Shown piece after piece: positions 1 through 64,000 of a DNA stretch of 64,000 nucleotides. How positions within the stretch are numbered: position 1 is the first letter of the stretch; each line of letters begins with the position of its first letter. Source of the stretch: Coprobacillus sp. CAG:605 (GTDB lineage: Bacteria; Bacillota_I; Bacilli_A; RF39; UBA660); the NCBI GenBank assembly GCA_000433255.1, contig HF998230.1, forward strand, positions 9,589 through 73,588, read 5' to 3'. Below the pieces are notes generated by a model. The model had not been told where the DNA came from. It saw only the letters and a program-made list of their open reading frames with translations, and made no database searches. Made by a program: the position numbers and the translations under genes.

Positions 1-1
1 A

Positions 2-706
2 ATCGTTAAAGACTTTGCCCCTCAACCAGTAATCACGAAAGATAATGTTACCATGCAAATTGACACTGTCGTATATTTTCAAATTACTGACCCTAAACTA
101 TATACCTATGGCGTCGAAAACCCCGTAAATGCTATCGAAAATTTAACAGCAACCACACTACGTAATATCATAGGTGAACTAGAACTTGACCAAACCCTAA
201 CCAGTAGAGACATCATAAACTCAAAAATGCGTTCTATCTTAGACGAAGCTACTGACCCATGGGGTATCAAAGTAAATAGAGTAGAAGTTAAAAACATTAT
301 TCCCCCACGTGATATTCAAGAAGCCATGGAAAAACAAATGCGTGCCGAACGTGAACGAAGAGAAAAAATTCTTCAAGCCGAAGGAGAAAAGAAAGCTGCT
401 ATCCTAATAGCTGAAGGAGAAAAAGAAAGTGCTATTTTAAGAGCAGATGCTAAAAGGGAAACTCATATTAGAGAAGCTGAAGGGGAAGCTCAAGCTATCT
501 TAAAAGTAAGTGCTGCTAAAGCCGATGCCTTAAAGCTACTAAAAAATGCCCAAGTAGACGAAGCTGTTCTAAAACTAAAAAGTTACGATGCTATGATTGA
601 AGTAGCAAACGGTACGTCTACTAAGATTATAGTTCCAAGTGATCTTCAAAACCTAGTAACTACAGGAACCATCTTAAAAGAAACACTAAAAGAAGATAAA
701 AAATAA
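2..706 (+). CDS. SPFH/band-7 (stomatin/prohibitin-like) protein, 5' end outside window
   Basis: Frame is open from nt 2 (IVKDFAPQPVITKDNVTMQIDTVVYFQITDP), so the ATG at 53 is internal. SPFH core is followed by an E/A/K-rich coiled-coil tail (RAERERREKILQAEGEKKAAILIAEGEKE). Confidence 0.85.
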   Translation: MVKDFAPQPVITKDNVTMQIDTVVYFQITDPKLYTYGVENPVNAIENLTATTLRNIIGELELDQTLTSRDIINSKMRSILDEATDPWGIKVNRVEVKNIIPPRDIQEAMEKQMRAERERREKILQAEGEKKAAILIAEGEKESAILRADAKRETHIREAEGEAQAILKVSAAKADALKLLKNAQVDEAVLKLKSYDAMIEVANGTSTKIIVPSDLQNLVTTGTILKETLKEDKK

Positions 707-844
707 AATTGTATAGGGTTATCCTATACTTTTTCAATGTCCAAAAAACAAAATTATACATTATTTTCTAGATAAAACCAGCAACTAGTTTGACATATGT
801 AAAGCATTGTGCTATATTAAATATCCACAAAAGAGGGGATAAAT

Positions 845-2053
845 ATGTCATACGAACTAGAAAGAAAACGCTTACTAACAGACGAAGAGATAAATAAACT
901 TCTTACTATCATTAATTCGGATTTACAGGATTTTGAAAAAGCCCAACAACTACGTGTTATCTGTAAAGGCTCCGTTCTTTTAAACAATATCAATAAATAC
1001 GAAACCACTGACTTTAAAAAAGCCGTTATCTTAAAAAGAGTACTTTCTTACTATGAAAAATATGAAAACCTTGGTTATATGAAAATTCATTACACGCCTT
1101 ATAAATGCACTCCAGAAGAACTAAATGTTAGAAAAGAAAAACTAATCAAACTATCCCAAACTCTTAACTCCAACCTAAGTGAATACAACAAAGCCATGAT
1201 TGTTTTTGAACTTTATAAAGATAGTGAAGTCTTCCGACGTAGTTATTCCTTATTTATCAAACTTGGTGCCAGTGATCCTAGATTAGATAGTATCCGTGAG
1301 GAATTAAAAAACGTTGATTACTACTATAACAAGATAAAAGAATATGAACGTTTAGGTTATCTAATCGACTATCGTTATTACCAAAAAACTACTGACTATA
1401 GAGAAAACTATCCTTATGCTAAATACATAATTACTCAATACTTAAATACTAATTCTTATAATTTCCATGATTTTCTAGAAGACTATGGCCTTACTGAGCC
1501 CACCTTTAATATTTGCTTAGAAACCTTAAAAGAACTAGATGTTGATTTATTTAATCAATACCAAGAAAAACACCAAATTAACGAAAATATTCTTTTAATG
1601 CACAATATTGAAATCTTTAAAGATATATACTTTGGTATTACTACAGGCTATCTAAAAGACGGTACAGAATTTAACGCCTTCGAATTTTTCAAACGTCTTC
1701 CAATTTCTTCAAATGGTGCCTTATATTCTAACCTTACAAAATACTTCGTTCATAACAAAATAGAAGGCCTCAACCTAATTCTTAACTATGTCTGTCTAAA
1801 TAACTTCCAAGTTGCTGAAGTCACCAAAACTTTAGATTTAGAACAAATATTAAATAAACATAATAATAATCCTAGCTTAGATATAACTGTTATTCGTACT
1901 ATTTTATCTTATTTAGAACTAAATAAAGTACCTATAAATAGAATAACTTATAACTATGTTAAGAACATGTACTTAAATAATGAATTTAACGACCAAGATA
2001 TCCAAAAACAACAAAATAAAATAAAATTGCAAAAGAAAACCCTCATTCCTTAA
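845..2053 (+). CDS. hypothetical cytosolic protein (402 aa), no domain recognised
   Basis: Long uninterrupted ORF with AGAGGGGA RBS-like purine run just upstream. Codon style matches neighbours. Confidence 0.55.
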   Translation: MSYELERKRLLTDEEINKLLTIINSDLQDFEKAQQLRVICKGSVLLNNINKYETTDFKKAVILKRVLSYYEKYENLGYMKIHYTPYKCTPEELNVRKEKLIKLSQTLNSNLSEYNKAMIVFELYKDSEVFRRSYSLFIKLGASDPRLDSIREELKNVDYYYNKIKEYERLGYLIDYRYYQKTTDYRENYPYAKYIITQYLNTNSYNFHDFLEDYGLTEPTFNICLETLKELDVDLFNQYQEKHQINENILLMHNIEIFKDIYFGITTGYLKDGTEFNAFEFFKRLPISSNGALYSNLTKYFVHNKIEGLNLILNYVCLNNFQVAEVTKTLDLEQILNKHNNNPSLDITVIRTILSYLELNKVPINRITYNYVKNMYLNNEFNDQDIQKQQNKIKLQKKTLIP

Positions 2054-2105
2054 GTCTGCCCACTCCAAAATGCATATTTGACATATCATACTTTGGGTGA
2101 AAATA

Positions 2106-2897
2106 ATGAGTGTTTTTTTTAATTTAAGTGCACCGTGGCAAGCCTTAATTGCCACACTATTTACATTTTTGATAACCAGTGCCGGAGCATCTATTGTCTT
2201 CTTCTTTAAAAAAGTAAATAAAACTTTAATGGACGCCATGTTAGGCTTTGCCGCCGGCGTAATGATGTCAGCATCCTATTTTTCTTTATTAGCTCCCGCT
2301 ATAAGTGGGGCCGAAAGCCTTAACTTAAACCCTTGGCTTATTGCTACAACCGGCTTTCTCTTAGGTGGTTTACTACTATATCTAAGTGATAAAATATTTG
2401 ATAAAATCTTAGCAAAAAGTAGGAACTCTAGTAAAAAGAAAAGAATATTCTTACTAATTAGTTCCATTACTATCCATAATATTCCTGAAGGACTAGCAAT
2501 CGGTGTTGCCTTTGGTTCAGCCTTATATCATATCGAAGGCGCAACAATCCTTGCAGCCTTAGGCCTTGCTCTAGGTATCGGATTACAAAACTTTCCTGAA
2601 GGGTCTGCTGTATCACTTCCTTTAAGAAGAGAAGGCATGAGCCGTAAAAAATCCTTTATCATAGGAGCCCTAAGCGGTATAGTTGAACCAATAGCCGGAG
2701 TAGTTGGAGCCATACTTGCCTTAAAGGTTAGAACTATCTTACCATTCTTACTATCCTTTGCAGCAGGTGCCATGATATACGTAGTCGTAGAAGAACTTAT
2801 CCCAGAATCTCAAACTAACGAAAAAAAAGATCTTATGGCCATATTCAGCATTATCGGTTTCTGCGTCATGATGATATTAGATGTTGCACTAGGGTAG
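2106..2897 (+). CDS. ZIP-family divalent metal (zinc) transporter
   Basis: Polytopic membrane protein with paired ZIP signatures HNIPEGLAIG and QNFPEGSAVS. ATG at 2106 follows GGGTGA; the GTG at 2097 is an alternative start. Confidence 0.8.
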   Translation: MSVFFNLSAPWQALIATLFTFLITSAGASIVFFFKKVNKTLMDAMLGFAAGVMMSASYFSLLAPAISGAESLNLNPWLIATTGFLLGGLLLYLSDKIFDKILAKSRNSSKKKRIFLLISSITIHNIPEGLAIGVAFGSALYHIEGATILAALGLALGIGLQNFPEGSAVSLPLRREGMSRKKSFIIGALSGIVEPIAGVVGAILALKVRTILPFLLSFAAGAMIYVVVEELIPESQTNEKKDLMAIFSIIGFCVMMILDVALG

Positions 2898-2933
2898 TGT
2901 TTGTGATACCATTAATGTGTTTTGGTGGTAATT

Positions 2934-3485
2934 ATGATAACAAGCAAAAAAGAATACTTAGAATATATTTCCTATGAAAAAGAACGATACTACGCCTGCT
3001 ATAAAGTAAATAACGAACATAAACGTATCTTAAAATTCTTAAAACTCTATCGTAAAAACGAATATTATCATAATTGCCATAAAAATAAACTTTTAACCTT
3101 TATCCTCGATAAAAAATTAGAATATTACATGGTAAAATATGGCTTTCATTTGTCTATCAACACTATCGACAAAGGTCTAGTCATAATCCATATTGGCCCT
3201 ATCTATATTAATAAAAACGTCAAAATAGGGAAAAATTTCAAAATCCATCCCATGACTACAATCAGTTCTAAACTAGGTAGTGATAAATATCCCACCATCA
3301 AAGATGGGGTTTGGGTTGGCCCGGGTGCTAAAATATATGGCGATATAACCATTGGTTCAAACGTCGTAATTGGAGCTAACAGTGTTGTTAATAAATCAAT
3401 AAAAGATAACGTCACCGTAGCTGGTGCTCCTGCAAAAGTAATAAATACCAAAGGCTATCACCAATACTTCATAAAAAAAGATTAG
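2934..3485 (+). CDS. hexapeptide-repeat (left-handed beta-helix) O-acetyltransferase
   Basis: C-terminal hexapeptide repeats GPGAKIYGDITIGSNVVIGANSVVNKSIKDNVTVAGAPAKVI. ATG at 2934 follows GGTGG. Confidence 0.7.
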   Translation: MITSKKEYLEYISYEKERYYACYKVNNEHKRILKFLKLYRKNEYYHNCHKNKLLTFILDKKLEYYMVKYGFHLSINTIDKGLVIIHIGPIYINKNVKIGKNFKIHPMTTISSKLGSDKYPTIKDGVWVGPGAKIYGDITIGSNVVIGANSVVNKSIKDNVTVAGAPAKVINTKGYHQYFIKKD

Positions 3486-3533
3486 GAAAATAGCATATTT
3501 TGTAGTATAATTAGGAAGAAAGGTTGTGTAAAA

Positions 3534-4088
3534 ATGAAACTAAAGAAAATACTAATGGGCCTACTACTAGCCGTAATCGTTTTTCTTCCTGCATTTGCTA
3601 ACGTTAAAGCTGAAGGAAACAAAGTAACTGTTCATGTATTCAAAGGTAAAACTTGCCATTATTGTCAAGGATTTCTAACTTGGGTTAACAGCTTAAGTGA
3701 TAGTGAAAAAGAAAAATTTGAACTTCATGAGTACGAAGTTTGGTACAATGAAACCAACAGTGCCTCTATGAGTAAAGTTGCAACTATCTTAGGTGACGAT
3801 CCAACAGCTTCTAACTTCGGGGTACCATATATCATTATTGGTAAAAAAACTTGGAATGGTTTTAGTGAAGAAGCAACAGCGCCTGAAATATTAAGTGCTA
3901 TTGACGAAGCCTACAACTCTAACGAAGAGCTTTATGATGTTATTAAAGAAAACAATATTGAAGTAGTAGAGGAAGTAAAAACTGAAAGTACTGAAAAAAC
4001 AAATACAGCTACAATCGTTTTAATGGTTGTTCTAGTAGTTATCGGTGGTGCTGGTTTATTATATTTAGTAAGTAAGTCTAGTAAATAG
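3534..4088 (+). CDS. secreted, C-terminally membrane-anchored thioredoxin/glutaredoxin-fold protein
   Basis: Signal peptide (..AFANVKA), CxxC motif in VHVFKGKTCHYCQGF, and a C-terminal TM (IVLMVVLVVIGGAGLLYLV). Confidence 0.6.
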   Translation: MKLKKILMGLLLAVIVFLPAFANVKAEGNKVTVHVFKGKTCHYCQGFLTWVNSLSDSEKEKFELHEYEVWYNETNSASMSKVATILGDDPTASNFGVPYIIIGKKTWNGFSEEATAPEILSAIDEAYNSNEELYDVIKENNIEVVEEVKTESTEKTNTATIVLMVVLVVIGGAGLLYLVSKSSK

Positions 4089-4192
4089 GCTTCTTTTTAT
4101 TTCTTCTGCTTTACAAACTTTACATTACAAAATAGTATAATGAATGTCAATCTAAGTAAATATGATGTATACTAAAATTGTGGTGAAATTAT

Positions 4193-4969
4193 ATGAAAAA
4201 AATTAAAGCAATATTTATCGATATCGATGGAACTTTAACTAATGACCAAGGTATCATTCCAGAAAATGTTAAAGATGTAATAGGAAAACTAACTGCCCAA
4301 GGTATAAAAGTTATTGTTACATCGGGTAGAAACTATAATTATACAAAGAAAATAAGCCAAAGTATTAACGCTAGCAGTATTATCATTGCTGCCAATGGTG
4401 CCATAGCGGCTAACTACGAAACCAAAGAAATAATTGAACAAGTAATCATGCCTCGGGTATCAGTTCAAAAAGTCTTACACTACTGTACAACCCATGATGT
4501 TGGCTTTACCATGCATACTAAAACTAGACAAGTAAAAATCAACAATCCTAAAGACATTATTGAAGACGTCCTAAGTCTAACCTTAACTTCAACTAACTAT
4601 GAACGTATGAAAATAATGAAAAATATGTTTCATGACATCATTCCCGAAGTAAGAATTGCCAATACTTCTAAAGCCTTAATCGAAAATCGTCGTATGCCAG
4701 GTAGTGAATACTTCCATGATATCGTCATGGGTAATGTCTCTAAAGGTACTGGCATCGTCGAGGTTCTAGACTATCTAAACATATCCAAAGACGAAGCCAT
4801 GTCCATAGGCGACTCTGATAACGATATTGCTATGAGTCTTGTTGTTGGTACCAGTATTGCCATGGGTAACGCTACCGAAAACCTAAAAAAACGCAGCACC
4901 AAAGTAATTAAATCTAATACTGAAGGCGGCCTATACTTATTTCTAAAAACTTTAGTTGACAATAACTAA
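4193..4969 (+). CDS. Cof-type HAD-IIB family hydrolase/phosphatase
   Basis: HAD motif I FIDIDGTL, motif II VTSGR, motif IV GDSDNDIAM. Confidence 0.85.
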   Translation: MKKIKAIFIDIDGTLTNDQGIIPENVKDVIGKLTAQGIKVIVTSGRNYNYTKKISQSINASSIIIAANGAIAANYETKEIIEQVIMPRVSVQKVLHYCTTHDVGFTMHTKTRQVKINNPKDIIEDVLSLTLTSTNYERMKIMKNMFHDIIPEVRIANTSKALIENRRMPGSEYFHDIVMGNVSKGTGIVEVLDYLNISKDEAMSIGDSDNDIAMSLVVGTSIAMGNATENLKKRSTKVIKSNTEGGLYLFLKTLVDNN

Positions 4970-5002
4970 AAATTCGCTTATTCTAAATTGGAGGTGTTTA
5001 TT

Positions 5003-5518
5003 ATGAAATATAAACAAAAAGTTGACGTTGTAATTGAATCATTATTAATCTTACTAGGAGTAGTTCTTCTCTTATTACCAATACTAGGTTTTTACAATAT
5101 AAAACATATCTTCTTTATCGTCATGATAATCTATGGTTTCTTAAACCTGGCCCAATTTCTTTTAACACTAAAATCTAAAGACTACGAAGGCCTATATACT
5201 TTCATTGTCTGCCTTGCCTTTGCTATAGTAGGTATTTCTTTTGATTTTAGTAATCCTATCCAACTATCTTTATCTTTAGTTGCCTGGACTTTCCTAATGT
5301 GTATAATCAAACTTGTTAAAGCCAGTTACTATAACGACCTTAGAGATAGAATGTACAAATTACGTTTATTTACCTTATTTATCTTTATGGTTTTAGGTGT
5401 TTTATGTAGTATTAATATCTATCAATCACCAGATGTTCAAGTATTAATATTAGGATTTTTCTTCTTTAGTCATGGTATCCTAGAAACCATTGACCCAATT
5501 GTCAAATATTTAATATAG
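5003..5518 (+). CDS. small polytopic membrane protein, function unknown
   Basis: Five to six hydrophobic segments. GGAGGTG RBS precedes the ATG at 5003; the listed TTG at 4988 lies in the RBS. Confidence 0.55.
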   Translation: MKYKQKVDVVIESLLILLGVVLLLLPILGFYNIKHIFFIVMIIYGFLNLAQFLLTLKSKDYEGLYTFIVCLAFAIVGISFDFSNPIQLSLSLVAWTFLMCIIKLVKASYYNDLRDRMYKLRLFTLFIFMVLGVLCSINIYQSPDVQVLILGFFFFSHGILETIDPIVKYLI

Positions 5519-5530
5519 GGGAGAGTAGTT

Positions 5531-6400
5531 ATGAAATTAGTTAATGATTTTAAAGAATATCAAATTTTAGATATGAATAATGGTTATAAAACGGAAGAAT
5601 GGAATGGTTATACTCTAACTCGTCCCGACCCTCAAATTATCTGGCCTGGTAATAGCCAAAATATCAAAGTAGACGCTAAATACTACCGCAGTAACTCTGG
5701 TGGTGGCTCATGGCAAATTCTAAACAACAAATTACCTAACTCCTGGCCAATTCACTACCATGATTTAACTTTTAACCTAAAATTAATGGGCTTTAAACAC
5801 ACCGGCCTTTTCCCTGAACAAGCCTATAATTGGAATTTAATTATGGAAAAAGTGAAAAATGCTAATCGAGAGGTTAAAGTTTTAAACCTTTTTGCCTATA
5901 CTGGTGCGGCTTCTGTCGCTGCCCTAAAAGCTGGGGCCTCTGTCGTTCATGTTGATTCTTCTAGAGGTATGGTTGACTGGGCTAAAGAAAACGTTGCGTC
6001 TTCTAATTTAAGCGACAAACCTATAAGATTTATAGTCGACGACTGTCTAAAATTCGTTAAAAGAGAAATTAGACGTGGTAACAAATACGATATAATCTTA
6101 ATGGACCCACCTTCATTCGGTAGGGGTAGTAGTAAAGAAGTTTGGAGTATCGAAAAAGACTTATATAACTTAGTTGATTTATGTAGCCAAATTTTAAGCG
6201 ACGATGCAATAATGTTCTTAATAAATTCATATACTACCGGACTATCTAAAAGTGTTTTAGAAAATATTTTAAAAATTTGTGTTAATTCGAAACATCAAGG
6301 TTTCATTTCTTCCGATGAACTAGGCCTTCCTATGAAAAACAGTGACTTAGTTTTGCCATGTGGTATCTATGCTAGATGGGAAAAAGAAAAGACCTTATAA
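5531..6400 (+). CDS. class I SAM-dependent methyltransferase (RlmI/RlmK-like catalytic domain)
   Basis: SAM-binding VLNLFAYTGAASVAAL and catalytic-type DPPSFGRG motifs. Confidence 0.8.
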   Translation: MKLVNDFKEYQILDMNNGYKTEEWNGYTLTRPDPQIIWPGNSQNIKVDAKYYRSNSGGGSWQILNNKLPNSWPIHYHDLTFNLKLMGFKHTGLFPEQAYNWNLIMEKVKNANREVKVLNLFAYTGAASVAALKAGASVVHVDSSRGMVDWAKENVASSNLSDKPIRFIVDDCLKFVKREIRRGNKYDIILMDPPSFGRGSSKEVWSIEKDLYNLVDLCSQILSDDAIMFLINSYTTGLSKSVLENILKICVNSKHQGFISSDELGLPMKNSDLVLPCGIYARWEKEKTL

Positions 6401-6655
6401 GGTCTCAAGAATTAATCTAATAGCGGTTTTTTCTTCACCAGCGATTAAAACATCGTTGAAAGCAGGAACAACCGCTAAATTTTTGCCCGAAGGAGCTAAA
6501 AAGCCACGTGCAATAGCCACCGCTTTAATCGCTTGATTTAAAGAGCCAGCTCCAATTGTTTGCAACTCTACATTACCATTTTCACGGAAAATATTTGCAA
6601 TAGCGCCTGCTACTTTACTAGGATTAGATTTTGACGATACTTTTAAAATTTCCAT
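6395..6655 (-). CDS. spoVS: stage V sporulation protein S
   Basis: 86-aa MEILKVSSKSNPSKVAGAIANIFRENGNVELQTIGAGSLNQAIKAVAIARGFLAPSG is near-canonical SpoVS. AGGAGG RBS precedes this ATG; the listed start at 6673 is inside the RBS. Confidence 0.9.
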   Translation of the reverse strand: MEILKVSSKSNPSKVAGAIANIFRENGNVELQTIGAGSLNQAIKAVAIARGFLAPSGKNLAVVPAFNDVLIAGEEKTAIRLILETL

Positions 6656-6704
6656 ATTTTTTCCTCCTAACAAATTATATTGAAAGGACTAAAATAATAT
6701 GCAA

Positions 6705-7379
6705 CTATCTTATTATAAGAAGCATAATACAAAGTACTATTCCTAAAAGTAAAGTACTAAGAATAACCATAAAAGCATTACTAAAACCAGCTAAATTATT
6801 CATTCTTAAAGTTCTTTTTAACGCCTTATCTTCTTTTCTTATTTTTTCATTCATTTCACTCTGTACTTTGTGCACCATATCATTAAATATATCTAACTCA
6901 CTACTTTGATTCTGACTTAAAACATCAGTCTCTTTTTTAATCTCCAGATTATACATTGCTTTTTCAAAATTATCTAAAGTCTTACGTGTTTCATTATCTA
7001 GATAATCTCTATACTTAAGTAAATCATATATATAACTATTAAAATTGTCAATAAATGCCTTATCTTCTGGGTTATACACTTGATTAGAATTGATAAGACT
7101 CCAAGCCCTATGCAAAGTATCTAACGACATCATTCTTTTTCTTTGATAAATACTTACAATATTAAAAATATCCATCTCGTTCATTTCTTCGATATTATGC
7201 ACAATATCTGATTCATTATTAAAAATTGAGCGCAAATCAAACCCCGTTAAATCAATACTTTTACCATTCAAACTCAAAACATTGTTACTAATACTTATCT
7301 TTCTTAAATTACCATTCATTTCGCCTAAACTTTTCAAAAAACTTTCATTAATATAACTATAATCAACTTTCTCGTTCAT
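6705..7379 (-). CDS. hypothetical tail-anchored membrane protein
   Basis: 224-aa ORF with a single C-terminal TM (FMVILSTLLLGIVLCIMLLII). Confidence 0.5.
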   Translation of the reverse strand: MNEKVDYSYINESFLKSLGEMNGNLRKISISNNVLSLNGKSIDLTGFDLRSIFNNESDIVHNIEEMNEMDIFNIVSIYQRKRMMSLDTLHRAWSLINSNQVYNPEDKAFIDNFNSYIYDLLKYRDYLDNETRKTLDNFEKAMYNLEIKKETDVLSQNQSSELDIFNDMVHKVQSEMNEKIRKEDKALKRTLRMNNLAGFSNAFMVILSTLLLGIVLCIMLLIIR

Positions 7380-7452
7380 ATATAATCCTTCTATTCTAAA
7401 TTAATTTTAACAAAATATTTTAAAAATGACAAGTTTATAGTATAATATCAAC

Positions 7453-8754
7453 GTGATGTTTATGGAAAAATTAAATGAAGAATTTGTTATAAATTTATCT
7501 CACAAAAAGGGCGAACCAGAATGGATGACCGATTTTAGAGTAAATAGTTATAAGACTTTTCTTAACTCTAGTGAGCCATCATTTGGCCCTAAGTTAGATA
7601 TTGACTTTGATTCTTTATGTTATTATAAAGATAAAACAAAGAAATTAACTAATAAGTGGGAGAATGTTTCTTGTAATATTAGAAATACTTTTGATAATTT
7701 AGGGGTTATTGAAGCGGAAAATAAATACTTAGGTGGTGTTACTAATCAAATTGAAAGTGAAGTATTCTATCATAACCAAGTAGTTGAAGATAATATCATA
7801 TTCACTTCTAGTGATGATGCCCTAAAGAAATATCCTGATTTATTTAAAAAATACTTTAATAACTTAGTTAAGTATGACGAAAATAAGTATACCGCTTTAA
7901 ATGGTGCCTTATGGAGTGGGGGTTCTTTTATCTATATTCCTCCTCATACTAAGGTCGATAGACCACTTCAAAGTTATTTCCGTATTGAAAGTGCCTCTTT
8001 AGGTCAGTTTGAACGTACAATTATTATCGTTGATGATTATGCTGAACTATCTTACATTGAAGGATGTACCGCCACAGCTTACTCCACAACCTCCCTACAT
8101 GCTGGTGTTGTTGAAATATACGTTGGTAAACATGCTAAATGTCGCTATTCTACTATTCAAAACTGGTCTAACGATGTATATAACTTAGTAACTAAACGTG
8201 CCATTGTTGATGAAGACGGACTTATGGAGTGGGTTGATGGTAACATTGGTAGTGGCGTAACTATGAAATATCCTTCTTGTATTTTAAAAGGTGATAACTC
8301 AAAAGGAAACTCCATTTCTATTGCGTATGCCAAGGCCGGCCAAGTCTTAGATGCCGGTGCTAAAATGATTCACTTAGGAAAAAATACTAAGTCGACCATT
8401 ATTAGTAAATCTATCGCCGCTAATGGGGGAGTTGCTAACTATCGTGGAACTACCAGAATTACTAAAAATGCCACTAACTCTGTTGCGGAAGTAAAATGTG
8501 ACACCATTCTTTTAGACGATAAATCAAGAAGTGATACTTTTCCTAAAAATATTGTGGCTAATCAAAGTTCACGTCTGGCCCATGAAGCTACAATACAAAA
8601 AATCGACGAAGATAAATTATTTTACTTAGTAAGCAAAGGCCTAACCGAAGATATGGCCAAAGAACTCCTAATTATGGGCTTTATCAATGACTTTAAAAAA
8701 GAGTTACCAATGGAATATGCCGTCGAGTTAAACCGTTTAATAAAAGAAAATTAA
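7453..8754 (+). CDS. sufB: Fe-S cluster assembly scaffold protein SufB
   Basis: SufB core EGCTATAYSTTSLHAGVVEIY..STIQNWSNDVYNLVTKRA..MEWVDGNIGS..MKYPSCILKG..GAKMIHLGKNT..LPMEYAVELNRLI. Start could be 7453, 7456 or 7462. Confidence 0.9.
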   Translation: MMFMEKLNEEFVINLSHKKGEPEWMTDFRVNSYKTFLNSSEPSFGPKLDIDFDSLCYYKDKTKKLTNKWENVSCNIRNTFDNLGVIEAENKYLGGVTNQIESEVFYHNQVVEDNIIFTSSDDALKKYPDLFKKYFNNLVKYDENKYTALNGALWSGGSFIYIPPHTKVDRPLQSYFRIESASLGQFERTIIIVDDYAELSYIEGCTATAYSTTSLHAGVVEIYVGKHAKCRYSTIQNWSNDVYNLVTKRAIVDEDGLMEWVDGNIGSGVTMKYPSCILKGDNSKGNSISIAYAKAGQVLDAGAKMIHLGKNTKSTIISKSIAANGGVANYRGTTRITKNATNSVAEVKCDTILLDDKSRSDTFPKNIVANQSSRLAHEATIQKIDEDKLFYLVSKGLTEDMAKELLIMGFINDFKKELPMEYAVELNRLIKEN

Positions 8755-8810
8755 AATTTTAAAAATTTGTGCAAAATTGAAAAACTGCAAAAAAAACAGT
8801 ACAGTTTTTG

Positions 8811-8859
8811 AAATTCTGCACAAAAAACGCGTTTGAAACGCAAAAATGCTGCAGAATTT
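8811..8859. promoter_or_regulatory. perfect 10-bp inverted repeat AAATTCTGCA-N29-TGCAGAATTT upstream of ssb
   Basis: Read directly. The spacer contains the palindrome AAACGCGTTT and overlaps a second 10-bp IR, AAACGCAAAA (8836-8845) / TTTTGCGTTT (8865-8874). Confidence 0.5.
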
Positions 8860-8926
8860 ATAACTTTTGCGTTTTTGCATTAAATATTTATATATGTTAT
8901 ATTCTCCCTCGAAGGGAGGTTTTGTA

Positions 8927-9295
8927 ATGAACCAAGTAGTTCTAGTCGGTCGTATTGCAAAAGATATTGATATCCAAATAATGCCTAACAACAAGAAAAA
9001 AACATCACTTATCTTAGCAGTATCTCGTGCTTATAAGAACAGCGAAGGCTACTACGACACTGATTTCATTAGAATTACCTTATGGAATGGAATTGCATCT
9101 AATACCAAAGAATTCTGCCATACAGGTGATTTAATTGGAATCAAAGGTCGTATCCAATCTAATTCTTATGAAGATGCCGACGGTAATAAAAAGTATAGTA
9201 CTGACATTATTGCTGATAAAGTTACATTTCTATCTAGTAGAAATATACTTGAAGAAGAAAATAATGACGATGATACTTTAGATGAAGAGAACTAA
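8927..9295 (+). CDS. ssb: single-stranded DNA-binding protein (short, 122 aa)
   Basis: OB-fold start MNQVVLVGRIAKDI, ..ITLWNG..GDLIGIKGRIQSNSYED, and an acidic tail. GAAGGGAGG RBS precedes the ATG at 8927. Confidence 0.85.
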   Translation: MNQVVLVGRIAKDIDIQIMPNNKKKTSLILAVSRAYKNSEGYYDTDFIRITLWNGIASNTKEFCHTGDLIGIKGRIQSNSYEDADGNKKYSTDIIADKVTFLSSRNILEEENNDDDTLDEEN

Positions 9296-9435
9296 AAAGT
9301 TCTCTTTTTAAAGAATTTTGATTACATAAATGATATATAAAAATATAAATATATGATATCAGTTTACAATGGGCAAAGACAGAACTAAAAGTAAACTTTA
9401 AACTATATAATATGCGATAAGGAAGTGAAATTTAT

Positions 9436-9792
9436 ATGATTAAAGGAGACAGATTAAAAGCACTAAGAAAATCAGTAGGTTATACACAAACTGAACTAGG
9501 GGAATTACTTGGGGTAAAAAAATCAGTAGTATGTTTATATGAAAAAGAATTAAGAAATCCATCTATTGAAAATATTGCTGAATTAGTTCAAATCTTTGGC
9601 GTTGACGCTGACTATCTTATTGGTACAGACTGTTTAGTAAAGACCAAGAAAAAAGGGGAAGAAAAGATATATGCTATGACTAAAGAAGAAGTAACATTTA
9701 TCAATGAATTAAAAAAGAACAAAATGTTATATGACATTTTATTACAAGACCCTAAAAGAGGTATTGATTTATTAAAAACTAAAATTGGTTAG
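9436..9792 (+). CDS. XRE-family helix-turn-helix transcriptional regulator
   Basis: LKALRKSVGYTQTELGELLGVKKSVVCLYEKELRNPSIENIAELVQIFGVDADYLIG. Confidence 0.8.
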   Translation: MIKGDRLKALRKSVGYTQTELGELLGVKKSVVCLYEKELRNPSIENIAELVQIFGVDADYLIGTDCLVKTKKKGEEKIYAMTKEEVTFINELKKNKMLYDILLQDPKRGIDLLKTKIG

Positions 9793-9879
9793 TTTATTAG
9801 GAAAGTAGAATTATCTACTTTTTTTCTTGGCCCTATGATATAATCTATTTAAGATAAAGAATAGTAGTGAGGTTGTATT

Positions 9880-10713
9880 ATGAAAAAAGGTATGAATTAC
9901 TTTATGTTATTAGGGTTATTATTTTTAATGCCAGTTTGGTTTGATATTGTTAAAGCAAGTAGTTTAGGTGATATTAATAATGACGGCTATATTGATAAGA
10001 GTGATGCTATGATTTTATATCAAGTTATTAATAATGCAAAAACACTGACTAACGAAGAAAAAGTATATGCCGATTTAAATTTAGATGGCAATGTTGATGA
10101 GATTGATTTAAATATTTTAAGAAGCTATTTACTTAATGATATTGACACTCTTCCATATCAAAGTGCCGAAAATATAGTATCTAACGCTTCATATGGCGAT
10201 ATCGATTTAGATGGCAGAGTAAACATTGTCGATACATATCTTATACGTACGTGTCCGGATAATTTGACATCCCAACAAAAAATTAATAGTGATGTTAACT
10301 TAGATGGAAATATTGATTTAAATGACAAATATATCATTGAAAGCTACGCAGCTCAGCTAATAAATACCATTCCTGTAATTGGGATGACGAGTGGCGATAA
10401 TGATAGTGAAGATTCCAGTAATTCATGTAATATTGTTATCTATCGTTCAGTAAAATTAAGTGATACCAGTGTTATAACTCCTGATTCAAGTAATAATGAA
10501 AATACTAATAATGACAATACCACAACATCCAGTCCAAGTGAAACCCAAGAAGATACAACTAGTAATATCAAAGAAGATACTAAAAAAGAAGACGAAATCA
10601 AAAATCCTGATACTGGAGCATTTGCTCCAATAGGTCTTCTTCTAGGAACAATAGTACTAAGCACAGTAATCTTATTTGTAATTAAAAAACACAACATATT
10701 TATGAAAATCTAA
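9880..10713 (+). CDS. cell-surface protein with two tandem dockerin modules and a C-terminal sortase-type sorting signal
   Basis: Signal peptide, then four Ca-binding dockerin loops (DINNDGYIDKSD, DLNLDGNVDEID, DIDLDGRVNIVD, DVNLDGNIDLND). An S/T/N-rich linker leads to NPDTG (10603-10617), a hydrophobic stretch and KKH. Confidence 0.8.
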   Translation: MKKGMNYFMLLGLLFLMPVWFDIVKASSLGDINNDGYIDKSDAMILYQVINNAKTLTNEEKVYADLNLDGNVDEIDLNILRSYLLNDIDTLPYQSAENIVSNASYGDIDLDGRVNIVDTYLIRTCPDNLTSQQKINSDVNLDGNIDLNDKYIIESYAAQLINTIPVIGMTSGDNDSEDSSNSCNIVIYRSVKLSDTSVITPDSSNNENTNNDNTTTSSPSETQEDTTSNIKEDTKKEDEIKNPDTGAFAPIGLLLGTIVLSTVILFVIKKHNIFMKI

Positions 10714-10753
10714 TAGGAACATCTCCTATTTTTTCTTTGCCTAAAAAAAGCCT

Positions 10754-11674
10754 CTACCCAAGAGACTTATCATTAACATAACCATCAATAAAATATAGGG
10801 GATTCCCTTTCTTCAAAGTAAGACTTTTTTCTTTATCATTTAAAACATAACTACGAGCTTCATATCTTTTTACCTTATTTTGACATAACTGTAAGAAAAG
10901 ACCCATTATCGCATACGTTATATCTTCATTAAGAGCTAACTTATAACAATCATGCCTAATCGCATTTCCTAAAAACACATAAACATTCTTATACTTATCT
11001 ATATTCTTACTATCAATATAAGCTAAATACTCATAAGTATCACAATACATTAATCTAATAAAATAATCACTATATCTATTTATTTCAAATACTTCTAAAC
11101 ACTTAATGGCTAAAATCCTACTAAACGACGAATCATTAGTTAATAAACCATATAACACATCTTTAGCATCGTCTTTTAAAGTAACCGCTAGAATATACGC
11201 CAAACCCCTTAAATAATCATTAAGACTCAATGTATTATCATTATAAATATTATAATACTCACTATTTCTAATCGCCTTATCCTTAGCCATATCTTCATTA
11301 CTTGTAAGAAGACTTTCCTTATCCTTCAAAGTCATTCTAAAATATTCTCTAATTAAATAAGTACATAACTTCTTACTAGCCATTATTCTCTTTTTAAACT
11401 CCAAGAAATTTTTTCCTGTAATATAACTTTTAAATTCTTCACCGCTAGCCAAAGTATAAACATAAATTATTCTTTTTAAAGCTTCATCAAACTCAGGCAA
11501 TTTAGAAATGTTTTCATAAAATTCTTCATAATTCTTTTTATTTTTATCTAACTTCTCAAATTCTAATTTTACAACATTATCTAATGCTATATCCAATTCT
11601 TCATTAAATAGCTCACCAATATTATTCATTGTATAAACATCTTGCATAATATTATATAAAATACTATCTAACAT
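10754..11674 (-). CDS. hypothetical protein (306 aa), helical, no domain recognised
   Basis: Long ORF with GGAAGGGGGA RBS complement upstream. Confidence 0.5.
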   Translation of the reverse strand: MLDSILYNIMQDVYTMNNIGELFNEELDIALDNVVKLEFEKLDKNKKNYEEFYENISKLPEFDEALKRIIYVYTLASGEEFKSYITGKNFLEFKKRIMASKKLCTYLIREYFRMTLKDKESLLTSNEDMAKDKAIRNSEYYNIYNDNTLSLNDYLRGLAYILAVTLKDDAKDVLYGLLTNDSSFSRILAIKCLEVFEINRYSDYFIRLMYCDTYEYLAYIDSKNIDKYKNVYVFLGNAIRHDCYKLALNEDITYAIMGLFLQLCQNKVKRYEARSYVLNDKEKSLTLKKGNPLYFIDGYVNDKSLG

Positions 11675-11750
11675 AAATATCCCCCTTCCAGCACTTAGTA
11701 TTATAACAAATAGTAAAATAAATTCAAGAACAAATCATATATTTTACTAG

Positions 11751-12533
11751 GTGATTATTTTGAAAAAATTTTTAAAAGCCGCTTGCTTTTTAATCTTAAC
11801 CGGTTTTAGTTTTTATTTTACGGAGAAAACTGCCGTTTTAGTTCGTAATCAAGACCCAATTATGCAAGCTATAAAAGAGGCTAGTGTGGAACTGAATCAT
11901 GAAGCCGTCAATGCTAGTATTACTAAAGATTATATTATTCCTGGTATTAATGGCAGTCGTATTAATGAAATTAAAAGTTTAATGCAAATGAAAGAAAATA
12001 ATGTTTTTAATTCTTTATTTTTAGTAACCGAATCTGTTAAACCTAAAGTTTCTTTAAATGATAACAAAGATAAGATTATTATTAAGGGTAATCCTAAAAA
12101 AGGAGCAGTATCTTTTATTATAGAATCTAAAGACACTCCTAGTTATACTTATTTAAAAAGCCATAATATCCAAGCATCTCTTCTTACTAAAAGCGATACT
12201 TACGCTAAAGACGAAAACTTAGAACAATTAAATAACGACTTTGAAAACTATAAAAAATTAGAAAATAAGTTAAATAAAGCCAAAACTAACACTAATATCT
12301 GTATCTTAAATAACTATAATAAAGAAATATGTTTAAAATATAATAAATACTTAGTTGAACCTAGTATCACTCTTAATAAATCTAACTTAGTAGATAGTAA
12401 ATCAAAAATTGAAAGTGGTTCTATAATTCTTTTAAGTAAGAGTACCACCACTGAAGAGTTAGAACATATAATAAACTACTTAACTTCTAAAAACTTAAAA
12501 ATTGTAACTTTATCGTCCCTTATTAGCGAGTAG
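11751..12533 (+). CDS. hypothetical N-terminally anchored extracytoplasmic protein
   Basis: N-terminal TM (AACFLILTGFSFYF). The segment GAVSFIIES..LKSHNIQASLL only loosely recalls a NodB/deacetylase-like strand-helix pattern without its catalytic Asp pair. Start could be 11751 (GTG) or 11760 (TTG). Confidence 0.5.
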   Translation: MIILKKFLKAACFLILTGFSFYFTEKTAVLVRNQDPIMQAIKEASVELNHEAVNASITKDYIIPGINGSRINEIKSLMQMKENNVFNSLFLVTESVKPKVSLNDNKDKIIIKGNPKKGAVSFIIESKDTPSYTYLKSHNIQASLLTKSDTYAKDENLEQLNNDFENYKKLENKLNKAKTNTNICILNNYNKEICLKYNKYLVEPSITLNKSNLVDSKSKIESGSIILLSKSTTTEELEHIINYLTSKNLKIVTLSSLISE

Positions 12534-12767
12534 GGTAACTAAAAAAATCATAGGATGCCTAATTTACAAAATGGTTTGATTTATTATTCGCCAAAACCAC
12601 CAGCGAAAATATTTACTAAGTTAGTACATCCTTAATATATCATACGCTTTTCTAATTATAAATAATTTAGCTTTTAATTTTCTAAATGAGAGAATCTCTT
12701 TTTATCCTTAAGTTTTCTCTCTTTTTAATTCCAATAAATTTGTACTCCGTAAAGCCCCAACAAAAAT

Positions 12768-12796
12768 TTGCTTTTACTCAAATATTTTGCTATAAT
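12768..12796 (+). promoter_or_regulatory. sigma-A type promoter upstream of rnj
   Basis: TTGCTT (12768-12773), 17-nt spacer, TGcTATAAT (-10 at 12791-12796). Confidence 0.5.
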
Positions 12797-12841
12797 ACAA
12801 CTAGTTATGCGCCTTAATATATAGAAAGAAGAATTATAATT

Positions 12842-14476
12842 ATGAGTAAAATAAAAATAATGGGTCTAGGTGGCCTTGCCGAAACTGGTAAAAACACCTA
12901 CGTTATTGAAGTAGATGATTCAATTTATATTTTTGATTGTGGCTTAAAATTTGCTACGGAAAACCTTTATGGAATTGATTATATTATTCCTGACTTTGAA
13001 TACTTAGTAAAAAGCAAAAAAAGAATAAAAGGTTTATTCTTAACTCATGGGCATTATGAAAACATGGGCGCAACTGCTGATTTGTTAAGACTTATTCCTA
13101 ATTTAAAAGTATACGCTACTAAATTTACTAAATATATCTTAGAACAAGATGGTGTAAACCCTAATAATATTATTGAAATTAAATCCCATAAAAAAATAAA
13201 CTTTGGTGAATGCAGTGTCTTCCCAATCAATGTCTCTCACTCAGCTCCCGATGCTGTTATGTACGTATTAAATACTAAAGACGGCGCTATTTGTTATACT
13301 GGTGATTTTATTATCGATCCAACCATGAGTGGGGCTTACGATATGGACTTAGGAAAAATTGCCTACGTTGGAAAACAAGGAGTGCTAGCTCTTCTAAGTG
13401 AATCATCATTTAGTGAAAAAGCTGGTCATACCTCACCAAACCACCGTTTAACAGGACTATTTAAAAGTGCTATAACCCATAATAAAGATAGAATGATATT
13501 CCTAGTCTTGCCAACTCATCTATATACAATTCAAGAAATATTTGATGCTGCAAAGAATACTCACCGTAAAATAGTTCTAATGGGTAAACAACTTCAAAAC
13601 ATTGTTGATATGGGCTTAAAAGAAGGCTACCTAACTATCCAAGAAGGACTCCTTGGCGACCTATCTAATATCGAAGATAAAGACTCTATCCTAATAATGG
13701 CTGATAATAAAGAAAATCCTTATGCTTGCATTAGCAAAGTAATAAGTGGTTATGATAAATTTATTCACCTAAAGAGTAGTGATACAATTTGTTTTGCTGA
13801 ACCACGTTATGATGCTACTGAAAAAATGCTTGTTAAAATTGAAAATGACTTAGCTATGAATGGTTGTAACATTGTATCTATTCCTAAAGATAAAACTATT
13901 TTACACCACGCTTCGCAAGAAGACTTAATGTTAATGATTAAACTAATTAATCCTAAGTATTATATGCCAGTTAAAGGTGAATATCGTTATATGGTTAATA
14001 ATGCTAACTTAGCGTCTCGTCTAGGTATCCCTAATGAAAATATTATCCTAAAACAAAATGGTGATATTGTTGAAATCATTGATGGCAAACTTCAAAATAA
14101 ATTTAAAACCATTAAAATTAACGATGTTTTAATTGATGGTAAAAGTAACGACGACGTTGGAGAATTAGTAATCAAAGATAGAGAAATGTTAAGCGAAAAT
14201 GGTATTGTCTTAATATCTGCTACAATAAGTAAACAAACAAGAAAAATCTTAGTTGGACCAGAAGTAACAACTAGAGGATTTATCTATATTAAAGATAGTA
14301 AAGAAATGATTAAAGAAATTAAGAATATCTCTTTAGACGTTATTGAAAGAAATATTACCGATAAATCTATTGAATATAACAAAATAAAGACCGAAATCAG
14401 AGAAGAACTTGGTAAGTATTTATATGCTGAAACTGAGTGTAAACCAATGATTATTGCGGTTGTTCAAGAAGTGTAG
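12842..14476 (+). CDS. rnj: ribonuclease J family protein (metallo-beta-lactamase/beta-CASP) with degenerate metal-binding motifs
   Basis: RNase J architecture and length (544 aa): KIMGLGGLAETGKNTYVIEVDD.., TGDF, SHSAPDA, PKYYMPVKGEYR. The HxHxDH motif reads HGHYEN. Confidence 0.85.
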   Translation: MSKIKIMGLGGLAETGKNTYVIEVDDSIYIFDCGLKFATENLYGIDYIIPDFEYLVKSKKRIKGLFLTHGHYENMGATADLLRLIPNLKVYATKFTKYILEQDGVNPNNIIEIKSHKKINFGECSVFPINVSHSAPDAVMYVLNTKDGAICYTGDFIIDPTMSGAYDMDLGKIAYVGKQGVLALLSESSFSEKAGHTSPNHRLTGLFKSAITHNKDRMIFLVLPTHLYTIQEIFDAAKNTHRKIVLMGKQLQNIVDMGLKEGYLTIQEGLLGDLSNIEDKDSILIMADNKENPYACISKVISGYDKFIHLKSSDTICFAEPRYDATEKMLVKIENDLAMNGCNIVSIPKDKTILHHASQEDLMLMIKLINPKYYMPVKGEYRYMVNNANLASRLGIPNENIILKQNGDIVEIIDGKLQNKFKTIKINDVLIDGKSNDDVGELVIKDREMLSENGIVLISATISKQTRKILVGPEVTTRGFIYIKDSKEMIKEIKNISLDVIERNITDKSIEYNKIKTEIREELGKYLYAETECKPMIIAVVQEV

Positions 14477-14524
14477 GTTGCAATAACTTACCTTTTTTCT
14501 TATAATTTTCTAAGAGGTAATTAT

Positions 14525-15085
14525 ATGGAAGAACTTTTAACTAATATTTTAACCAATTTAGGTATGTATGGACCATTACTAGCAAGTTTTCTAATTATTT
14601 TAGAATCTATTATTCCTATCTTACCTTTATGTGGCTTTGTTACTATGAACTTCTTAAGTTTTGGCATTATCTTAGGGTTTATTATAAGCTATATCTGTAC
14701 AATTATTGGCTGTAACTTAGCGTACTTCTTAGTTCATTTATCTAAAAACTATGTTAATAATAAGATGCTAAAAGCTCCAAATGCCCAAAAACTTATAAAA
14801 AGATTCTCTAAGATAAAATTTACTAATTTAACTTTAATAGTAGCCATTCCATTTACTCCAGCATTTTTAATTAATATCTGTGCTGCAATAAGTAATATAC
14901 CCTATAAAAAGTATTTACTAAGTATCATAGTAGGAAAGATATTTATGGTTTATTTCTGGGGCTTTATTGGTCTAACTTTTGTCGAATGCCTATCTAATCC
15001 CTATGCTTTAATTAAACTATCAATCCTCCTTCTACTAGCATATATATTAAGTATCATTACTAAAAAAATTATGAATATAGATTAA
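14525..15085 (+). CDS. TVP38/TMEM64 (DedA-related) family membrane protein
   Basis: About 186 aa with five hydrophobic segments and the family-typical IIPILPLCGF..G..I...GCNLAYFL pattern. Confidence 0.7.
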   Translation: MEELLTNILTNLGMYGPLLASFLIILESIIPILPLCGFVTMNFLSFGIILGFIISYICTIIGCNLAYFLVHLSKNYVNNKMLKAPNAQKLIKRFSKIKFTNLTLIVAIPFTPAFLINICAAISNIPYKKYLLSIIVGKIFMVYFWGFIGLTFVECLSNPYALIKLSILLLLAYILSIITKKIMNID

Positions 15086-15308
15086 TATATTCTTTTTTTG
15101 ACGTTGTTTTTAATATTTTTAGGGTATGATATAACCGTTTAGATTAATTTAAAATCTAATGTCGAAATATCAGGAGGAATAGGTACAATAAACGACCCAT
15201 ACATAGTAAAAACAAATTAGATTACATAAATTAACGATGTAATTTTTTTAAAGACTTGATAAACAAATAAACGTACGATATAATTAATAAGAACATAGGA
15301 GAAAAAAT

Positions 15309-16391
15309 ATGGAATATATAATAATATTATTACTAAGTATTCTAATAATACTAGTAATATACTTAATAACTAAGATAAATAAAAATAAAGAAAACAACAC
15401 TAATGTAGTAGAAAGACTAGGTAAACTAGAAACAACTCTAACTAAAGATATTGGTGATTTTAAATATGATTTTAGTAAAATAATAACTAACGATTTTAAT
15501 ACACTAAATACTAATATTACAGATAATTTAATTAAAATAAATGATAAAGTAAACGAAAGACTAGATATTAACTTTGATAAAACTAATAAAACATTCTCTA
15601 ACATCTTAGAAAGACTAAGTAAAATAGATGAAGCCCAAAAGAAAATAGATAGTCTTAGTAGTGATATAGTCTCATTACAAAGTGTTCTAACAGATAAAAA
15701 AACAAGAGGTATATTTGGCGAAGTAAATCTAAGCTATATTCTAAGTAATGTCTTTGGTACTAAGAATGATAAAATATATGAACTACAACATAAATTTTCT
15801 AATGGTTATATAGTTGATGCTATACTATATGCTCCAGAACCTCTAGGTACAATAGGTATCGACTCTAAATTTCCTTTAGAAAACTATCAAAAAATGACTG
15901 ATAAAACTATTTCTTTAGAACTAAGAAATATGTACGAAAAAAACTTTAAGTTAGATGTCAAAAAACATATTGACGCTATTAGTAGTAAGTATATTATTCC
16001 TGGTATTACTGCTAATCAAGCTATTATGTTCTTACCCGCAGAAGCCATATTTGCTGAAATTAATGCTTATCATAGTGATTTATTAGAGTATGCCTATAAT
16101 AAAAGAGTATGGATAACCAGTCCTACTACTTTAATGAGTACTTTATCAATCATTAACATGATATTAAAAAATATGGAACGTGATAAATATGCTAAGGTTA
16201 TCCATTTAGAATTAAATAGGTTAAGTGAAGAATTCAGCAAATATCGCTTAAGATGGGATAAACTATCTAGAAGTATTGATACAGTTACTAAAGATGTTAA
16301 AGATATTAACATTACAACTGAAAAAATTACTAAACGTTTTGAGTCAATAAATAGTGTTGATTTAGATAAAATTGTAGATAAGCATGATTAA
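15309..16391 (+). CDS. rmuC: DNA recombination protein RmuC
   Basis: N-terminal TM plus coiled coil, then the RmuC nuclease-like core RGIFGEVNLSYILSNVFG..YELQ..VDAILYAPEP..IGIDSKFPLENY..MFLPAEAIFAEI. Confidence 0.85.
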   Translation: MEYIIILLLSILIILVIYLITKINKNKENNTNVVERLGKLETTLTKDIGDFKYDFSKIITNDFNTLNTNITDNLIKINDKVNERLDINFDKTNKTFSNILERLSKIDEAQKKIDSLSSDIVSLQSVLTDKKTRGIFGEVNLSYILSNVFGTKNDKIYELQHKFSNGYIVDAILYAPEPLGTIGIDSKFPLENYQKMTDKTISLELRNMYEKNFKLDVKKHIDAISSKYIIPGITANQAIMFLPAEAIFAEINAYHSDLLEYAYNKRVWITSPTTLMSTLSIINMILKNMERDKYAKVIHLELNRLSEEFSKYRLRWDKLSRSIDTVTKDVKDINITTEKITKRFESINSVDLDKIVDKHD

Positions 16392-16466
16392 TTTAGAAAT
16401 AGTTAAAAGAATTTATGTTTTTCGCTAATAAAGAGTCGTAAAAGAAAAAATGATTCTTTTTTTCTT

Positions 16467-16500
16467 GAAATCCCGTCTATATGACGGGATTCTTTATTTA
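16467..16500 (+). terminator. rho-independent terminator after rmuC
   Basis: GAAATCCCGTC-TATAT-GACGGGATTC followed by a T-rich run. Confidence 0.75.
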
Positions 16501-16666
16501 TATAATAGAAATTTCATCCGTAAATTAGTTAATTTATTGCACATCAAAATTACAGACGAAGTCTGTGTTTTAAAAATCAATTAGATTAATTTTATCAAAC
16601 TTTATGGCTGAATTTTGCAATGTTTACTAAAATTGAAATTAATTTAATGAGGAATTAATCAATTGC

Positions 16667-16695
16667 TTGACAAATAAACTGAAAAATGCTATGAT
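16667..16695 (+). promoter_or_regulatory. promoter of the abiE cassette with overlapping inverted repeat
   Basis: TTGACA (16667-16672), 17 nt, TGcTATGAT (-10 at 16690-16695). The 7-bp arms ACTGAAA/TTTCAGT bracket the -10. Confidence 0.6.
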
Positions 16696-16731
16696 TTCAG
16701 TGCAATTGTCAAAGAAAGAAAAGGGATTAAT

Positions 16732-17661
16732 ATGAAAAAAGAGGAGAAAATAAATTATAAAATTGATAGTGATGTTCTTAAAAATTACGTAGAAGCTATT
16801 AATTCAATAAAAGAACCTATGAGTCAAATTAAGGATCAGCTTAATCAAATAACAATGCCAATGAAAGAACTAAGCAAATCACTTAATGAATCTATGATGC
16901 CGATCATTGAAGCTAGTAAAGCTGCTTCTAAGTCACTTGAACCAATTAGAAAAATTGGTAAACAACTTAACGAATCACTTAAACCAATTCAAGAAGAATT
17001 AAAAAGCATTAATACTATGTCTAATGTAATTAAGGAACTATCGATTAAATATCCAAACGAACAAGCAAAAATACTTACAGATACTATAAAGCAAATTATG
17101 AATACTAATAATGGAATGCTTTCTACAAGAATGATAGAACCGCTAAATATAAGTAGACAATATCTATCAATTATGCAAAACAATAATGACATTGAAAAAG
17201 TTTCAAGAGGTATTTATCTTTCACCAAGTGCTTTTGAAGACAGTTATTTTTCCTTTCAACAAAAATATAAAAAAGCTATTTTTTCACATATGAATGCTCT
17301 ATATTTTTATGGTATGACAGAGGAATTTCCATATAATTATACAGTCACTGTACCTCAAAGGTATCATGTAGATACTGTAAATGAAAAATGTAATGTGTTT
17401 TATGTTTCGGATGATATATATGAACTTGGAGTCGTAGAAATAGAAACTCCAAATGGAAATAAAGTAAGAGCTTACGATAAAGAAAGATGTATTTGCGATA
17501 TCATAAGGTCAAAAGGGAGAATGGATTCAGAGCAAGTTAAAAAGACAATTAAACAATATATGCAAAGCCGAGATAAAGATATAGCAAAGCTATCTGAATA
17601 TTCAAAAAAAATGGGAATAAACAAAAAAGTAATGGAAATGGTAGGTGGATATTATGAGTAA
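16732..17661 (+). CDS. abiEi: AbiEi-family (type IV TA) antitoxin/transcriptional regulator with ~125-aa N-terminal extension
   Basis: C-terminal two thirds match the AbiEi pattern (LSTRMIEPLNISRQYLSIMQNNNDIEKVSRGIYLS..FSFQQKYKKAIFSHMNALYFYGMT). It overlaps the toxin gene by 8 nt. Confidence 0.8.
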   Translation: MKKEEKINYKIDSDVLKNYVEAINSIKEPMSQIKDQLNQITMPMKELSKSLNESMMPIIEASKAASKSLEPIRKIGKQLNESLKPIQEELKSINTMSNVIKELSIKYPNEQAKILTDTIKQIMNTNNGMLSTRMIEPLNISRQYLSIMQNNNDIEKVSRGIYLSPSAFEDSYFSFQQKYKKAIFSHMNALYFYGMTEEFPYNYTVTVPQRYHVDTVNEKCNVFYVSDDIYELGVVEIETPNGNKVRAYDKERCICDIIRSKGRMDSEQVKKTIKQYMQSRDKDIAKLSEYSKKMGINKKVMEMVGGYYE

Positions 17662-18496
17662 TACAGCACAAGCAGTTAAAGATAAACTAAAGAATATTTC
17701 AAGAGAAAAAAATGTAGATTTTAACTCTGTAATGAGATTCTATATGTATGATAGATTTGTTGAACGTTTATCAAAAAGTAAATATAAAGATAATTTCATA
17801 TTAAAAGGTGGATTCTATTTGAGCAAATTATTTGGAATAGATAATAGAAGTACTATGGATATAGATACTGCAATAAGAAAAGCAGAATTTACTGAAGAAA
17901 ATCTTATCAAAATGATAAATGAAATTATTAGTATTGATGTAGGTGATAATGTTAAATTTAAAATTGAAAAAACTGAATCAATCCGTGATGAAGATGAATA
18001 TGGTGGATTAAGAATTACAATTAATTTTATGTTAGAAAACATTAAGGATAAATTTCATATTGATTTAGCAACTGGAGATCCAATATATCCAAGACCAGAT
18101 AATTATAGATATGAATCTTTAATAGGAGATGAAATTTATAAGGTTTGGTCATATAATCTTGAAACGGTTCTTGCTGAAAAAATAGAAACAATTCTTAGTA
18201 AACTTGAAACAAGTAGTAGAATGAAAGACTATTATGATATTTATTTAATATATAAGCTTAAATTTGATAAAATAGATAAAGAAAAATTTAGAGGAGCTGT
18301 TGAAAAGACTTTTAATACAAGAAAATTTGATGCTGATCTAATAGCAAAGTTGAATATTGTTAAAGAAAGTAAAGTTTTAAAAGATAAATGGATTAGCTAT
18401 TCAAGAAAAAATAGTTATGCTAGAGATGTTGAGTTTGAAGATACACTAAAATGCCTAGAACAATTTATTGATATTATAGTACAAATTGCAGTATAA
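17654..18496 (+). CDS. abiEii: AbiEii/AbiGii-family nucleotidyltransferase toxin (DUF1814)
   Basis: MSNTAQAVKDKLKNISREKNVDFNSVMRFYMYDRFVERLS..FILKGGFYL..STMDIDTA is a typical AbiEii N-terminus. The ATG at 17654 overlaps the abiEi stop. Confidence 0.85.
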   Translation: MSNTAQAVKDKLKNISREKNVDFNSVMRFYMYDRFVERLSKSKYKDNFILKGGFYLSKLFGIDNRSTMDIDTAIRKAEFTEENLIKMINEIISIDVGDNVKFKIEKTESIRDEDEYGGLRITINFMLENIKDKFHIDLATGDPIYPRPDNYRYESLIGDEIYKVWSYNLETVLAEKIETILSKLETSSRMKDYYDIYLIYKLKFDKIDKEKFRGAVEKTFNTRKFDADLIAKLNIVKESKVLKDKWISYSRKNSYARDVEFEDTLKCLEQFIDIIVQIAV

Positions 18497-19145
18497 AAAT
18501 AATATTCTAGGTGCCATTTAGGTACCAACAGACTAATAAATACCATTTTATTACGATAATTATAAAAATATAACAGTCCTAAAAGGCCGCTTTTAAGAGA
18601 AATTAATACATACAGGTATTCAAATGGCGAGCACCCTGAAGGAACCAAAAGGCTTAACCTTTTTATGTTAAAGGACTTTAAAACTATTAAGCAATTTAAG
18701 GTACACTTTTATGTATACAATTTAAAAAAAACAGGTGGTAATAATATATCCTGAGTTTGCAAAAGCTCTAATTATCAATGCAATTAAGCTGCATATAATC
18801 ATGCATGTACACTTTTACACGTATGGATTTTCGTATATCAAAGTCCAATACTAACTGGTTTTCACTTTATAAAAATAGCTTAATAATCTTCTAAGTCATC
18901 TACAACAAAAACAGCATAGTTGATATCGGTACTAAGAATATGTAAACATGTATTTAGTATTTCCGTAATCTTAGTATGTTCTAAATATTTTGCTACTAAT
19001 GTAAAGAGTAATTTAAAATGACACGCTAACACCATTATCAATAATAACTTCTTCACAATTAAAACCATAAATTTCCAGTATTAAGTAGCATAAATCCCCT
19101 TAATTTCATAAATTATTAGTGAGAATATATGAAAGGGTGAAATAT

Positions 19146-19577
19146 ATGTGTAATAAAAATACTAACTCTAATTGTGTCGCTGAAATATTAAAAGTAATCT
19201 TAGTATTACAACAAAATGCATGTCCTGAATCATGCTTAGAAACTTGCGATCGTCCACTTTTAGGTGGCGGTCCAAACTGCCTTATTTGCAACACAAGACC
19301 AGTAATGCTTTATACTTGTAGTGGTAATGGTACACCATGGTCCATGCCTACCAGCAAAGACGTAACAGCTACATGTACTGATACTTCCGAAAACTGTTCT
19401 AAAATATTTAGAGTAGAAAAATTAGAAGGAAATTGTGCTACATTTAGAGTATTAGCAGATAATCCAGATCAAACTAGTCTAAATCCATACGTTGCAACAA
19501 ATTCTTTCTTCACAATGGACTGTGATTGCTGCTGCGTCATTCGTTGTCTTTCTGATACTTACGTTGAATGTGTTTAA
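19146..19577 (+). CDS. CotY/CotZ-family cysteine-rich spore coat/exosporium protein
   Basis: NCVAEILKVILVLQQNACPESC..RPVMLYT..FRVEKLEGNCATFRVL..DCDCCCVIRCL resembles B. subtilis CotZ/CotY. GAAAGGGTGA RBS precedes the ATG at 19146. Confidence 0.75.
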   Translation: MCNKNTNSNCVAEILKVILVLQQNACPESCLETCDRPLLGGGPNCLICNTRPVMLYTCSGNGTPWSMPTSKDVTATCTDTSENCSKIFRVEKLEGNCATFRVLADNPDQTSLNPYVATNSFFTMDCDCCCVIRCLSDTYVECV

Positions 19578-19584
19578 AATACTA

Positions 19585-19612
19585 AAAAAGGAATGTCAAA
19601 GCATTCCTTTTT
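19585..19612. terminator. bidirectional rho-independent terminator between convergent genes
   Basis: AAAAAGGAATG-TCAAAG-CATTCCTTTTT, flanked by an A-run and a T-run. Confidence 0.8.
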
Positions 19613-19624
19613 AACTGCTAACTT

Positions 19625-21622
19625 TTAAAAGAACATATTATAAAATGGCGTTCCAATAAAAGAAAAACGATAATTTTCAATATTAAATTCACTTAAATCC
19701 TTAGGGTTACTAATATCAATATCTTTAATACTTTCTAAATTTTGATAATCCCCCTTAATACTTAAACTAATATTACTTGTATCCTCATCATCAACTATAC
19801 TAACCATAATATTACTATTCATAGAAGTACCTAAATCATTATACTCAGCCGTCAAATTAACATTAACAACATTTGAAGAAACAATCATCTTCATACTAGC
19901 ACTACTACTACTAGTTTTAATAGACATTTCTACCTTCGAACTATCCATATTACTAGTAATACTCAAAGTTAAACTATCATTAATAAACAAAATATCTACA
20001 TTATAATCATTATTTACATACCCAATCTTTATTGGATTATCCGTCTTTTTATCTACATAAAAATCAATAACTACATTATCACTAAAAGTAATATCTTCAA
20101 GTAAATCTCTATAATTTTCATTACTATCCATAACATCATTTAAAATATTTTGCAAAAGAGTAGGTGTTAAAACTAAAGACTCCTTCTTAGTATCATACGT
20201 AACATCATTAATCACAATTGCCTCAGTACCTTTAGTAACTTTTGCATTTTTAAGATTCTTCTTAAACGAAGTAGTTAACGTCTTAACAAATTCCTCAATA
20301 TCAAAATCAGATAACTCATCCGTATTAATATCAATCTTATTATCATTACCCATATCATTATCCGTAACATAAGTACTAGGATCAACCCCATTAAATCTAA
20401 TATAAGTCTTATTATCTTTACCTAAAGCATCAATATTAACAATATTATTCTTAAAAAAATTATCGACAACCTTCAAATTATACTTAGGATTTTCTCCATT
20501 TAAATAAGTAAAATGATAAGTATAATTAGTAAAATCTTTAAAATCTTCTAAGTTTGTATCCACCTTTAATTCATAAGTACCACTTTTTAAGTTAGTATAA
20601 CCATTTTCGCCCGAAGTTAAACTTCCAATACTCTTCGATAAATCATTTAAATGCAGATTATTATTTATTTCATATATCTTCGAACTTAAAGTATTTATTC
20701 CTAGTTCAATCGCTGACTTAGTATTTTTACTAAATACAAAGTAGTAGAGTAGACCAGCTATCCCAAGTATTACCAATAAAACCGCTATTAAAGTTATAAC
20801 TATATCACTTTTATTTTTCTTCTTTTTTTCTGGTACAGGCGTATTTTCTTGCTTAGTATTTTCAGAAATCTCTTTGTTTTCAGTCTTTTCTTCATTACCT
20901 GAAGTTATTACGATATCATTATTATTTTCTTCTTTTACTTCGTTATTTTCTGGAACTTCAGTAACACTTTGTGGTTCAACTTGTAAATTATCCTGGGTAT
21001 TTTGGTTAACTTCTATATTTGTACTAGGAACATCTTCTAAAGTAGTAGGGTTATTCTCACTATCAGCTGGTGTACTAACATTTGATGTATCAATACTATC
21101 TTCATTATTTTGATTTTCCGTAGTAGTATTTAAATTACTTGGGTTAGCCACAACATCATTGTTCAAAGTATCACCCACACCAGCAGGAGCATCAAAACTA
21201 AAAGCTGGTTCCTCTGTAACTTGTGGAGTATCACTAACTACATTATTACTTTGATTTTCTATGTTTTGAGCAGGAACATCCACATTAGAAATATCCTCAA
21301 CCGGATTAGCATCAACTCCAGTTGTATTAACATCATTATTTAAAACCACTGGCTCACTAGGTACCACATCTAAAACTTCTGTTTTATCTAAATTATCTAC
21401 AGGCTCCACAATATCAAGCCCATTATTTGCAGGTATCTCTGATTCATTATTATCTAAAGTATTTTTCCTAGTCTCTATCTGATTCCTATCAGGGATATCA
21501 CTTGGCATGTTATTTCCAATATCATTATTAGTATTCTCAACATTAATCTCACTACCAAGTGATGTAATAGGGGTATCTTGCACCAAAGTAATCTTATCAT
21601 CACTATTGTATTTATCTTCCAT
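19625..21622 (-). CDS. bitopic membrane protein: ~265-aa acidic N/D/E/T/V-rich disordered N-terminus, one TM, beta-rich ectodomain
   Basis: TM IVITLIAVLLVILGIAGLLYYFVF is preceded by KKKKNKSD. The ectodomain layout parallels the next gene. Confidence 0.6.
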   Translation of the reverse strand: MEDKYNSDDKITLVQDTPITSLGSEINVENTNNDIGNNMPSDIPDRNQIETRKNTLDNNESEIPANNGLDIVEPVDNLDKTEVLDVVPSEPVVLNNDVNTTGVDANPVEDISNVDVPAQNIENQSNNVVSDTPQVTEEPAFSFDAPAGVGDTLNNDVVANPSNLNTTTENQNNEDSIDTSNVSTPADSENNPTTLEDVPSTNIEVNQNTQDNLQVEPQSVTEVPENNEVKEENNNDIVITSGNEEKTENKEISENTKQENTPVPEKKKKNKSDIVITLIAVLLVILGIAGLLYYFVFSKNTKSAIELGINTLSSKIYEINNNLHLNDLSKSIGSLTSGENGYTNLKSGTYELKVDTNLEDFKDFTNYTYHFTYLNGENPKYNLKVVDNFFKNNIVNIDALGKDNKTYIRFNGVDPSTYVTDNDMGNDNKIDINTDELSDFDIEEFVKTLTTSFKKNLKNAKVTKGTEAIVINDVTYDTKKESLVLTPTLLQNILNDVMDSNENYRDLLEDITFSDNVVIDFYVDKKTDNPIKIGYVNNDYNVDILFINDSLTLSITSNMDSSKVEMSIKTSSSSASMKMIVSSNVVNVNLTAEYNDLGTSMNSNIMVSIVDDEDTSNISLSIKGDYQNLESIKDIDISNPKDLSEFNIENYRFSFIGTPFYNMFF

Positions 21623-21703
21623 AGTCCATCTAAACTCCTTTTTACTTTCTACTATATTAAAATTATATCATACACCCACGAAAAAAAGTGCATAATTTTG
21701 CAC

Positions 21704-23578
21704 TTAATCATTATTAATAATAAAACCTAAGAAATTTATTCCTATCTGCGTCATCTCTTCATCAGATAAATCATATACATCCATACTATCAGTAGTATCA
21801 AATTCATAAGTTTTTTCCTCTTTACTCTTAGTATAATTCATATTCAAAGTACCATTAACACTACTATCATTCTTATCAATAAATGTTAACATAACCTCAC
21901 TATTACTATCATTACCATTAACAAGCAACTTTCCACTATACTTAGCAGTTATAAGATTAGCTTCATAATCAATATCTATCTTTTCTTTATCAAAACTATT
22001 AATATCTAAACTTAAAATACGGACATTACTATAAGATAGTTCTAACTTTTTACCATATAAAGTCATATAAATCTCTTGATTATCTTCATCAATAACTTTT
22101 ACTTGGTAATCTTTATTATAATTAATTATTCTAACTACTTCTTGATTATCCCTTAAGATACTTATTCCTAAAATATCATGCATAATACCCTTAGTATAAA
22201 CATCAATACTTATATTATCACAATCAATTTCACTAGTCTCATTTAAATAATCATTAACTTTATCTTTAGCAATACCCGCTGAAGTTGCAATATCATTTAC
22301 TAAAGTATTATTTTCTAAAATTCTTTTTTTAACTTTATTAACTAAGTCATTAATATCATCCTTAGTATAAGTTATTCTTAATTTCTTAACTTTAATATCT
22401 TGATTATTAATTGATATTGTATCTTTAATCGTCTCACTCTTAGGAATACTAATTTCTTCTAATATAATATCTTTAATAATTACTAAATCATTTTTTAAAA
22501 GATTATAATCAATGTTAGAATTCTTACTATCAAGTTTAACACTTAAAGGATAATATGCTAACTTATTAGATCTTAAATACAACGTATCATCAGTCTCTTT
22601 ATAAGAAATATCTAAACTATTATTATCTAAACTATTAATCATAGTAATATTACCAGAATTAATCTTATCTTTTAAATTATGACTAAAATTAAATTTATAC
22701 TCATACTTACTTAAAAACTTCAAATAATCAGTTGTTGTACTAAATGAGGCCCCACCACTCATAATATAAGATTCATTATTATAACTACCAATATCACTAA
22801 TTACTTTATTAGCCTTATTAAATAGAGTAGTAATACCATTATTTAATCTAGCCCTTGAAGAAGACACAATTACAAAATACGCTATATAAAAGCATGCTAG
22901 TAGTAAAATAACTACAATTAAAGGTTCAATAACATTAGTTTTCTTCTTCTTTTTTAAAATTTTCTGTTCTAGCTTTTTATCTTCTTCTTTTTCTTGTTCT
23001 TCTTTCGTTGGAATATCTTCTAAAGAAACTTTTTCTACTAATATGTCATCATTCTTAGAACTTACCACATATTCTTGTTCATTTTCTAAGATAATTTGTG
23101 GTTCTTCTATGTCTACTTTTTCTTTTGTCTCTTCTTTTTTACCATCTTGAATAATCTCTTCATGTACTTCTTTTACTTCAACAACATCCTTATTACCAGC
23201 CTTAACTTCTTTTTTTACTTCTGGTATTGGTGTAGGAATGCCTTCCGTTACAGCCTTTGCATCAGCATTTTCTATAGTCTTTTCTAACTTATTATCTATC
23301 TTCTTAACGTTTTTAACATTATTCTTCTTAGCTACATTATTCTTATTATTTCTTTTATTTTTCTTAGGATTATTATTAGTTTGATTACTAACTTTTTTAG
23401 TATTATTTTTCTTACTACTATTATTTTTATTCTTCGTATTTACGTTCTTCTTATTACTTGATTTAGTCTTTGTATTACTAGACTTATTTTTCTTACTATT
23501 ATTTGATTTCTTTTTATTTATATCTTTTTTACTATCAAGATTACTCTTAGTAGTATTAGGCTTTTTATCTTCCTTCAT
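21704..23578 (-). CDS. bitopic membrane protein, distant paralogue of the preceding gene, with ~100-aa K/N-rich polybasic N-terminus
   Basis: N-terminus KKPNTTKSNLDSKKDINKKKSNNSKKNKSSNTKTKSSNKKN.., TM VIEPLIVVILLLACFYIAYFVIV, ectodomain of similar length and layout. Confidence 0.6.
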   Translation of the reverse strand: MKEDKKPNTTKSNLDSKKDINKKKSNNSKKNKSSNTKTKSSNKKNVNTKNKNNSSKKNNTKKVSNQTNNNPKKNKRNNKNNVAKKNNVKNVKKIDNKLEKTIENADAKAVTEGIPTPIPEVKKEVKAGNKDVVEVKEVHEEIIQDGKKEETKEKVDIEEPQIILENEQEYVVSSKNDDILVEKVSLEDIPTKEEQEKEEDKKLEQKILKKKKKTNVIEPLIVVILLLACFYIAYFVIVSSSRARLNNGITTLFNKANKVISDIGSYNNESYIMSGGASFSTTTDYLKFLSKYEYKFNFSHNLKDKINSGNITMINSLDNNSLDISYKETDDTLYLRSNKLAYYPLSVKLDSKNSNIDYNLLKNDLVIIKDIILEEISIPKSETIKDTISINNQDIKVKKLRITYTKDDINDLVNKVKKRILENNTLVNDIATSAGIAKDKVNDYLNETSEIDCDNISIDVYTKGIMHDILGISILRDNQEVVRIINYNKDYQVKVIDEDNQEIYMTLYGKKLELSYSNVRILSLDINSFDKEKIDIDYEANLITAKYSGKLLVNGNDSNSEVMLTFIDKNDSSVNGTLNMNYTKSKEEKTYEFDTTDSMDVYDLSDEEMTQIGINFLGFIINND

Positions 23579-23683
23579 TATATCACTCCTATATATGTCT
23601 TATTTTATCATATTAATCTACCAAGGAAAATATTAAAGTCTAAATTTCTTTTAAAATCATATTAATTAAGTAAGAGGTGTCAA

Positions 23684-24826
23684 ATGAAAAAAATTTTATT
23701 ATTTATCTGTTTATCTTTAATGACTATTCCTATATTAGTTAGTGCAGAAGACCTAGCCAGTAACGCCACCAGTGCTATTTTAATGGAGTATTCGACAGGA
23801 AAAATACTTTTTGAAAAGAACGCTAACGAAGAATTACCCATGGCCTCTATGACCAAAGTTATGACATTACTTCTTACTATGGATGCCATTGAAGAGGGAA
23901 GAATATCCTATGATGATATGGTAACTATTTCTAAAAATGCAGCATCTATGGGTGGCTCCCAAATGTTTTTAGAAGAAAATTCGCAAGTTAAATTAGAAGA
24001 ATTAATTAAAGGAGTATCAGTTGCTAGCGCTAATGATGGAGCAGTTGCCTTAGCAGAGTATGTCGGTGGTAGTGTTGATAACTTTGTTAATCTAATGAAT
24101 GAAAAAGCCAAATCCTTAGGACTAGAACATACCCATTTTGCCAATCCCCATGGCCTAGATGCCCAAGACCACTATAGCAGTGCTTACGATATGGCCATTA
24201 TGGCTTTAAACTTAATACATCACCAAGATATTTTACGCTTTACATCTATTTATGAAGATTACTTTAACAAACCTGATGGTACTAGAACCTGGTTAGTTAA
24301 TACCAACAAATTAGTCAGATTTCTTCCTGGAGTAGATGGCTTAAAAACCGGGTACACTGAAGACGCCGGCTACTGCCTAACAGCAACTGCCAAAAAACAA
24401 GACATTAGATTTATTTCCGTTGTAATGGGTGAACCAACCAGTGCCATTCGTAGTAAAGAAACAACCGCCTTACTAAACTACGCCTTTAATTCATTCAAAC
24501 TAAATACTATCATAGAAGAAAATAAAGAACTAGGTACCATTGAAATAGAAAAAGGTATGCAAGACAAAGCTACATTAATAGTAAAAAAGGCTATAACTGA
24601 ACTAATTTCTAAAAGCGATAAACCTGAAGAATATTCATATAATATCAAAGTTAATAAAGTAAAAGCCCCCATAAATAGTGGCCAAACAGTAGGTATAGTT
24701 GAAATATTAGATAACGAAGGCTTAGTAGTAAGAGAAGAAGAACTAACCATTAAAGAAAACATCAAAAAAGCCACCTTGTGGCATATATTCAAAAACAATT
24801 TTAAAACTATCTTATCCGGAAAATAA
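23684..24826 (+). CDS. serine-type D-alanyl-D-alanine carboxypeptidase (peptidase S11, DacB/DacF-like)
   Basis: Signal peptide, SxxK (ASMTK), SxN (SANDGA) and KTG (LKTGYT) motifs. Confidence 0.9.
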   Translation: MKKILLFICLSLMTIPILVSAEDLASNATSAILMEYSTGKILFEKNANEELPMASMTKVMTLLLTMDAIEEGRISYDDMVTISKNAASMGGSQMFLEENSQVKLEELIKGVSVASANDGAVALAEYVGGSVDNFVNLMNEKAKSLGLEHTHFANPHGLDAQDHYSSAYDMAIMALNLIHHQDILRFTSIYEDYFNKPDGTRTWLVNTNKLVRFLPGVDGLKTGYTEDAGYCLTATAKKQDIRFISVVMGEPTSAIRSKETTALLNYAFNSFKLNTIIEENKELGTIEIEKGMQDKATLIVKKAITELISKSDKPEEYSYNIKVNKVKAPINSGQTVGIVEILDNEGLVVREEELTIKENIKKATLWHIFKNNFKTILSGK

Positions 24827-24844
24827 AAACAGCCCTATGGCTGT

Positions 24845-25963
24845 TTAATCTAAATTATTAATAGACTTAGCTAAGGACTTCTTATTAACTTCAAACAAAT
24901 ATAAATTACTATCTTGAAGAATATAAAACTTAGCTTCCTCCCGTTTCTTATCATTATAAAACATTATAGGTAATCTTAAATTATCTCTAACATCTACTAA
25001 TTCACTAAAACTTTTAATATTTAATACATTATAATCATTAACATTAGGTTTAGTTGAAGTATCAACAATTAATCTATCATATTCTCTTAATAACGTATTA
25101 ATATATTTATCATACTTACTTAACTTCTTCCTATTTTTAATAACCCTATATAATACAACCCCCAAGCAAAAACATGCCAACAACGTCCAGAAAACCCCAA
25201 CTGCCATTTTTGCCCATTGTCCCATATCAAAACTATAATTAGTAATATTCTTTTCAATACTTTTATTTACCTCTTGAGTTTTAAGATTTATTTCTATAGC
25301 TTTCTGTGATAAAGGAATTTGTACTAATAATTGAGATGAAGTAGGGATATTATCATACTTAGAATTAACCTTATTAGAAGTATTTAAATAAACCTCTAAG
25401 TAACTCTGAGAATTAATTCCATACATAGCTTTAAAACTATTTGCAATTTCATTGTAATAATCATAATTAATATCGATACTTTTATTTAAATTATAAAAAG
25501 TATTATTATTATCAATTACATCTGTTGTTTTAGAAACTAAATTATAATCTTTTTCATAATATTTTGTTGAAGTATCACCATTTTTTATTATCAATTTAGC
25601 CGTTATTTCATAATCAACAGCGTCAATTAAATCATCAATATTACTATTAAGTTGATAATTAAAATTTAGTGATATTTTTTTTATTAAACTAGCTACATAT
25701 GACATATTAGATGATAAACAATTATCTTCAAAAAAATCATTTTCTTTTAAACAAACACTATATTTAATACCACCTTTTTCTAAAAATATAAGCTTATCTT
25801 TATTAGTATCTTTTAATGCTAAACTAATGAATTTGATTCCCACAAGTAATGATATTATAGAAACTAAAATATAAAACCAAGTACTATTTAAAAAATCAAA
25901 TTTATTATTCTTAGCTTGATAATGCTTTGTAAAATTATTTTTCTTAGCCATAATATTTACCAC
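24845..25963 (-). CDS. two-TM protein encoded downstream of sipW (resembles DUF5305-type SipW-associated proteins)
   Basis: N-terminal TM (WFYILVSIISLLVGIKFI), a large ectodomain, a second TM (MAVGVFWTLLACFCLGVVLY) and a cytosolic tail. Overlaps the sipW stop. The family assignment is from memory of architecture only. Confidence 0.5.
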   Translation of the reverse strand: MVNIMAKKNNFTKHYQAKNNKFDFLNSTWFYILVSIISLLVGIKFISLALKDTNKDKLIFLEKGGIKYSVCLKENDFFEDNCLSSNMSYVASLIKKISLNFNYQLNSNIDDLIDAVDYEITAKLIIKNGDTSTKYYEKDYNLVSKTTDVIDNNNTFYNLNKSIDINYDYYNEIANSFKAMYGINSQSYLEVYLNTSNKVNSKYDNIPTSSQLLVQIPLSQKAIEINLKTQEVNKSIEKNITNYSFDMGQWAKMAVGVFWTLLACFCLGVVLYRVIKNRKKLSKYDKYINTLLREYDRLIVDTSTKPNVNDYNVLNIKSFSELVDVRDNLRLPIMFYNDKKREEAKFYILQDSNLYLFEVNKKSLAKSINNLD

Positions 25964-27087
25964 CTCTCATTTAATAATACTGTAGGATAACCAATTAAAG
26001 GTAACTTTGATTTAACTATTCCTACAAACATATCCTGGGTAATTTTATATTTATCATAATCTTGATTAGCGTCTCCCTTAGTATAAATATAATATTCACC
26101 ATTAGTATTAATAATTTTATAAACTCGATGAACAACTACCTTGTTATCATAATTATAAGCTAAAATATCACCTTGTTTAATATCTTTAAAATATTTATCT
26201 ACAATTACAACATCACCCTTATAAATATTAGGTACCATAGAATTACTAGCAATAGCAATAGCATAATATCTAAAATATCCTGAAACAAAATATATTAAAC
26301 AAAAAGCACAGATAATTAAAGGCAAAAATATTATCAAAGTTTTTTTCCTTTGATGATAATATTCTCGTTCAAGAGCATCAGTTCGATCACTTTTATACCA
26401 GTTAATTATCTTTTTTAATAATAATAGAGGAATTATTAAAAAGATCAAAGAATACAAATATTCACTAGGGTTAGGAACAATTGGCATTAAATACTTATAA
26501 AGATTTATTATTAATAAGTAAACAATTCCCGGTTTATAACCTTCCTTAATCCCTAAATATGTACACAAAATATTTTCTGTAATAGATGGCAAAATACTTA
26601 CCGCAATTAATAGAAAAGTATCTCTATTAAAACCAAGAATATGAGATTCTAATGCAACAACATTATCCATTATTATAAAAAATACACACGTTAATACAAT
26701 TAATATCCACGACTCACTGGATTTTTTTAAAAGTTGATATCTTAAAAATTCTTTTATAAAAATATATAATATTATAGGAATAATAATATTTAGAAAAGAC
26801 TTTATCGTAAAATAATTAGTATTTTTGGCAAATCCAATTATAATGCCAAACAAGTAGTAAACAAGAAAAAAAGCTATTAAAAAAATAACAATTTCTAAGA
26901 TGACATCCTTAACATAGCGATGTCTATCTTTTTCAAAACCTAGTATCATATAAAATACTACTAAGGATAGTAGCATAATTATATTTAAACCAGTAGTTTC
27001 TAACTTTCTAAACACAAAACTATTTGAAAGAAAAATAAAACTTAAGATTGAAATGAACAATATTATTTTTATATAACTTTTTTTCAT
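25957..27087 (-). CDS. sipW: SipW/ER-type (S26B) signal peptidase I fused to a ~260-aa N-terminal polytopic membrane domain
   Basis: C-terminal catalytic domain IASNSMVPNIYKGDVVIVD..GDILAYNYDNKVVVHRVYKI..YTKGDANQDYD has the Ser box, the HR box and GDxN..D. About eight hydrophobic segments precede it. Confidence 0.8.
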   Translation of the reverse strand: MKKSYIKIILFISILSFIFLSNSFVFRKLETTGLNIIMLLSLVVFYMILGFEKDRHRYVKDVILEIVIFLIAFFLVYYLFGIIIGFAKNTNYFTIKSFLNIIIPIILYIFIKEFLRYQLLKKSSESWILIVLTCVFFIIMDNVVALESHILGFNRDTFLLIAVSILPSITENILCTYLGIKEGYKPGIVYLLIINLYKYLMPIVPNPSEYLYSLIFLIIPLLLLKKIINWYKSDRTDALEREYYHQRKKTLIIFLPLIICAFCLIYFVSGYFRYYAIAIASNSMVPNIYKGDVVIVDKYFKDIKQGDILAYNYDNKVVVHRVYKIINTNGEYYIYTKGDANQDYDKYKITQDMFVGIVKSKLPLIGYPTVLLNERW

Positions 27088-27102
27088 TTTTACCTACCTC
27101 AA

Positions 27103-27756
27103 TTAGTCTACTGAACTATAATTTAAAGCTATATTACCAAAAGAAACACTGAAATCGCCATCAGCACGTTCTGCATTTAGCGCATATTCTAAAGTAACAG
27201 TAACAAGTTCACCAGTTTTTTTAGCTAAAGAATGTCCAGTAATTGATGCTTTACCACTAGAAGTTTCAAGCTCATTTCCAACTTTTACTTTAACAGAAAT
27301 ATTTTCACAAGCTTTTTGAACTAATTCATCAGTTGTTCCTTCATTAGCCGTACAAATTTTAGCTTGAGTTTGATTAGCTACATTTTCATAAACTATACTC
27401 TTTAAGTAAGCATTTAATTTCCCAGCATTGTATGCATAAAATTTATATACAACAGATTGTCCTGGTTCAGTAAATACCGCACTTAAATTTGATATAACTG
27501 GATCATTACTATTATCAATGGTACCATTAGTAGCAGTAACACTATTTGGTGTAGAAGTTGGAACTATTTCACTAAGGTCAACACTATCAATTGAACTAGA
27601 AAAATCAACATTCATAGTACTACTATCAGGTTTAACATTTGCACTAGATTGAATATTCAAAACACTAGAAAATGAAGCAAAACCGATTGATAATCCTGCA
27701 ATTCCAACAACTAAAGCAATTATAGCTATTATTTGTGCAGCTCTATTCTTTTCCAT
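27103..27756 (-). CDS. secreted TasA/camelysin-like protein with SipW-type signal peptide
   Basis: First gene of the sipW operon. Signal/anchor ends ..GLSIGFASFSSV; compare TasA ..GGGTWAAFND. Beta-rich body contains FTEPGQSVVYKFYAYNAGKLNAYL. Confidence 0.55.
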   Translation of the reverse strand: MEKNRAAQIIAIIALVVGIAGLSIGFASFSSVLNIQSSANVKPDSSTMNVDFSSSIDSVDLSEIVPTSTPNSVTATNGTIDNSNDPVISNLSAVFTEPGQSVVYKFYAYNAGKLNAYLKSIVYENVANQTQAKICTANEGTTDELVQKACENISVKVKVGNELETSSGKASITGHSLAKKTGELVTVTLEYALNAERADGDFSVSFGNIALNYSSVD

Positions 27757-27838
27757 TTTTTATCCTCCTATGTTAAAAATTATATCATACGTTAGCATAA
27801 ATTTAAACATAAAAAAATATATATCCCATCATTAAAAT

Positions 27839-27867
27839 TTGAAGCTTTTTTAAATCTTTGATACAAT
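27839..27867 (+). promoter_or_regulatory. sigma-A type promoter for yfhO-like/pilin-like genes
   Basis: TTGAAG (27839-27844), 17 nt, TACAAT (27862-27867). Confidence 0.5.
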
Positions 27868-27883
27868 TATATTGGTGATTATA

Positions 27884-30118
27884 ATGTCCAAAGTAGTAAA
27901 AAAATATAAATACGAAATCCTAGCGTTTTTATTTTCCTTTTTAGTTGGATGCTTAGTAATTTTACCCAATACAATTTTAGGAAAAGGTCTATTTTTTCTA
28001 GGTGCCGACTTAAATTTACAACAAATGGTATTCGGTGAAGTTATTAATTATTCATTAAAAGAGGGTAGTTATCTATGGACTTGGTTTAATGACTTAGGAA
28101 GCAACTTTATAGGAACATTCAGTTTTTATAATTTATTTAGTCCTTTTAATATTATTACATATTTATTTCCTGCAACCTGGTATCCCTATTTATGTCCATT
28201 TTTAATGATTATTAAATTCGGAGTATCTGGTTTAACTTCCTATTTATTTTTAAAACGCTACGTTAAAGATAAAAAGTTAGTAGTACTAGGATCTTTATTA
28301 TATTCTTTTTCAGGCTTTCAATTTACCAACATGCTTTTTCATTTTTATGATTCCGTCGTTTTATTTCCTTTGCTTTTATATAATCTAGATAATTTAGTAT
28401 ATGATAATAAAAAAGGATGTTTTTCTTTAACTATTTCTTTGCTAGCGTTTACCAACTGGTTTATGTTTATCGGGCAAGTAGTTTTTATTGTTATTTACTA
28501 TCTTATTAAAATTATTTGTAAAAGTTATACTTTCAATGTAAAAAAGTTCTTTTCCATTTTATTAGAAGGAGTACTAGGAACTTTAATTGCCAGTGTTGTT
28601 TTAATACCTTCCTTATTATTTACCATTTCTAATCCTAGAATCAATAATAGTTTTACTTTAATTAGTTCATTAAAATATAGTAGTATAATCAATTATATTG
28701 AAATATTTAGAACATTTTTCTTTCCCTCAGAAGTAATGAATCCAAGAGCATATTTGGATATTGCTAATTACGATAGTATTGATTTATATCTTCCTTTTGT
28801 TGGCTCTGCTTTAGCAATTTCTTATGCGTTTAAAAGAAGAAAAAACTGGCTTAGTATATTGATATTTACCTGTATTTTATTTATGTTCATCCCGATACTT
28901 AATAGTTCGTTTTTCTTATTTACAACCAAATACTATGCCAGATGGTTTTATATGCCAGCTCTTATTTTGTCTTTACTTTCCATAAAATGTATAGAAGAAA
29001 ATCTTAGTATCAAAACAGGTATTATTACTTCCTTTTTAAGTTTATTAGTAATGATTTTAATTTACTTATTATTAACATATAAATATCCCAATACTGAGTA
29101 TATTCATGATATTAACTATCTAATTATGATAATTAGTTTTATGATTATTAATTTAATTACACTCACAATTATATATAGATCTAAAAATAGAGTTAAGTAT
29201 TTATATATCTTTGTTACACTATTTTCTACTATCTGGTCCAATTACTCAATTTATAAATATCGCAATAACAATCTTGAATATAACCAAAAATATTATGATT
29301 ATATAAATAGTTATAAAGAAATAAAATTTGATAACTTAGTTAGAAGTAATTCATTTTCTAATTGCTACTATAATCAAGGAATGATTTTTAAAAATAGCAA
29401 CTTATGGTCTTTTAATACTAATATATCTGGACAAGCATTTGAATTTTATAATAGTGTTGATTATCCAAGAGCTGTTTTGACTAATATTGAAGTCAATAAT
29501 CCTTTAAATGATTTTTTATCAGTAAAATATTTTATTTCATGTACTAATGAAGAGAGCGAAGAGTATAAACTTTATAAAAAGACTGATAATTATCAAATCT
29601 ATTTAAATAACAATTATAAAGACCTAGGTTTTGTATTTAATAATTATATAAGTAATGAAGAATTTCTAAGTAAAAATACCTTAGAAAAATACCAAATTAT
29701 AAATAACACAATTGTACTTAATAATGATCAAATTAATAAGTATAAAGATCTTTATAACGACGATGTTAAAGTATTCTCTAATACTTTTAAATTTATTAAT
29801 AATGGTTTTAATTCTAAAATTGATGTTTCTAAAGATACTTTAGTTTTATATACTATTCCCTATGATAAGGGATGGAGAGCATTTGTTAATGAATCCAAAG
29901 TAGAAATTGAAAAAGTTGATAATGGTTTAATAGCAATTAAGATAAATAAAGGCGTTAATAATATAGCATTTACATATTATCCACCTGGTCTAAAGGCTGG
30001 GTTAATATTAACCATTGTTTCATTTATTATTTTACTTGCCTATATTTTTCTAAACAACAAGTCTTTGATTTATAAGAAAATTTTCTCAGTATTTTATAAA
30101 AAACAATCTTTATTATGA
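27884..30118 (+). CDS. YfhO-family polytopic membrane protein (GT-C-like glycosylation factor)
   Basis: About 745 aa with more than 12 TM segments, a C-terminal extracytoplasmic domain and a final TM. N-terminal pattern ..FLGADLNLQQMVFGEVINYSLKEGS..W.W is typical of YfhO proteins. Confidence 0.75.
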   Translation: MSKVVKKYKYEILAFLFSFLVGCLVILPNTILGKGLFFLGADLNLQQMVFGEVINYSLKEGSYLWTWFNDLGSNFIGTFSFYNLFSPFNIITYLFPATWYPYLCPFLMIIKFGVSGLTSYLFLKRYVKDKKLVVLGSLLYSFSGFQFTNMLFHFYDSVVLFPLLLYNLDNLVYDNKKGCFSLTISLLAFTNWFMFIGQVVFIVIYYLIKIICKSYTFNVKKFFSILLEGVLGTLIASVVLIPSLLFTISNPRINNSFTLISSLKYSSIINYIEIFRTFFFPSEVMNPRAYLDIANYDSIDLYLPFVGSALAISYAFKRRKNWLSILIFTCILFMFIPILNSSFFLFTTKYYARWFYMPALILSLLSIKCIEENLSIKTGIITSFLSLLVMILIYLLLTYKYPNTEYIHDINYLIMIISFMIINLITLTIIYRSKNRVKYLYIFVTLFSTIWSNYSIYKYRNNNLEYNQKYYDYINSYKEIKFDNLVRSNSFSNCYYNQGMIFKNSNLWSFNTNISGQAFEFYNSVDYPRAVLTNIEVNNPLNDFLSVKYFISCTNEESEEYKLYKKTDNYQIYLNNNYKDLGFVFNNYISNEEFLSKNTLEKYQIINNTIVLNNDQINKYKDLYNDDVKVFSNTFKFINNGFNSKIDVSKDTLVLYTIPYDKGWRAFVNESKVEIEKVDNGLIAIKINKGVNNIAFTYYPPGLKAGLILTIVSFIILLAYIFLNNKSLIYKKIFSVFYKKQSLL

Positions 30119-30156
30119 TATAATACACTTAGAATATAAAAGTAAGGAGAGTAGCG

Positions 30157-33100
30157 ATGAAGAAAAATGGTTATACATTAGTCGAATTAATTATTACAAT
30201 GGCATTACTTGCTCTAGCATCAACAGTTATCATTGTTAATATGCAAGGTGTAGAATCTAAACAAAATAAATCCTTGAAAGAACGTCGTATTGCTGAAATT
30301 GAAAAAGCCGCCTGCTCGGCCATTGATTCTCTCCAAGCCGAAATAATAACTGGTCAAAACCGGGATAATTGTCTTGCCAATGGCTGCAAGATAAAATTAT
30401 CTAAATTAGTTAGTGAAGGTATCATTGATGAAGATTTAGACTTTGACTCTGATGGTACAAAAATAGTTGATATTAAAGATCTTTATTCAGTTGGTATTAA
30501 ATGGGATACCACAAGTGATGGTTATAAAGAAAAAAAATGTGAATTTGAACTTCGTGATCTTGATACTGATCCAATTGATCCCAATCCAACGCCTGATCCC
30601 AATCCTGACCCTGGCCCAACGCCGGATCCTAATCCTGACCCTGACCCTAATCCTGACCCAACACCAGAACCAGATCCTGTTTCTTCTAGTTTTGGTTATA
30701 CCGGTTCAGTTCAAAAATATATTGTTCCCAAAACAGGTGTTTATAAACTTGAAACTTGGGGTGCTCAAGGTGGATCAACATCAGGATGTATAGGAGGATA
30801 TGGGGCTTATAGTACGGGCGAAATAACTTTGAAAAAAGATGATGTAATTTACATTACTGTTGGTGGGTCTGGATTAGGCTACACAACTCATCGCCCTTTA
30901 TCTGGAGGTTATAATGGTGGCGGTGGTTCTAGTCCGACAAGTGACACTAATGAAATAACTGCCTCTGGTGGTGGAGCTACTCACATTTCCAAAACTAATA
31001 AGGGCACTTTATCAAATTATTCTAGTAATGATGAGATTTATATCGTTTCTGCTGGTGGTGGCGGTGCTGCTGCGAATAAAGCCATAATGTGTGTTAATGG
31101 TGGTGCTGGTGGTGGAATATCTGGCAATAATGGTGGACGTTATGAAGAAAACACTACCGATGCTAGAATTAGCGCTATTGGATATGGTGGCACCCAAAAT
31201 CGAGGTGGCTCATATTTCAATCAAACAACAAGTGGTAGTGGTGGTATTGCATCTGGAGTATTTGGCTCTGGGGCTAGTGGAAATTATACTGGCGCTGGTG
31301 GCGGCTACTATGGTGGTGGCGTCAGCCATTGTTCCGCCGGCGGTGGCTCAAGTTATATAGGAAATTCGGACTTATCCAATAAAGCCATGTACTGCTATAA
31401 TTGCGCTACTTCAAATGCCGCAAATACCAAAACAATAAGTGTAACATGTCATAGTGATACAGCAACATCAAACTGTGCTAAAGAAGGCACAGGATATGCT
31501 AAAATATCATATGTTAAAGCTTCTACTGAAGATCAAGAAATTTCTAATCCAAGTCCTGCTAAATTTGACTATACAGGTTCAGTTCAAGAATACACAGTTA
31601 TCAAAACTGGCAAATATAAACTTCAAGTTTGGGGAGCCCAAGGTGGTAGTGACAGTCCAAGCGATGGTGGTGTGGGTGGTTATTCGGAAGGCAAAATTGA
31701 ATTAACCAAAGGCAGCAAATTGTATATTGCTGTCGGTGGCCAAGGCTCACCATACACTAGAAAAGCCAAAAGCAATGGTGGCTTTAATGGTGGTGGATAT
31801 GGTGGCATCGTTAATGCCTCATCAAATCCTCAAGGAGGCTCTGGCGGTGGTGGAGCAACCCATATTGCATTAACTAACCAAACTCTTAACAATTTACAAG
31901 ACAAAAAAAGTGATATTTTAGTTGTCGCTGGCGGTGGCGGTGGCGGTGCTATGGTCCCTGGTGGAGCTGGTGGCGGAATATCAGGAAATAATGGAAATTA
32001 TGCCGACGATTATCCAACATATTTTGGTAGTGGTGGAACCCAAACTAGTGGTGGATATGATAACTACTTAAAAGATAACAAAGCCATCTTTGGCAAAGGT
32101 TCCGATCTTAACGAAGTAGGATATGGTGGCAATGGTGGCGGTGGTGGCTACTATGGCGGTGGCGGTACCAATCGTGCTCACAGTGGTGGTGGCGGTGGTT
32201 CTGGCTACATAGGAAACCCTAAATTGACTAACAAAATGATGTCATGCTTTAATTGCCAAGAATCTTCATCGGTTGATACGAAAACAATATCAACGACTTG
32301 CAAAAACTCATCACCCCTTGATAATTGTGCTAAAGTTGGTAATGGTTATGCCATAATATCTTATATAGATGGCACAAATACTGAAAAAACTACTGAGAGT
32401 TTTCAAACTAAGACTTATGACTTTACTGGTACGGAACAAACATTAAAGATTCCTGCCACTGGAACTTATAAACTAGAAATATGGGGAGCCCAAGGTGGTA
32501 ATTCATATGATGGAGTAGGTGGCTACGGCGGTTATTCTGTTGGAACTGTAACTTTAACTAAAGATAGTACACTATATATTCATGTTGGTGGTTCTGGATA
32601 TGATAGTAATTCTCCAGGCTATAATGGTGGCAAAGCCGATAATAACGCCACTAGTTATAATAGTGGTGGTGGCGCTACTCATATTGCCCTAACTAACCAA
32701 ACCCTTAACAATTTACAATATAAAAAGAGTGAAATATTAATTGTCGCCGGTGGTGGCGGCGCTGGAGAACGTGTTTATGGTGGCTCTGGCGGTGGCTATA
32801 TTGGGGCTGCTGGTTATACAATTGGCACTAATACTTATCCTTATTATGGGACAGGAGGAAGCCAAGCCCGAGGTGGAAATGGCTCTGTCATGTCATCTCA
32901 TGCTTCATCAGGGGTAATCAATGGTTCATTTGGCTTAGGCGGTTCTGGTTATAGTAGTACCGATACTGGAGCTTATGGCGGCGGTGGCTTCTTTGGTGGC
33001 GGTGGTACAACATATGCTGGAGGCGCCGGTGGTGGTTCTGGATATATTGGAAATTTGCTTCTAAAAAATAAAGCTATGTATTGCTATAACTGTGCTACAT

Positions 33101-33210
33101 CCAATGCCGCAGCCACAAAAACTATAAGTGTAACATGCCATAGTGCTAGTGCAACATCAAATTGCGCTAAGGAAGGCAATGGCTATGTAAGAATAACTAA
33201 AGTCTCATAA
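30157..33210 (+). CDS. prepilin-type N-terminus protein with small Cys-containing head, Pro-rich linker and three tandem glycine-rich modules (1017 aa)
   Basis: MKKNG/YTLVELIITMALLALASTVI fits the type IV pilin cleavage/methylation motif (G-[FY]-T-L-x-E plus 14 hydrophobic residues). Three ~270-aa repeats start F(G/D)YTG..Q.Y.V..TG.YKL..WGAQGG and end (M)YCYNCA..TKTISVTC..NCAKEGNGY. Confidence 0.85.
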   Translation: MKKNGYTLVELIITMALLALASTVIIVNMQGVESKQNKSLKERRIAEIEKAACSAIDSLQAEIITGQNRDNCLANGCKIKLSKLVSEGIIDEDLDFDSDGTKIVDIKDLYSVGIKWDTTSDGYKEKKCEFELRDLDTDPIDPNPTPDPNPDPGPTPDPNPDPDPNPDPTPEPDPVSSSFGYTGSVQKYIVPKTGVYKLETWGAQGGSTSGCIGGYGAYSTGEITLKKDDVIYITVGGSGLGYTTHRPLSGGYNGGGGSSPTSDTNEITASGGGATHISKTNKGTLSNYSSNDEIYIVSAGGGGAAANKAIMCVNGGAGGGISGNNGGRYEENTTDARISAIGYGGTQNRGGSYFNQTTSGSGGIASGVFGSGASGNYTGAGGGYYGGGVSHCSAGGGSSYIGNSDLSNKAMYCYNCATSNAANTKTISVTCHSDTATSNCAKEGTGYAKISYVKASTEDQEISNPSPAKFDYTGSVQEYTVIKTGKYKLQVWGAQGGSDSPSDGGVGGYSEGKIELTKGSKLYIAVGGQGSPYTRKAKSNGGFNGGGYGGIVNASSNPQGGSGGGGATHIALTNQTLNNLQDKKSDILVVAGGGGGGAMVPGGAGGGISGNNGNYADDYPTYFGSGGTQTSGGYDNYLKDNKAIFGKGSDLNEVGYGGNGGGGGYYGGGGTNRAHSGGGGGSGYIGNPKLTNKMMSCFNCQESSSVDTKTISTTCKNSSPLDNCAKVGNGYAIISYIDGTNTEKTTESFQTKTYDFTGTEQTLKIPATGTYKLEIWGAQGGNSYDGVGGYGGYSVGTVTLTKDSTLYIHVGGSGYDSNSPGYNGGKADNNATSYNSGGGATHIALTNQTLNNLQYKKSEILIVAGGGGAGERVYGGSGGGYIGAAGYTIGTNTYPYYGTGGSQARGGNGSVMSSHASSGVINGSFGLGGSGYSSTDTGAYGGGGFFGGGGTTYAGGAGGGSGYIGNLLLKNKAMYCYNCATSNAAATKTISVTCHSASATSNCAKEGNGYVRITKVS
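30565..30681 (+). repeat. Pro/Asp/Asn-rich linker encoded by degenerate CCn-GAY/AAY repeats (DPIDPNPTPDPNPDPGPTPDPNPDPDPNPDPTPEPDP)
   Basis: Read directly. Locally GC-rich, short-period repeat. Confidence 0.9.
30688..31515 (+). repeat. glycine-rich module 1 (aa ~178-453)
   Basis: Its 3' end (31381-31500) is near-identical at DNA level to the module 3 end (33068-33190). Confidence 0.85.
31561..32370 (+). repeat. glycine-rich module 2 (aa ~469-738)
   Basis: The central segment GGGATHIALTNQTLNNLQDKKSDILVVAGGGGG is shared nearly verbatim with module 3, including at DNA level (~31855-31940 vs ~32674-32760). Confidence 0.85.
32413..33207 (+). repeat. glycine-rich module 3 (aa ~753-1017)
   Basis: Starts YDFTGTEQTLKIPATGTYKLEIWGAQGG and ends MYCYNCATSNAAATKTISVTCHSASATSNCAKEGNGYVRITKVS. 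Confidence 0.85.
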
Positions 33211-33222
33211 CGAGACTTTTTT
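33199..33222 (+). terminator. rho-independent terminator of the pilin-like gene
   Basis: AAAGTCTC-ATAAC-GAGACTTT plus a T-run. The stop codon lies in the loop. Confidence 0.75.
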
Positions 33223-33233
33223 AATGTATTCTC

Positions 33234-33263
33234 TTGACAGGTATACCACCTACACCCTATAAT
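33234..33263 (+). promoter_or_regulatory. near-consensus promoter of the cop operon
   Basis: TTGACA (33234-33239), 18 nt, TATAAT (33258-33263). The spacer carries the C-rich element ATACCACCTACACCCTAT. Confidence 0.65.
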
Positions 33264-33273
33264 GACAATAGTG

Positions 33274-33573
33274 ATGAAAATGGAATGTGAAAAATGTACA
33301 AGAATGAAACATCGTACCGAAGAAGAAAAGAAAGACTTAAATAGACGTCTAAAAATAATTGCCGGCCAAGTAAATGGCATCTCTCAAATGATCGAAGACG
33401 ATAGATATTGCAATGACGTCCTAATTCAAATATCTTCCACCATAAACGCTTTAAAAAGTCTTGGTACCGAAATGCTCAAAAGCCACTTACGTACTTGTGT
33501 TGTAAAAGATATAAAAGATAATAAATTAGAAATCTTAGACGAAGTAGTAGACCTCTTTGGAAAAATTAAATAA
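33274..33573 (+). CDS. csoR: CsoR-family copper-sensing transcriptional repressor
   Basis: RLKIIAGQVNGISQMIEDDRYCNDVLIQISSTINALKSLGTEMLKSHLRTCV has the CsoR C-H-C ligand pattern. The start is uncertain (33274 or 33280) because the first ATG at 33262 overlaps the -10 box. Confidence 0.85.
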   Translation: MKMECEKCTRMKHRTEEEKKDLNRRLKIIAGQVNGISQMIEDDRYCNDVLIQISSTINALKSLGTEMLKSHLRTCVVKDIKDNKLEILDEVVDLFGKIK

Positions 33574-34167
33574 TGGCTAAAATCTATGTAAAAATCAAAG
33601 GCATTCACTGCCAAAACTGTGAAACAACTATCCAAAAGGCTTTATTAAAACTACCCCGTGTTAAAGAAGTTACAATCAAAAACTTTATTGCCCACATAAT
33701 TTATGAAGAACCCTTACTAACGATGAAATTATTAATGTTTACCCCAAGCTGGCTATATAGCCAAGGCTTCGTATATTAGAACTAACTTAAAAGAACTAAA
33801 AAAATCCGACTTAAACCAATCATTTTTAATACTTACTATCATAATCTTAATTATTTCTCTAACTTACAAAATATTTGGGTTTAACGTATTCAATGTCATT
33901 CCTACAATAGATAGTAACATTACTTATAACGGCTATCAAGATATCAAAGTAGAAGTAGCCAAACCCGTTAAAATGATAATCCATGTTGATAAAAAATACT
34001 TAACCGGCTGCAACAATTCTCTTATAATTCCCAAATATAATATTAACCAAGAATTAAAAACTGGCGATAACATAATAGAGTTCTATCCAACCAAAGAAGG
34101 TACTTTCATTTATACCTGTTGGATGAACATGTTAAAAAACAATATCAAAATTGTAAATAAACTATAG
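33573..34167 (+). pseudogene. HMA-TM-cupredoxin-like fusion gene broken by two 1-nt frameshifts
   Basis: Frame 0 gives the HMA domain (KIKGIHCQNCETTIQKAL..IIYEEPL). Frame 2 continues TNDEIINV. Frame 1 continues PQAGYIAKASYIRTNLKELKK, a TM, then ..IIPKYNINQELKTGDNIIEFYPTKEGTFIYTCWMNM. The shifts fall near 33716 (tta-cta) and 33738-33745 (TTT/CCCC runs). Confidence 0.75.
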
Positions 34168-34179
34168 AAAGGATTTTAT

Positions 34180-36360
34180 ATGCAAAAAATAATTTTAAAC
34201 ATTGGTGGTATGACTTGCAGTGCCTGTTCTTCATCCCTAGAAAAATATCTAAAAAAACAACCCGGTATCATTGATGCCAGCGTTAATCTTGTCCTAGCGC
34301 AAGCTCTTATTACTTATGAAGATAACCTAACTTTAAATACCATCGAAAAATATATTAAAGAAGCTGGCTTTAAATCTCTAGGTATATTCGACGAAACTAA
34401 ACTTAAGAAAAATAAACATTCTAAAACTCCTTTAATAATTTATGGTATCCTAGCATTACTAGTGTTATATATTGCTATGGCTCATATGTTAAAACTCCCC
34501 GTAATCTCATTCTTAAATATGATTAACCATCCTATAAACTATTCTATATGCCTTCTTATATTTTCTCTTATCTTCTTATTTTATGGTAAAGACATTATCC
34601 TAAATGGTTATAAAAATTTAATTCATAAAAGTCCTAACATGGATACTCTAGTAACAATTGGTGTTCTTTCTAGTTTCTTTTATAGTCTTTATAACACAGT
34701 TATGATTCTTAAAGGACACTCTATGTACGTAGAATCTTTATACTATGAATCTGTTTGTATAATCATTTACTTCTTAAAACTAGGTCGTTTCATTGATAAT
34801 ATAAATAAAGAAAAAACTTATGACGCCATTAAAGGGTTAGTAGAAATAACACCTAGTAAAGCCATAAAGCTTACTGATGGTAAGAGAGTAGAGATAACTT
34901 TAGATGAAATTCAAAAAGGTGATACTCTACTATGTCTTCCTGGTATGAAAATTGCTTGCGATGGTATTGTTAGTATGGGTACTACCTACGTTGATGAATC
35001 TTTTATTACCGGCGAATCAACCCCTGTTAAGAAAGAGGCTAATAGCAAAGTCGTAGCGGGCAGTCTAAATATTAATGGAGCCATTGAATACATTGCCCAA
35101 AACATTGGCAAAGATTCTACTATTTCAAAGATTGTTAACTTAGTCGTTGAAGCTACTAACACTAAACCAAAAATTGCCTCCCTAGCTGACAAAGTAAGCG
35201 GCATCTTTGTTCCTATTGTTATTATCTTAAGTATTCTAACATTCATTTTCTACATGATTTTCACTCATGATTTAAACCTTGCTCTAACTCATTTTGTAAC
35301 CATCTTAGTAGTGGCCTGTCCCTGTGCTCTAGGGCTAGCAACCCCTTTAAGTATCGTCGTTAGTGAAGGTAAGTGTGCTCAAAATGGTATCTTAATCAAA
35401 AAAAGTCAAATCCTAGAAGACGCCAGTAAAATCGATACAATAGTTATGGATAAAACTGGAACTATAACTTATGGTACATTAAAAATATCCAAACTTTATA
35501 ACTATAGTACTTATTCTGAAGATAAACTTTACTACCTTGTTGGGTGTATTGAAACTAACTCCAATCACCCCATAGCTAAATCTCTAATCAATAAAGATAC
35601 TAAATATGAAAAAGTAACAAACTTTAAAAACCTCGATGGTCTTGGACTAGAAGCTACTCTAAATAATAAAAAATATTACCTTGGTAACGCTAAGTTAGTT
35701 ACTAAGCTAGCTATCGAAAATACCCATTTCCAAGATGAACAAACTCTTACCCAAAATGGTTCTAGTATTATCTATGTTATTGAAAACAATATAATAATTG
35801 CCCTAATAGGTATAAAAGATATAATTAAAAAAGATATGAAAGAAGTAATATCTAAGTTAAAAGATTTGAATATCAATACTATAATGTTAACCGGCGATAA
35901 CGAGACTACTGCTAATCTAGTAGCTAAAGAACTAAATATCAAAGAAGTAATTGCCAATGTTTATCCCCAAGATAAGACTAACAAAATCAAGAGTCTTCAA
36001 AGTAAGGGTAAAAAAGTTATGATGGTGGGAGATGGTATTAATGATGCCCCAAGCCTTGCTACCGCCGATATAGGAGTAACTGTTACTAACGCTACGGATA
36101 TTGCCTCAAACTCCAGCGATGTTATCTTACTTAATGACTCTCTAATGAGTCTTGTAAGGCTAATTAACATCAGTACTAAAACCCTAAAAATAATTAAAGA
36201 AAACCTCTTCTGGGCTTTCTTCTACAATATCATAACTATTCCTATTGCCATGGGCTTACTAACTAGATTTAATATCAACATGAACCCCATGCTAGGATCA
36301 CTAGCTATGATGCTTAGTAGTCTTACCGTAATATTAAATGCCCTAAGACTTAGAAAATAA
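34180..36360 (+). CDS. copA: copper-translocating P1B-type ATPase
   Basis: N-terminal HMA GMTCSACSSS, TGES, CPC (VACPCALGLATP), DKTGT, SNHP and GDGINDAP. Confidence 0.95.
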   Translation: MQKIILNIGGMTCSACSSSLEKYLKKQPGIIDASVNLVLAQALITYEDNLTLNTIEKYIKEAGFKSLGIFDETKLKKNKHSKTPLIIYGILALLVLYIAMAHMLKLPVISFLNMINHPINYSICLLIFSLIFLFYGKDIILNGYKNLIHKSPNMDTLVTIGVLSSFFYSLYNTVMILKGHSMYVESLYYESVCIIIYFLKLGRFIDNINKEKTYDAIKGLVEITPSKAIKLTDGKRVEITLDEIQKGDTLLCLPGMKIACDGIVSMGTTYVDESFITGESTPVKKEANSKVVAGSLNINGAIEYIAQNIGKDSTISKIVNLVVEATNTKPKIASLADKVSGIFVPIVIILSILTFIFYMIFTHDLNLALTHFVTILVVACPCALGLATPLSIVVSEGKCAQNGILIKKSQILEDASKIDTIVMDKTGTITYGTLKISKLYNYSTYSEDKLYYLVGCIETNSNHPIAKSLINKDTKYEKVTNFKNLDGLGLEATLNNKKYYLGNAKLVTKLAIENTHFQDEQTLTQNGSSIIYVIENNIIIALIGIKDIIKKDMKEVISKLKDLNINTIMLTGDNETTANLVAKELNIKEVIANVYPQDKTNKIKSLQSKGKKVMMVGDGINDAPSLATADIGVTVTNATDIASNSSDVILLNDSLMSLVRLINISTKTLKIIKENLFWAFFYNIITIPIAMGLLTRFNINMNPMLGSLAMMLSSLTVILNALRLRK

Positions 36361-36374
36361 AAGGAGAAATAATT

Positions 36375-36608
36375 ATGTTTAATAAAGAAAAAACTATCAT
36401 TAAAATTGAAGGTATGAAGTGTCAACATTGTGCCTCTAAAGTATCAAATGCCTTAGAACATATTGAAGGCGTAAAAAAAGTAAAAATAAATTTAGATAAA
36501 AAAGAAGCTATTATAAAAAGTAAAGAAAAACTAGATACAACTAAACTTAAGAAAGCCATTACTGACTTAGATTACGAAGTAATAAGTATTGTAACCAATC
36601 ATGAATAA
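36375..36608 (+). CDS. copZ: copper chaperone CopZ (HMA domain)
   Basis: IKIEGMKCQHCASKVSNALEHIEGVKKVKINL. Confidence 0.9.
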   Translation: MFNKEKTIIKIEGMKCQHCASKVSNALEHIEGVKKVKINLDKKEAIIKSKEKLDTTKLKKAITDLDYEVISIVTNHE

Positions 36609-37044
36609 GATATTATATTACCTTATTATAACATTAGGTCTCTTCTTTTTATCAGGCTGCGAACAAACAACCAACAAAGATAAAATTGCTATCGAAACTC
36701 AAGATATTACAACCAAAGCTTAATTTCTAAATTATAAAGTTGATGATGTTACTATCCAACTAATCCATGTTCGCAGTACCGATGGCAAAGTAAGAATTGC
36801 CTTTAATACTTGTCAAGTATGTTCAATATCTTCTAAAGCGTACTTTATTCAAAGTGGAGAATACATTATCTATCAAAACTATGACACTAAGTTCCATATT
36901 AATAAAGTAGGAGAGAAAAATGGTGGTTGTAACCAACCTCCAGTAGAAGAACAAATTATTGAGGGTAATAGAATTATTCTATTTAAATCATATGTTGAAT
37001 CTTTCAAAGATAAATTTACTGATTGGCAAGGACCAACAAATTAG
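36601..37044 (+). pseudogene. DUF2318-like lipoprotein gene with in-frame TAA and lost Cys pair
   Basis: ATG overlaps the copZ stop. Lipobox LFFLSGC. TAA falls at codon 41 (36721-36723). Downstream in the same frame: DGKVRIAFNTCQVCSISSKAYFIQSGEYIIYQNYDTKFHINKVGEKNGGCNQPP, where the expected second CxxC reads YQNY. Confidence 0.75.
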
Positions 37045-37131
37045 TTTAACCAATATAAAAAATGAGGATATTACTTGAAAAAGTCCTCATTTTTGCTTTA
37101 TAATAAAAGAAGTTTTAAAGAGGTGAAGAGT

Positions 37132-38247
37132 ATGGAATATTTAGATTATGCAGCATCTACTCCGGTTGATAATAAGGTTTTAAATACTTATGTTGAAATA
37201 ACTAAAAAGTATTATGCTAACCCTAATTCTAACCATTATCTAGGCTTAGAAGCTAAGAAACTAATTGATACTAAAACTAGCCATATTGCCTCTTTGCTTA
37301 ATATCAAACCTCAAGAAATCATCTATACCAGTGGTTCTACTGAAGCCAACAACTTGGCTATTAAAGGTACTGCTCTTCGTTATAAAAACTATGGTAAGCA
37401 TATTTTAATCAGTAGCTTAGAACATAACTCCATAGTATCATCCGCTACATATCTCCAAACTTTAGGCTTTGAAATAGAACTAATCCCTGTTAATCAAAAT
37501 GGCTTAATTGATATCGAAACTTTAAAAAGCATGCTTCGCCCCGATACCATTTTAGTAAGCGTTTGTACTGTTGATAGCGAACTAGGGCTTAGACAACCCG
37601 TTGAAGAAATTGCTTCTTTGTTAAAAGAATATCCTCATATCGTTTTTCATACAGATGCCTCCCAAGCCATCGGCAAAGTGCCAGTTAATCTAAGTAACAT
37701 AGACCTCGTAACAATTACCCCACATAAATTTTATGGCCTACCAGGATTTGGCATGTTAGTAAAAAAAGAAAATATTTCTCTAATCCCACAAATCCTAGGA
37801 GGTAAATCAACTACCATTTATCGCAGTGGCACCCCAGAAACTGCAAACATTGCTGCCCTAGATTGCGCCCTAACAATTGCCCTCGAAAATATGAATACTC
37901 GTTATGACTATGTAAAAAATTTAAATACCCAAATCAAAGATTATTTAAAAACTAAGAAAAACATTGTAATCAACAGCCGAGATAACTCTCTACCATATAC
38001 TATTAATTTTAGTATTAAAGATAAAAAATCTTTAGATATCCAAAAATCCTTAGAAAAATATGATATCTATGTTTCTACTAAGACTTCATGTTGTCCCATA
38101 GAAACACCATCTAAATTAGTATATGCCCTAACCAAAGATAAAAAAATATCTTCATCGTCCATAAGAGTAAGTATATCTCATTTAACTACCAAAGAAGAAA
38201 TAACCAAGTTTTTAAATACCTTAGATATAATATTAGAAAGTGAATAA
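37132..38247 (+). CDS. cysteine desulfurase (class V aminotransferase, NifS/IscS-like)
   Basis: MEYLDYAASTP, SGSTEANNLAIKG, TDASQAIGK, PLP-lysine HKFYGLPGFG. GAGGTGAAGAG RBS precedes the ATG at 37132. Confidence 0.9.
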   Translation: MEYLDYAASTPVDNKVLNTYVEITKKYYANPNSNHYLGLEAKKLIDTKTSHIASLLNIKPQEIIYTSGSTEANNLAIKGTALRYKNYGKHILISSLEHNSIVSSATYLQTLGFEIELIPVNQNGLIDIETLKSMLRPDTILVSVCTVDSELGLRQPVEEIASLLKEYPHIVFHTDASQAIGKVPVNLSNIDLVTITPHKFYGLPGFGMLVKKENISLIPQILGGKSTTIYRSGTPETANIAALDCALTIALENMNTRYDYVKNLNTQIKDYLKTKKNIVINSRDNSLPYTINFSIKDKKSLDIQKSLEKYDIYVSTKTSCCPIETPSKLVYALTKDKKISSSSIRVSISHLTTKEEITKFLNTLDIILESE

Positions 38248-38249
38248 TT

Positions 38250-39086
38250 ATGGAAAAATATCAAGAAATAGAAAGAAGTATTATTAAAAAATATCGTAAA
38301 GAAATCTGGCGACCTTTCGTCAAAGCCGTGAATGAATATGAACTAATTCAAAAAAATGACAATATCATGGTTTGTATAAGTGGTGGCAAAGACTCGTTTT
38401 TACTAGCTAAATGTATCCAAGAGTTACAACGTCATGGTAAGATTAAATTTAATGCTCACTATGTTGTTATGGATCCCGGATATAATGATTACAACCGCGA
38501 CTTTATTTTAGATAATGCCAAAATATTAAACGTTCCAATTGAAATGTTTAAAAGTGATATCTTTGATGTCGTTGCCAAAATAGATTCTAAAAGCCCATGC
38601 TACTTATGTGCTAGAATGCGTAGGGGATATCTATATAATAAAGCTAAAGAACTAGGATGTAACAAAATCGCCCTAGGACATCACTTCGACGATGTTATAG
38701 AAACCACACTTTTATCAATGTTCTATGGTGCTGAAATTAAAACCATGATGCCAAAACTTCACAGTGATAACTTCGAAGGCCTTGAACTAATAAGACCCCT
38801 ATACTTAGTTAAAGAAAGTGCCATAATAACATGGCGTAACACCAATGAACTAACCTTCATAAACTGTGCCTGCCGATTCACAGAAGGCTGCTCCTTAATA
38901 AATGATGGCACTAGTAAACGTAAAGAAATGAAAGAACTAATCAAAAAACTCCGTCAAGTAAATAAAGACATTGATTATAATATCTTTAAAAGTATGGATA
39001 ATATTAACTTGAATTGTGTTCTAGGAACCAAAGAAAACGGTAACTACCAAAGCTTTTTAAAAAACTATAATAATAATTCTAAATAA
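38250..39086 (+). CDS. TtcA-family PP-loop ATPase (tRNA 2-thiolation type)
   Basis: PP-loop CISGGKDS, PCYLCARMRRGYLY, LGHHFDDVIET. Sits immediately downstream of the cysteine desulfurase. Confidence 0.8.
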   Translation: MEKYQEIERSIIKKYRKEIWRPFVKAVNEYELIQKNDNIMVCISGGKDSFLLAKCIQELQRHGKIKFNAHYVVMDPGYNDYNRDFILDNAKILNVPIEMFKSDIFDVVAKIDSKSPCYLCARMRRGYLYNKAKELGCNKIALGHHFDDVIETTLLSMFYGAEIKTMMPKLHSDNFEGLELIRPLYLVKESAIITWRNTNELTFINCACRFTEGCSLINDGTSKRKEMKELIKKLRQVNKDIDYNIFKSMDNINLNCVLGTKENGNYQSFLKNYNNNSK

Positions 39087-39100
39087 GTTAGGAGGTCGTT

Positions 39101-39811
39101 ATGAACCAAGAAAAAATTGGTGAGTTTATAAAAAAATTACGTCAAGACAATAATCTAACCCAAAAAGACCTTGCCAATAAATATAACGTTACCTATCAAG
39201 CCGTAAGCAAATGGGAACGAGGTCTAAATATACCTGATATTTCTCTTTTAAAACAAATGAGTGAAGATTTTAATATCTCTATTGAAGAGCTTTTAAGTGG
39301 TCAACCAACCGAACCTAAATTTTTCCAAACCAAAAGAAAGAAAATTCATATTATTGGTCTTGTACTTGATATCATTGCCTTACTAACTTTAATAATTATG
39401 TTACTTCTTGAACATAATAGTACTTACCATTTTCGTAAAATAACATCTCCCAGTAATGACTTTAACATAACTGGAAGTATTGCTTATGATGATAAGAAAA
39501 CATCCATCTATATTTCTAATATTGAATATACTGGTACTGAAGAAGAAAAATTTTATAAACAAATAGAGTGTTCTATCTATCAAAAATTAACTAACTATGA
39601 ATTAAACTTAGGTAGTAAAACTTATAATATGGATACTCCAACCACTTTAACTAACATAATTAATGAAATATCTTTTAACTTAGAAAAGTTAGAAAATAAT
39701 AATAAATCTTTTTCTAGTGATTCTTTCTATCTTTTAATCACTGTAACAGATACTAACGATAGAGAAATAATCTTTAAAGTACCATTATTCCTATCTAAAG
39801 TTCATAACTAA
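39101..39811 (+). CDS. membrane-anchored XRE-family HTH protein
   Basis: IKKLRQDNNLTQKDLANKYNVTYQAVSKWERGLNIPDISLL, then TM IIGLVLDIIALLTLIIMLLL and an extracytoplasmic domain. Confidence 0.75.
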   Translation: MNQEKIGEFIKKLRQDNNLTQKDLANKYNVTYQAVSKWERGLNIPDISLLKQMSEDFNISIEELLSGQPTEPKFFQTKRKKIHIIGLVLDIIALLTLIIMLLLEHNSTYHFRKITSPSNDFNITGSIAYDDKKTSIYISNIEYTGTEEEKFYKQIECSIYQKLTNYELNLGSKTYNMDTPTTLTNIINEISFNLEKLENNNKSFSSDSFYLLITVTDTNDREIIFKVPLFLSKVHN

Positions 39812-40311
39812 ATATTACCCTTACAATCTAAAGCAATCTCTTTATTAGATAATATTATCTTTAAAATATCTCTCATTCTATCATAATCATCAAAGTTAAA
39901 ACTATTAAACGAAGTATCATAATAATATGTATTACTATAAATATGCACCTTATTTCTAAGCCTTCTCAAACTATGTATTACTAAACACTCTTTACTAGAT
40001 AAACTAAGTAAATTATTATCTAATACTAACCTAATCAAAGTATCAAAATGGATACTTTTTTTCTTTACAATTTTCTTATTTTTACAAACCATATAAAATA
40101 TCGCTTCAATAATGCCCGAGGCCACTATTATATAATTTTTTATAATTTGTTTTCTAATAACCATAGTAAGATTATGTGTCGCAAGCTCATGACTTAAAAA
40201 CTCTAGGTATTGTAGTGAGTAACAAACATCACTTACTACAGAGTATTCATCACTAAAAATAAAGTTTTTTCTTAATTTCTCAATAGGAGTAGGAAACCAT
40301 GTATCATTCAT
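39808..40311 (-). CDS. hypothetical protein with possible HEPN-type Rx4-6H motif
   Basis: 167-aa helical protein. LRRLRNKVHIY resembles the HEPN R-x(4-6)-H signature. There is no partner gene. Confidence 0.4.
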   Translation of the reverse strand: MNDTWFPTPIEKLRKNFIFSDEYSVVSDVCYSLQYLEFLSHELATHNLTMVIRKQIIKNYIIVASGIIEAIFYMVCKNKKIVKKKSIHFDTLIRLVLDNNLLSLSSKECLVIHSLRRLRNKVHIYSNTYYYDTSFNSFNFDDYDRMRDILKIILSNKEIALDCKGNI

Positions 40312-40381
40312 ATAAAGCCTTTCATGTATTTAATATATTAACAAATAGTTAACTTTATGGCAAGTAAAAATATTTTAATAT

Positions 40382-40417
40382 AAGAAAACCACCTAACTCT
40401 AACGCAGATTTAGGTGG
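40382..40417 (-). terminator. rho-independent terminator after the tRNA pair
   Basis: On the - strand: CCACCTAA-loop-TTAGGTGG followed by TTTTCTT. Confidence 0.65.
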
Positions 40418-40617
40418 AACTAACTAAAATTGGCAACACTCAACATGTGACTATTGAATGTTCCTTTTTTATTTTATGTCAAACTTCCTTGACATATTCA
40501 TAATAACATGTTTTTTAATATTTGCCAAAAGTCTATTTTATAATAATCTATTTAGAACATATAACTTTAATAAAGAGCAAAATAAAAAACAACTTGGTAG
40601 TTGTTTAATGATTCACC

Positions 40618-40693
40618 TGGTGCCAAAGGAAGGAATCAAACCCTCAACCTACTGATTACGATTCAGTTGCTCTATCAATTGCGCTACTTCGGC
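40618..40693 (-). tRNA. tRNA-Thr (anticodon CGT)
   Basis: GCCGAAGTAGCGCAATTGATAGAGCAACTGAATCGTAATCAGTAGGTTGAGGGTTTGATTCCTTCCTTTGGCACCA folds as a cloverleaf with a 7-bp acceptor stem, anticodon loop ATCGTAA and encoded CCA. Confidence 0.85.
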
Positions 40694-40694
40694 A

Positions 40695-40770
40695 TGGTGT
40701 CCCCTTAGGGATTCGAACCCTAGACCCACTGATTAAGAGTCAGTTGCTCTACCAACTGAGCTAAGGAGAC
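40695..40770 (-). tRNA. tRNA-Lys (anticodon CTT)
   Basis: GTCTCCTTAGCTCAGTTGGTAGAGCAACTGACTCTTAATCAGTGGGTCTAGGGTTCGAATCCCTAAGGGGACACCA has canonical D and T loops and encoded CCA. Confidence 0.9.
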
Positions 40771-40790
40771 ATTAACTGGTTACATCGTTA

Positions 40791-40819
40791 ATTCTAGCAT
40801 AAATAAAGCTGCTTTTCAA
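40791..40819 (-). promoter_or_regulatory. promoter of the tRNA-Lys/Thr pair
   Basis: On the - strand: TTGAAA (40819-40814), 17 nt, TGcTAGAAT (-10 at 40796-40791), about 20 nt upstream of tRNA-Lys. Confidence 0.5.
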
Positions 40820-40829
40820 TACTTTTTTC

Positions 40830-40930
40830 AAAAAAAATAGAAGCAGTTGCCCGAAGGCCTGCTTCAAAAAGAATAAAAAGGGGTTGGCTAGTGTGATACT
40901 AGCACCAATTCGCCGTTAAGCAAATTGGTA
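40830..40930 (-). ncRNA. candidate ~100-nt small RNA with its own promoter and terminator
   Basis: A - strand promoter TTGACA (40965-40960), 17 nt, TAGTAT (40942-40937). The transcript has two hairpins (ACCAATT/AATTGGT and GCTAGT/ACTAGC), a single-stranded CAACCCCUUUUU, and a terminator GAAGCAG-GCC-UUCG-GGC-AA-CUGCUUC plus U8. No ORF. Confidence 0.4.
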
Positions 40931-40952
40931 ATTTATATACTAATCGAATTTC

Positions 40953-40981
40953 TTGCTTTTGTCAACACTTTTTTGTATAAT
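40953..40981 (+). promoter_or_regulatory. recG promoter, back-to-back with the - strand promoter
   Basis: TTGCTT (40953-40958), 17 nt, TGTATAAT (-10 at 40976-40981). Confidence 0.5.
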
Positions 40982-40997
40982 TTTAATAGTGATTATT

Positions 40998-42974
40998 ATG
41001 AACTTAGAAAGCCTTAAAGGAGTAGGGGATGAAACCCTAAAATTACTAACCAAATTAAACATTTCTACTATCCAAGAACTCCTTGAATACTATCCTTATC
41101 GCTATGAATTTATTCGTGTTGTAAGACTTCAAGATTGTGTGGAAAATCAAGGTATGGTTAATGCCCAAGTCATTGAAAACCCCAAAGTAATGTTTTTCAA
41201 GAAAAACTTAAATCGTCTAACTTTTAGATGTATGTGCGACGGTAAAATCATAAACGTTACTATTTTTAACCGTAGTTTTTTAAAAAACAAATTAATACCT
41301 GCTAAACTAATAACTTTAGTAGGAAAATATAACCCTAAAACTAACACCTTCACCGCTAGTGATATTAAAATTAACATGGTAACTACAAACTATATCGAAC
41401 CCATATATCACCTTGTATCAGGTATAACCAATAAACAAATAAATACCATAATAACGAATGCCCTTACTAGTCCTTTTGACTTAGATGATTATATTCCTAA
41501 CTATTTAAATGAAAAATACCAACTAATGCCCAAAGAAGAAGCCGTAAGACAAATTCATATCCCAACCAATGCTACTCTAATTAAAAAAGCCAAACTAAAA
41601 TTAATCTACGAAGAATTCTTTATCTTTATGTTTAAAATGAATTACTTAAAAAAAGAACGTGAACTTCATAATCAAGGTATTAAAAGAGAGTTAACTAAAG
41701 AAGATTTAGAAAACATAATTAATAGCCTGCCATTTACCTTAACAAAAGATCAGTTATCTACTATAAATGATATTTACAATGATTTTATCTTACCCAAAAG
41801 AATGAACCGCTTAGTTCTAGGAGACGTTGGTAGTGGTAAAACTATTGTAAGTATTGTAGCCATGGCTTTAAATAAACTTTCTAGCTATCAATCGGCCTTA
41901 ATGGCCCCAACCGAAGTACTAGCGCTACAACATTATGATACAATAAAAAAAATCTTACCCCAAGTTAATGTAGGATGTCTAGTAGGAAGTATGACTAAAT
42001 CAGCTAAGAAAAAAACTATTCAAGGTTTAATTGATGGTACTATTGATATCCTAGTTGGTACCCATGCCATTCTAAGTGAGAACGTTACCTTTAAAAATCT
42101 AGGCCTTGTTATTACTGACGAACAACATCGTTTTGGTGTCAATCAACGTAATATCATCCAAAATAAAGGTACCATGGTTGACGTTATCTACATGAGTGCT
42201 ACCCCAATTCCTAGAACTTACGCTCTAGCACTATATGGTGATATGGATTTATCCATGATAAAAACTAAACCAAGTGGTCGTAAAGAAATTATTACCAAAG
42301 TAGTATCCGAAAAAAATATTAAAGAGGTTCTAGAAAGTGCTTGGCAAGAATTAAAAAATGGCCATCAAATTTACTGCATAGCGCCTCTAATTCAAAACGA
42401 AGACGAAGAATCTAATTTAAATGATGTCTATAAGTTAGAAGAAAACTTTAATAAAGCATTTAACCACAAAGTACCCATTGGCATTCTCCATGGCAAAATG
42501 AAAAAAAATGAAAAAAATGAAGTTATGGCATCTTATGCCAGTGGTAAATATCGTATTCTAATTAGTACAACAGTCATTGAAGTAGGAGTTGATGTTAAAA
42601 ACTCTACTATGATAATTATTTATAATGCTGAACGTTTTGGACTTGCTACCTTACATCAACTCCGAGGCCGAGTAGGCCGCAATGACATTCAAAGTTATTG
42701 TTATTTAATTGCTAATGCTGATATTCCTCGTCTTCAAGTACTAGAGTCTTCTAACGATGGCTTCTATATAAGTGAAAAAGACTTTGAACTACGTGGAGAA
42801 GGTGATTTATTTGGTATTAAACAATCAGGAGATATGAAATTTAAACTAGGTGATATTAATCACGATAAAAAAATTCTTCTTCAATGTAAGAATGATTCTT
42901 ATGAGTACTTAAAAAACTTTGATAATAATCCCCTATATTTACGTATAATTGATGATATAAAGTTTCATAATTAA
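40998..42974 (+). CDS. recG: ATP-dependent DNA helicase RecG
   Basis: Wedge/OB N-terminus, Walker A GDVGSGKT, DEQHRFG, SATPIPRT, LHQLRGRVGR. The ATG at 40998 (MNLESLKGVG) is preferred over the listed TTG. Confidence 0.9.
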   Translation: MNLESLKGVGDETLKLLTKLNISTIQELLEYYPYRYEFIRVVRLQDCVENQGMVNAQVIENPKVMFFKKNLNRLTFRCMCDGKIINVTIFNRSFLKNKLIPAKLITLVGKYNPKTNTFTASDIKINMVTTNYIEPIYHLVSGITNKQINTIITNALTSPFDLDDYIPNYLNEKYQLMPKEEAVRQIHIPTNATLIKKAKLKLIYEEFFIFMFKMNYLKKERELHNQGIKRELTKEDLENIINSLPFTLTKDQLSTINDIYNDFILPKRMNRLVLGDVGSGKTIVSIVAMALNKLSSYQSALMAPTEVLALQHYDTIKKILPQVNVGCLVGSMTKSAKKKTIQGLIDGTIDILVGTHAILSENVTFKNLGLVITDEQHRFGVNQRNIIQNKGTMVDVIYMSATPIPRTYALALYGDMDLSMIKTKPSGRKEIITKVVSEKNIKEVLESAWQELKNGHQIYCIAPLIQNEDEESNLNDVYKLEENFNKAFNHKVPIGILHGKMKKNEKNEVMASYASGKYRILISTTVIEVGVDVKNSTMIIIYNAERFGLATLHQLRGRVGRNDIQSYCYLIANADIPRLQVLESSNDGFYISEKDFELRGEGDLFGIKQSGDMKFKLGDINHDKKILLQCKNDSYEYLKNFDNNPLYLRIIDDIKFHN

Positions 42975-42975
42975 T

Positions 42976-43002
42976 AAACATCTTGTTAATCAAGATGTTT
43001 TT
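42976..43002 (+). terminator. rho-independent terminator after recG
   Basis: AAACATCTTG-TTAAT-CAAGATGTTT plus TT, an AT-rich 10-bp stem. Confidence 0.6.
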
Positions 43003-43354
43003 AAACAAAAAAGGAGCCTTTTGGCTCCACAGGGGGTTTTGGTTTTTTGATTGTATAAATTCACTATGTAAAATCGTAAAATATACAACCGGCATGACTT
43101 ATATTATCATGCTATATTCAGTTTATAATGAATTTGTAAATTTGTCAATTGCCTTTTTTACAATTTTAAAAAAATTTACAGTGCTAAATTTTCTGTTTCT
43201 TTCTATATGCCTAAAATAAAGCCAAAATCCCACATGTCAATGCTTTGTAAATACATCAATTAGTTCAAAAACTTAACAAATCATTTACACCCCACAATTA
43301 AATCTAGCTATCTACTATTTTAAGTTGTATAATATAAGCACTAGGAGACCTAAT

Positions 43355-44284
43355 ATGAAAAATAACTTAAGAAATTGGCTTTCAATTTTAATACTTATTG
43401 TTTTAAGTGCATATCTAAAAACGTATACAATTAATCATAACTTAGTACTATCTAATCTTTCTAAAACTATTATTTTAGTAATAATGATTTTCTTTATTAT
43501 TTATAACACCATAAAATATACCTTGTATTATAAACACAAAATTAATATCATAAGCATCTTAAAAATCATATTATTACTAACTATTATTCTTATTCTTAAT
43601 GTATGTTCTAAAGAAACCATTGAAGACAACTATCTTAAAATAACTGATAATCTAAAAAATACTGAAAAATTTTATGAAACAAACCATTTTGTTCGCAATT
43701 ACTATCCAACTTATATCAAATATTATAATAATACAATTTCCTTAGATAACTATATTTATACAACCTATTATGATATCGTAGGTAACCCAACTAAGACCAT
43801 TAATGAAAAAACTCACGAGCGTATTTCTACTATCAATAAACGCCAAGTAAAAATGAATTTACCAGAAATTATCTATACTACAAATATTGATAACACAATC
43901 TATCGCATCGTTAGAACAGATTATATTCTAGGTCAAAAACAAATAATTAAAGTTCAAAAATTAATTAATAAAACTTTTAAAGATATTACTAACCAAGTTA
44001 CCATAAATAACTCAGCATCATTTAAATTCCTCACAAAAGATTTAGGTTACATCAATAATAACTCTAATATCAAACCTTTAAAAGTAATTACAAGTACTTC
44101 CAAAGATATAATTGATGCCCAAATTAACTTAGATAAATATCTTCTAGAATCATTAAATATCTTAGATTTTCCTACTAAGAAAGACAATATATATGTCATG
44201 AATGTCTCCGTTTATGAAAATAGTAAAATAAAAGAAATAACCTTAGAAAGTGAGAACGGTATAACATGGAACCAACAACAATAA
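43355..44284 (+). CDS. hypothetical membrane protein
   Basis: Three N-terminal TM segments plus an extracytoplasmic domain. AGGAG RBS precedes the ATG at 43355. Confidence 0.5.
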   Translation: MKNNLRNWLSILILIVLSAYLKTYTINHNLVLSNLSKTIILVIMIFFIIYNTIKYTLYYKHKINIISILKIILLLTIILILNVCSKETIEDNYLKITDNLKNTEKFYETNHFVRNYYPTYIKYYNNTISLDNYIYTTYYDIVGNPTKTINEKTHERISTINKRQVKMNLPEIIYTTNIDNTIYRIVRTDYILGQKQIIKVQKLINKTFKDITNQVTINNSASFKFLTKDLGYINNNSNIKPLKVITSTSKDIIDAQINLDKYLLESLNILDFPTKKDNIYVMNVSVYENSKIKEITLESENGITWNQQQ

Positions 44285-46419
44285 AAAAAGTAGAACTACT
44301 AGCACCCGCTGGTGATATAAATTCCCTACGTGCCGCTATTGAAGCTGGCTGCGATGCTGTATATTTAGGCGGCAAACAATTCGGAGCTCGTGCATACTCC
44401 AATAATTTTACGAAAGAAGATCTAGTTGAAGCTATAAAACTATGTCATTTATATGGCGTTAAAGTCTATGTAACTTGTAACACTATAATATATGAAAACG
44501 AAGTACCAGACTTTTTAGACTACGTTAGATTCCTCCATCAAAATAACGTCGATGCTATTCTTATCCAAGACTTAGGAATGCTAGACTTAGTTCATAAAAA
44601 ATTTCCTAACTTAGAAATCCACTCCTCAACCCAAATGCATATCCATAATTTAGACGATGTTAAACTAATGGAAAGACTTGGTATTAAAAGAGTAGTTCTA
44701 GCCCGTGAAACTTCTATTACAGCCATTAAAAATATTAAAACACATTCTAACATTGATTTAGAAATCTTTGTTCATGGATCTTTATGTATCTCATATTCTG
44801 GTGAATGTTTAATGTCCAGTCTAATTGGAGGCCGCAGTGGCAACAGAGGAATGTGTGCTGGAACTTGTCGCTTGCCATACAATGTCCTATCTAATCATAA
44901 AATAATTAATAAAAATGAACCATATCCTTTATCTACTAAAGACCTAAACTCCCTAGAAAACTTAGAAGAATTACTTAATACTGGCATAACTTCTCTTAAA
45001 ATAGAAGGCCGTATGAAATCAAGTGACTATGTCTACTGTGTTGTCAAACTATATCGCCAAGCCATAGATAGCTACTACAAATATGGTAAAGTAATTATTA
45101 ATGAATCTATCCTTCATGACTTAAAAATAATCTTTAATCGTGGTTATACCAAAGGTTTTCTCTTTAATACTGATATCCATGATTTTATCAATGGCAAAAG
45201 ACCTAACCATGAAGGGGTTGAAGTAGGTACTATTATAGCTTGTAAAAAGAAAATTGCTACTATAAAATTAAGTGATACAATAAATATTGGTGATGGCATA
45301 AGAATACTAGGTGAACATGAACAAGGTTTAATAGTCAATGACTTTTATATAGATAACAAACTAAGAAAAAAAGCTAGTAGTGGTGATATCATAACAATCA
45401 AAGTCCATGAAGCCGTAAAACCAAATAGTAAAGTTTTATTAACTAATTCAAGAATTATTCATGAAAATATTGAAGAAACATTAAAATTAAACCCCAGAAA
45501 AGTACCAATTTCTTTAAAACTAACAGCTAAGTTAGATAGACCATTAACATTAGAAGTAAGTGATTCTAAAAATATAATTATTCTAAAGGATAATATCGTT
45601 GAAGAAGCCAGTAACCTACCAACAACTAAAGAAACATTAACAGAAAAACTATCCAAAGTAGGTAATACTATATATAAACTAGAAAATATAACCTTAGAAT
45701 GTGATAATAATATCTTTATTCCTTTAAAAAATCTAAACGAACTACGTCGTAACGCCCTAGAACAACTAAATGAAAAACGTTTATATCAAATACCATTTAA
45801 AGAAGAAGAATATAGTATTGAAGTACCAGATTTTAAACAAACTAAATTAAAAACTTGCTTAGTAAATTCTAAAGAACAATATAACCAAGTTAAAAATGAA
45901 TCTTATGATATCATATATAGTACATTAGATATCCCTAATACGATAAAAAAATATCCCAAAGTTATGAACGACTATCCTGATAATCTAAAACAAGCCCTAG
46001 TAGGTGAAGTAGGGGTATTCAATAAATATCATCAAAATATTGATACTGACTATTCTCTAAATGTTGTCAATTCTTATACTGTGGCATTTCTTCATAACTT
46101 GGGCGCTAAGAAAATAACCCTTTCTTATGAACTTAATGAAACTCAAATTATAGAACTTATCTCTAACTATCACCAAAGATATCATAAACATCCTAACTTA
46201 GAAGTAATAGTCTATGGCTATCCTGAAATAATGATATCTAAGTTTAGTCTAAATAAATACTATAATAATAATGACTTAAAATTAGAAGATAGATATCATA
46301 ACTTGTATAAAATAGAAACTACTAATGATTTAATGACAATCTATCATTGTAAACTATTAGATAATAGAAATATTGATTACTATAAACTAGGTATTAATTC
46401 AATACGCATAAATCTATAA
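44266..46419 (+). CDS. peptidase U32 family protein (long form with C-terminal extension)
   Basis: VELLAPAGD..AIEAGCDAVYLGGKQFGARA.., E..HGSLCISYSGECLMSSLIGGRSGNRGMCAGTCRLPY is the U32 signature. Confidence 0.85.
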   Translation: MEPTTIKKVELLAPAGDINSLRAAIEAGCDAVYLGGKQFGARAYSNNFTKEDLVEAIKLCHLYGVKVYVTCNTIIYENEVPDFLDYVRFLHQNNVDAILIQDLGMLDLVHKKFPNLEIHSSTQMHIHNLDDVKLMERLGIKRVVLARETSITAIKNIKTHSNIDLEIFVHGSLCISYSGECLMSSLIGGRSGNRGMCAGTCRLPYNVLSNHKIINKNEPYPLSTKDLNSLENLEELLNTGITSLKIEGRMKSSDYVYCVVKLYRQAIDSYYKYGKVIINESILHDLKIIFNRGYTKGFLFNTDIHDFINGKRPNHEGVEVGTIIACKKKIATIKLSDTINIGDGIRILGEHEQGLIVNDFYIDNKLRKKASSGDIITIKVHEAVKPNSKVLLTNSRIIHENIEETLKLNPRKVPISLKLTAKLDRPLTLEVSDSKNIIILKDNIVEEASNLPTTKETLTEKLSKVGNTIYKLENITLECDNNIFIPLKNLNELRRNALEQLNEKRLYQIPFKEEEYSIEVPDFKQTKLKTCLVNSKEQYNQVKNESYDIIYSTLDIPNTIKKYPKVMNDYPDNLKQALVGEVGVFNKYHQNIDTDYSLNVVNSYTVAFLHNLGAKKITLSYELNETQIIELISNYHQRYHKHPNLEVIVYGYPEIMISKFSLNKYYNNNDLKLEDRYHNLYKIETTNDLMTIYHCKLLDNRNIDYYKLGINSIRINL

Positions 46420-46538
46420 AATAATATAACCAAATGATTATATATATTTTAGCTATAAACCAAATATTAAAAGTTTCTTTAAAAACAACAAATGTGTTGT
46501 ATGACTTAAAATGTCATAAAAAATGTTTGATTTTTGTG

Positions 46539-46568
46539 TTGAAATATATCTTAACAATGTAGTATAAT
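46539..46568 (+). promoter_or_regulatory. promoter upstream of the TasA-like/FGE-like gene
   Basis: TTGAAA (46539-46544), 18 nt, TATAAT (46563-46568). Confidence 0.5.
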
Positions 46569-47705
46569 TAAAATAACATAGGCGTATAGCCAAATAGTTA
46601 TGAAGTAGGATGGTATTATATGAATAAAAAATTAAAAATAGCCTTAGCATCTGTTGGAGTTTTATTAACCATTTGTATTTGTATAGGAATAAGTTATGCA
46701 TATTGGTTGACAGCAAAAACACAAACTGATGCCAACGTTGCTAAGGCTAACTGCTTTGATACTGTGTTTATCGAAAACAGTAGTGCAATTAACCTGGAAA
46801 AACAATTTCCTATAACGGATGAACAGGGAGAAGCACTAAAACCCTATTCATTCACAATTAAGAATACTTGTACATATTCTGCTAATTATCAAATTAATTT
46901 AGAGACATTAGCAAGTACCTTAAAATTAAAAAATCTTCGTGTTAAAATAGGCACTAAAGCTTCTAACCTTTTATCAAATTATCCAGATGCTAGTGCATCT
47001 AAAGTTATAAGTACTGCTACTGATGCTAGAAGATTAACAGTGGGTACTCTTGATACAGGAGATTCAATGACCTACGAATTAAGAGTATGGTTAGATAAAG
47101 ATACAACATTAGATGATATCAATAATACAGTTGGTGCAGATAATAGTTGGCAAGGAAAGATAACTGTTACAACAACCCTTGCTACAGATATAACCAACTT
47201 TGATGATGGTGTTATAGCGTCATACCCTAAATTATATCAAGGTTTAATTCCCGTTCGTTATGATGACTCGGGAAATGCCGTAGTAGCATCTTCTACTGAA
47301 GAATGGTTCAATTATGGTAAACATAAATGGGCTAATGCTGTTTTAGTAGATTGCAGTGACAATACAATAAAAAATAAATACTTTAATAGTGATATGCAAC
47401 TACGTGAAGACGCTGTAGGCAAGACTATTTCTATGGATGAAATATTACAGATGTATGTTTGGATACCAAGATACAGATATAAATTATTTAATGCCGCAAA
47501 TGGTACAGTAAATGAACAAGCTGTTCAAATAGAATTTGAAAAAGCTAGTGCTGATAAATCAACTGGTACTAAAAATGGCGAATGGCTAACTCATCCCGCA
47601 TTTACATTTGGCAATACGGAATTACCTGGTTTCTGGGCTGCTAAGTTTGAAGCCTCAGGCTCAACTGATAATTATCAAATTAAACCAAATCAAAAGTCCA
47701 CAGCA

Positions 47706-47887
47706 GTTGATGGTCAACCTCAATGGGGTCCTTCAATTACTGGGTGTGCCGGAGCATCTACAAGTGCTGGTGTATCAAGTTCTCAAACTGCTTGTGCCTC
47801 AGGTTATGATTGGACAGCTAAAGGTGTAAATGCTTCAACTACCGGTAACCAATATGGAATATATGATATGTCCGGTGGTGCTTGGGA
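47706..47887 (+). repeat. 182-bp direct repeat, copy 1 (encodes VDGQPQWGPSITGCAG..YGIYDMSGGAW)
   Basis: Aligns without gaps to 48103-48284. Most mismatches are at third codon positions. The offset of 397 nt puts the copies in different frames. Confidence 0.9.
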
Positions 47888-48102
47888 TTAGTGCCGCAAA
47901 AAGTATCACTTTGAATTCTACTAAATACGGGCTAAATAGTGGCGCAGTTGATTCTCATATGATGAAAAATACGGAGTGGGGTGCTATTGCCTTCCTAACA
48001 AACTCAATTTATGGACGTTATAATGATTCCTCAACTTGTATTGCATCTGGCTGTGAAGTATGGATAAATAATATAAATACTGGTTATGGTAATGGTACTG
48101 AG

Positions 48103-48284
48103 GTTGATGGTCAACCACAGTGGGGTCCATCAATAACAGGCTGTGCAGGATCATCAACCAGTGCTGGTGTTTCAAATTCTCAAACGGCATGTGCTTCTGG
48201 ATATGACTGGAAAACTAAGGGTGTTAATGCCTCAACTACAGGAAATCAATATGGAATATATGATATGTCCGGTGGTGCTTGGGA
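48103..48284 (+). repeat. 182-bp direct repeat, copy 2
   Basis: See copy 1. This copy sits in its expected place within the FGE-like domain. Confidence 0.9.
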
Positions 48285-48715
48285 ATATGTAATGGGTGTA
48301 CAAAAAGATTCTAATGGCAATGTCCAAGTTGGCTCGTCTGGCTTTAGTACTTCAAGTCTTCCTGATAGTAAGTACTATGACTTATATGATTACCAAGCAG
48401 AAGATGGAGTAGGTTATACTAGATATCATCTAGGAGATGCTACTAGAGAAGTTTTAAAGAATACTTCTAGTCAAGGAGGAAATGCTTGGTGGAGTGATTA
48501 TTCTTATAACATATTCAGCTCTGAGCCTTGGGTTATTCGTGGTGGCAATTACAACGACGGCTCCCGTGCAGGCGTGTTTGCCTTCAACCATTATAACGCA
48601 GGAGGTTGGACGATTTATTCGTTCCGCTCCGTGCTTTCTGCCGGGTAGTTGCGAAGCAACACACAATTTATAAGTTCAATAATATAACAAAACATATAAA
48701 AATATAATGAAAGTT

Positions 48716-48744
48716 AGCTATTAGTTCACACTAATAGCTTTTTG
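48716..48744 (+). terminator. rho-independent terminator after the FGE-like gene
   Basis: AGCTATTAG-TTCACA-CTAATAGCT plus TTTTT. Confidence 0.75.
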
Positions 48745-48803
48745 ACATCCAAATAAAAAAATGCTAGACCTTAGATAGTAATAATAAGGAAGGAAGTAGA
48801 AAG

Positions 48804-49037
48804 ATGAAGTTGAGTTTAAAAAACAAATTGTGGTGGGCTCAAAATAAAGATAGAATAACAAGAATAGGTATAATATCTATAACAGCACTTATCTTAGTAG
48901 TGTCTGCAATGTATTTTACATATTCAAAATTTACTGCTAAAAATGAAGCAACAGCATATGAAACAACAGTAGAAAAATTCACCAAAAAGGCTCTGTCCCA
49001 CAACTTTTGGGACAGAACCTTAATAGCAAAGAATTAA
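48804..49037 (+). pseudogene. N-terminal fragment of a second TasA-like/SipW-signal protein
   Basis: MKLSLKNKLWWAQNKDRITRIGIISITALILVVSAMYFTYSKFTAKNEA parallels the 46620 N-terminus (..CIGISYAYWLTAKTQ). Similarity is lost after about 62 aa, at a hairpin CTGTCCC-N9-GGGACAG. Confidence 0.55.
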
Positions 49038-49237
49038 GGAACATGATTTTAGCATTTATCAAAGATTCATCTAATGGAAGAACAAGACAGGAAATTAATA
49101 ATTATATTTATCCAAAAATGGATGGCGACATGATATTCAAAAATAATAAAACAAGAACATCATTAACATATTTAAGAAAAAAAGGATTAATTAAAAATAA
49201 AAATACATATAAAAAACCAGTTTGGTTTGTTAAATAA
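49007..49237 (+). pseudogene. orphan C-terminal winged-helix fragment
   Basis: LNSKELRNMILAFIKDSSNGRTRQEINNYI..TSLTYLRKKGLIKNKNTYKKPVWFVK looks like the wHTH tail of larger ATP-binding/Schlafen-type proteins. It has no N-terminal part and no RBS. Confidence 0.4.
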
Positions 49238-49250
49238 AATTATGCACAGT

Positions 49251-49288
49251 TCTGCAGAAAAATGCAAACCTCTGCGTAATTCTGCAGA
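49251..49288. repeat. 38-nt unit TCTGCAGA-N22-TCTGCAGA, copy A
   Basis: tctgcagaaaaatgcaaacctctGCGTaattctgcaga, with both ends the 8-bp palindrome TCTGCAGA. Confidence 0.9.
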
Positions 49289-49426
49289 AGAAAATGAAAT
49301 TCCTTTCCAAAAAGTATGAAAATAAGAAAGTGAAACCAAGCATAATCTAAAAAATGCCCCGAATATACGGCAAATTTTCACTTTTGATTTAATATTTAAA
49401 GCAAGCTTATTAGGTCATTACAAATC

Positions 49427-49464
49427 TCTGCAGAAAAATGCAAACCTCTTCACAATTCTGCAGA
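49427..49464. repeat. 38-nt unit TCTGCAGA-N22-TCTGCAGA, copy B
   Basis: tctgcagaaaaatgcaaacctctTCACaattctgcaga, 35/38 identical to copy A and 176 nt downstream of it. Confidence 0.9.
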
Positions 49465-49592
49465 CAAAAGTAAACTAGCGATAGATAAAGTAATTGAATA
49501 AATAAAAAACAGCCAAAATAGTACTTGCCTTATAATTGCTGAAATTAAAAAATAACAATGAAGTAATTCATTTATGTTAAAATGAAATAGTC

Positions 49593-49832
49593 ATGAAAAT
49601 GGCTGGGACTAGAACTGTAATATTTATTCCCGCAGTGACGAAAAGCTCTAACCCTTGGATGGTACGTGGTGGCGCTAATTGGGACGTCTCGCAAGCAGGG
49701 GTGTTCTACTTTTGGCGCTACACTGGTAGTGGAAACATTGAAAGATCGTTCCGCTCCGTGCTTTCTCGGCTAAACTATGGATTAAAGATAGTAAAAAAAT
49801 ATTTTTTTTTAAACACAAATAGAGGTTATTGA
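49593..49832 (+). pseudogene. orphan 3' fragment of an FGE/C-type-lectin-fold gene
   Basis: ..SSNPWMVRGGANWDVSQAGVFYFWRYTGSGNIERSFRSVLS aligns codon for codon with 48517-48648. A 21-nt identical block tcgttccgctccgtgctttct is present (49746-49766 vs 48619-48639). No upstream domain is present. Confidence 0.6.
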
Positions 49833-50044
49833 CTAAATATTTATATCTTAATTCATTGAAGTTCAGTTCCAATCTACAACAGTAGGTTAAAATTAATAAG
49901 AAGATTCTTAACTAGTAAATCAGTGAATTTTAAGCATCTTCCAAGTATTTGGAGTATCCAAAAGATACTCTCTTACTCGTAAAAATAAATATACAAAAAG
50001 CCTTAAATATGCTATAGTATACGTTAAAAGAAAGCGGGATAGTT

Positions 50045-50410
50045 ATGCTAATAAAAGAGGTTAGAAAAGAAAAAGTGGATTATATAAAAGCATGGGATAT
50101 GAAAAAATTAACCAAAGAAGAAAGTAAAATACTTGAATCTTTTAATAAAGCAATAGTTTATGAACTAAAAGACACTAATTTTTTCTTTGGTAATTATAAA
50201 GATAACGCTATTTGCTTAACTAAAAATAATAATTATTACGAAGTATGTCTTGGCTTTGATAAATATCGTCATTACGTTTTAGTATATAATAATCTCATGG
50301 AAGCTTGCCTTAAAGCCTTAGAACTATCCTTAATAAGCAGAGTAGAAGACGACGAGATTAAATCAACGGCTAAACGTGCCTTAACTAGAAAGCCAAACCA
50401 TGAAAACTAA
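50045..50410 (+). CDS. hypothetical protein (121 aa) overlapping the sigma factor gene
   Basis: ORF with an 11-nt overlap into the next gene. No domain recognised. Confidence 0.5.
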   Translation: MLIKEVRKEKVDYIKAWDMKKLTKEESKILESFNKAIVYELKDTNFFFGNYKDNAICLTKNNNYYEVCLGFDKYRHYVLVYNNLMEACLKALELSLISRVEDDEIKSTAKRALTRKPNHEN

Positions 50411-51101
50411 CATTTTAATGGAAGAACATGCTCCCACAATTTCCCAAGACGATCAAATAAAGTACCTAAAACTAGCCCAACAAAATAACAAAGAAGCTCA
50501 AGAAATATTAATTAAAAGCAATATCAAACTAATAATGCACAGCTTAAATAAGAAAAATCTCCCTAAGAACTATGAGTACGAAGACCTAGTATCTGTCGGT
50601 GCCATTGGCTTATACAAAGCAATCATGAACTTCGATATTACCAGCAACATTAAATTCAGTACCTTTGCCATAAAATGCATCGATAATAGCATCTATGATT
50701 ATTTTAAGAAAAGTATCAAAAGCGTAACTCCTAGTATTTTCTTAGATGCTTCCGTAGACGATTCTTCCTATAACACGCTAAAAGACATAATGCCTGCTGA
50801 TACTAACATAATATTTGATTATGAACTTAAAGAAGAATATGAAATTATTGATAAACTTGTACCTAGATTAAAGAAAAACGAACAATACGTAATAAATCAT
50901 TTTTATGGTTTTAATGGTTGTAAAATGCTAACGCAAAAAGAAATTGCCCAAAAATTAAAAGTTTCACCACAAAGAATAACCTGTATCTTAGCAACCGCCC
51001 TAAGAAAACTTCGTAATTATCTCTACCAAGAATATGGACTTGAACCAAGCTGCTCAGAACCAACAACTAGAAAACGTACTAAAAAACAAAATTGTCAGTA
51101 A
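50400..51101 (+). CDS. sigma-70 family RNA polymerase sigma factor (group 3/sporulation-like size)
   Basis: Region 2 EDLVSVGAIGLYKAIMNFDITSNIKFSTFAIKCIDNSI. Region 4 HTH LTQKEIAQKLKVSPQRITCILATALRKLR. Confidence 0.8.
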   Translation: MKTNILMEEHAPTISQDDQIKYLKLAQQNNKEAQEILIKSNIKLIMHSLNKKNLPKNYEYEDLVSVGAIGLYKAIMNFDITSNIKFSTFAIKCIDNSIYDYFKKSIKSVTPSIFLDASVDDSSYNTLKDIMPADTNIIFDYELKEEYEIIDKLVPRLKKNEQYVINHFYGFNGCKMLTQKEIAQKLKVSPQRITCILATALRKLRNYLYQEYGLEPSCSEPTTRKRTKKQNCQ

Positions 51102-51144
51102 CCCAAAAGTTTGATATACTATAAAAGAAAGAAGGACTTATAAT

Positions 51145-51783
51145 ATGCAATATATAAAAATTAAAAACGCTAGTAACATCATTACTAAATCACCATACTT
51201 AGTAACTAACCCTGAAGAAAACAAAAATAAATGGTCTAAAGTATTTAACAACAATAAACCTATCTGTATCGAAATTGGCATGGGTAGGGGAGACTTCATA
51301 ATCGGTATGGCTAAAAAATACCCTAACATTAACTTTATCGGTATCGAAATAAACGAATCTCAAATGGTTAACGCCGTTAAATTACTTGAAGGTCAAAAAC
51401 TTCCTAACTTAAAACTAATCTGCATGGATGCCACTAACTTAGCTGATGTCTTTGGTAAAGAAATAGATACTATCTATCTAACATTCCCTGAACCATGGCC
51501 TAAGAAGAAAGACATCCGTCGTCGTCTAACGCATGAAGTTTATCTAAGAATCTATGACCGAATATTCAAGAAAAATAAACACATTATCTTAAAAACGGAC
51601 AATAAAGGATACTTTGCTCATTCCTTAGAATACCTATCTCAATACTGGTATTCCTTCGAACGCGTAAGCCTTGATTTACATCATGATGAAGATCCAATTG
51701 AAAACGTTTTAACTAACTATGAAAAACAATATATCAAAGAAAATCGACCTATTTATTATGTTGATGCAAGATTTGATAATTAA
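51145..51783 (+). CDS. trmB: tRNA (guanine46-N7)-methyltransferase
   Basis: EIGMGRGDFIIGMAKKYPNINFIGIEI and LTFPEPWPKKKDIRRRL. Confidence 0.9.
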   Translation: MQYIKIKNASNIITKSPYLVTNPEENKNKWSKVFNNNKPICIEIGMGRGDFIIGMAKKYPNINFIGIEINESQMVNAVKLLEGQKLPNLKLICMDATNLADVFGKEIDTIYLTFPEPWPKKKDIRRRLTHEVYLRIYDRIFKKNKHIILKTDNKGYFAHSLEYLSQYWYSFERVSLDLHHDEDPIENVLTNYEKQYIKENRPIYYVDARFDN

Positions 51784-51845
51784 GCCATACTTCGACAAAG
51801 AATGACACCCCAGTAGTGTTATTCTTTTTTTGGAGATGAATTTAT

Positions 51846-52226
51846 ATGAAAAAAACGTTATTTTTTATTTTAAGCTTACTATGCAACATTAACCTTGTAA
51901 GTGCTAAAGAAAAGGGTAAACTTGATATCTACTATATAGATACTTTTGGTGATTTTCTAAGTGAAAAAGTTACTATCGAAGATGAAATAGGAGCCTCTTT
52001 TAACATAAGCCCTATAGAAATAGAAGGGTACTCTCTAGTCCGCGTTGACGGCACTGAATCGGGTACTTTCCAAGAAAATCCGCAAGAACTATACTACATG
52101 TATGATTTAAATGAATATCTTCAAGCAGACAATGTCCTAACCGGTATTGAAAAATTTCCTGACCTTAATCTTTACACCTTAGGTTTCCTAGTACTCATAT
52201 TAATTATTCTAAGGACTATCTTATGA
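51846..52226 (+). CDS. small secreted MucBP-domain protein with C-terminal anchor/sorting-like signal
   Basis: Signal peptide (..NLVSA). MucBP pattern GKLDIYYIDTFGDFL..IEGYSLV..GTF..PQELYYMY. Then NVLTG (52131-52145), a hydrophobic stretch and RTIL. Confidence 0.65.
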   Translation: MKKTLFFILSLLCNINLVSAKEKGKLDIYYIDTFGDFLSEKVTIEDEIGASFNISPIEIEGYSLVRVDGTESGTFQENPQELYYMYDLNEYLQADNVLTGIEKFPDLNLYTLGFLVLILIILRTIL

Positions 52227-52786
52227 AAAAGAAAATAACTATCTTACTAATTCTTCTTGATATAATTCTTATTTTAATTAATGTTGTTAGTATAGGTATA
52301 AGCTACCAAGACAATAAAAAATATCTTTCTAGTATCGAAGTGGTTTATGATAATAACTTAAATAGTGCTAATTATAAACCTAATGATATCGTTGGAACCA
52401 TATCTCTTTCTAAAAGTTATTACTTAGTTCAAGGTCATGATAACATCTTCTATCAAAACCATGGCCCTAATAAAGAAGAAAACAATTATGGTTCCATTTT
52501 TGTTGACTATCGCTGTAACTTGTTAGAAGATGGTGCTTGTTATATCTATTCCCATAGTTCTAACTCCTATGACTTACCCTTTAACGAACTCTTAAAGTAC
52601 CAAGATATTAATTACTTTAATAACCATAAATACATCAAGATATCATATTTTAATCATGAACTTTTATACGAAGTAGTGGCTATAACTTCAAACTATGAAG
52701 ACTACCAAGGACCATATTTATACCTTCAAACTTGTAAACTAGATAAAACTGGACTGATTATTTTAGTCCTAAAAAGACTTAAGTAA
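52223..52786 (+). CDS. sortase-family transpeptidase (class B-like, divergent)
   Basis: N-terminal TM, DIVGTISLS.., His region CYIYSHSS, Cys motif LYLQTC (TLxTC-like) and a downstream Arg (LKRLK). ATGA overlap with the preceding gene. Confidence 0.65.
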   Translation: MKKKITILLILLDIILILINVVSIGISYQDNKKYLSSIEVVYDNNLNSANYKPNDIVGTISLSKSYYLVQGHDNIFYQNHGPNKEENNYGSIFVDYRCNLLEDGACYIYSHSSNSYDLPFNELLKYQDINYFNNHKYIKISYFNHELLYEVVAITSNYEDYQGPYLYLQTCKLDKTGLIILVLKRLK

Positions 52787-52838
52787 TTGTACTTCTAATA
52801 TTTTTTTGCTATACTATTAGTGTTAGGTAGGTAATATT

Positions 52839-53507
52839 ATGATAACAGATTTAAATCCCAATAGAGGTAAAAATCCCAATGAAACATATGGTAAAAGAGC
52901 TTATGATGTTCATACAGCAGCCTTTTTAGCTGAAAATAGTGTTAGAAGTGAGGGTGCCAAAACCACTCGCAATGTCAAAGCTCAAAGAAAGCCCAAAAAA
53001 ACAAGTGACTTTGCTCGCCTAGTTTTAGCAGGCCTTGGCGCCATAGCAATTCTAGGTGTATTCAAAAAAGATGCCATTGTAAGAAAAATTGAACTAAATA
53101 AAGCAAACCGCTATATGCATGAAGAAATGATTGACGTCTTAGAAGAAAATGCCTGTGGCTTAATCGCTACCCCTAAATCAATCGGCATCACATCAACTGA
53201 AAAAGAAATCTTAGACGGCGTTGCTCAAAGTTTAGAAGATAGAGGTTTCACCGAAGACGAAATGTATTATGCGATATACGCAACCTGTGGAGAAGAAGAT
53301 TTAGCAAAAATGGTTTGCAATGGTGGTTATGATGGCATTAGAGGATACATGGAAGATAAACATTTTATTCAAGATTATCACGCATCTTACAACATGTTTG
53401 AAAATAACGTTGAAGTAGGCTATGTTGAAAACGTCAATAAATTAAAAAATGAAAAGTTAGAAAATCAAAATACTCTAAGTACGGAAGAAAGTGGCAGGGC
53501 ATTATAA
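52839..53507 (+). CDS. hypothetical bitopic protein
   Basis: Basic N-terminus, one TM (LVLAGLGAIAILGVF), acidic C-domain. Confidence 0.5.
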   Translation: MITDLNPNRGKNPNETYGKRAYDVHTAAFLAENSVRSEGAKTTRNVKAQRKPKKTSDFARLVLAGLGAIAILGVFKKDAIVRKIELNKANRYMHEEMIDVLEENACGLIATPKSIGITSTEKEILDGVAQSLEDRGFTEDEMYYAIYATCGEEDLAKMVCNGGYDGIRGYMEDKHFIQDYHASYNMFENNVEVGYVENVNKLKNEKLENQNTLSTEESGRAL

Positions 53508-53710
53508 TGATTAACGTTGAATTTTACCCTATAGATCATAAAATATATCTAGTTTTACAACGCCGAAATTACAATAATGTAAGCTATGTCTTTCTAGGTA
53601 ATGAAATGGATAACACTGACTTCATGATTAGAAAAGAAATTAATGGTAATCTAGAACCATTAGAAACCATGGATGAATTATATGAAATAGCACCTTTATT
53701 TATAAATTAG
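53507..53710 (+). CDS. hypothetical small protein (67 aa)
   Basis: Start overlaps the preceding stop (TAATG). Confidence 0.4.
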   Translation: MINVEFYPIDHKIYLVLQRRNYNNVSYVFLGNEMDNTDFMIRKEINGNLEPLETMDELYEIAPLFIN

Positions 53711-53768
53711 GGTGCTTTTTTCCTGTACTTTTGCTATAATCTTAATTAGAGAGGAGTTTATATTTTAT

Positions 53769-54767
53769 ATGAAATTTACAAATTTAGAAGTTAGAAATGT
53801 TAAAACAAAACATCGCAATAACGTTCTAATTAGTATCTTTATACTTATTCTAGGACTAGCTATATTACTTTGGGGGATTATTAAAGAAGAAAGAGCCTAT
53901 GAACAAGCTCTAGATATGAATACTATAATTGAAAATAGTAATGACAAAGAAGGCAAAATTACTTATATTAATGTTCAAAGTAAGCCATATTTATTCGCTG
54001 TAAGCTCTGATACAACGGATGCTTATTATATTGTAAGTGATGATAAATACATGTATATTGCTTACTTAAGTAAGGATACTTTCAATAAGTTAAATGTTGA
54101 TAGTATTGAATCTGCCCCAATAAGATTAGAAGGAATTACCAAAAATATTACTAGTGATATCAAATCACTTGCTCTAGATACTATAAACGAATATCGTACT
54201 GATGATAATAAAATTGCTACTAACGACTTTGCTTCTTACTTTGGCACTATCTATTTAGACGCTGTTAATAATGATACTATGCCTTTACTTCAAATAATTA
54301 TAGGACTTTCCTTTACTCTAGTAGGACTTATTATGACCATTATATGCCTAATTAAAAGTATTAGATTTAATCTTGCTCTAAAAAGACTATCTAGTGACGA
54401 AATATCTCTATTAGATAATGAAATGAACTCTAAAGAATCATTTTTCTATGAACGTGCTAATCTTTATTTAACACCTAATTATTGTATTAACTTAGATGGT
54501 ACTTTTAAAGCCATAAAATATAGTGATATTATTTGGATGTATTCTATTACTCAAAGAGTTAATTTTATTAAAATATCTAACAGTATTATGATAGCAACCC
54601 TAACTAAGAAATATAATATTGCATCCCTAGATACTATAACTCGTGCTAGTAAAGAAGTATACGAAGAAATATATAAAACAATTCTAAGTAAAAATGCCAA
54701 TATGTTAGTAGGATACTCCAAGTCATCAATCAAAAAATATAAAGAAATAACTAAGGAAAATGCCTAA
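53769..54767 (+). CDS. hypothetical two-TM membrane protein
   Basis: AGAGAGGAG RBS precedes the ATG at 53769. TMs are VLISIFILILGLAILLWGII and LLQIIIGLSFTLVGLIMTIICLI. Confidence 0.5.
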   Translation: MKFTNLEVRNVKTKHRNNVLISIFILILGLAILLWGIIKEERAYEQALDMNTIIENSNDKEGKITYINVQSKPYLFAVSSDTTDAYYIVSDDKYMYIAYLSKDTFNKLNVDSIESAPIRLEGITKNITSDIKSLALDTINEYRTDDNKIATNDFASYFGTIYLDAVNNDTMPLLQIIIGLSFTLVGLIMTIICLIKSIRFNLALKRLSSDEISLLDNEMNSKESFFYERANLYLTPNYCINLDGTFKAIKYSDIIWMYSITQRVNFIKISNSIMIATLTKKYNIASLDTITRASKEVYEEIYKTILSKNANMLVGYSKSSIKKYKEITKENA

Positions 54768-54954
54768 ATACCTGTAAAGAGTTGTAAAACTATAGTCAAA
54801 ATAGACATGACATTTTACATAAAAGCTAAGAAATTATGAAAATTCTTAGTTTTTTCTTGATTTTAAAAGCAAAGATATGCTAACCTTTAATATGTAAGGA
54901 CAATAAGCCTTATACCCAAATTATTTTATTAAATAGAGAGAGGATGTATTAATT

Positions 54955-55227
54955 ATGGGAAAAACTGAATTAGTTGAATTAATTGCTGCTAAAGCTGGAT
55001 TAACAAAAGCTGACGCTGCTAGAGCATTAGATGCTTGCTTAGAAGGAATTGTTGAAGGACTTAAAAAAGAAGGAAAAGTTTCATTAGTAGGATTTGGAAC
55101 ATTCTCAGCTAAAGAAAGAGCTGCTAGAGAAGGTATCAACCCATTAACTAAAGAACCATTAAAAATTCCTGCTAAAACTGTTGCTTCATTCAAAGCTGGA
55201 AGCAAACTAAAAGACGCTTTAAACTAA
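54955..55227 (+). CDS. hup: DNA-binding protein HU
   Basis: MGKTELVELIAAKAGLTKADAARALDACLEGIVEGLKKEGKVSLVGFGTFSAKERAAREGINPLTKEPLKIPA. Confidence 0.95.
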   Translation: MGKTELVELIAAKAGLTKADAARALDACLEGIVEGLKKEGKVSLVGFGTFSAKERAAREGINPLTKEPLKIPAKTVASFKAGSKLKDALN

Positions 55228-55242
55228 TAAAAGTGTAAACTA

Positions 55243-55266
55243 AGATGCCAAGTTGCATCTTTTTTT
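55243..55266 (+). terminator. rho-independent terminator after hup
   Basis: AGATGC-CAAGTT-GCATCT plus TTTTTT. Confidence 0.75.
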
Positions 55267-55422
55267 GCACTTTTTTTAAAAAAGTTGTTAGAAAAAAAAG
55301 AAAATCAAGGATCTACCGGTAATATATATAATTGAGAGGAGGTAAAAAATCCACCGTTGCTTCATCTTAAAAGAATAATCATGGGTTAGTAAAAATAAAA
55401 CGAACGAACGTATCAAAAAATC

Positions 55423-55451
55423 TTGACACCCAAAAATTTGTTTGGTACAAT
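55423..55451 (+). promoter_or_regulatory. consensus-like sigma-A promoter of recA
   Basis: TTGACA (55423-55428), 17 nt, TGgTACAAT (-10 at 55446-55451). AGGAGG at 55464-55469. Confidence 0.7.
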
Positions 55452-55474
55452 CTAGTAGTAAGTAGGAGGTTATC

Positions 55475-56521
55475 ATGAAAATTACAAAAGAAGAAAAGGA
55501 TAAAGATAAGGCGTTGGAACAAGTACTAGCCGATATTGAAAAACAATTCGGTAAAGGTGCTATTATGAAACTAGGTGGTGAAGAACACCTAAATATTGAA
55601 GTTACTCCTAGTGGCTCATTATCATTAGATATAGCTTTAGGAGTAGGTGGATACCCTAAAGGAAGAATAATTGAAATCTATGGCCCTGAATCAAGTGGTA
55701 AAACAACCTTTGCCCTTCAAGCAATTGCTGAAGTACAAAAACGTGGTGGACGTGCAGCTTTTATTGATGCTGAACATGCTCTAGACCCAGTATATGCAAA
55801 AAACCTAGGCGTTAACATTAATGAATTACTATTAAGTCAACCAGATACGGGGGAACAAGCCCTAGAAATCTGTGAAGCTTTAGTCCGTAGTGAAGCTGTT
55901 AATATCGTTGTTATTGACTCCGTAGCGGCTCTTGTACCTCAAGCAGAAATCGAAGGCGAAATGGGAGATTCACATGTAGGGTTACAAGCTAGACTTATGT
56001 CCCAGGCTTTAAGAAAACTATCAGGAACTATCAATAAAACCAAAACTACCGCAATATTTATTAACCAATTAAGAGAAAAAGTAGGCGTCATGTTTGGAAA
56101 TCCTGAAACAACCCCTGGTGGTAGGGCTTTAAAATTCTATTCGAGCATTCGCCTAGATATTAGAAGAGCTGAACAAATTAAAGACGGCGATAAAATTGTT
56201 GGTAATCGCACTAACATCAAAGTTGTTAAAAACAAAGTGGCACCACCATTTAAAACCGCATCAGTTGATATTATGTATGGTAGTGGAATCTCACATGAAG
56301 GCGAATTAGTTGACTTAGCAAGCGATATCGATATTATCGAAAAAAGTGGCGCATGGTACTCATATAATGGAGAAAAAATTGGCCAAGGTAAAGAAAATGC
56401 TAAAGCTTACCTAAGAAACAACCCAGAGTTTGCTAAACAAATTGAAGAACAAATAAGAGAACATTATAATTTCAATGATGTCAAGGATAAGAAAAAAGAA
56501 AAAGAAACTAAAGAAAAATAG
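55475..56521 (+). CDS. recA: recombinase RecA
   Basis: [22 protein letters not shown], Walker [19 protein letters not shown], and L2 [22 protein letters not shown]. Confidence 0.97.
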
Positions 56522-56565
56522 TTTCTTTTTCCTTAATTTATGCTAAAATAATCTAGTGTTAAGAA

Positions 56566-58491
56566 ATGGGGGAGATAAGTGTGTTAGTAGTTAAAAATAA
56601 AAAGAAAAAACACCACTATATTTTAGCCCTCGTTTTATTTTTCATTATTATTCTAATTTCTTTTGGTATTTTTGCTTGGGCTTATATAGTCTACAATGCC
56701 CCAAACTTTAATAAAGAAAACTTATATAATAAAGAATCAACCATCATTCTTTCAAAAAATAACAATACCATTGCTCGTCTTGGTAATGAAAATAGAGAAT
56801 TAGTTACTTATAAAGACTTACCTCAAACTTTAATTGATGCCATAGTAGCCACCGAAGATGCGAGATTTTTTCAACATAATGGCTTTGATGCCATGCGCTT
56901 TTTAAAAGCCTCTATTGGTCAATTAAAGGGCGATACCACCGCTGGTGGTGCCTCAACCATAACCATGCAAATATCAAAAAATGCCTATACTTCTAACGAA
57001 TCTAATGGTATTGAAGGCATCATTCGTAAATTTACAGACATCTACATATCTATGTTTAAGTTAGAAAGAACTTACTCTAAAGAAGAACTCTTAGAATTCT
57101 ATGTTAATTTTCCATATCTTGGTTCTAACTGTTATGGAGTTGAAACGGCCTCCCTAAATTACTTTGGTAAACACGTTAACGACTTAACCTTATCTGAATC
57201 AGCCCTAATTGCTGGTTTATTTAACGCTCCATCAGACTATGATCCTAGACAAAACCCAGAAAATGCTACCAAACGTCGAAATGAAGTATTAAAATTAATG
57301 TATAAACATGGTTATATTACCGAAACTCAATTTAATGATGAACTAGATATTTCCCTGGATTCTTTATTAATTAAAAAGCCTGATACCAATACTAAGTATC
57401 AAGGTTTTATCGATACCGTTGTCGAAGAGGTAATTAAAGATACAGGGCTTAATCCTTATACTGTACCTATGGTTATAAAAACCACTTTAGATGAAAATGT
57501 TCAAGACGCTATCGATAATGTTATGAATAATAAGAAGAACTTTAAAGATGATATTATTCAGGCTGGTCTTGCCATTACAAGTACAGATGATGGTAGTATC
57601 CTAGGTATTGGAGCTGGACGTAAACGTACAGGTGCTAGACAATATAACTATGCTACCATGGCCCACCGTCAACCCGGTTCAGCCATAAAACCCTTTATGG
57701 ATTATGGCCCATACTTTGAATACACCGATGCCACTCCAAACACCCTCATTCTAGATGCTCCATACACTTATACTAATGGTACCAATATCTTTAATGCTGC
57801 TCGTGATTACAAAGGCTTTATAACCGCTAAACAAGCCCTAGCTGAATCCCGTAACATCCCCGCTTTAAAAGTGTTTCAAAGTGTTGATAGACAAAAAATT
57901 GCTAATTATGTCCATTCCTTTGGTATCGACTATGGCCAAAACCTTTATGAATCCGCATCTATTGGGGCCTTTGATGGTGTAACGGCCTTAGAAATGTCAG
58001 CAGCCTATGGTGCCTATGCAAGGGGAGGCTATTATATCGAACCATATTCCTATACCCAAATTACTTACCGTGATAATGGTGAGATATACGTTAAAACAAC
58101 TAAAAAAACTAAAGTTTGTAGTAAAAAAACTGCTAAATACATTAATGATATCTTAGTCAGTGCGGCTAGTGAATACCACAATCTAGGTACCTTAGAAATT
58201 GGTTCTACCCAAGCGGCTGCTAAAACCGGAACCACAACAATTGATAGCAAAATAATCAAAGCCCTTGACTTAAACGAATCAGCTATTATGGACTCTTGGG
58301 CTTGCATCTATACTAGAGAATACAGCATTGGCCTTTGGTATGGATATGATACCATAAGCCAAAGTAACTACATGGTACCTCTAGACGGAACCCTAGGACG
58401 CCGTCGTATCATAAAAAAACTCGTTAAACAACTATTTACGACTAACTCTAACCTCATAACTAGCGATGAATCCTTCACTTTAGACGACTAA
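56566..58491 (+). CDS. class A penicillin-binding protein (GT51 transglycosylase + transpeptidase)
   Basis: GT51 motifs ATEDARFFQHNGFD, GGASTITMQ, RKF.E. Transpeptidase motif GSAIKPF. The GTG at 56581 is an alternative start. Confidence 0.9.
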   Translation: MGEISVLVVKNKKKKHHYILALVLFFIIILISFGIFAWAYIVYNAPNFNKENLYNKESTIILSKNNNTIARLGNENRELVTYKDLPQTLIDAIVATEDARFFQHNGFDAMRFLKASIGQLKGDTTAGGASTITMQISKNAYTSNESNGIEGIIRKFTDIYISMFKLERTYSKEELLEFYVNFPYLGSNCYGVETASLNYFGKHVNDLTLSESALIAGLFNAPSDYDPRQNPENATKRRNEVLKLMYKHGYITETQFNDELDISLDSLLIKKPDTNTKYQGFIDTVVEEVIKDTGLNPYTVPMVIKTTLDENVQDAIDNVMNNKKNFKDDIIQAGLAITSTDDGSILGIGAGRKRTGARQYNYATMAHRQPGSAIKPFMDYGPYFEYTDATPNTLILDAPYTYTNGTNIFNAARDYKGFITAKQALAESRNIPALKVFQSVDRQKIANYVHSFGIDYGQNLYESASIGAFDGVTALEMSAAYGAYARGGYYIEPYSYTQITYRDNGEIYVKTTKKTKVCSKKTAKYINDILVSAASEYHNLGTLEIGSTQAAAKTGTTTIDSKIIKALDLNESAIMDSWACIYTREYSIGLWYGYDTISQSNYMVPLDGTLGRRRIIKKLVKQLFTTNSNLITSDESFTLDD

Positions 58492-58607
58492 ACAAGTTAC
58501 AAGCTAACTTGTTTTTAAATACCTCCAAAAAATTTTCCATTGCTAAATTAAGAAAAGTTCTTTATAATAAAATTATAGATGCAAATCTATAAGAAAAGGA
58601 GATAATT

Positions 58608-60176
58608 ATGGTATATGGTACAGAACCCATAAATTTTCCCATTATTATTGCACTTATCTTTGGAACTTTTTTAGGAATACTTATAGTAATGATTATAAAT
58701 ATACTTAAGAAAAAAAGACTAGAAGAAAAAGCTAGTAAATTAATTAATGACGCTATTCGCGAAGCTGAAAAAAGAAAACGCGATAGCATGATGGAGCTTA
58801 AAGAAGAATCTTATCGTCTTAAACAAGAAACCGATAAAGAAGTTAAAGAACGTAAACAAGAACTAAAAGAACAAGAAGAAAGATTACTTCAAAGAGAATC
58901 CAGTCTTGATAAAAGAGAAGAACTCCTTCAAGCAAGATCCAATAACCTTGATAAAAAAGATGATGATTTATTAGCTAAACAAAAAGAGTTACAAGAAAAA
59001 GACATGAAAATGGAGGAAATATTAAAAAGCGAATTAGAACGCTTAGAAGAAATAAGTAAATTCAGTAAAGAAAAAGCTCATGACGAAATCATGAAACGTG
59101 TTAGTAACGACATGGCTTTAGAAATTGCTGATTATATTAAAACAGAGGAAGCAGAAGCAAAATTAGTTGCTCATGAAAAAGCTAAAAACTTAATAGTTAA
59201 TGCTATGCAAAGATACGCTAATGATGTAACTAGTGAACAAACTACTAGTACAATTAACTTACCTAATGATGAAATGAAAGGAAGACTAATTGGTAGGGAA
59301 GGTAGAAATATTAGAACGATTGAATCAGTAACTGGTGTTGATTTAATTATTGACGACACTCCTGAAACTATTGTTGTATCCTCATTTGATCCATTGCGTC
59401 GTGAAATAGCTAAAATTACGATTGAAACTTTAATTAAAGATGGTCGTATTCATCCAGCTAGAATTGAAGAATTATACGAAAAAGTATGTAACGATATGAA
59501 TACGAAGATTACGGAAATAGGTAATAATGCCATCTATGAACTAGGACTTACTAAAGTTGATCCTGAATTAGTAAACCTAATTGGTAAATTAAACTTTAGA
59601 ACTAGTTATGGTCAAAATGCCCTAAAACATTCCATCGAAGTTGGCCATTTATGTGGCCTTATGGCTGCAGAACTTGGTGAAAACGTTATGCTTGCCCGTC
59701 GGGCAGGATTGCTTCATGATATTGGTAAAGCCATAGATTACGAGATTGAAGGATCTCATGTAGAACTTGGTGTTAAAATAGCTAAAAAATACCATGAAGA
59801 TAAAACCGTTATTAATGCCATCGCCTCTCACCATGGAGATACCGCACAAGAAAGCATTATTGCCGTTTTAGTTCAAGTAGCGGATACCTTATCAGCAGCT
59901 CGTCCTGGTGCTCGTAATGATTCATTAGAAAATTACGTTAAACGTCTAGAACAACTAGAAGCCATTGGTAATTCTTTTGAAGGTGTTGAAAAAACATATG
60001 CAATGCAAGCGGGAAGAGAAGTTAGAGTTATGGTTAAACCAGACGAAGTTACAGATGCTAAATCATTTAAAATTGCCCGTGATATGAAAGAAAAAATCGA
60101 AGCCGAAATGCAATATCCTGGCACCATTAAAATTACAGTTATAAGAGAAACTAGAGCGCAAGAAGAAGCAAAATAG
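58608..60176 (+). CDS. rny: ribonuclease Y
   Basis: N-terminal TM, coiled coil, KH (GRLIGREGRNIRTIESVTGVDLIIDD) and HD domain (HSIEVGHL..LLHDIGKA). Confidence 0.95.
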   Translation: MVYGTEPINFPIIIALIFGTFLGILIVMIINILKKKRLEEKASKLINDAIREAEKRKRDSMMELKEESYRLKQETDKEVKERKQELKEQEERLLQRESSLDKREELLQARSNNLDKKDDDLLAKQKELQEKDMKMEEILKSELERLEEISKFSKEKAHDEIMKRVSNDMALEIADYIKTEEAEAKLVAHEKAKNLIVNAMQRYANDVTSEQTTSTINLPNDEMKGRLIGREGRNIRTIESVTGVDLIIDDTPETIVVSSFDPLRREIAKITIETLIKDGRIHPARIEELYEKVCNDMNTKITEIGNNAIYELGLTKVDPELVNLIGKLNFRTSYGQNALKHSIEVGHLCGLMAAELGENVMLARRAGLLHDIGKAIDYEIEGSHVELGVKIAKKYHEDKTVINAIASHHGDTAQESIIAVLVQVADTLSAARPGARNDSLENYVKRLEQLEAIGNSFEGVEKTYAMQAGREVRVMVKPDEVTDAKSFKIARDMKEKIEAEMQYPGTIKITVIRETRAQEEAK

Positions 60177-60222
60177 TTTCTTTTTTTCTTTCTCTAGTGT
60201 ATAATAAACTTGTGAGGTAACT

Positions 60223-61305
60223 ATGAAAAAAGGAATCCTAAGAATACTACTTTTAATCATTGGACTAATACTTTTAATAAGTGCTTATGCCCTAAATAAA
60301 TATAACTTACTAAGAACAATCTTACTTATAATTGGTCTAATATTATTAGTCACCCAAAGTGTTTTAGAACGTAATCATAAATTTATCTTTGCTATTTTAT
60401 TTACTTTAATCTATCTTGGCTTTGCCATAACTATTGATTACATCGTTGTAAAAACATTCCATAAAACACCCGTTCTAACCCTTAACATCCTAACTACTGG
60501 TAATGTTAAAATATATAACTCCTTTGGTTACCGTGTTTGGCAATGTGATACCTCTAAAGAAGAATATATCGTTGACCCCCTAAATAAACTAGGATACTTC
60601 TGCAGTACCGACAATATGAATACCATTAATATCAATGTTATATCTAAAGAACTAGTTAATAACTTTAAAAAATACCAAAATACTTTTATCAAACTAGATG
60701 GCAAGGTAAGTAGTATCGTGGGTAATGAATATTTTACTTTAAATCCTTATACAATCGATAATAATAATCTAAATAACCAAGTAACTTTCCAAGATAACTT
60801 AACTCTTCAAGTATATAATAATGACCTATCAAAAAACATCAGTGAGTACCGCGTTTATGATAATATAACTTTCATTGGTCGTATTAACTCCATTGAAGAG
60901 CAGAATAGTAAGTACACCATTAAAATAACCGATACATTAATTACGAATAAAGATATAGGTGATTTTACTATTGATGTAACCTTAAATGACGCTTGTAACT
61001 TAGATAAACAATACCTTACCAAGGTCGATAGTGATACCATCTATACCAGCTGTCTAAAAAATGTCTTAATAAACTATGATAATGGCTCGTCTTATGAACT
61101 ACTTTATGCCTTAGAAAATCGTAATATCTTATGGAATGATTTCTTATCTAAAGCTAGTAACTATGAAACTTTAACGCAATATAGTAAATTTACTTTTTCT
61201 AAGTTCGATGTTATAAAATGTAATAACAACGACTTTATAATTAGTAATAAAAATAGTAATCTAGATAATATTTGTACCATGTCTACTGATACCGGTTCAG
61301 TTTAG
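60223..61305 (+). CDS. hypothetical membrane protein with extracytoplasmic domain
   Basis: Three N-terminal TM segments and GTGAGG RBS. Confidence 0.5.
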   Translation: MKKGILRILLLIIGLILLISAYALNKYNLLRTILLIIGLILLVTQSVLERNHKFIFAILFTLIYLGFAITIDYIVVKTFHKTPVLTLNILTTGNVKIYNSFGYRVWQCDTSKEEYIVDPLNKLGYFCSTDNMNTININVISKELVNNFKKYQNTFIKLDGKVSSIVGNEYFTLNPYTIDNNNLNNQVTFQDNLTLQVYNNDLSKNISEYRVYDNITFIGRINSIEEQNSKYTIKITDTLITNKDIGDFTIDVTLNDACNLDKQYLTKVDSDTIYTSCLKNVLINYDNGSSYELLYALENRNILWNDFLSKASNYETLTQYSKFTFSKFDVIKCNNNDFIISNKNSNLDNICTMSTDTGSV

Positions 61306-61390
61306 TCCATACTTTTACTAGAACCAATTGACATCAGTACTCCGCATCGGTATAATAAAAGTATCTTTTAAAAATACATGGAGGATTTGA

Positions 61391-62104
61391 ATGAAAAAGA
61401 ATTTTATCGGCATCTTTTTTGCCATCGTAGCCATAATAGCAGTGGCTCTAATTGTGTTAATGCTAAATTATAAGAAAGGAATAAGCAAACCAGAAGTTAG
61501 TGATGCGGCTAGATTTAAAGATGAATATGTATCTTTAAATGATCAAACTAACAGTAGTAATAAAACTTATCCCCAAGTAACTATCAGTGATAATAACAAG
61601 TTTCATTATGCTAATGAAACAGAAATCTTAGATATTTTAAATGGTCAAACTGGCGTTATCTATTTTGGCTTTCCAACTTGCCCTTGGTGCCGTAATATAA
61701 TCTCTTTATTAGATGAAGTATCATTATCTTATTCTACTGATAAAATATATTATTTTAATATTAAAGATATTAGAAGTACAATTACTGTTAATGATAACAA
61801 TGAATTAGAAACTAAAAAAGGTACTGACTTTTATTATCAACTATTAGAAAAACTAGATAGTTCCTTAGAAGATTACACTATAACTGATAAGAAAGATAAA
61901 ACCATTAAAACTGGTGAAAAGAGATTATACGCTCCAACTGTTATCTTTGTTAAAAATGGGGAAGTAGTAGAATTTATTGAAGGCACTGTTGATAGTCAAA
62001 AAGACCCATATGTAGCATTAAACGAGAGCCAAAGAAATGAACTTATCAGTAAATATCAAGCCGGCTTTAACAAATTAGGCGATATTTGCGATGAAAAATG
62101 TTAA
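61391..62104 (+). CDS. membrane-anchored thioredoxin-fold protein (CxxC)
   Basis: N-terminal TM and the motif [15 protein letters not shown]. Confidence 0.65.
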
Positions 62105-62180
62105 AAAATTAACAAAAAAGGGTTCACAAAACCCCAAAATTATGATAAGATTATTCATGTACTGACGCAGTACATGATAT

Positions 62181-62257
62181 CGAGAAGTAGCACAGCTTGG
62201 TAGTGCACTTGGTTTGGGACCAAGGGGTCGCAGGTTCGAATCCTGTCTTCTCGACCA
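62181..62257 (+). tRNA. tRNA-Pro (anticodon TGG)
   Basis: CGAGAAGTAGCACAGCTTGGTAGTGCACTTGGTTTGGGACCAAGGGGTCGCAGGTTCGAATCCTGTCTTCTCGACCA is a canonical cloverleaf with encoded CCA. Confidence 0.9.
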
Positions 62258-62268
62258 TTTAGATACTT

Positions 62269-62297
62269 AACACTGGATATTCCAGTGTTTTCTTTTG
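62269..62297 (+). terminator. rho-independent terminator after tRNA-Pro
   Basis: AACACTGGA-TAT-TCCAGTGTT plus TTCTTTT. Confidence 0.7.
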
Positions 62298-62363
62298 ACT
62301 CTTAATTTGTTTGCAAATCAATAATATATATGTTAGAATAAACCCTACGAAAGAAGGAGTCTT

Positions 62364-62816
62364 ATGAAATACTATTATAATACAACAATAAATCAATTAT
62401 TATTAATAGATGATTACCAAGCTGATTATACTAATGCTATAACTTTATATAGCCGAGCATTAGATATTCTAGCCACATTTTATTATAAAAAAATCCCTTG
62501 TATCGTAAGTTATGATAAAGATACTAATGGGGCCTATTGCTACTTAAATGGCACTAGAGTACCAGTTCTAATTTATGATGATACTAAGGAATCATATCCT
62601 GAATACATTAATAAAGTAATTGATTTAATGCCTAACATTGAAAGCACTAAATTTATATATACGGTTAATAAATCTTGCCTAAATAGTAAGAACTATGCTA
62701 GCCTTAAAGATATTGATTCTAAAATAACTTTAATTAATAGTGAATACCCCTATGATAGTCTAAATCTTACTATTGCTAGATATGTTAGAAAATTATATAA
62801 AAAAAGAAGTCGCTAA
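62364..62816 (+). CDS. hypothetical protein (150 aa)
   Basis: GAAGGAG RBS. No domain recognised. Confidence 0.5.
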   Translation: MKYYYNTTINQLLLIDDYQADYTNAITLYSRALDILATFYYKKIPCIVSYDKDTNGAYCYLNGTRVPVLIYDDTKESYPEYINKVIDLMPNIESTKFIYTVNKSCLNSKNYASLKDIDSKITLINSEYPYDSLNLTIARYVRKLYKKRSR

Positions 62817-62990
62817 CTATTTATTAGCGGCTTTTTTCATACTTCTTGCTTCTCTTGCTGAAGTAACAATTTTTTCACCATTAATGGTAACTGTTACTTT
62901 ATTTGGTTTTTGAAAAGATTTAGTAGCATTAAGAGCATGACTTCTTAAATTTACTGATAAAGGTTTTTTAGTAGTTACTTTTTTTGCCAT
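62817..62990 (-). CDS. rpmB: 50S ribosomal protein L28
   Basis: Absent from the ORF track (57 aa). The reverse strand gives MAKKVTTKKPLSVNLRSHALNATKSFQKPNKVTVTINGEKIVTSAREARSMKKAANK, and RSHA.NATKR-type is the L28 signature. GGAGGATAAC RBS. Confidence 0.85.
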   Translation of the reverse strand: MAKKVTTKKPLSVNLRSHALNATKSFQKPNKVTVTINGEKIVTSAREARSMKKAANK

Positions 62991-63113
62991 AGTTATCCTC
63001 CTTTTGTTTCGTATCTCTTAAAATATTACCATAGATATGCTATATTGTCAAATGATTTTCGGTTTGATATAATGATACTGCAAACAATTATAAATAAATG
63101 AAAGTAGAATTAT

Positions 63114-64000
63114 ATGGATAAAAATATATATGAAATATTAAATAAAATTGAAAAATGTGGTTTTGAAGCTTATATTGTTGGGGGTTATGTTAGAGATTAC
63201 TTGCTGGGTATTAAGAGTTATGATATTGATATTTGTACTAACGCCTTACCTAAAGATATCGCTAAAATATTTATCGGCAATGTTTCTAATATTAATTATG
63301 GTTCGTATAAATTAACTTTTAATAATTATAACTTTGATATTACAACATATCGTAGAGAATTAGAATACACCAATAGACGTCCTACTAAAATAGAGTATAC
63401 ATCAAATCTCTTACTAGATATCGAACGACGTGATTTTACTATGAATACTATTATCATGAATAAAAAAGGGGAGATTATCGACTTACTTGGTGGTATCAAT
63501 GATATTCAAAACAAGAAAATCAAATGTGTTGGTAATGTCGATAATAAATTAAAAGAAGACCCTCTACGTATCCTAAGAGCCATAAGATTTGCCATAACTC
63601 TAAACTTTTCTTTAGATAAAGAACTTTTAAGTGCTATAAAAAGAAATAAAAAACTAATTAATACTTTATCTTACCAAAGAAAAAGAAGTGAACTAGATAA
63701 AATACTAGCTAGTAAATACGTTATTAAAGGTATTAATCTTCTAAAGAAACTAGACTTACTTAGTATGTTAGAAATAAAAGTAAAAAAACTAGTCTTGGTT
63801 GACGATCTAGCCGGTATGTATGCCCAAATCGAGGTAAGCGATAACTATCCATTTACAAAAACTGAAAAAAATAACATCGAAAAAATTAAAAAAATCGTTA
63901 AATATGGTAAAATAGATAACTATATATTATTTAATGAAGGTCTTTATCTTTCTTCAGTAGCGGGTATTATCTTGGGTAAAACAAGAATTCAAGTGGCTAA
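63114..64000 (+). CDS. cca: CCA-adding tRNA nucleotidyltransferase, 3' end outside window
   Basis: Not in the ORF track because there is no stop in the window. MDKNIYEILNKIEKCGFEAYIVGGYVRDYLLGIKSYDIDICT..ITTYRRELEYTNRRPTKIEYTSNLLLDIERRDFTMN has the GG.VRD, D.D and RRDFT motifs. Confidence 0.85.
   Translation, partial: MDKNIYEILNKIEKCGFEAYIVGGYVRDYLLGIKSYDIDICTNALPKDIAKIFIGNVSNINYGSYKLTFNNYNFDITTYRRELEYTNRRPTKIEYTSNLLLDIERRDFTMNTIIMNKKGEIIDLLGGINDIQNKKIKCVGNVDNKLKEDPLRILRAIRFAITLNFSLDKELLSAIKRNKKLINTLSYQRKRSELDKILASKYVIKGINLLKKLDLLSMLEIKVKKLVLVDDLAGMYAQIEVSDNYPFTKTEKNNIEKIKKIVKYGKIDNYILFNEGLYLSSVAGIILGKTRIQVA

Follow-up and report, generated by a model that had tools for sequence, protein, structure and literature searches.

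The open reading frame at 30157-33210 (+ strand) of the window, the whole 64,000-nucleotide stretch of contig HF998230.1 that was analysed, encodes a 1017-aa protein that is probably a modular minor type IV pilin of Coprobacillus sp. CAG:605, with glycine-rich domains (GRDs) as the cargo that would bind a ligand from the filament. The host is a spore-forming, low-GC, uncultured member of the Bacilli from the human gut, and the window is ordinary chromosome rather than prophage. Fourteen contigs encode the identical protein, whose cluster at 95% identity has 84 members. The features of the gene and its flanks are collected in Table 1.

Table 1. Features of the pilin-GRD gene and its flanking regions (window positions).
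Feature	Position	Strand	Evidence or remark
Promoter-like site, upstream of yfhO	27858-27885		11/12 matches
yfhO-family GT-C membrane glycosyltransferase gene	27872..30118	+	PF09586, E 1.9e-73
Shine-Dalgarno-like AAGGAG	30144..30149	+	ATG 7 nt further on; read off sequence
Class III (prepilin) leader peptide MKKNG, Gly at -1	30157..30171	+	PF07963 and TIGR02532 above cut-offs
Pilin module, aa 6-133: hydrophobic alpha1-N with Glu +5, small globular head	30172..30555	+
14-nt segment TTCGTGATCTTGAT, missing in a common allele at the same locus	30552..30565	+	Alignment with L012-L014
Pro/Asp/Asn-rich linker, about aa 134-178	30556..30690	+	Imperfect 30-nt repeats (repeat family D5)
GRD module 1, about aa 179-452	30691..31512	+	PF12810; Foldseek ALK/LTK TG domains, probability 1.0
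GRD module 2, about aa 470-736	31564..32364	+	Best PF12810 stretch
GRD module 3, about aa 754-1017	32416..33207	+	PF12810; protein ends here
Terminator-like hairpin overlapping the stop codon, then T run	33199..33219	+
Promoter-like site for the downstream csoR operon	33234-33263		12/12 matches

A prepilin N-terminus and a complete pilin module

The type IV prepilin N-terminus claimed in a first-pass annotation of this DNA is borne out by two profiles: MKKNG/YTLVELIITMALLALASTVIIV (the slash marks the predicted cleavage site) scores 23.3 bits with PF07963 and 21.3 bits with TIGR02532, against curated cut-offs of 21.2 and 16.3 respectively. Gly is at position -1 and Glu at position +5 of the predicted mature protein (Y6-T-L-V-E10; MKKNG/YTLVE), and both the MKKNG leader and Glu +5 are unchanged across all nine aligned head homologues. 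The signal belongs to class III and is not a SipW-dependent (TasA/camelysin-type) export signal of the TIGR04088 type. No second pilin-type N-terminus occurs in any frame of the window.

The head (aa 1-135, some 130 aa) aligns end to end with stand-alone pilins of 136-145 aa at 37-42% identity, and we therefore describe the protein as a modular pilin. Its four cysteines (C53, C72, C77 and C128) are invariant among the head homologues, as is the EKKCEF sequence that ends it, and the GRD cargo begins exactly at the end point of the stand-alone pilins. Compared with a divergent allele (dS 0.34), the head has a dN/dS of 0.10 overall and of 0.025 for aa 1-50. The AF2 model of the head, built from a nine-sequence alignment, has a mean pLDDT of 69 (about 80-89 over aa 40-135) and consists of a long N-terminal helix, helices to approximately residue 86 and strands at 77-80, 110-118 and 124-132. 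A Foldseek search of the PDB with this model returned no match at E ≤ 0.001, hence none to solved pilins.

Three GRD modules of the ALK/LTK type

Three tandem glycine-rich modules, each with a four-Cys cap at its end, follow the prepilin head, and their resemblance to the glycine-rich region of ALK/LTK, noted in the first-pass annotation, extends to both profile and fold. That annotation had proposed an HMM search against glycine-rich domain families and a structure prediction as checks, and both came out in its favour. PF12810 was matched in three stretches (357.9 bits versus a gathering score of 24.5, E = 4.8e-107), the best of which (aa 481-736) spans profile positions 4-242 of 243. The modules are predicted by AF2 with pLDDT mostly > 90, and the best 21 Foldseek matches in the PDB are all ALK, LTK or SCD-2 (E = 1.5e-8 to 4e-6, probability 1.0); among the best 50 listed, ALK/LTK domains are the sole significant fold matches, and the fibre of cyanophage Pam3 is next in the ranking. 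TM-scores against ALK/LTK are modest (0.3-0.46), in part an effect of querying with the whole protein. Profile-to-PDB matches agree (SCD-2, E = 2.7e-9; ALK, E = 1.5e-6). In the model each module has strands at both ends and a Gly-rich centre with few regular strands or helices, the centre also having pLDDT > 90; the module is predicted to be a TNF-like β-sandwich into which a glycine-rich core is inserted and which the four-Cys cap closes. Membership of the family suggests that the core may form a hexagonal lattice of polyglycine-II helices.

The modules (aa 175-455, 466-739 and 750-1017), each about 270 aa and roughly 28 kDa, are 51-54% identical in pairwise comparison and contain 23-25% Gly. 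Among 250 related modules, Gly accounts for 50 of the 107 conserved columns, with variable, indel-rich segments in between. Of the 250, 190 have the four-Cys cap, 44 have only the first pair and 11 no Cys; this pairwise loss fits two disulfides, and paired cysteines argue for extracellular modules. Purifying selection acts on head and modules alike (ω 0.10-0.15), with dN/dS against the L017 orthologue of 0.11, 0.15 and 0.13 for modules 1, 2 and 3 (dS 0.13-0.18, zero indels across 884 codons). The protein ends ...NGYVRITKVS in the last GRD module and has no LPXTG motif or other C-terminal anchor, which rules out a sortase-anchored LPXTG surface adhesin.

The first-pass annotation had further read recent intragenic conversion from near-identical DNA at the 3' ends of modules 1 and 3 and in the central stretch of modules 2 and 3. 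Alignment refutes this: 31381-31500 is only 81% identical to its counterpart in module 3, 31846-31976 only 77% identical to 32665-32795, and the longest exact match between any module pair is 19 nt. There was no recent conversion, because synonymous divergence is saturated in both segments (dS 1.15 and 1.10, with 1.1-2.3 in the rest of the modules). Their dN is 0.09-0.10 versus 0.5-0.6 elsewhere in the modules; the similarity is at the protein level and old.

The linker and a frameshift allele

Pro makes up 42% and Asp 23% of the linker (aa 136-178), which evolves with a dN/dS of about 0.85, has pLDDT < 50 and is probably an extended stalk. It has Thr within a Pro-rich context. Without the 14-nt segment listed in Table 1 the frame shifts and the pilin stops at 132 aa; this product (P0152) appears on 24 of the contigs read, and 35 blocks of the index contain it. 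The frameshift allele separates the head from a single signal-less GRD of another subtype, and its linker is 54 nt shorter than in the window. Some contigs have an additional in-frame deletion of 83 aa, and P0151 is another truncated variant. Since the frameshift allele uncouples head and cargo, the fusion is dispensable in part of the population.

Genomic context and pilus machinery

The gene lies 38 nt downstream of yfhO on the same strand, with no terminator-like site in the interval, and the two are probably co-transcribed. NCBIfam gives the YfhO protein weak matches, far under the cut-off (88.9 bits versus 1500), to PgfM2 and PgfM1, by NCBIfam naming the adhesin-glycosylation enzymes of S. 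mutans. The YfhO-family protein (PF09586) and the SipW operon had been pointed out as neighbours, but neither association is conserved outside the species: yfhO adjoins the pilin gene on every contig of Coprobacillus sp. CAG:605, whereas none of about 80 GRD loci in other genomes has a YfhO homologue closer than 10 kb to the GRD gene, and only two have SipW homologues nearby.

The window has no pilus assembly genes, as was first annotated; Pfam, to which most of its ORFs of at least 100 aa were submitted, gave no match to T2SSE, T2SSF or Peptidase_A24, and genes for a prepilin peptidase, ATPase or platform protein are found neither in the 64 kb nor in the 10 kb on each side. Such genes do occur beside GRD genes of relatives. 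The order in genome L007 is pilC, pilD, a divergent pilB-type ATPase gene, a gene for a 158-aa pilin-like protein and then a gene for a pilin with three GRDs; in L039 the genes around pilB are arranged likewise (pilB, pilin-like gene, pilin-GRD gene), and in L072, a close relative (RNase J 85% identical in amino acids), pilC-pilD is within 10 kb of a GRD gene. The order dnaG-sigA-trmK-pilC-pilD is common to four related genomes (L007, L072, L099 and L100), and a pilB-type ATPase is seen in L007, L039 and L048. Coprobacillus sp. CAG:605 itself encodes a second canonical modular pilin, MNKKG/FTLVELL with dockerin repeats. In several relatives the pilin-GRD genes are dispersed among housekeeping genes; minor pilin genes are commonly scattered in genomes.

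The GRD family is very large in uncultured gut Bacilli (5,057 clusters at 50% identity): genomes have several of its genes each, paralogues form tandem arrays, and giant members reach 10 modules. Part of its members have pilin N-termini. Most paralogues have other N-termini, either TM anchors or an 'IGYAAY'-type signal, and the cargo therefore needs no pilus.

Probable display on a filament and alternative readings

Judged from the sequence, display on a pilus is likely. The first-pass annotation had proposed a pilus- or pseudopilus-borne multivalent adhesin; the first half of that proposal gains indirect support from the full-length head homology, the pilB-adjacent pilin-GRD genes of relatives and the second modular pilin, while the term adhesin is extended to this protein by analogy with phage fibres, ALK and other modular pilins. 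Cleavage after Gly5 would be the work of a prepilin peptidase whose gene is elsewhere in the genome. With a minimal PilB/PilC/PilD set assembling a type IV filament (a pilus or a pseudopilus of the Com type), the head would then dock in it through its hydrophobic α1-N, most probably at the tip or a low-abundance site because the C-terminal cargo is bulky. The stalk and modules would be kept at a distance from the cell. Each module would present variable, ligand-binding loops on a conserved polyglycine scaffold, as in phage tail fibres and ALK/LTK, and three non-identical modules could give multivalent or multi-specific binding to a host, dietary or microbial surface. A literature search found no paper characterising any bacterial GRD, nor a binding partner for one. 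Speaking against pilus display are the lack of machinery in the window and 10 kb on either side, the lack of a solved-pilin match for the head model, the other N-termini of most GRD paralogues, and the frameshift allele.

The pilin-like N-terminus could instead be a membrane anchor only, either as a signal-anchor or cleaved yet retained in the membrane, from which stalk and GRDs project through the wall without a pilus. We hold this to be possible but rather unlikely. The missing local machinery, the ordinary N-terminal TM anchors or signals of most GRD family proteins, the dispersed pilin-GRD genes of several relatives and the pilin fold of the head, which Foldseek did not confirm, would all suit it; scattered genes are, however, usual for minor pilins, and in two genomes the pilin-GRD genes directly adjoin pilB and a minor-pilin-like gene. 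Moreover, the head is fully homologous to free-standing pilins, and the invariant Gly -1 and Glu +5 together with an ω of 0.025 over the first 50 codons (at dS 0.34) are more than a plain anchor would need. That the protein is a structural component of the wall or coat, its linker or modules glycosylated by the YfhO-family GT-C enzyme and serving envelope architecture more than ligand binding, strikes us as improbable. The closely spaced upstream yfhO, conserved throughout the species, the weak likeness of its product to PgfM1/PgfM2 and the linker Thr are what such a role would predict, but the gene pair is confined to this species among the loci compared, the PgfM scores are far too low, and glycosylation would be compatible with pilus display or binding. 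Most improbable of all is a decaying or non-functional fusion in which the pilin head alone matters and the GRD part is being lost: the frameshift allele, the 83-aa deletion and P0151 would be its traces, but the intact lineage has kept its modules under constraint without indels, and the full-length protein is carried unchanged on many contigs within a large cluster of close homologues.

A broader reading, which we put forward as speculative, treats GRD arrays as exchangeable receptor-binding cassettes of uncultured gut Bacilli, with the filaments serving as phage-fibre-like probes and the bacterial and phage pool as the evolutionary source of the metazoan ALK/LTK ligand-binding domain. The module would then travel among several carriers: pilins, proteins with a second and possibly SipW-dependent export signal, plain membrane anchors, giant proteins of many modules, and phage fibres. 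At loci such as this one, strains would swap cargo subtype and module number (three here, one of another subtype in the frameshift allele). If this were true, type IV filaments would probe host or microbial surfaces.

The ligand-binding fold of ALK/LTK was called very unusual in 2021; here a fold of this type makes up a large, untouched bacterial family in uncultured gut Bacilli. Part of its members look like genuine pilins. Should these pilins be displayed on type IV filaments, they would open a tractable route to what bacterial GRDs bind and to how poorly known gut Bacilli adhere to their host, to food or to other microbes, and the connection with phage receptor-binding fibres would become testable.

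Comparison with known systems

The first-pass annotation overstated its case in calling such a large cargo on a pilin N-terminus atypical. Modular pilins are an established class, and Dataset S1 of Raynaud et al. (2021; PMC8179133) lists IPR012902-PF12810 for two proteins and the exact domain string found here, IPR012902-PF12810x3, for one; Dataset S2 lists a PilY1 protein with PF12810. The 1017-aa protein has the IPR012902 signal, pilin module and non-T4P C-terminal domain that define the class. The architecture is not new, and the PF12810 cargo type has never been characterised; because the architecture is already catalogued, the value of the protein lies in function and ecology, not in a new principle.

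Examples of the class are PilB (pilin + vWA) and PilC (pilin + lectin) of Streptococcus sanguinis, modular type IV pilins (PMC8179133; PMC9934059) that, like our protein, come from a monoderm and join an IPR012902 signal and a small but complete pilin module through a linker to a domain not specific to pili. The cargo here differs: it consists of three domains in tandem, of about 28 kDa apiece and together about 88 kDa, on a long Pro/Asp stalk; the gene is away from the pilus locus, and filament assembly is a prediction.

The modules belong to the same Pfam family as the TG supradomain of ALK/LTK (TNF-like + glycine-rich; PDB: 7NX1, 7MZY, 7LRZ, 7LIR), and like it they would be extracellular binding domains. 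Identity is just 16-22%, however, and the bacterial domain is tandemly repeated, has its own paired-Cys cap per module and comes without a kinase or an ALKAL-type ligand. The same two-part TNF-like and glycine-rich fold is seen in gp24 of cyanophage Pam3 (PDB: 7YPX), whose conserved Gly stem carries a variable tip that recognises the host receptor (PMC9608196). Structure matches to viral proteins in BFVD number 66 at E ≤ 1e-3 (best 2.8e-36), some of them tandem, and PHROG matches at E of about 1e-96 (phrog_5811, phrog_1589 and phrog_7388) are to uncharacterised phage GRD proteins; tblastn against phage genomes gave no match, perhaps owing to the low-complexity filter. Phage fibre proteins form trimers on a helical shaft at the N-terminus and require a chaperone, whereas in our protein a pilin carries the modules, which stand in series. 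The gp38 adhesin of Salmonella phage S16 (PDB: 6F45) likewise combines a polyglycine-II lattice and conserved glycine motifs with variable binding loops, but has a β-helix in place of the TNF-like domain (PMC9608196); 6F45 is not among the best 50 PDB matches listed, and we regard gp38 as an analogue, not a demonstrated homologue. PilY1/PilC tip adhesins with PF12810 bear the same GRD cargo at the pilus tip on a different carrier, a β-propeller that docks on minor pilins in diderms and is not itself a pilin.

Architecture of the pilin-GRD protein

The protein begins with a prepilin signal and ends with three glycine-rich domain (GRD) modules. Pfam scores the prokaryotic N-terminal methylation motif over its gathering threshold and the NCBIfam cut-off of TIGR02532 is also passed, in agreement with the prepilin signature reported in the first-pass annotation. 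The leader is MKKNG and the predicted mature end is YTLVE..., which has Glu at +5 and then a run of hydrophobic residues. The Cys-bearing head, the D/P-rich linker and the three glycine-rich modules of about 270 aa described there are also present: four cysteines lie within residues 1–135, the linker (residues 136–178) is 42% Pro and 23% Asp and is coded by imperfect 30-nt repeats, and the search of glycine-rich family HMMs proposed in that annotation matches PF12810 (ALK/LTK glycine-rich domain) in three stretches (E = 4.8e-107). The modules are 51–54% identical to each other, the C-terminus of the protein is the end of module 3, and no LPXTG motif is found in the protein. The earlier observation is thus real, with the exception of its claim of gene conversion (see below).

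An AAGGAG Shine–Dalgarno sequence lies 7 nt 5' of the ATG, and a hairpin with a T-run overlaps the stop codon. Since a promoter-like site precedes yfhO, itself upstream of the gene, and no terminator was seen between the two, a yfhO–pilin bicistron is likely.

Features of the window and of the loci compared with it (L-numbers, fetched loci or contigs; other positions are those of the window)
Feature	Location	Strand	Remarks
Dockerin protein	9880–10713		signal peptide, C-terminal TM segment
AbiEi/AbiEii type IV toxin–antitoxin pair	16732–18496		between rmuC and the following small ORF
Small ORF	19119–19577		L001 counterpart is called Spore-coat_CotZ (PF10612)
Adjacent 665-aa and 624-aa proteins	19625–23578	-	
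SipW operon	24845–27756	-	217-aa secreted-looking protein, SipW-like peptidase, DUF5305 protein
YfhO-family protein	27872–30118		
Pilin-GRD ORF	30157–33210	+	1017 aa
GRD modules of this ORF	aa 175–455, 466–739, 750–1017		23–25% Gly
Sigma-70 consensus match, 12/12	33234–33263		5' of the csoR-copZ-copA operon
Apparent FtrD-like gene remnant	36922–37035		intergenic, after the cop genes; intact in L013:14266–14736
Small MucBP-domain protein, sortase-like protein, 222-aa unknown	51846–53507		in a row 3' of a sigma-factor gene and trmB
Frameshift allele	L012:10001–11081; L013:10001–11330; L014:1392–2472		same locus as window 30157–33210
Single-module GRD gene, same species	L097:13888–14688		about 3.4 kb past the window 3' end; ordinary N-terminal TM anchor
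GRD gene listed with the preceding one	L085:4466–5650		
Second canonical modular pilin, same species	L097:16548–17477		about 6.5 kb past the window 3' end; 309 aa
Cohesin protein	L007:255–1523		near the pilus genes of a relative
dnaG-sigA-trmK-(small ORF)-pilC-pilD	L007:1629–9990; L072:14024–20746; L099:3660–10401; L100:5884–12438		order kept in four related low-GC gut Bacilli
Seven N_methyl + PF12810 paralogues	L010:1–12175		head-to-tail array on one gut metagenome contig

The pilin head and its alleles

A search with residues 1–137 returned free-standing proteins of 136–145 aa at 38–43% identity, one of which carries the JGI name prepilin-type protein. These pilins and the head align end to end, with the GRD cargo starting at the point where the free-standing pilins end; the alignment shows no variation in the whole signal, AAC53, C72, C77 or EKKC128EF. 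Judged by its sequence family the head is a complete pilin, and its membership is clear. The AF2 model of the head, built from a shallow alignment, shows a long helix at the N-terminus plus a small sheet (pLDDT about 80–89 for residues 40–135); Foldseek gave no significant match for it in the PDB, pilin folds included.

A common frameshift allele is found on at least 24 contigs at the same locus, with YfhO upstream and csoR downstream. It lacks 14 nt at the head/linker junction and encodes a free 132-aa pilin (P0152, 91% identical); a second ORF, which overlaps that of the pilin and has no signal peptide, holds a single GRD of a different subtype. Its linker is 54 nt shorter, and L012 and L014 have an extra in-frame deletion of 83 aa between Gly runs. 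The head is under strong purifying selection in both lineages (dN/dS of 0.10 vs the divergent allele, at dS 0.51, and 0.025 over the first 50 codons) and the cargo differs; what stays constant is therefore the pilin, and the cargo varies and can in part be dispensed with. Phase variation was rejected for the 14-nt indel, as the site has no simple repeat and the alleles are deeply diverged; the indel is fixed between the lineages and is not a case of slipped-strand switching.

The glycine-rich modules

In the AF2 model of the whole protein (70-sequence alignment), the structure prediction suggested in the first-pass annotation, all three modules are mostly above pLDDT 90. The head and linkers are of low confidence and pTM is 0.43, so the model predicts no fixed geometry between modules. 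The 21 best PDB matches are all ligand-binding (TNF-like + glycine-rich) domains of ALK, LTK or SCD-2 (E = 1.5e-8 to 4e-6, probability 1.0), which bears out the proposed link to ALK/LTK, and the next relevant match is the fibre of cyanophage Pam3. The receptor-recognising end of the Pam3 fibre has the fold of the modules, its Gly stem being conserved and its tip hypervariable, and the likeness of this end to ALK (7LIR) has been remarked (PMC9608196). By sequence, a profile and not a single sequence is required to reach ALK in the PDB: the family profile reaches SCD-2 and ALK, and a single-sequence phmmer search matched the Pro-rich linker only. The viral structure library BFVD gives 66 matches at E ≤ 1e-3, among them tandem-GRD phage, cyanophage virion and giant-virus proteins, and matches at about 1e-96 are found to three PHROG families, all of unknown function. 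Many of the phage and giant-virus GRD proteins among the BFVD matches are labelled ‘receptor protein-tyrosine kinase’ in UniProt; this label is evidently an automatic carry-over from ALK via PF12810 and no kinase prediction.

In an alignment of 250 related modules, conservation reaches 80% or more in 107 columns (Gly in 50 of them), separated by variable, indel-rich segments. The cap cysteines are kept or lost pairwise (CCCC 190, CC-- 44, none 11), a pattern that fits two putative disulfides and an extracellular life. In a comparison with L017, an orthologue of 96% identity, dN/dS is 0.11–0.15 for the modules, which show no indels, and about 0.85 for the linker.

The first-pass annotation had described near-identical DNA shared by modules and read it as recent intragenic conversion. 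Neither claim holds. The stretches in question are 81% and 77% identical (ungapped), and the longest exact match shared by any modules is 19 nt. Codon analysis gives saturated dS in exactly those segments (1.15 for the module 1/3 cap, 1.10 for the module 2/3 centre), the same as in the remaining parts of the modules (1.1–2.3), which rules out recent conversion. It is dN alone that is low there (0.09–0.10 vs 0.5–0.6 elsewhere). As proteins the modules form a mosaic, which could reflect old exchange or differing constraint.

Genomic neighbourhood

RecA and RNase Y from the window (30% GC) show no difference from CCZ89270.1 and CCZ89272.1 of Coprobacillus sp. CAG:605, and 14 human-gut metagenome contigs encode the identical 1017-aa protein. 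YfhO lies upstream on the same strand and csoR-copZ-copA downstream; the other neighbours are housekeeping genes, apart from the divergent SipW operon. A prophage or phage origin of the locus was rejected on account of these neighbours (RecA, RNase Y, RecG, SufB, PBPs) and because tblastn against phage genomes gave no match.

The YfhO-family protein and the SipW operon, both named in the first-pass annotation, are indeed in the window, but the association is not kept in other species: a YfhO homologue is near a GRD gene in 0 loci and a SipW homologue in two of about 80. The yfhO–GRD adjacency being species-specific, functional coupling to YfhO was set aside and stays a minor rival. The YfhO-family protein has weak NCBIfam matches, far under the cut-offs, to S. 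mutans PgfM2/PgfM1, GT-C enzymes of adhesin glycosylation. Coupling to the SipW operon was likewise rejected, since the target signal is class III and the 217-aa neighbour does not match TIGR04088. The SipW-like signal peptidase has 376 aa here, with a polytopic N-terminal extension of ~240 aa, and some contigs have it divided between two ORFs. At its N-terminus (..IGFASFSSVLNI..) the 217-aa protein weakly resembles (E = 0.06) most non-pilin GRD proteins, whose N-termini are of the ‘IGYAAYNTTINI’ kind, and the operon may give GRD proteins a second route of export that depends on SipW.

The adjacent 665-aa and 624-aa proteins share a plan of low-complexity N-terminus, one TM segment and C-terminal domain. 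Their long N-termini are acidic/Asn-rich or Lys/Asn-rich and the two are weakly paralogous (26% identity, E = 1e-5); Pfam gives no match over cut-off for the pair, one of which has a weak sub-threshold CD1107-like match.

Pilus machinery and the mode of display

As stated in the first-pass annotation, the window has no pilus assembly genes: T2SSE, T2SSF and Peptidase_A24 have no match among the ORFs given to Pfam (most of those of at least 100 aa), no second pilin-type N-terminus occurs in any frame of the window, and no machinery is found in the 10 kb past either end. In a relative (L007), pilC, pilD, a divergent pilB-type ATPase and a 158-aa pilin-like gene are followed directly by a pilin-GRDx3 homologue (P0057), and L039 has the same layout of pilB, pilin-like gene (216 aa) and pilin-GRD gene. 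In the close relative L072 (85% aa identity in the C-terminal part of RNase J, 69% in RmuC) a GRD gene lies within 10 kb of pilC-pilD. PilC of the four genomes that keep the dnaG to pilD order has a long Lys/Glu-rich N-terminal extension (555–631 aa); L099 and L100 are species other than CAG:605 (79% nt identity in HU and RNase J respectively). The L072 PilC as query returned graded homologues, none under the CAG:605 name. As the machinery is known from relatives rather than read in CAG:605, we infer, on good grounds, that it is present in that genome. An FtrD-like gene lies directly 3' of pilD in L099. A possible ancestral adjacency linking this locus (pilD-csoR-like-FtrD-like) with the window (pilin-GRD-csoR-cop-FtrD remnant) gave short, weak collinear HSPs and is not relied on.

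The pilus-borne adhesin proposed in the first-pass annotation therefore stands in part, favoured by the pilin head and by the GRD genes beside pilB in relatives, with the lack of machinery in the window and its 10-kb flanks against it. The main rival is that the pilin-like end acts as a membrane anchor only; we regard this as unlikely. Filament display is the reading we consider probable, in which the protein would be a modular minor type IV pilin displaying three binding modules of the ALK/phage-fibre type.

The second modular pilin of the species begins MNKKG|FTLVELL... and carries dockerin repeats. Together with the dockerin protein of the window and the cohesin protein of the relative, it gives a hint of cohesin–dockerin docking onto pili. 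In the related MAG CALBBI01, GRD genes occur at three or more loci (L017, L042, L085).

The GRD family and known modular pilins

At E ≤ 1e-3, module 1 as query matches 5,057 clusters (representatives at 50% identity), and a threshold of 1e-30 leaves 591; among the matches are proteins longer than 7,000 aa, in which up to 10 stretches match. Giant GRD proteins of 5,000–7,663 aa occur in the metagenomic protein set (P0324, P0331, P0424 and others). Species-representative genomes hold at least 519 GRD-encoding stretches, often several per genome. Of the 80 listed, most belong to gut MAGs (from humans, ruminants and other animals) of uncultured Bacilli, ‘Tenericutes’ or Firmicutes, and a few of these records are titled Muribaculaceae or Clostridiales. 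A pilin signal stands at the start of about 24 proteins among the closest 120, and of 28–29 among 132 GRD ORFs from the fetched loci; many other GRD proteins begin with a hydrophobic stretch and then G-[YF]-A-[AS]-[YF].

A literature search found no paper on the function of a bacterial PF12810 protein, the mentions found being in the supplementary tables of Raynaud et al. only. The protein is of moderate interest because its cargo family is large, uncharacterised and tied both to phage receptor-binding proteins and to the ALK/LTK ligand-binding domain. Modular pilins were defined by Raynaud et al. (2021), who catalogued 264 architectures and showed a vWA adhesin module to be presented by PilB of S. 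sanguinis. Their Dataset S2 has one PilY1 protein with PF12810, and Dataset S1 lists IPR012902-PF12810 (two proteins) and IPR012902-PF12810-PF12810-PF12810 (one protein); the latter is the exact string of the protein described here.

Follow-up and report, generated by a model that had tools for sequence, protein, structure and literature searches.

The window, by which we mean the whole 64-kb stretch of Coprobacillus sp. CAG:605 DNA analyzed here, carries on its forward strand a gene (46620–48648) whose product is a surface protein anchored in the membrane by its N-terminus and ending in a C-type-lectin domain of the FGE type. Here the gene is read as two ORFs: one (46620–47891, forward) terminates in a TAG, after which the frame changes, and the other (47830–48648, forward) ends in the segment that had been flagged in the initial annotation. 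Seven conspecific assemblies (L030–L036) have a single intact ORF of 621 aa in its place, and the window matches this intact orthologue at 100% identity over residues 1–360 and at 95.6% over residues 373–621. The interruption is the work of a 248-nt patch (47699–47946, forward strand), which takes the place of 85 nt present in the intact gene (a net gain of 163 nt), includes a diverged, ~85%-identical duplicate of 48103–48287 in direct repeat, and introduces both the TAG at 47889–47891 and a frameshift. This patch is unique to the window and missing from all seven conspecific assemblies; up to 47698 the window is indistinguishable from L035 (100% identity), and alignment with L035 resumes at 47947, at 98.2%. 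The patch could reflect a genuine lesion or an artefact of assembly.

The patch sits exactly where identity to L031-type strains falls from 99.3–99.7% to 90–95%, and it may thus represent either the point where paralogues recombined or an assembly error. From about 47947 on, the window resembles a paralogous locus of a sister lineage (L021) at 90% identity, against only 75% for the 5′ two-thirds of the gene. For this reason the gene resembles a hybrid derived from two paralogous target loci rather than the product of a simple deletion. Further target-gene paralogues (L001 9577–11224 and L004 8641–10529) likewise yield two ORF calls each, the split or frameshift lying close to where the FGE-like domain begins.

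For the C-terminal domain, the Pfam FGE-sulfatase family (PF03781) was hit below its gathering cut-off (22.2 and 20.3 bits against 23.3) over ~45 residues only, a precomputed FGE-sulfatase domain is present in one homologue (P0043), and a sequence-profile search of the PDB gave no match. An AF2 model of an intact, 80%-identical homologue (P0005), used in place of the window protein itself and built from a 71-sequence alignment, reached a pLDDT of 93.5. Its best matches among solved structures are TaqVP (5vf4; E=1.2e-9), formylglycine-generating enzymes and TvpA of T. denticola (2y3c), and its viral structural matches are phage tail-fibre and SUMF-like proteins. Two of these, TaqVP and TvpA, are variable proteins of diversity-generating retroelements (DGRs). 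The model places the flagged segment at the C-terminus of a variable protein of C-type-lectin/FGE fold, as expected of the target of a DGR.

The adenine-poor 3′ end of the gene

The stretch homologous to template repeats, hereafter the variable region (VR), spans 48516–48643 on the forward strand, where it is 93.8–94.5% identical over 128 nt to a template unit, unit b, of the conspecific L031 and L034. It comprises the last 41 codons and the first bases of a 3-codon tail that precedes the stop. The initial annotation had noted an abrupt change of composition here, which measurement bears out: its estimate of roughly 55% G+C and 18% A against about 30% G+C for the window compares with 55.0% G+C and 17.1% A at 48538–48648 against 30.2% G+C and 37.5% A overall. 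An adenine content of 16.8% or less occurs in only 0.11% of 125-nt segments across all 64 kb, and other places equally A-poor and GC-rich lie only inside a glycine-rich repeat gene at 31–33 kb. That gene (30157–33210), the window's only other strongly A-poor, GC-rich region, encodes a protein of 1017 aa in which a prepilin-type methylation motif at the N-terminus is combined with three glycine-rich domains of the ALK/LTK type (Pfam E=5e-107). Counted from CGT GGT GGC onward, the adenines of the flagged segment fall in 14 codons, as had been claimed; from 48517 to the stop, 18 of the 44 codons contain A.

The 3′ boundary of the VR is marked by two elements. The A-free run said to end the segment is present, at 29 nt (48618–48646, forward) instead of the 28 given, and forms a GC-rich, IMH-like block that contains the 21-mer TCGTTCCGCTCCGTGCTTTCT. 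This 21-mer occurs just twice in the window, in the VR and in a template-type unit downstream, and is exact in both as well as in nearly all templates and VRs recovered; it is invariant in 22 units and in VRs from several species. Immediately 3′ of it VRs and units part ways, the former running into GCCGGG-TAG and a hairpin, the latter into their tail. The hairpin (GTTGC-GAA-GCAAC, 48648–48660, forward) is located as reported, beginning on the G of the TAG stop codon, and is found behind VRs and absent from template units. It is thermodynamically weak alone (−4 kcal/mol, z = −1.4). Every base of it is nevertheless retained behind VRs from different genes and species, namely in L001, L021, L031–L034, L040, L053 and L056, even as its flanks diverge. 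A GC-rich IMH-like 3′ boundary followed by a VR-only hairpin is the arrangement known from DGRs, and a corresponding function is predicted here. A stronger, terminator-like hairpin with a T-run lies 3′ of the target gene (48716–48739, forward; −7.8 kcal/mol, z = −4.6) and also turned up in a sequence scan.

Gut Bacilli and Coprobacillus-like genomes supply hundreds of homologues of the C-terminal domain. Those 73–89% identical are nearly invariant up to ...AWWSDYSYNIYS, beyond which variation is confined to discrete positions, the x of the tail pattern PWVxRGGxxxxGxxAGVFxFxRxxxGGxxxxSFRSVLTA. Some paralogues (P0007) have VR-like tails written in ordinary AT-rich codons, as expected of decayed ex-targets. 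In the contexts of the homologues P0009 and P0007 no RT was found within 10 kb.

Ten conspecific loci were located through the adjacent U32 peptidase, the protein being 100% identical, and the upstream 4.7 kb of L030–L036 are 99.3–100% identical to the window. Among conspecific strains, whose template units are identical, the same gene carries six different VRs. Variation had been predicted to be confined to particular codons, and these loci are hypervariable exactly there. The C-terminal third of the gene outside the VR is also 5–9% divergent among conspecific strains, so that some of the VRs may have been transferred by exchange between paralogous target genes. The only other assembly that shares the VR of the window is L035, which is almost the same strain, so that its identical VR is uninformative on activity. 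Between these two, 78 of 91 differences fall at 51500–52700, a local hot spot unrelated to the DGR; most of the differences there lie in a small MucBP-domain gene (51846–52226) and a sortase-like gene (52223–52786).

Template units and retroelement genes

According to the initial annotation, the window held no template repeat. This is correct for a cognate template, yet a copy of the module is present at 49644–49766, within a complete template-type unit (about 49573–49930, forward). This unit, a non-cognate "satellite" TR RNA gene, was delimited by end-to-end alignment with 21 units that adjoin bAvd and RT genes elsewhere, and it lies 1.1 kb downstream. Along the forward strand follow an extended −10 box (TG at 49575–49576, TAAAAT at 49578–49583), a 5′ hairpin (49590–49603), a leader strand (49604–49616), the TR module (49644–49766, found by repeat search and in the same register as the VR), a tail strand that pairs with the leader (49860–49871) and a terminal hairpin (49873–49886). 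All features of the family are intact, and folding of the single sequence gives the same stems. The unit is poor in AAY codons, with 3 against 5–11 in array units. Its module is positionally equivalent to a satellite unit of L021 (7615–7737, reverse strand), both being AAY-poor, and no adenine-only relation of either satellite to any other unit was found.

The interval between gene and unit has an organization of its own. Two small ORFs, one membrane-anchored (48804–49037) and one basic, of 76 aa (49007–49237), belong to no Pfam or NCBIfam family, with a weak sub-threshold match to Sigma_reg_N for the former. Between these ORFs and the unit lie two 75-nt direct repeats (49251–49325 and 49427–49501, in the region 49236–49501), each with two TTCTGCAGAA-type palindromes, which look like operator sites.

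What such a unit consists of is best seen across the clade. In 22 distinct units aligned over ~360 nt, an invariant T.TG.TA...T box (an extended −10) is followed by a 5′ hairpin, the leader UGGGACUAGAACU, the 123-nt module and a tail of ~160 nt. In the RNAalifold consensus, the module is enclosed by pairing of the leader with AGUUCAGUUCCA of the tail, and a tail helix and the terminal hairpin are predicted as well. Covariation supports this fold: there are 14 compensatory pairs against 6.5 ± 1.3 in shuffles, none of 500 shuffles scoring as high, and only 1–4 in slid registers. Most units are without an ORF, and an Rfam search of the L040 array returned no matching family. The putative promoter is called from the invariant box across the 22 units; it is without a −35 element, and a simple sigma-70 scan missed it. 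We infer that the units are transcribed separately, as structured RNAs of ~330 nt. Transcription of TRs as discrete small RNAs has a precedent in Trichodesmium (PMC6596454).

Downstream of the orthologous gene, sister lineages carry 2 to at least 13 tandem units, then bAvd, an RT and a MutS-like factor. Arrays were sought on contigs with a gapped pattern whose anchors were the two A-free flanks; this search identified 8 tandem units in L014 and 2 in L021, both in one Firmicutes MAG, and 4 in L017, from a Hadza-gut MAG. No match to this pattern was found in the viral contigs scanned; single matches in GC-rich Actinomycetota, Verrucomicrobiota and others are likely due to chance or unrelated. 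The L014 array leads directly into bAvd, RT and a MutS-domain-I protein. Its bAvd, at L014:3601–3957, matches PF22296 (E=2.7e-19) and NCBIfam DivGenRetAVD (E=2.8e-20; 72.6 bits, against a cut-off of 80), its RT, at L014:3933–4946, matches RVT_1 (E=7e-15) with the motifs IGNYTSQ and FMDD, and the MutS-like protein after the RT consists of 113 aa of MutS domain I. Genes for bAvd and RVT_1 likewise directly follow the arrays of L040 and L056. The fullest arrangement is that of L040, where a single 117-kb contig carries the U32 peptidase, a 622-aa target, at least 13 units, bAvd, RT, Msl and rimP-nusA-infB; two ORFs (5096–6034 and 6046–6357; 312 and 103 aa) without a Pfam match sit in the middle of this array and are conserved in L053. 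The most compact is L056, with target, two units, bAvd and RT, unit b lying beside Avd/RT. For the more distant RT loci P0123 and P0125, the contigs extend too little upstream for arrays to be visible.

In L031–L034 and L053, units a, b and c directly follow the VR. The close relative L053 is collinear with L040 save for a clean deletion, at ~3373 on its reverse strand, of L040 6358–10988, a segment holding eight units, Avd and RT. It retains the target gene, three units, Msl and rimP-nusA-infB, and its VR derives from a u10-type unit, a type that lies inside the deleted segment. Loss of the core that leaves a fossil VR behind thus does occur in this clade.

The library of units also differs between strains. 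The cores of positionally equivalent units are either conserved, as for L031_a and L040_u1 (core 93%, leader/tail flanks about 90%), or swapped, as for L031_c and L040_u5 (core 52%, flanks 71–90%) and for the window unit and its L021 counterpart (core 52%, flanks 86–88%). Unit order and number depend on the strain, running a-b-c, u10-b (L057), c-b or to at least 13 units. Mosaic units were also observed, for instance an a/b hybrid in L055 (L055:1119) and unit b of L031 relative to unit 3 of L040. The simplest reading of these alignments is that the units would be remodelled by recombination through their shared flanks.

Origin and present state of the variable region

Which template wrote a given VR can be read from the substitutions that separate the two. 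The VR of L040 differs from the first unit (u1) of its own array by 18 changes at adenines and none elsewhere (binomial P=5e-12), those of L034 and L053 from a u10-type unit by 12 and 9 changes at adenines and, again, none elsewhere, and that of L032 from a b-type unit by 13 changes at adenines and 2 at other bases. Codon positions 1 and 2 hold 33 of 36 substitutions. Across strains, the orthologous VR has accordingly been derived from at least three template types, namely u1/a, b and u10. Adenine-biased pairs of VR and template, together with identical units beside differing VRs, are the signature of a DGR.

The VR of the window is explained by unit b of L032 (unit-b module GGCAATTACAACAACGGCTCCAATGCAGGCGTGTTTGCCTTCAACCGTAATAAC...). 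Over 123 nt there are 7 mismatches, all within 48556–48616 on the forward strand by base-by-base comparison, of which 6 fall at template adenines (binomial P=5e-4), so that 6 of the 26 unit-b adenines have been changed. The adenine-site changes are AAC>GAC at 48556, AAT>CGT at 48565–48566, AAT>TAT at 48592, AAT>ATT at 48614 and AAT>TAT at 48616; the sole change at another base is CGT>CAT (G>A) at 48590. This pairing rests on seven differences, one of them non-adenine, and on a template from the assemblies of other strains, since the window holds no cognate one. On this combined evidence we regard 48516–48643, with little reservation, as the variable region of a DGR target gene. A purely compositional or structural account, in which the A-poor tail is dictated by the FGE fold or arrived as a patch by horizontal transfer and no DGR is involved, can point to RGG...SFRSV as a feature of the fold and to P0007-type paralogues, which keep the peptide motif in AT-rich codons. 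The same paralogues show that the fold does not need A-free codons, and the A-free scaffold is found together with the boundary block, the hairpin and template relations specific to adenine; we consider such an account barely credible.

The obvious local candidate for a template is the module at 49644–49766. It shares with the VR its length, its register, CCTTGG..CGTGGTGGC at the 5′ end and TCGTTCCGCTCCGTGCTTTCT at the 3′ end, and it belongs to a bona fide template-type unit. Of 125 positions compared, 48 nevertheless differ between the two cores; only 15 of these carry A in the downstream copy and 13 in the VR, and the differences include synonymous third positions throughout, whereas unit b accounts for the VR with one non-adenine change. 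Given mismatches without adenine bias, neither copy templates the other; this spectrum refutes 49644–49766 as the template of this VR, leaving the idea a negligible probability. Nor was a VR derivable from the window's own unit found among 26 module-bearing homologues.

Gene conversion of the RecA type from silent cassettes, as in pilS or vls and with no reverse transcription, deserves consideration where tandem promoter-proximal cassettes share common flanks and mosaic units exist (the L055 a/b hybrid; L031_b against L040_u3). When the first 14 units recovered (L014, L017 and L021) were tried as templates for three VRs, no clean pair emerged. Conversion was dropped once conspecific and same-contig units gave adenine-only relations. 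The differences between donor and VR are adenine-specific (18/18, 12/12, 9/9 and 6/7), bAvd and RT abut the arrays, and the units possess a covarying RNA structure and a promoter box, all of which make faithful conversion a very improbable source of the VRs. Recombination probably shuffles the templates themselves, yet it does not explain the VRs.

A reverse-transcriptive route is what we propose instead, its biochemical steps being modelled on Bordetella phage BPP-1. In this clade, the TRs would be short, separately promoted, structured noncoding RNAs of ~330 nt, with the 123-nt module held within a leader/tail stem. A DGR RT, acting with bAvd and the MutS-like factor, would copy the template into cDNA while misincorporating opposite adenines, and the mutagenized cDNA would replace the VR, the 3′ boundary of which is putatively marked by the A-free GC-rich block and the stop-codon hairpin. 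The VR of the window would have been written from a template of the unit b type located outside these 64 kb.

How the present locus stands in relation to such a system is a matter of finer balance. The reported lack of an RT in the window holds up: no plausible ORF contains a YxDD motif, and a related DGR RT used as tblastn query gave nothing, as did Avd, the MutS-like factor and neighbouring genes of the nusA region across the 64 kb. A cognate TR is likewise absent from the 64 kb, where the only other copy of the module is non-cognate. In both the window and L035, the array position is occupied by the two small ORFs, the palindromic repeats and the single satellite unit. The initial annotation had proposed a DGR target VR whose RT/TR cassette lies elsewhere or has been lost; the VR and the missing RT and cognate template stand, but a template-type unit is present, the system has an array of many template units rather than a cassette with one TR, and the gene is broken.

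Is the VR then a remnant, or is it still served from a distance? RT, Avd and a b-type template may reside elsewhere in the genome, for instance as the reciprocal outcome of the recombination between paralogues from which the hybrid locus arose, and DGRs do act on remote targets (PMC5758913). Compatible with continuing activity are the intact A-free scaffold, boundary block and hairpin of the VR, the resemblance of the locus to a hybrid of paralogous loci rather than a simple deletion, the satellite unit that has kept its promoter box and all stems, and L035, where the same arrangement accompanies an intact gene. Against it, the gene of the window is interrupted, no RT occurs across 64 kb, the array that other conspecific strains have behind the gene is absent from this locus, and L053 provides a documented case of core loss. 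Service by a remote core is a serious contender, to which we give somewhat less than an even chance. Weighing the broken gene, the missing array and the core loss on record in the clade, we are slightly more inclined to see the window copy as an inactive fossil than as a remote target that is still active; loss, at any rate, has a direct precedent in the RT deletion of L053.

Taken with the arrays of its relatives, the locus suggests a broader reading, which we marginally favour: a multi-template DGR in which one set of RT, Avd and Msl serves up to at least 13 promoted, structured templates, any of which can rewrite the same VR, with the window preserving one target and a stray member of the library. 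The templates of the arrays have their homing ends in common and differ at non-adenine positions, so that the reachable sequence space would extend beyond the adenines of one template, and recombination would remodel the library. DGRs are usually described as one template serving one or several targets, with diversity limited to the adenines of that template. Were all units active, the accessible repertoire would grow combinatorially, and the arrays would amount to a natural form of template multiplexing, relevant to the engineering of DGRs for directed evolution; the compact, conserved RNA that flanks the TR would then also be useful for studying how an RT recognizes its template. Natural knock-outs such as the RT deletion of L053 and the rearranged locus of the window could serve to gauge the rate at which orphan VRs decay.

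Comparison with known systems

The mechanistic prototype is BPP-1 (mtd VR, TR, avd, brt), for which the roles of the IMH, the hairpin and the structured RNA flanking the TR are known. The present system resembles it in adenine-specific substitutions that fall mostly at positions 1 and 2 of AAY codons, in an A-free GC-rich 3′ boundary common to TR and VR, in a short hairpin 3′ of the VR only, and in the pairing of Avd with RT, here found in relatives. It differs in the number and place of its templates: BPP-1 has one TR between avd and brt, whereas 2 to at least 13 units lie upstream of avd here, each with its own promoter box and leader/tail structure. BPP-1 is moreover phage-borne and diversifies a protein of the Mtd type, while the element described here is chromosomal and its target is of FGE-type fold.

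In fold and in placement of the VR at the C-terminus, the closest counterparts are TvpA of Treponema denticola and TaqVP of Thermus aquaticus, with which sequence identity is only 10–15% and whose elements have a single TR each. Considered by itself, the VR of the window is an ordinary, well-documented case, as VRs separated from or bereft of their element are known from Treponema. Isolates of T. denticola without RT and TR keep targets whose VR differences fall mostly at adenine sites, leftovers of DGR loss (PMC4891356), and these match the state proposed for the window and seen in L053. An RT followed by a MutS-domain-I protein is shared, as is residence in the human gut, with DGRs of Bacteroides, for which the Msl accessory factor has been described (bioRxiv 10.1101/2024.11.15.621889). 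Those elements belong to another phylum, the present one being from Bacillota, and target type V pilus subunits; here, the targets are different and the templates lie in arrays.

Surveys give one TR per element (PMC5758913, PMC8144416). More than one TR per RT is on record for Stenotrophomonas sp. SKA14 (PMC6642488) and for 53 DGRs from MAGs (PMC11661182); such reports count two TRs or merely flag the case, and some instances were manually checked and removed from analysis (PMC11661182). In the open-access papers and preprints searched, neither long tandem TR arrays nor structured TR RNAs with promoters of their own were described, nor was a case in which one VR is written from alternative TRs in different strains. 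A library of non-expressed donors with common flanks that feeds one expressed site has its nearest likeness in Neisseria pilE/pilS and Borrelia vlsE. These are systems of silent-cassette antigenic variation, and the likeness is one of analogy only: recombination there is faithful, whereas the process here is adenine-mutagenic and linked to an RT.
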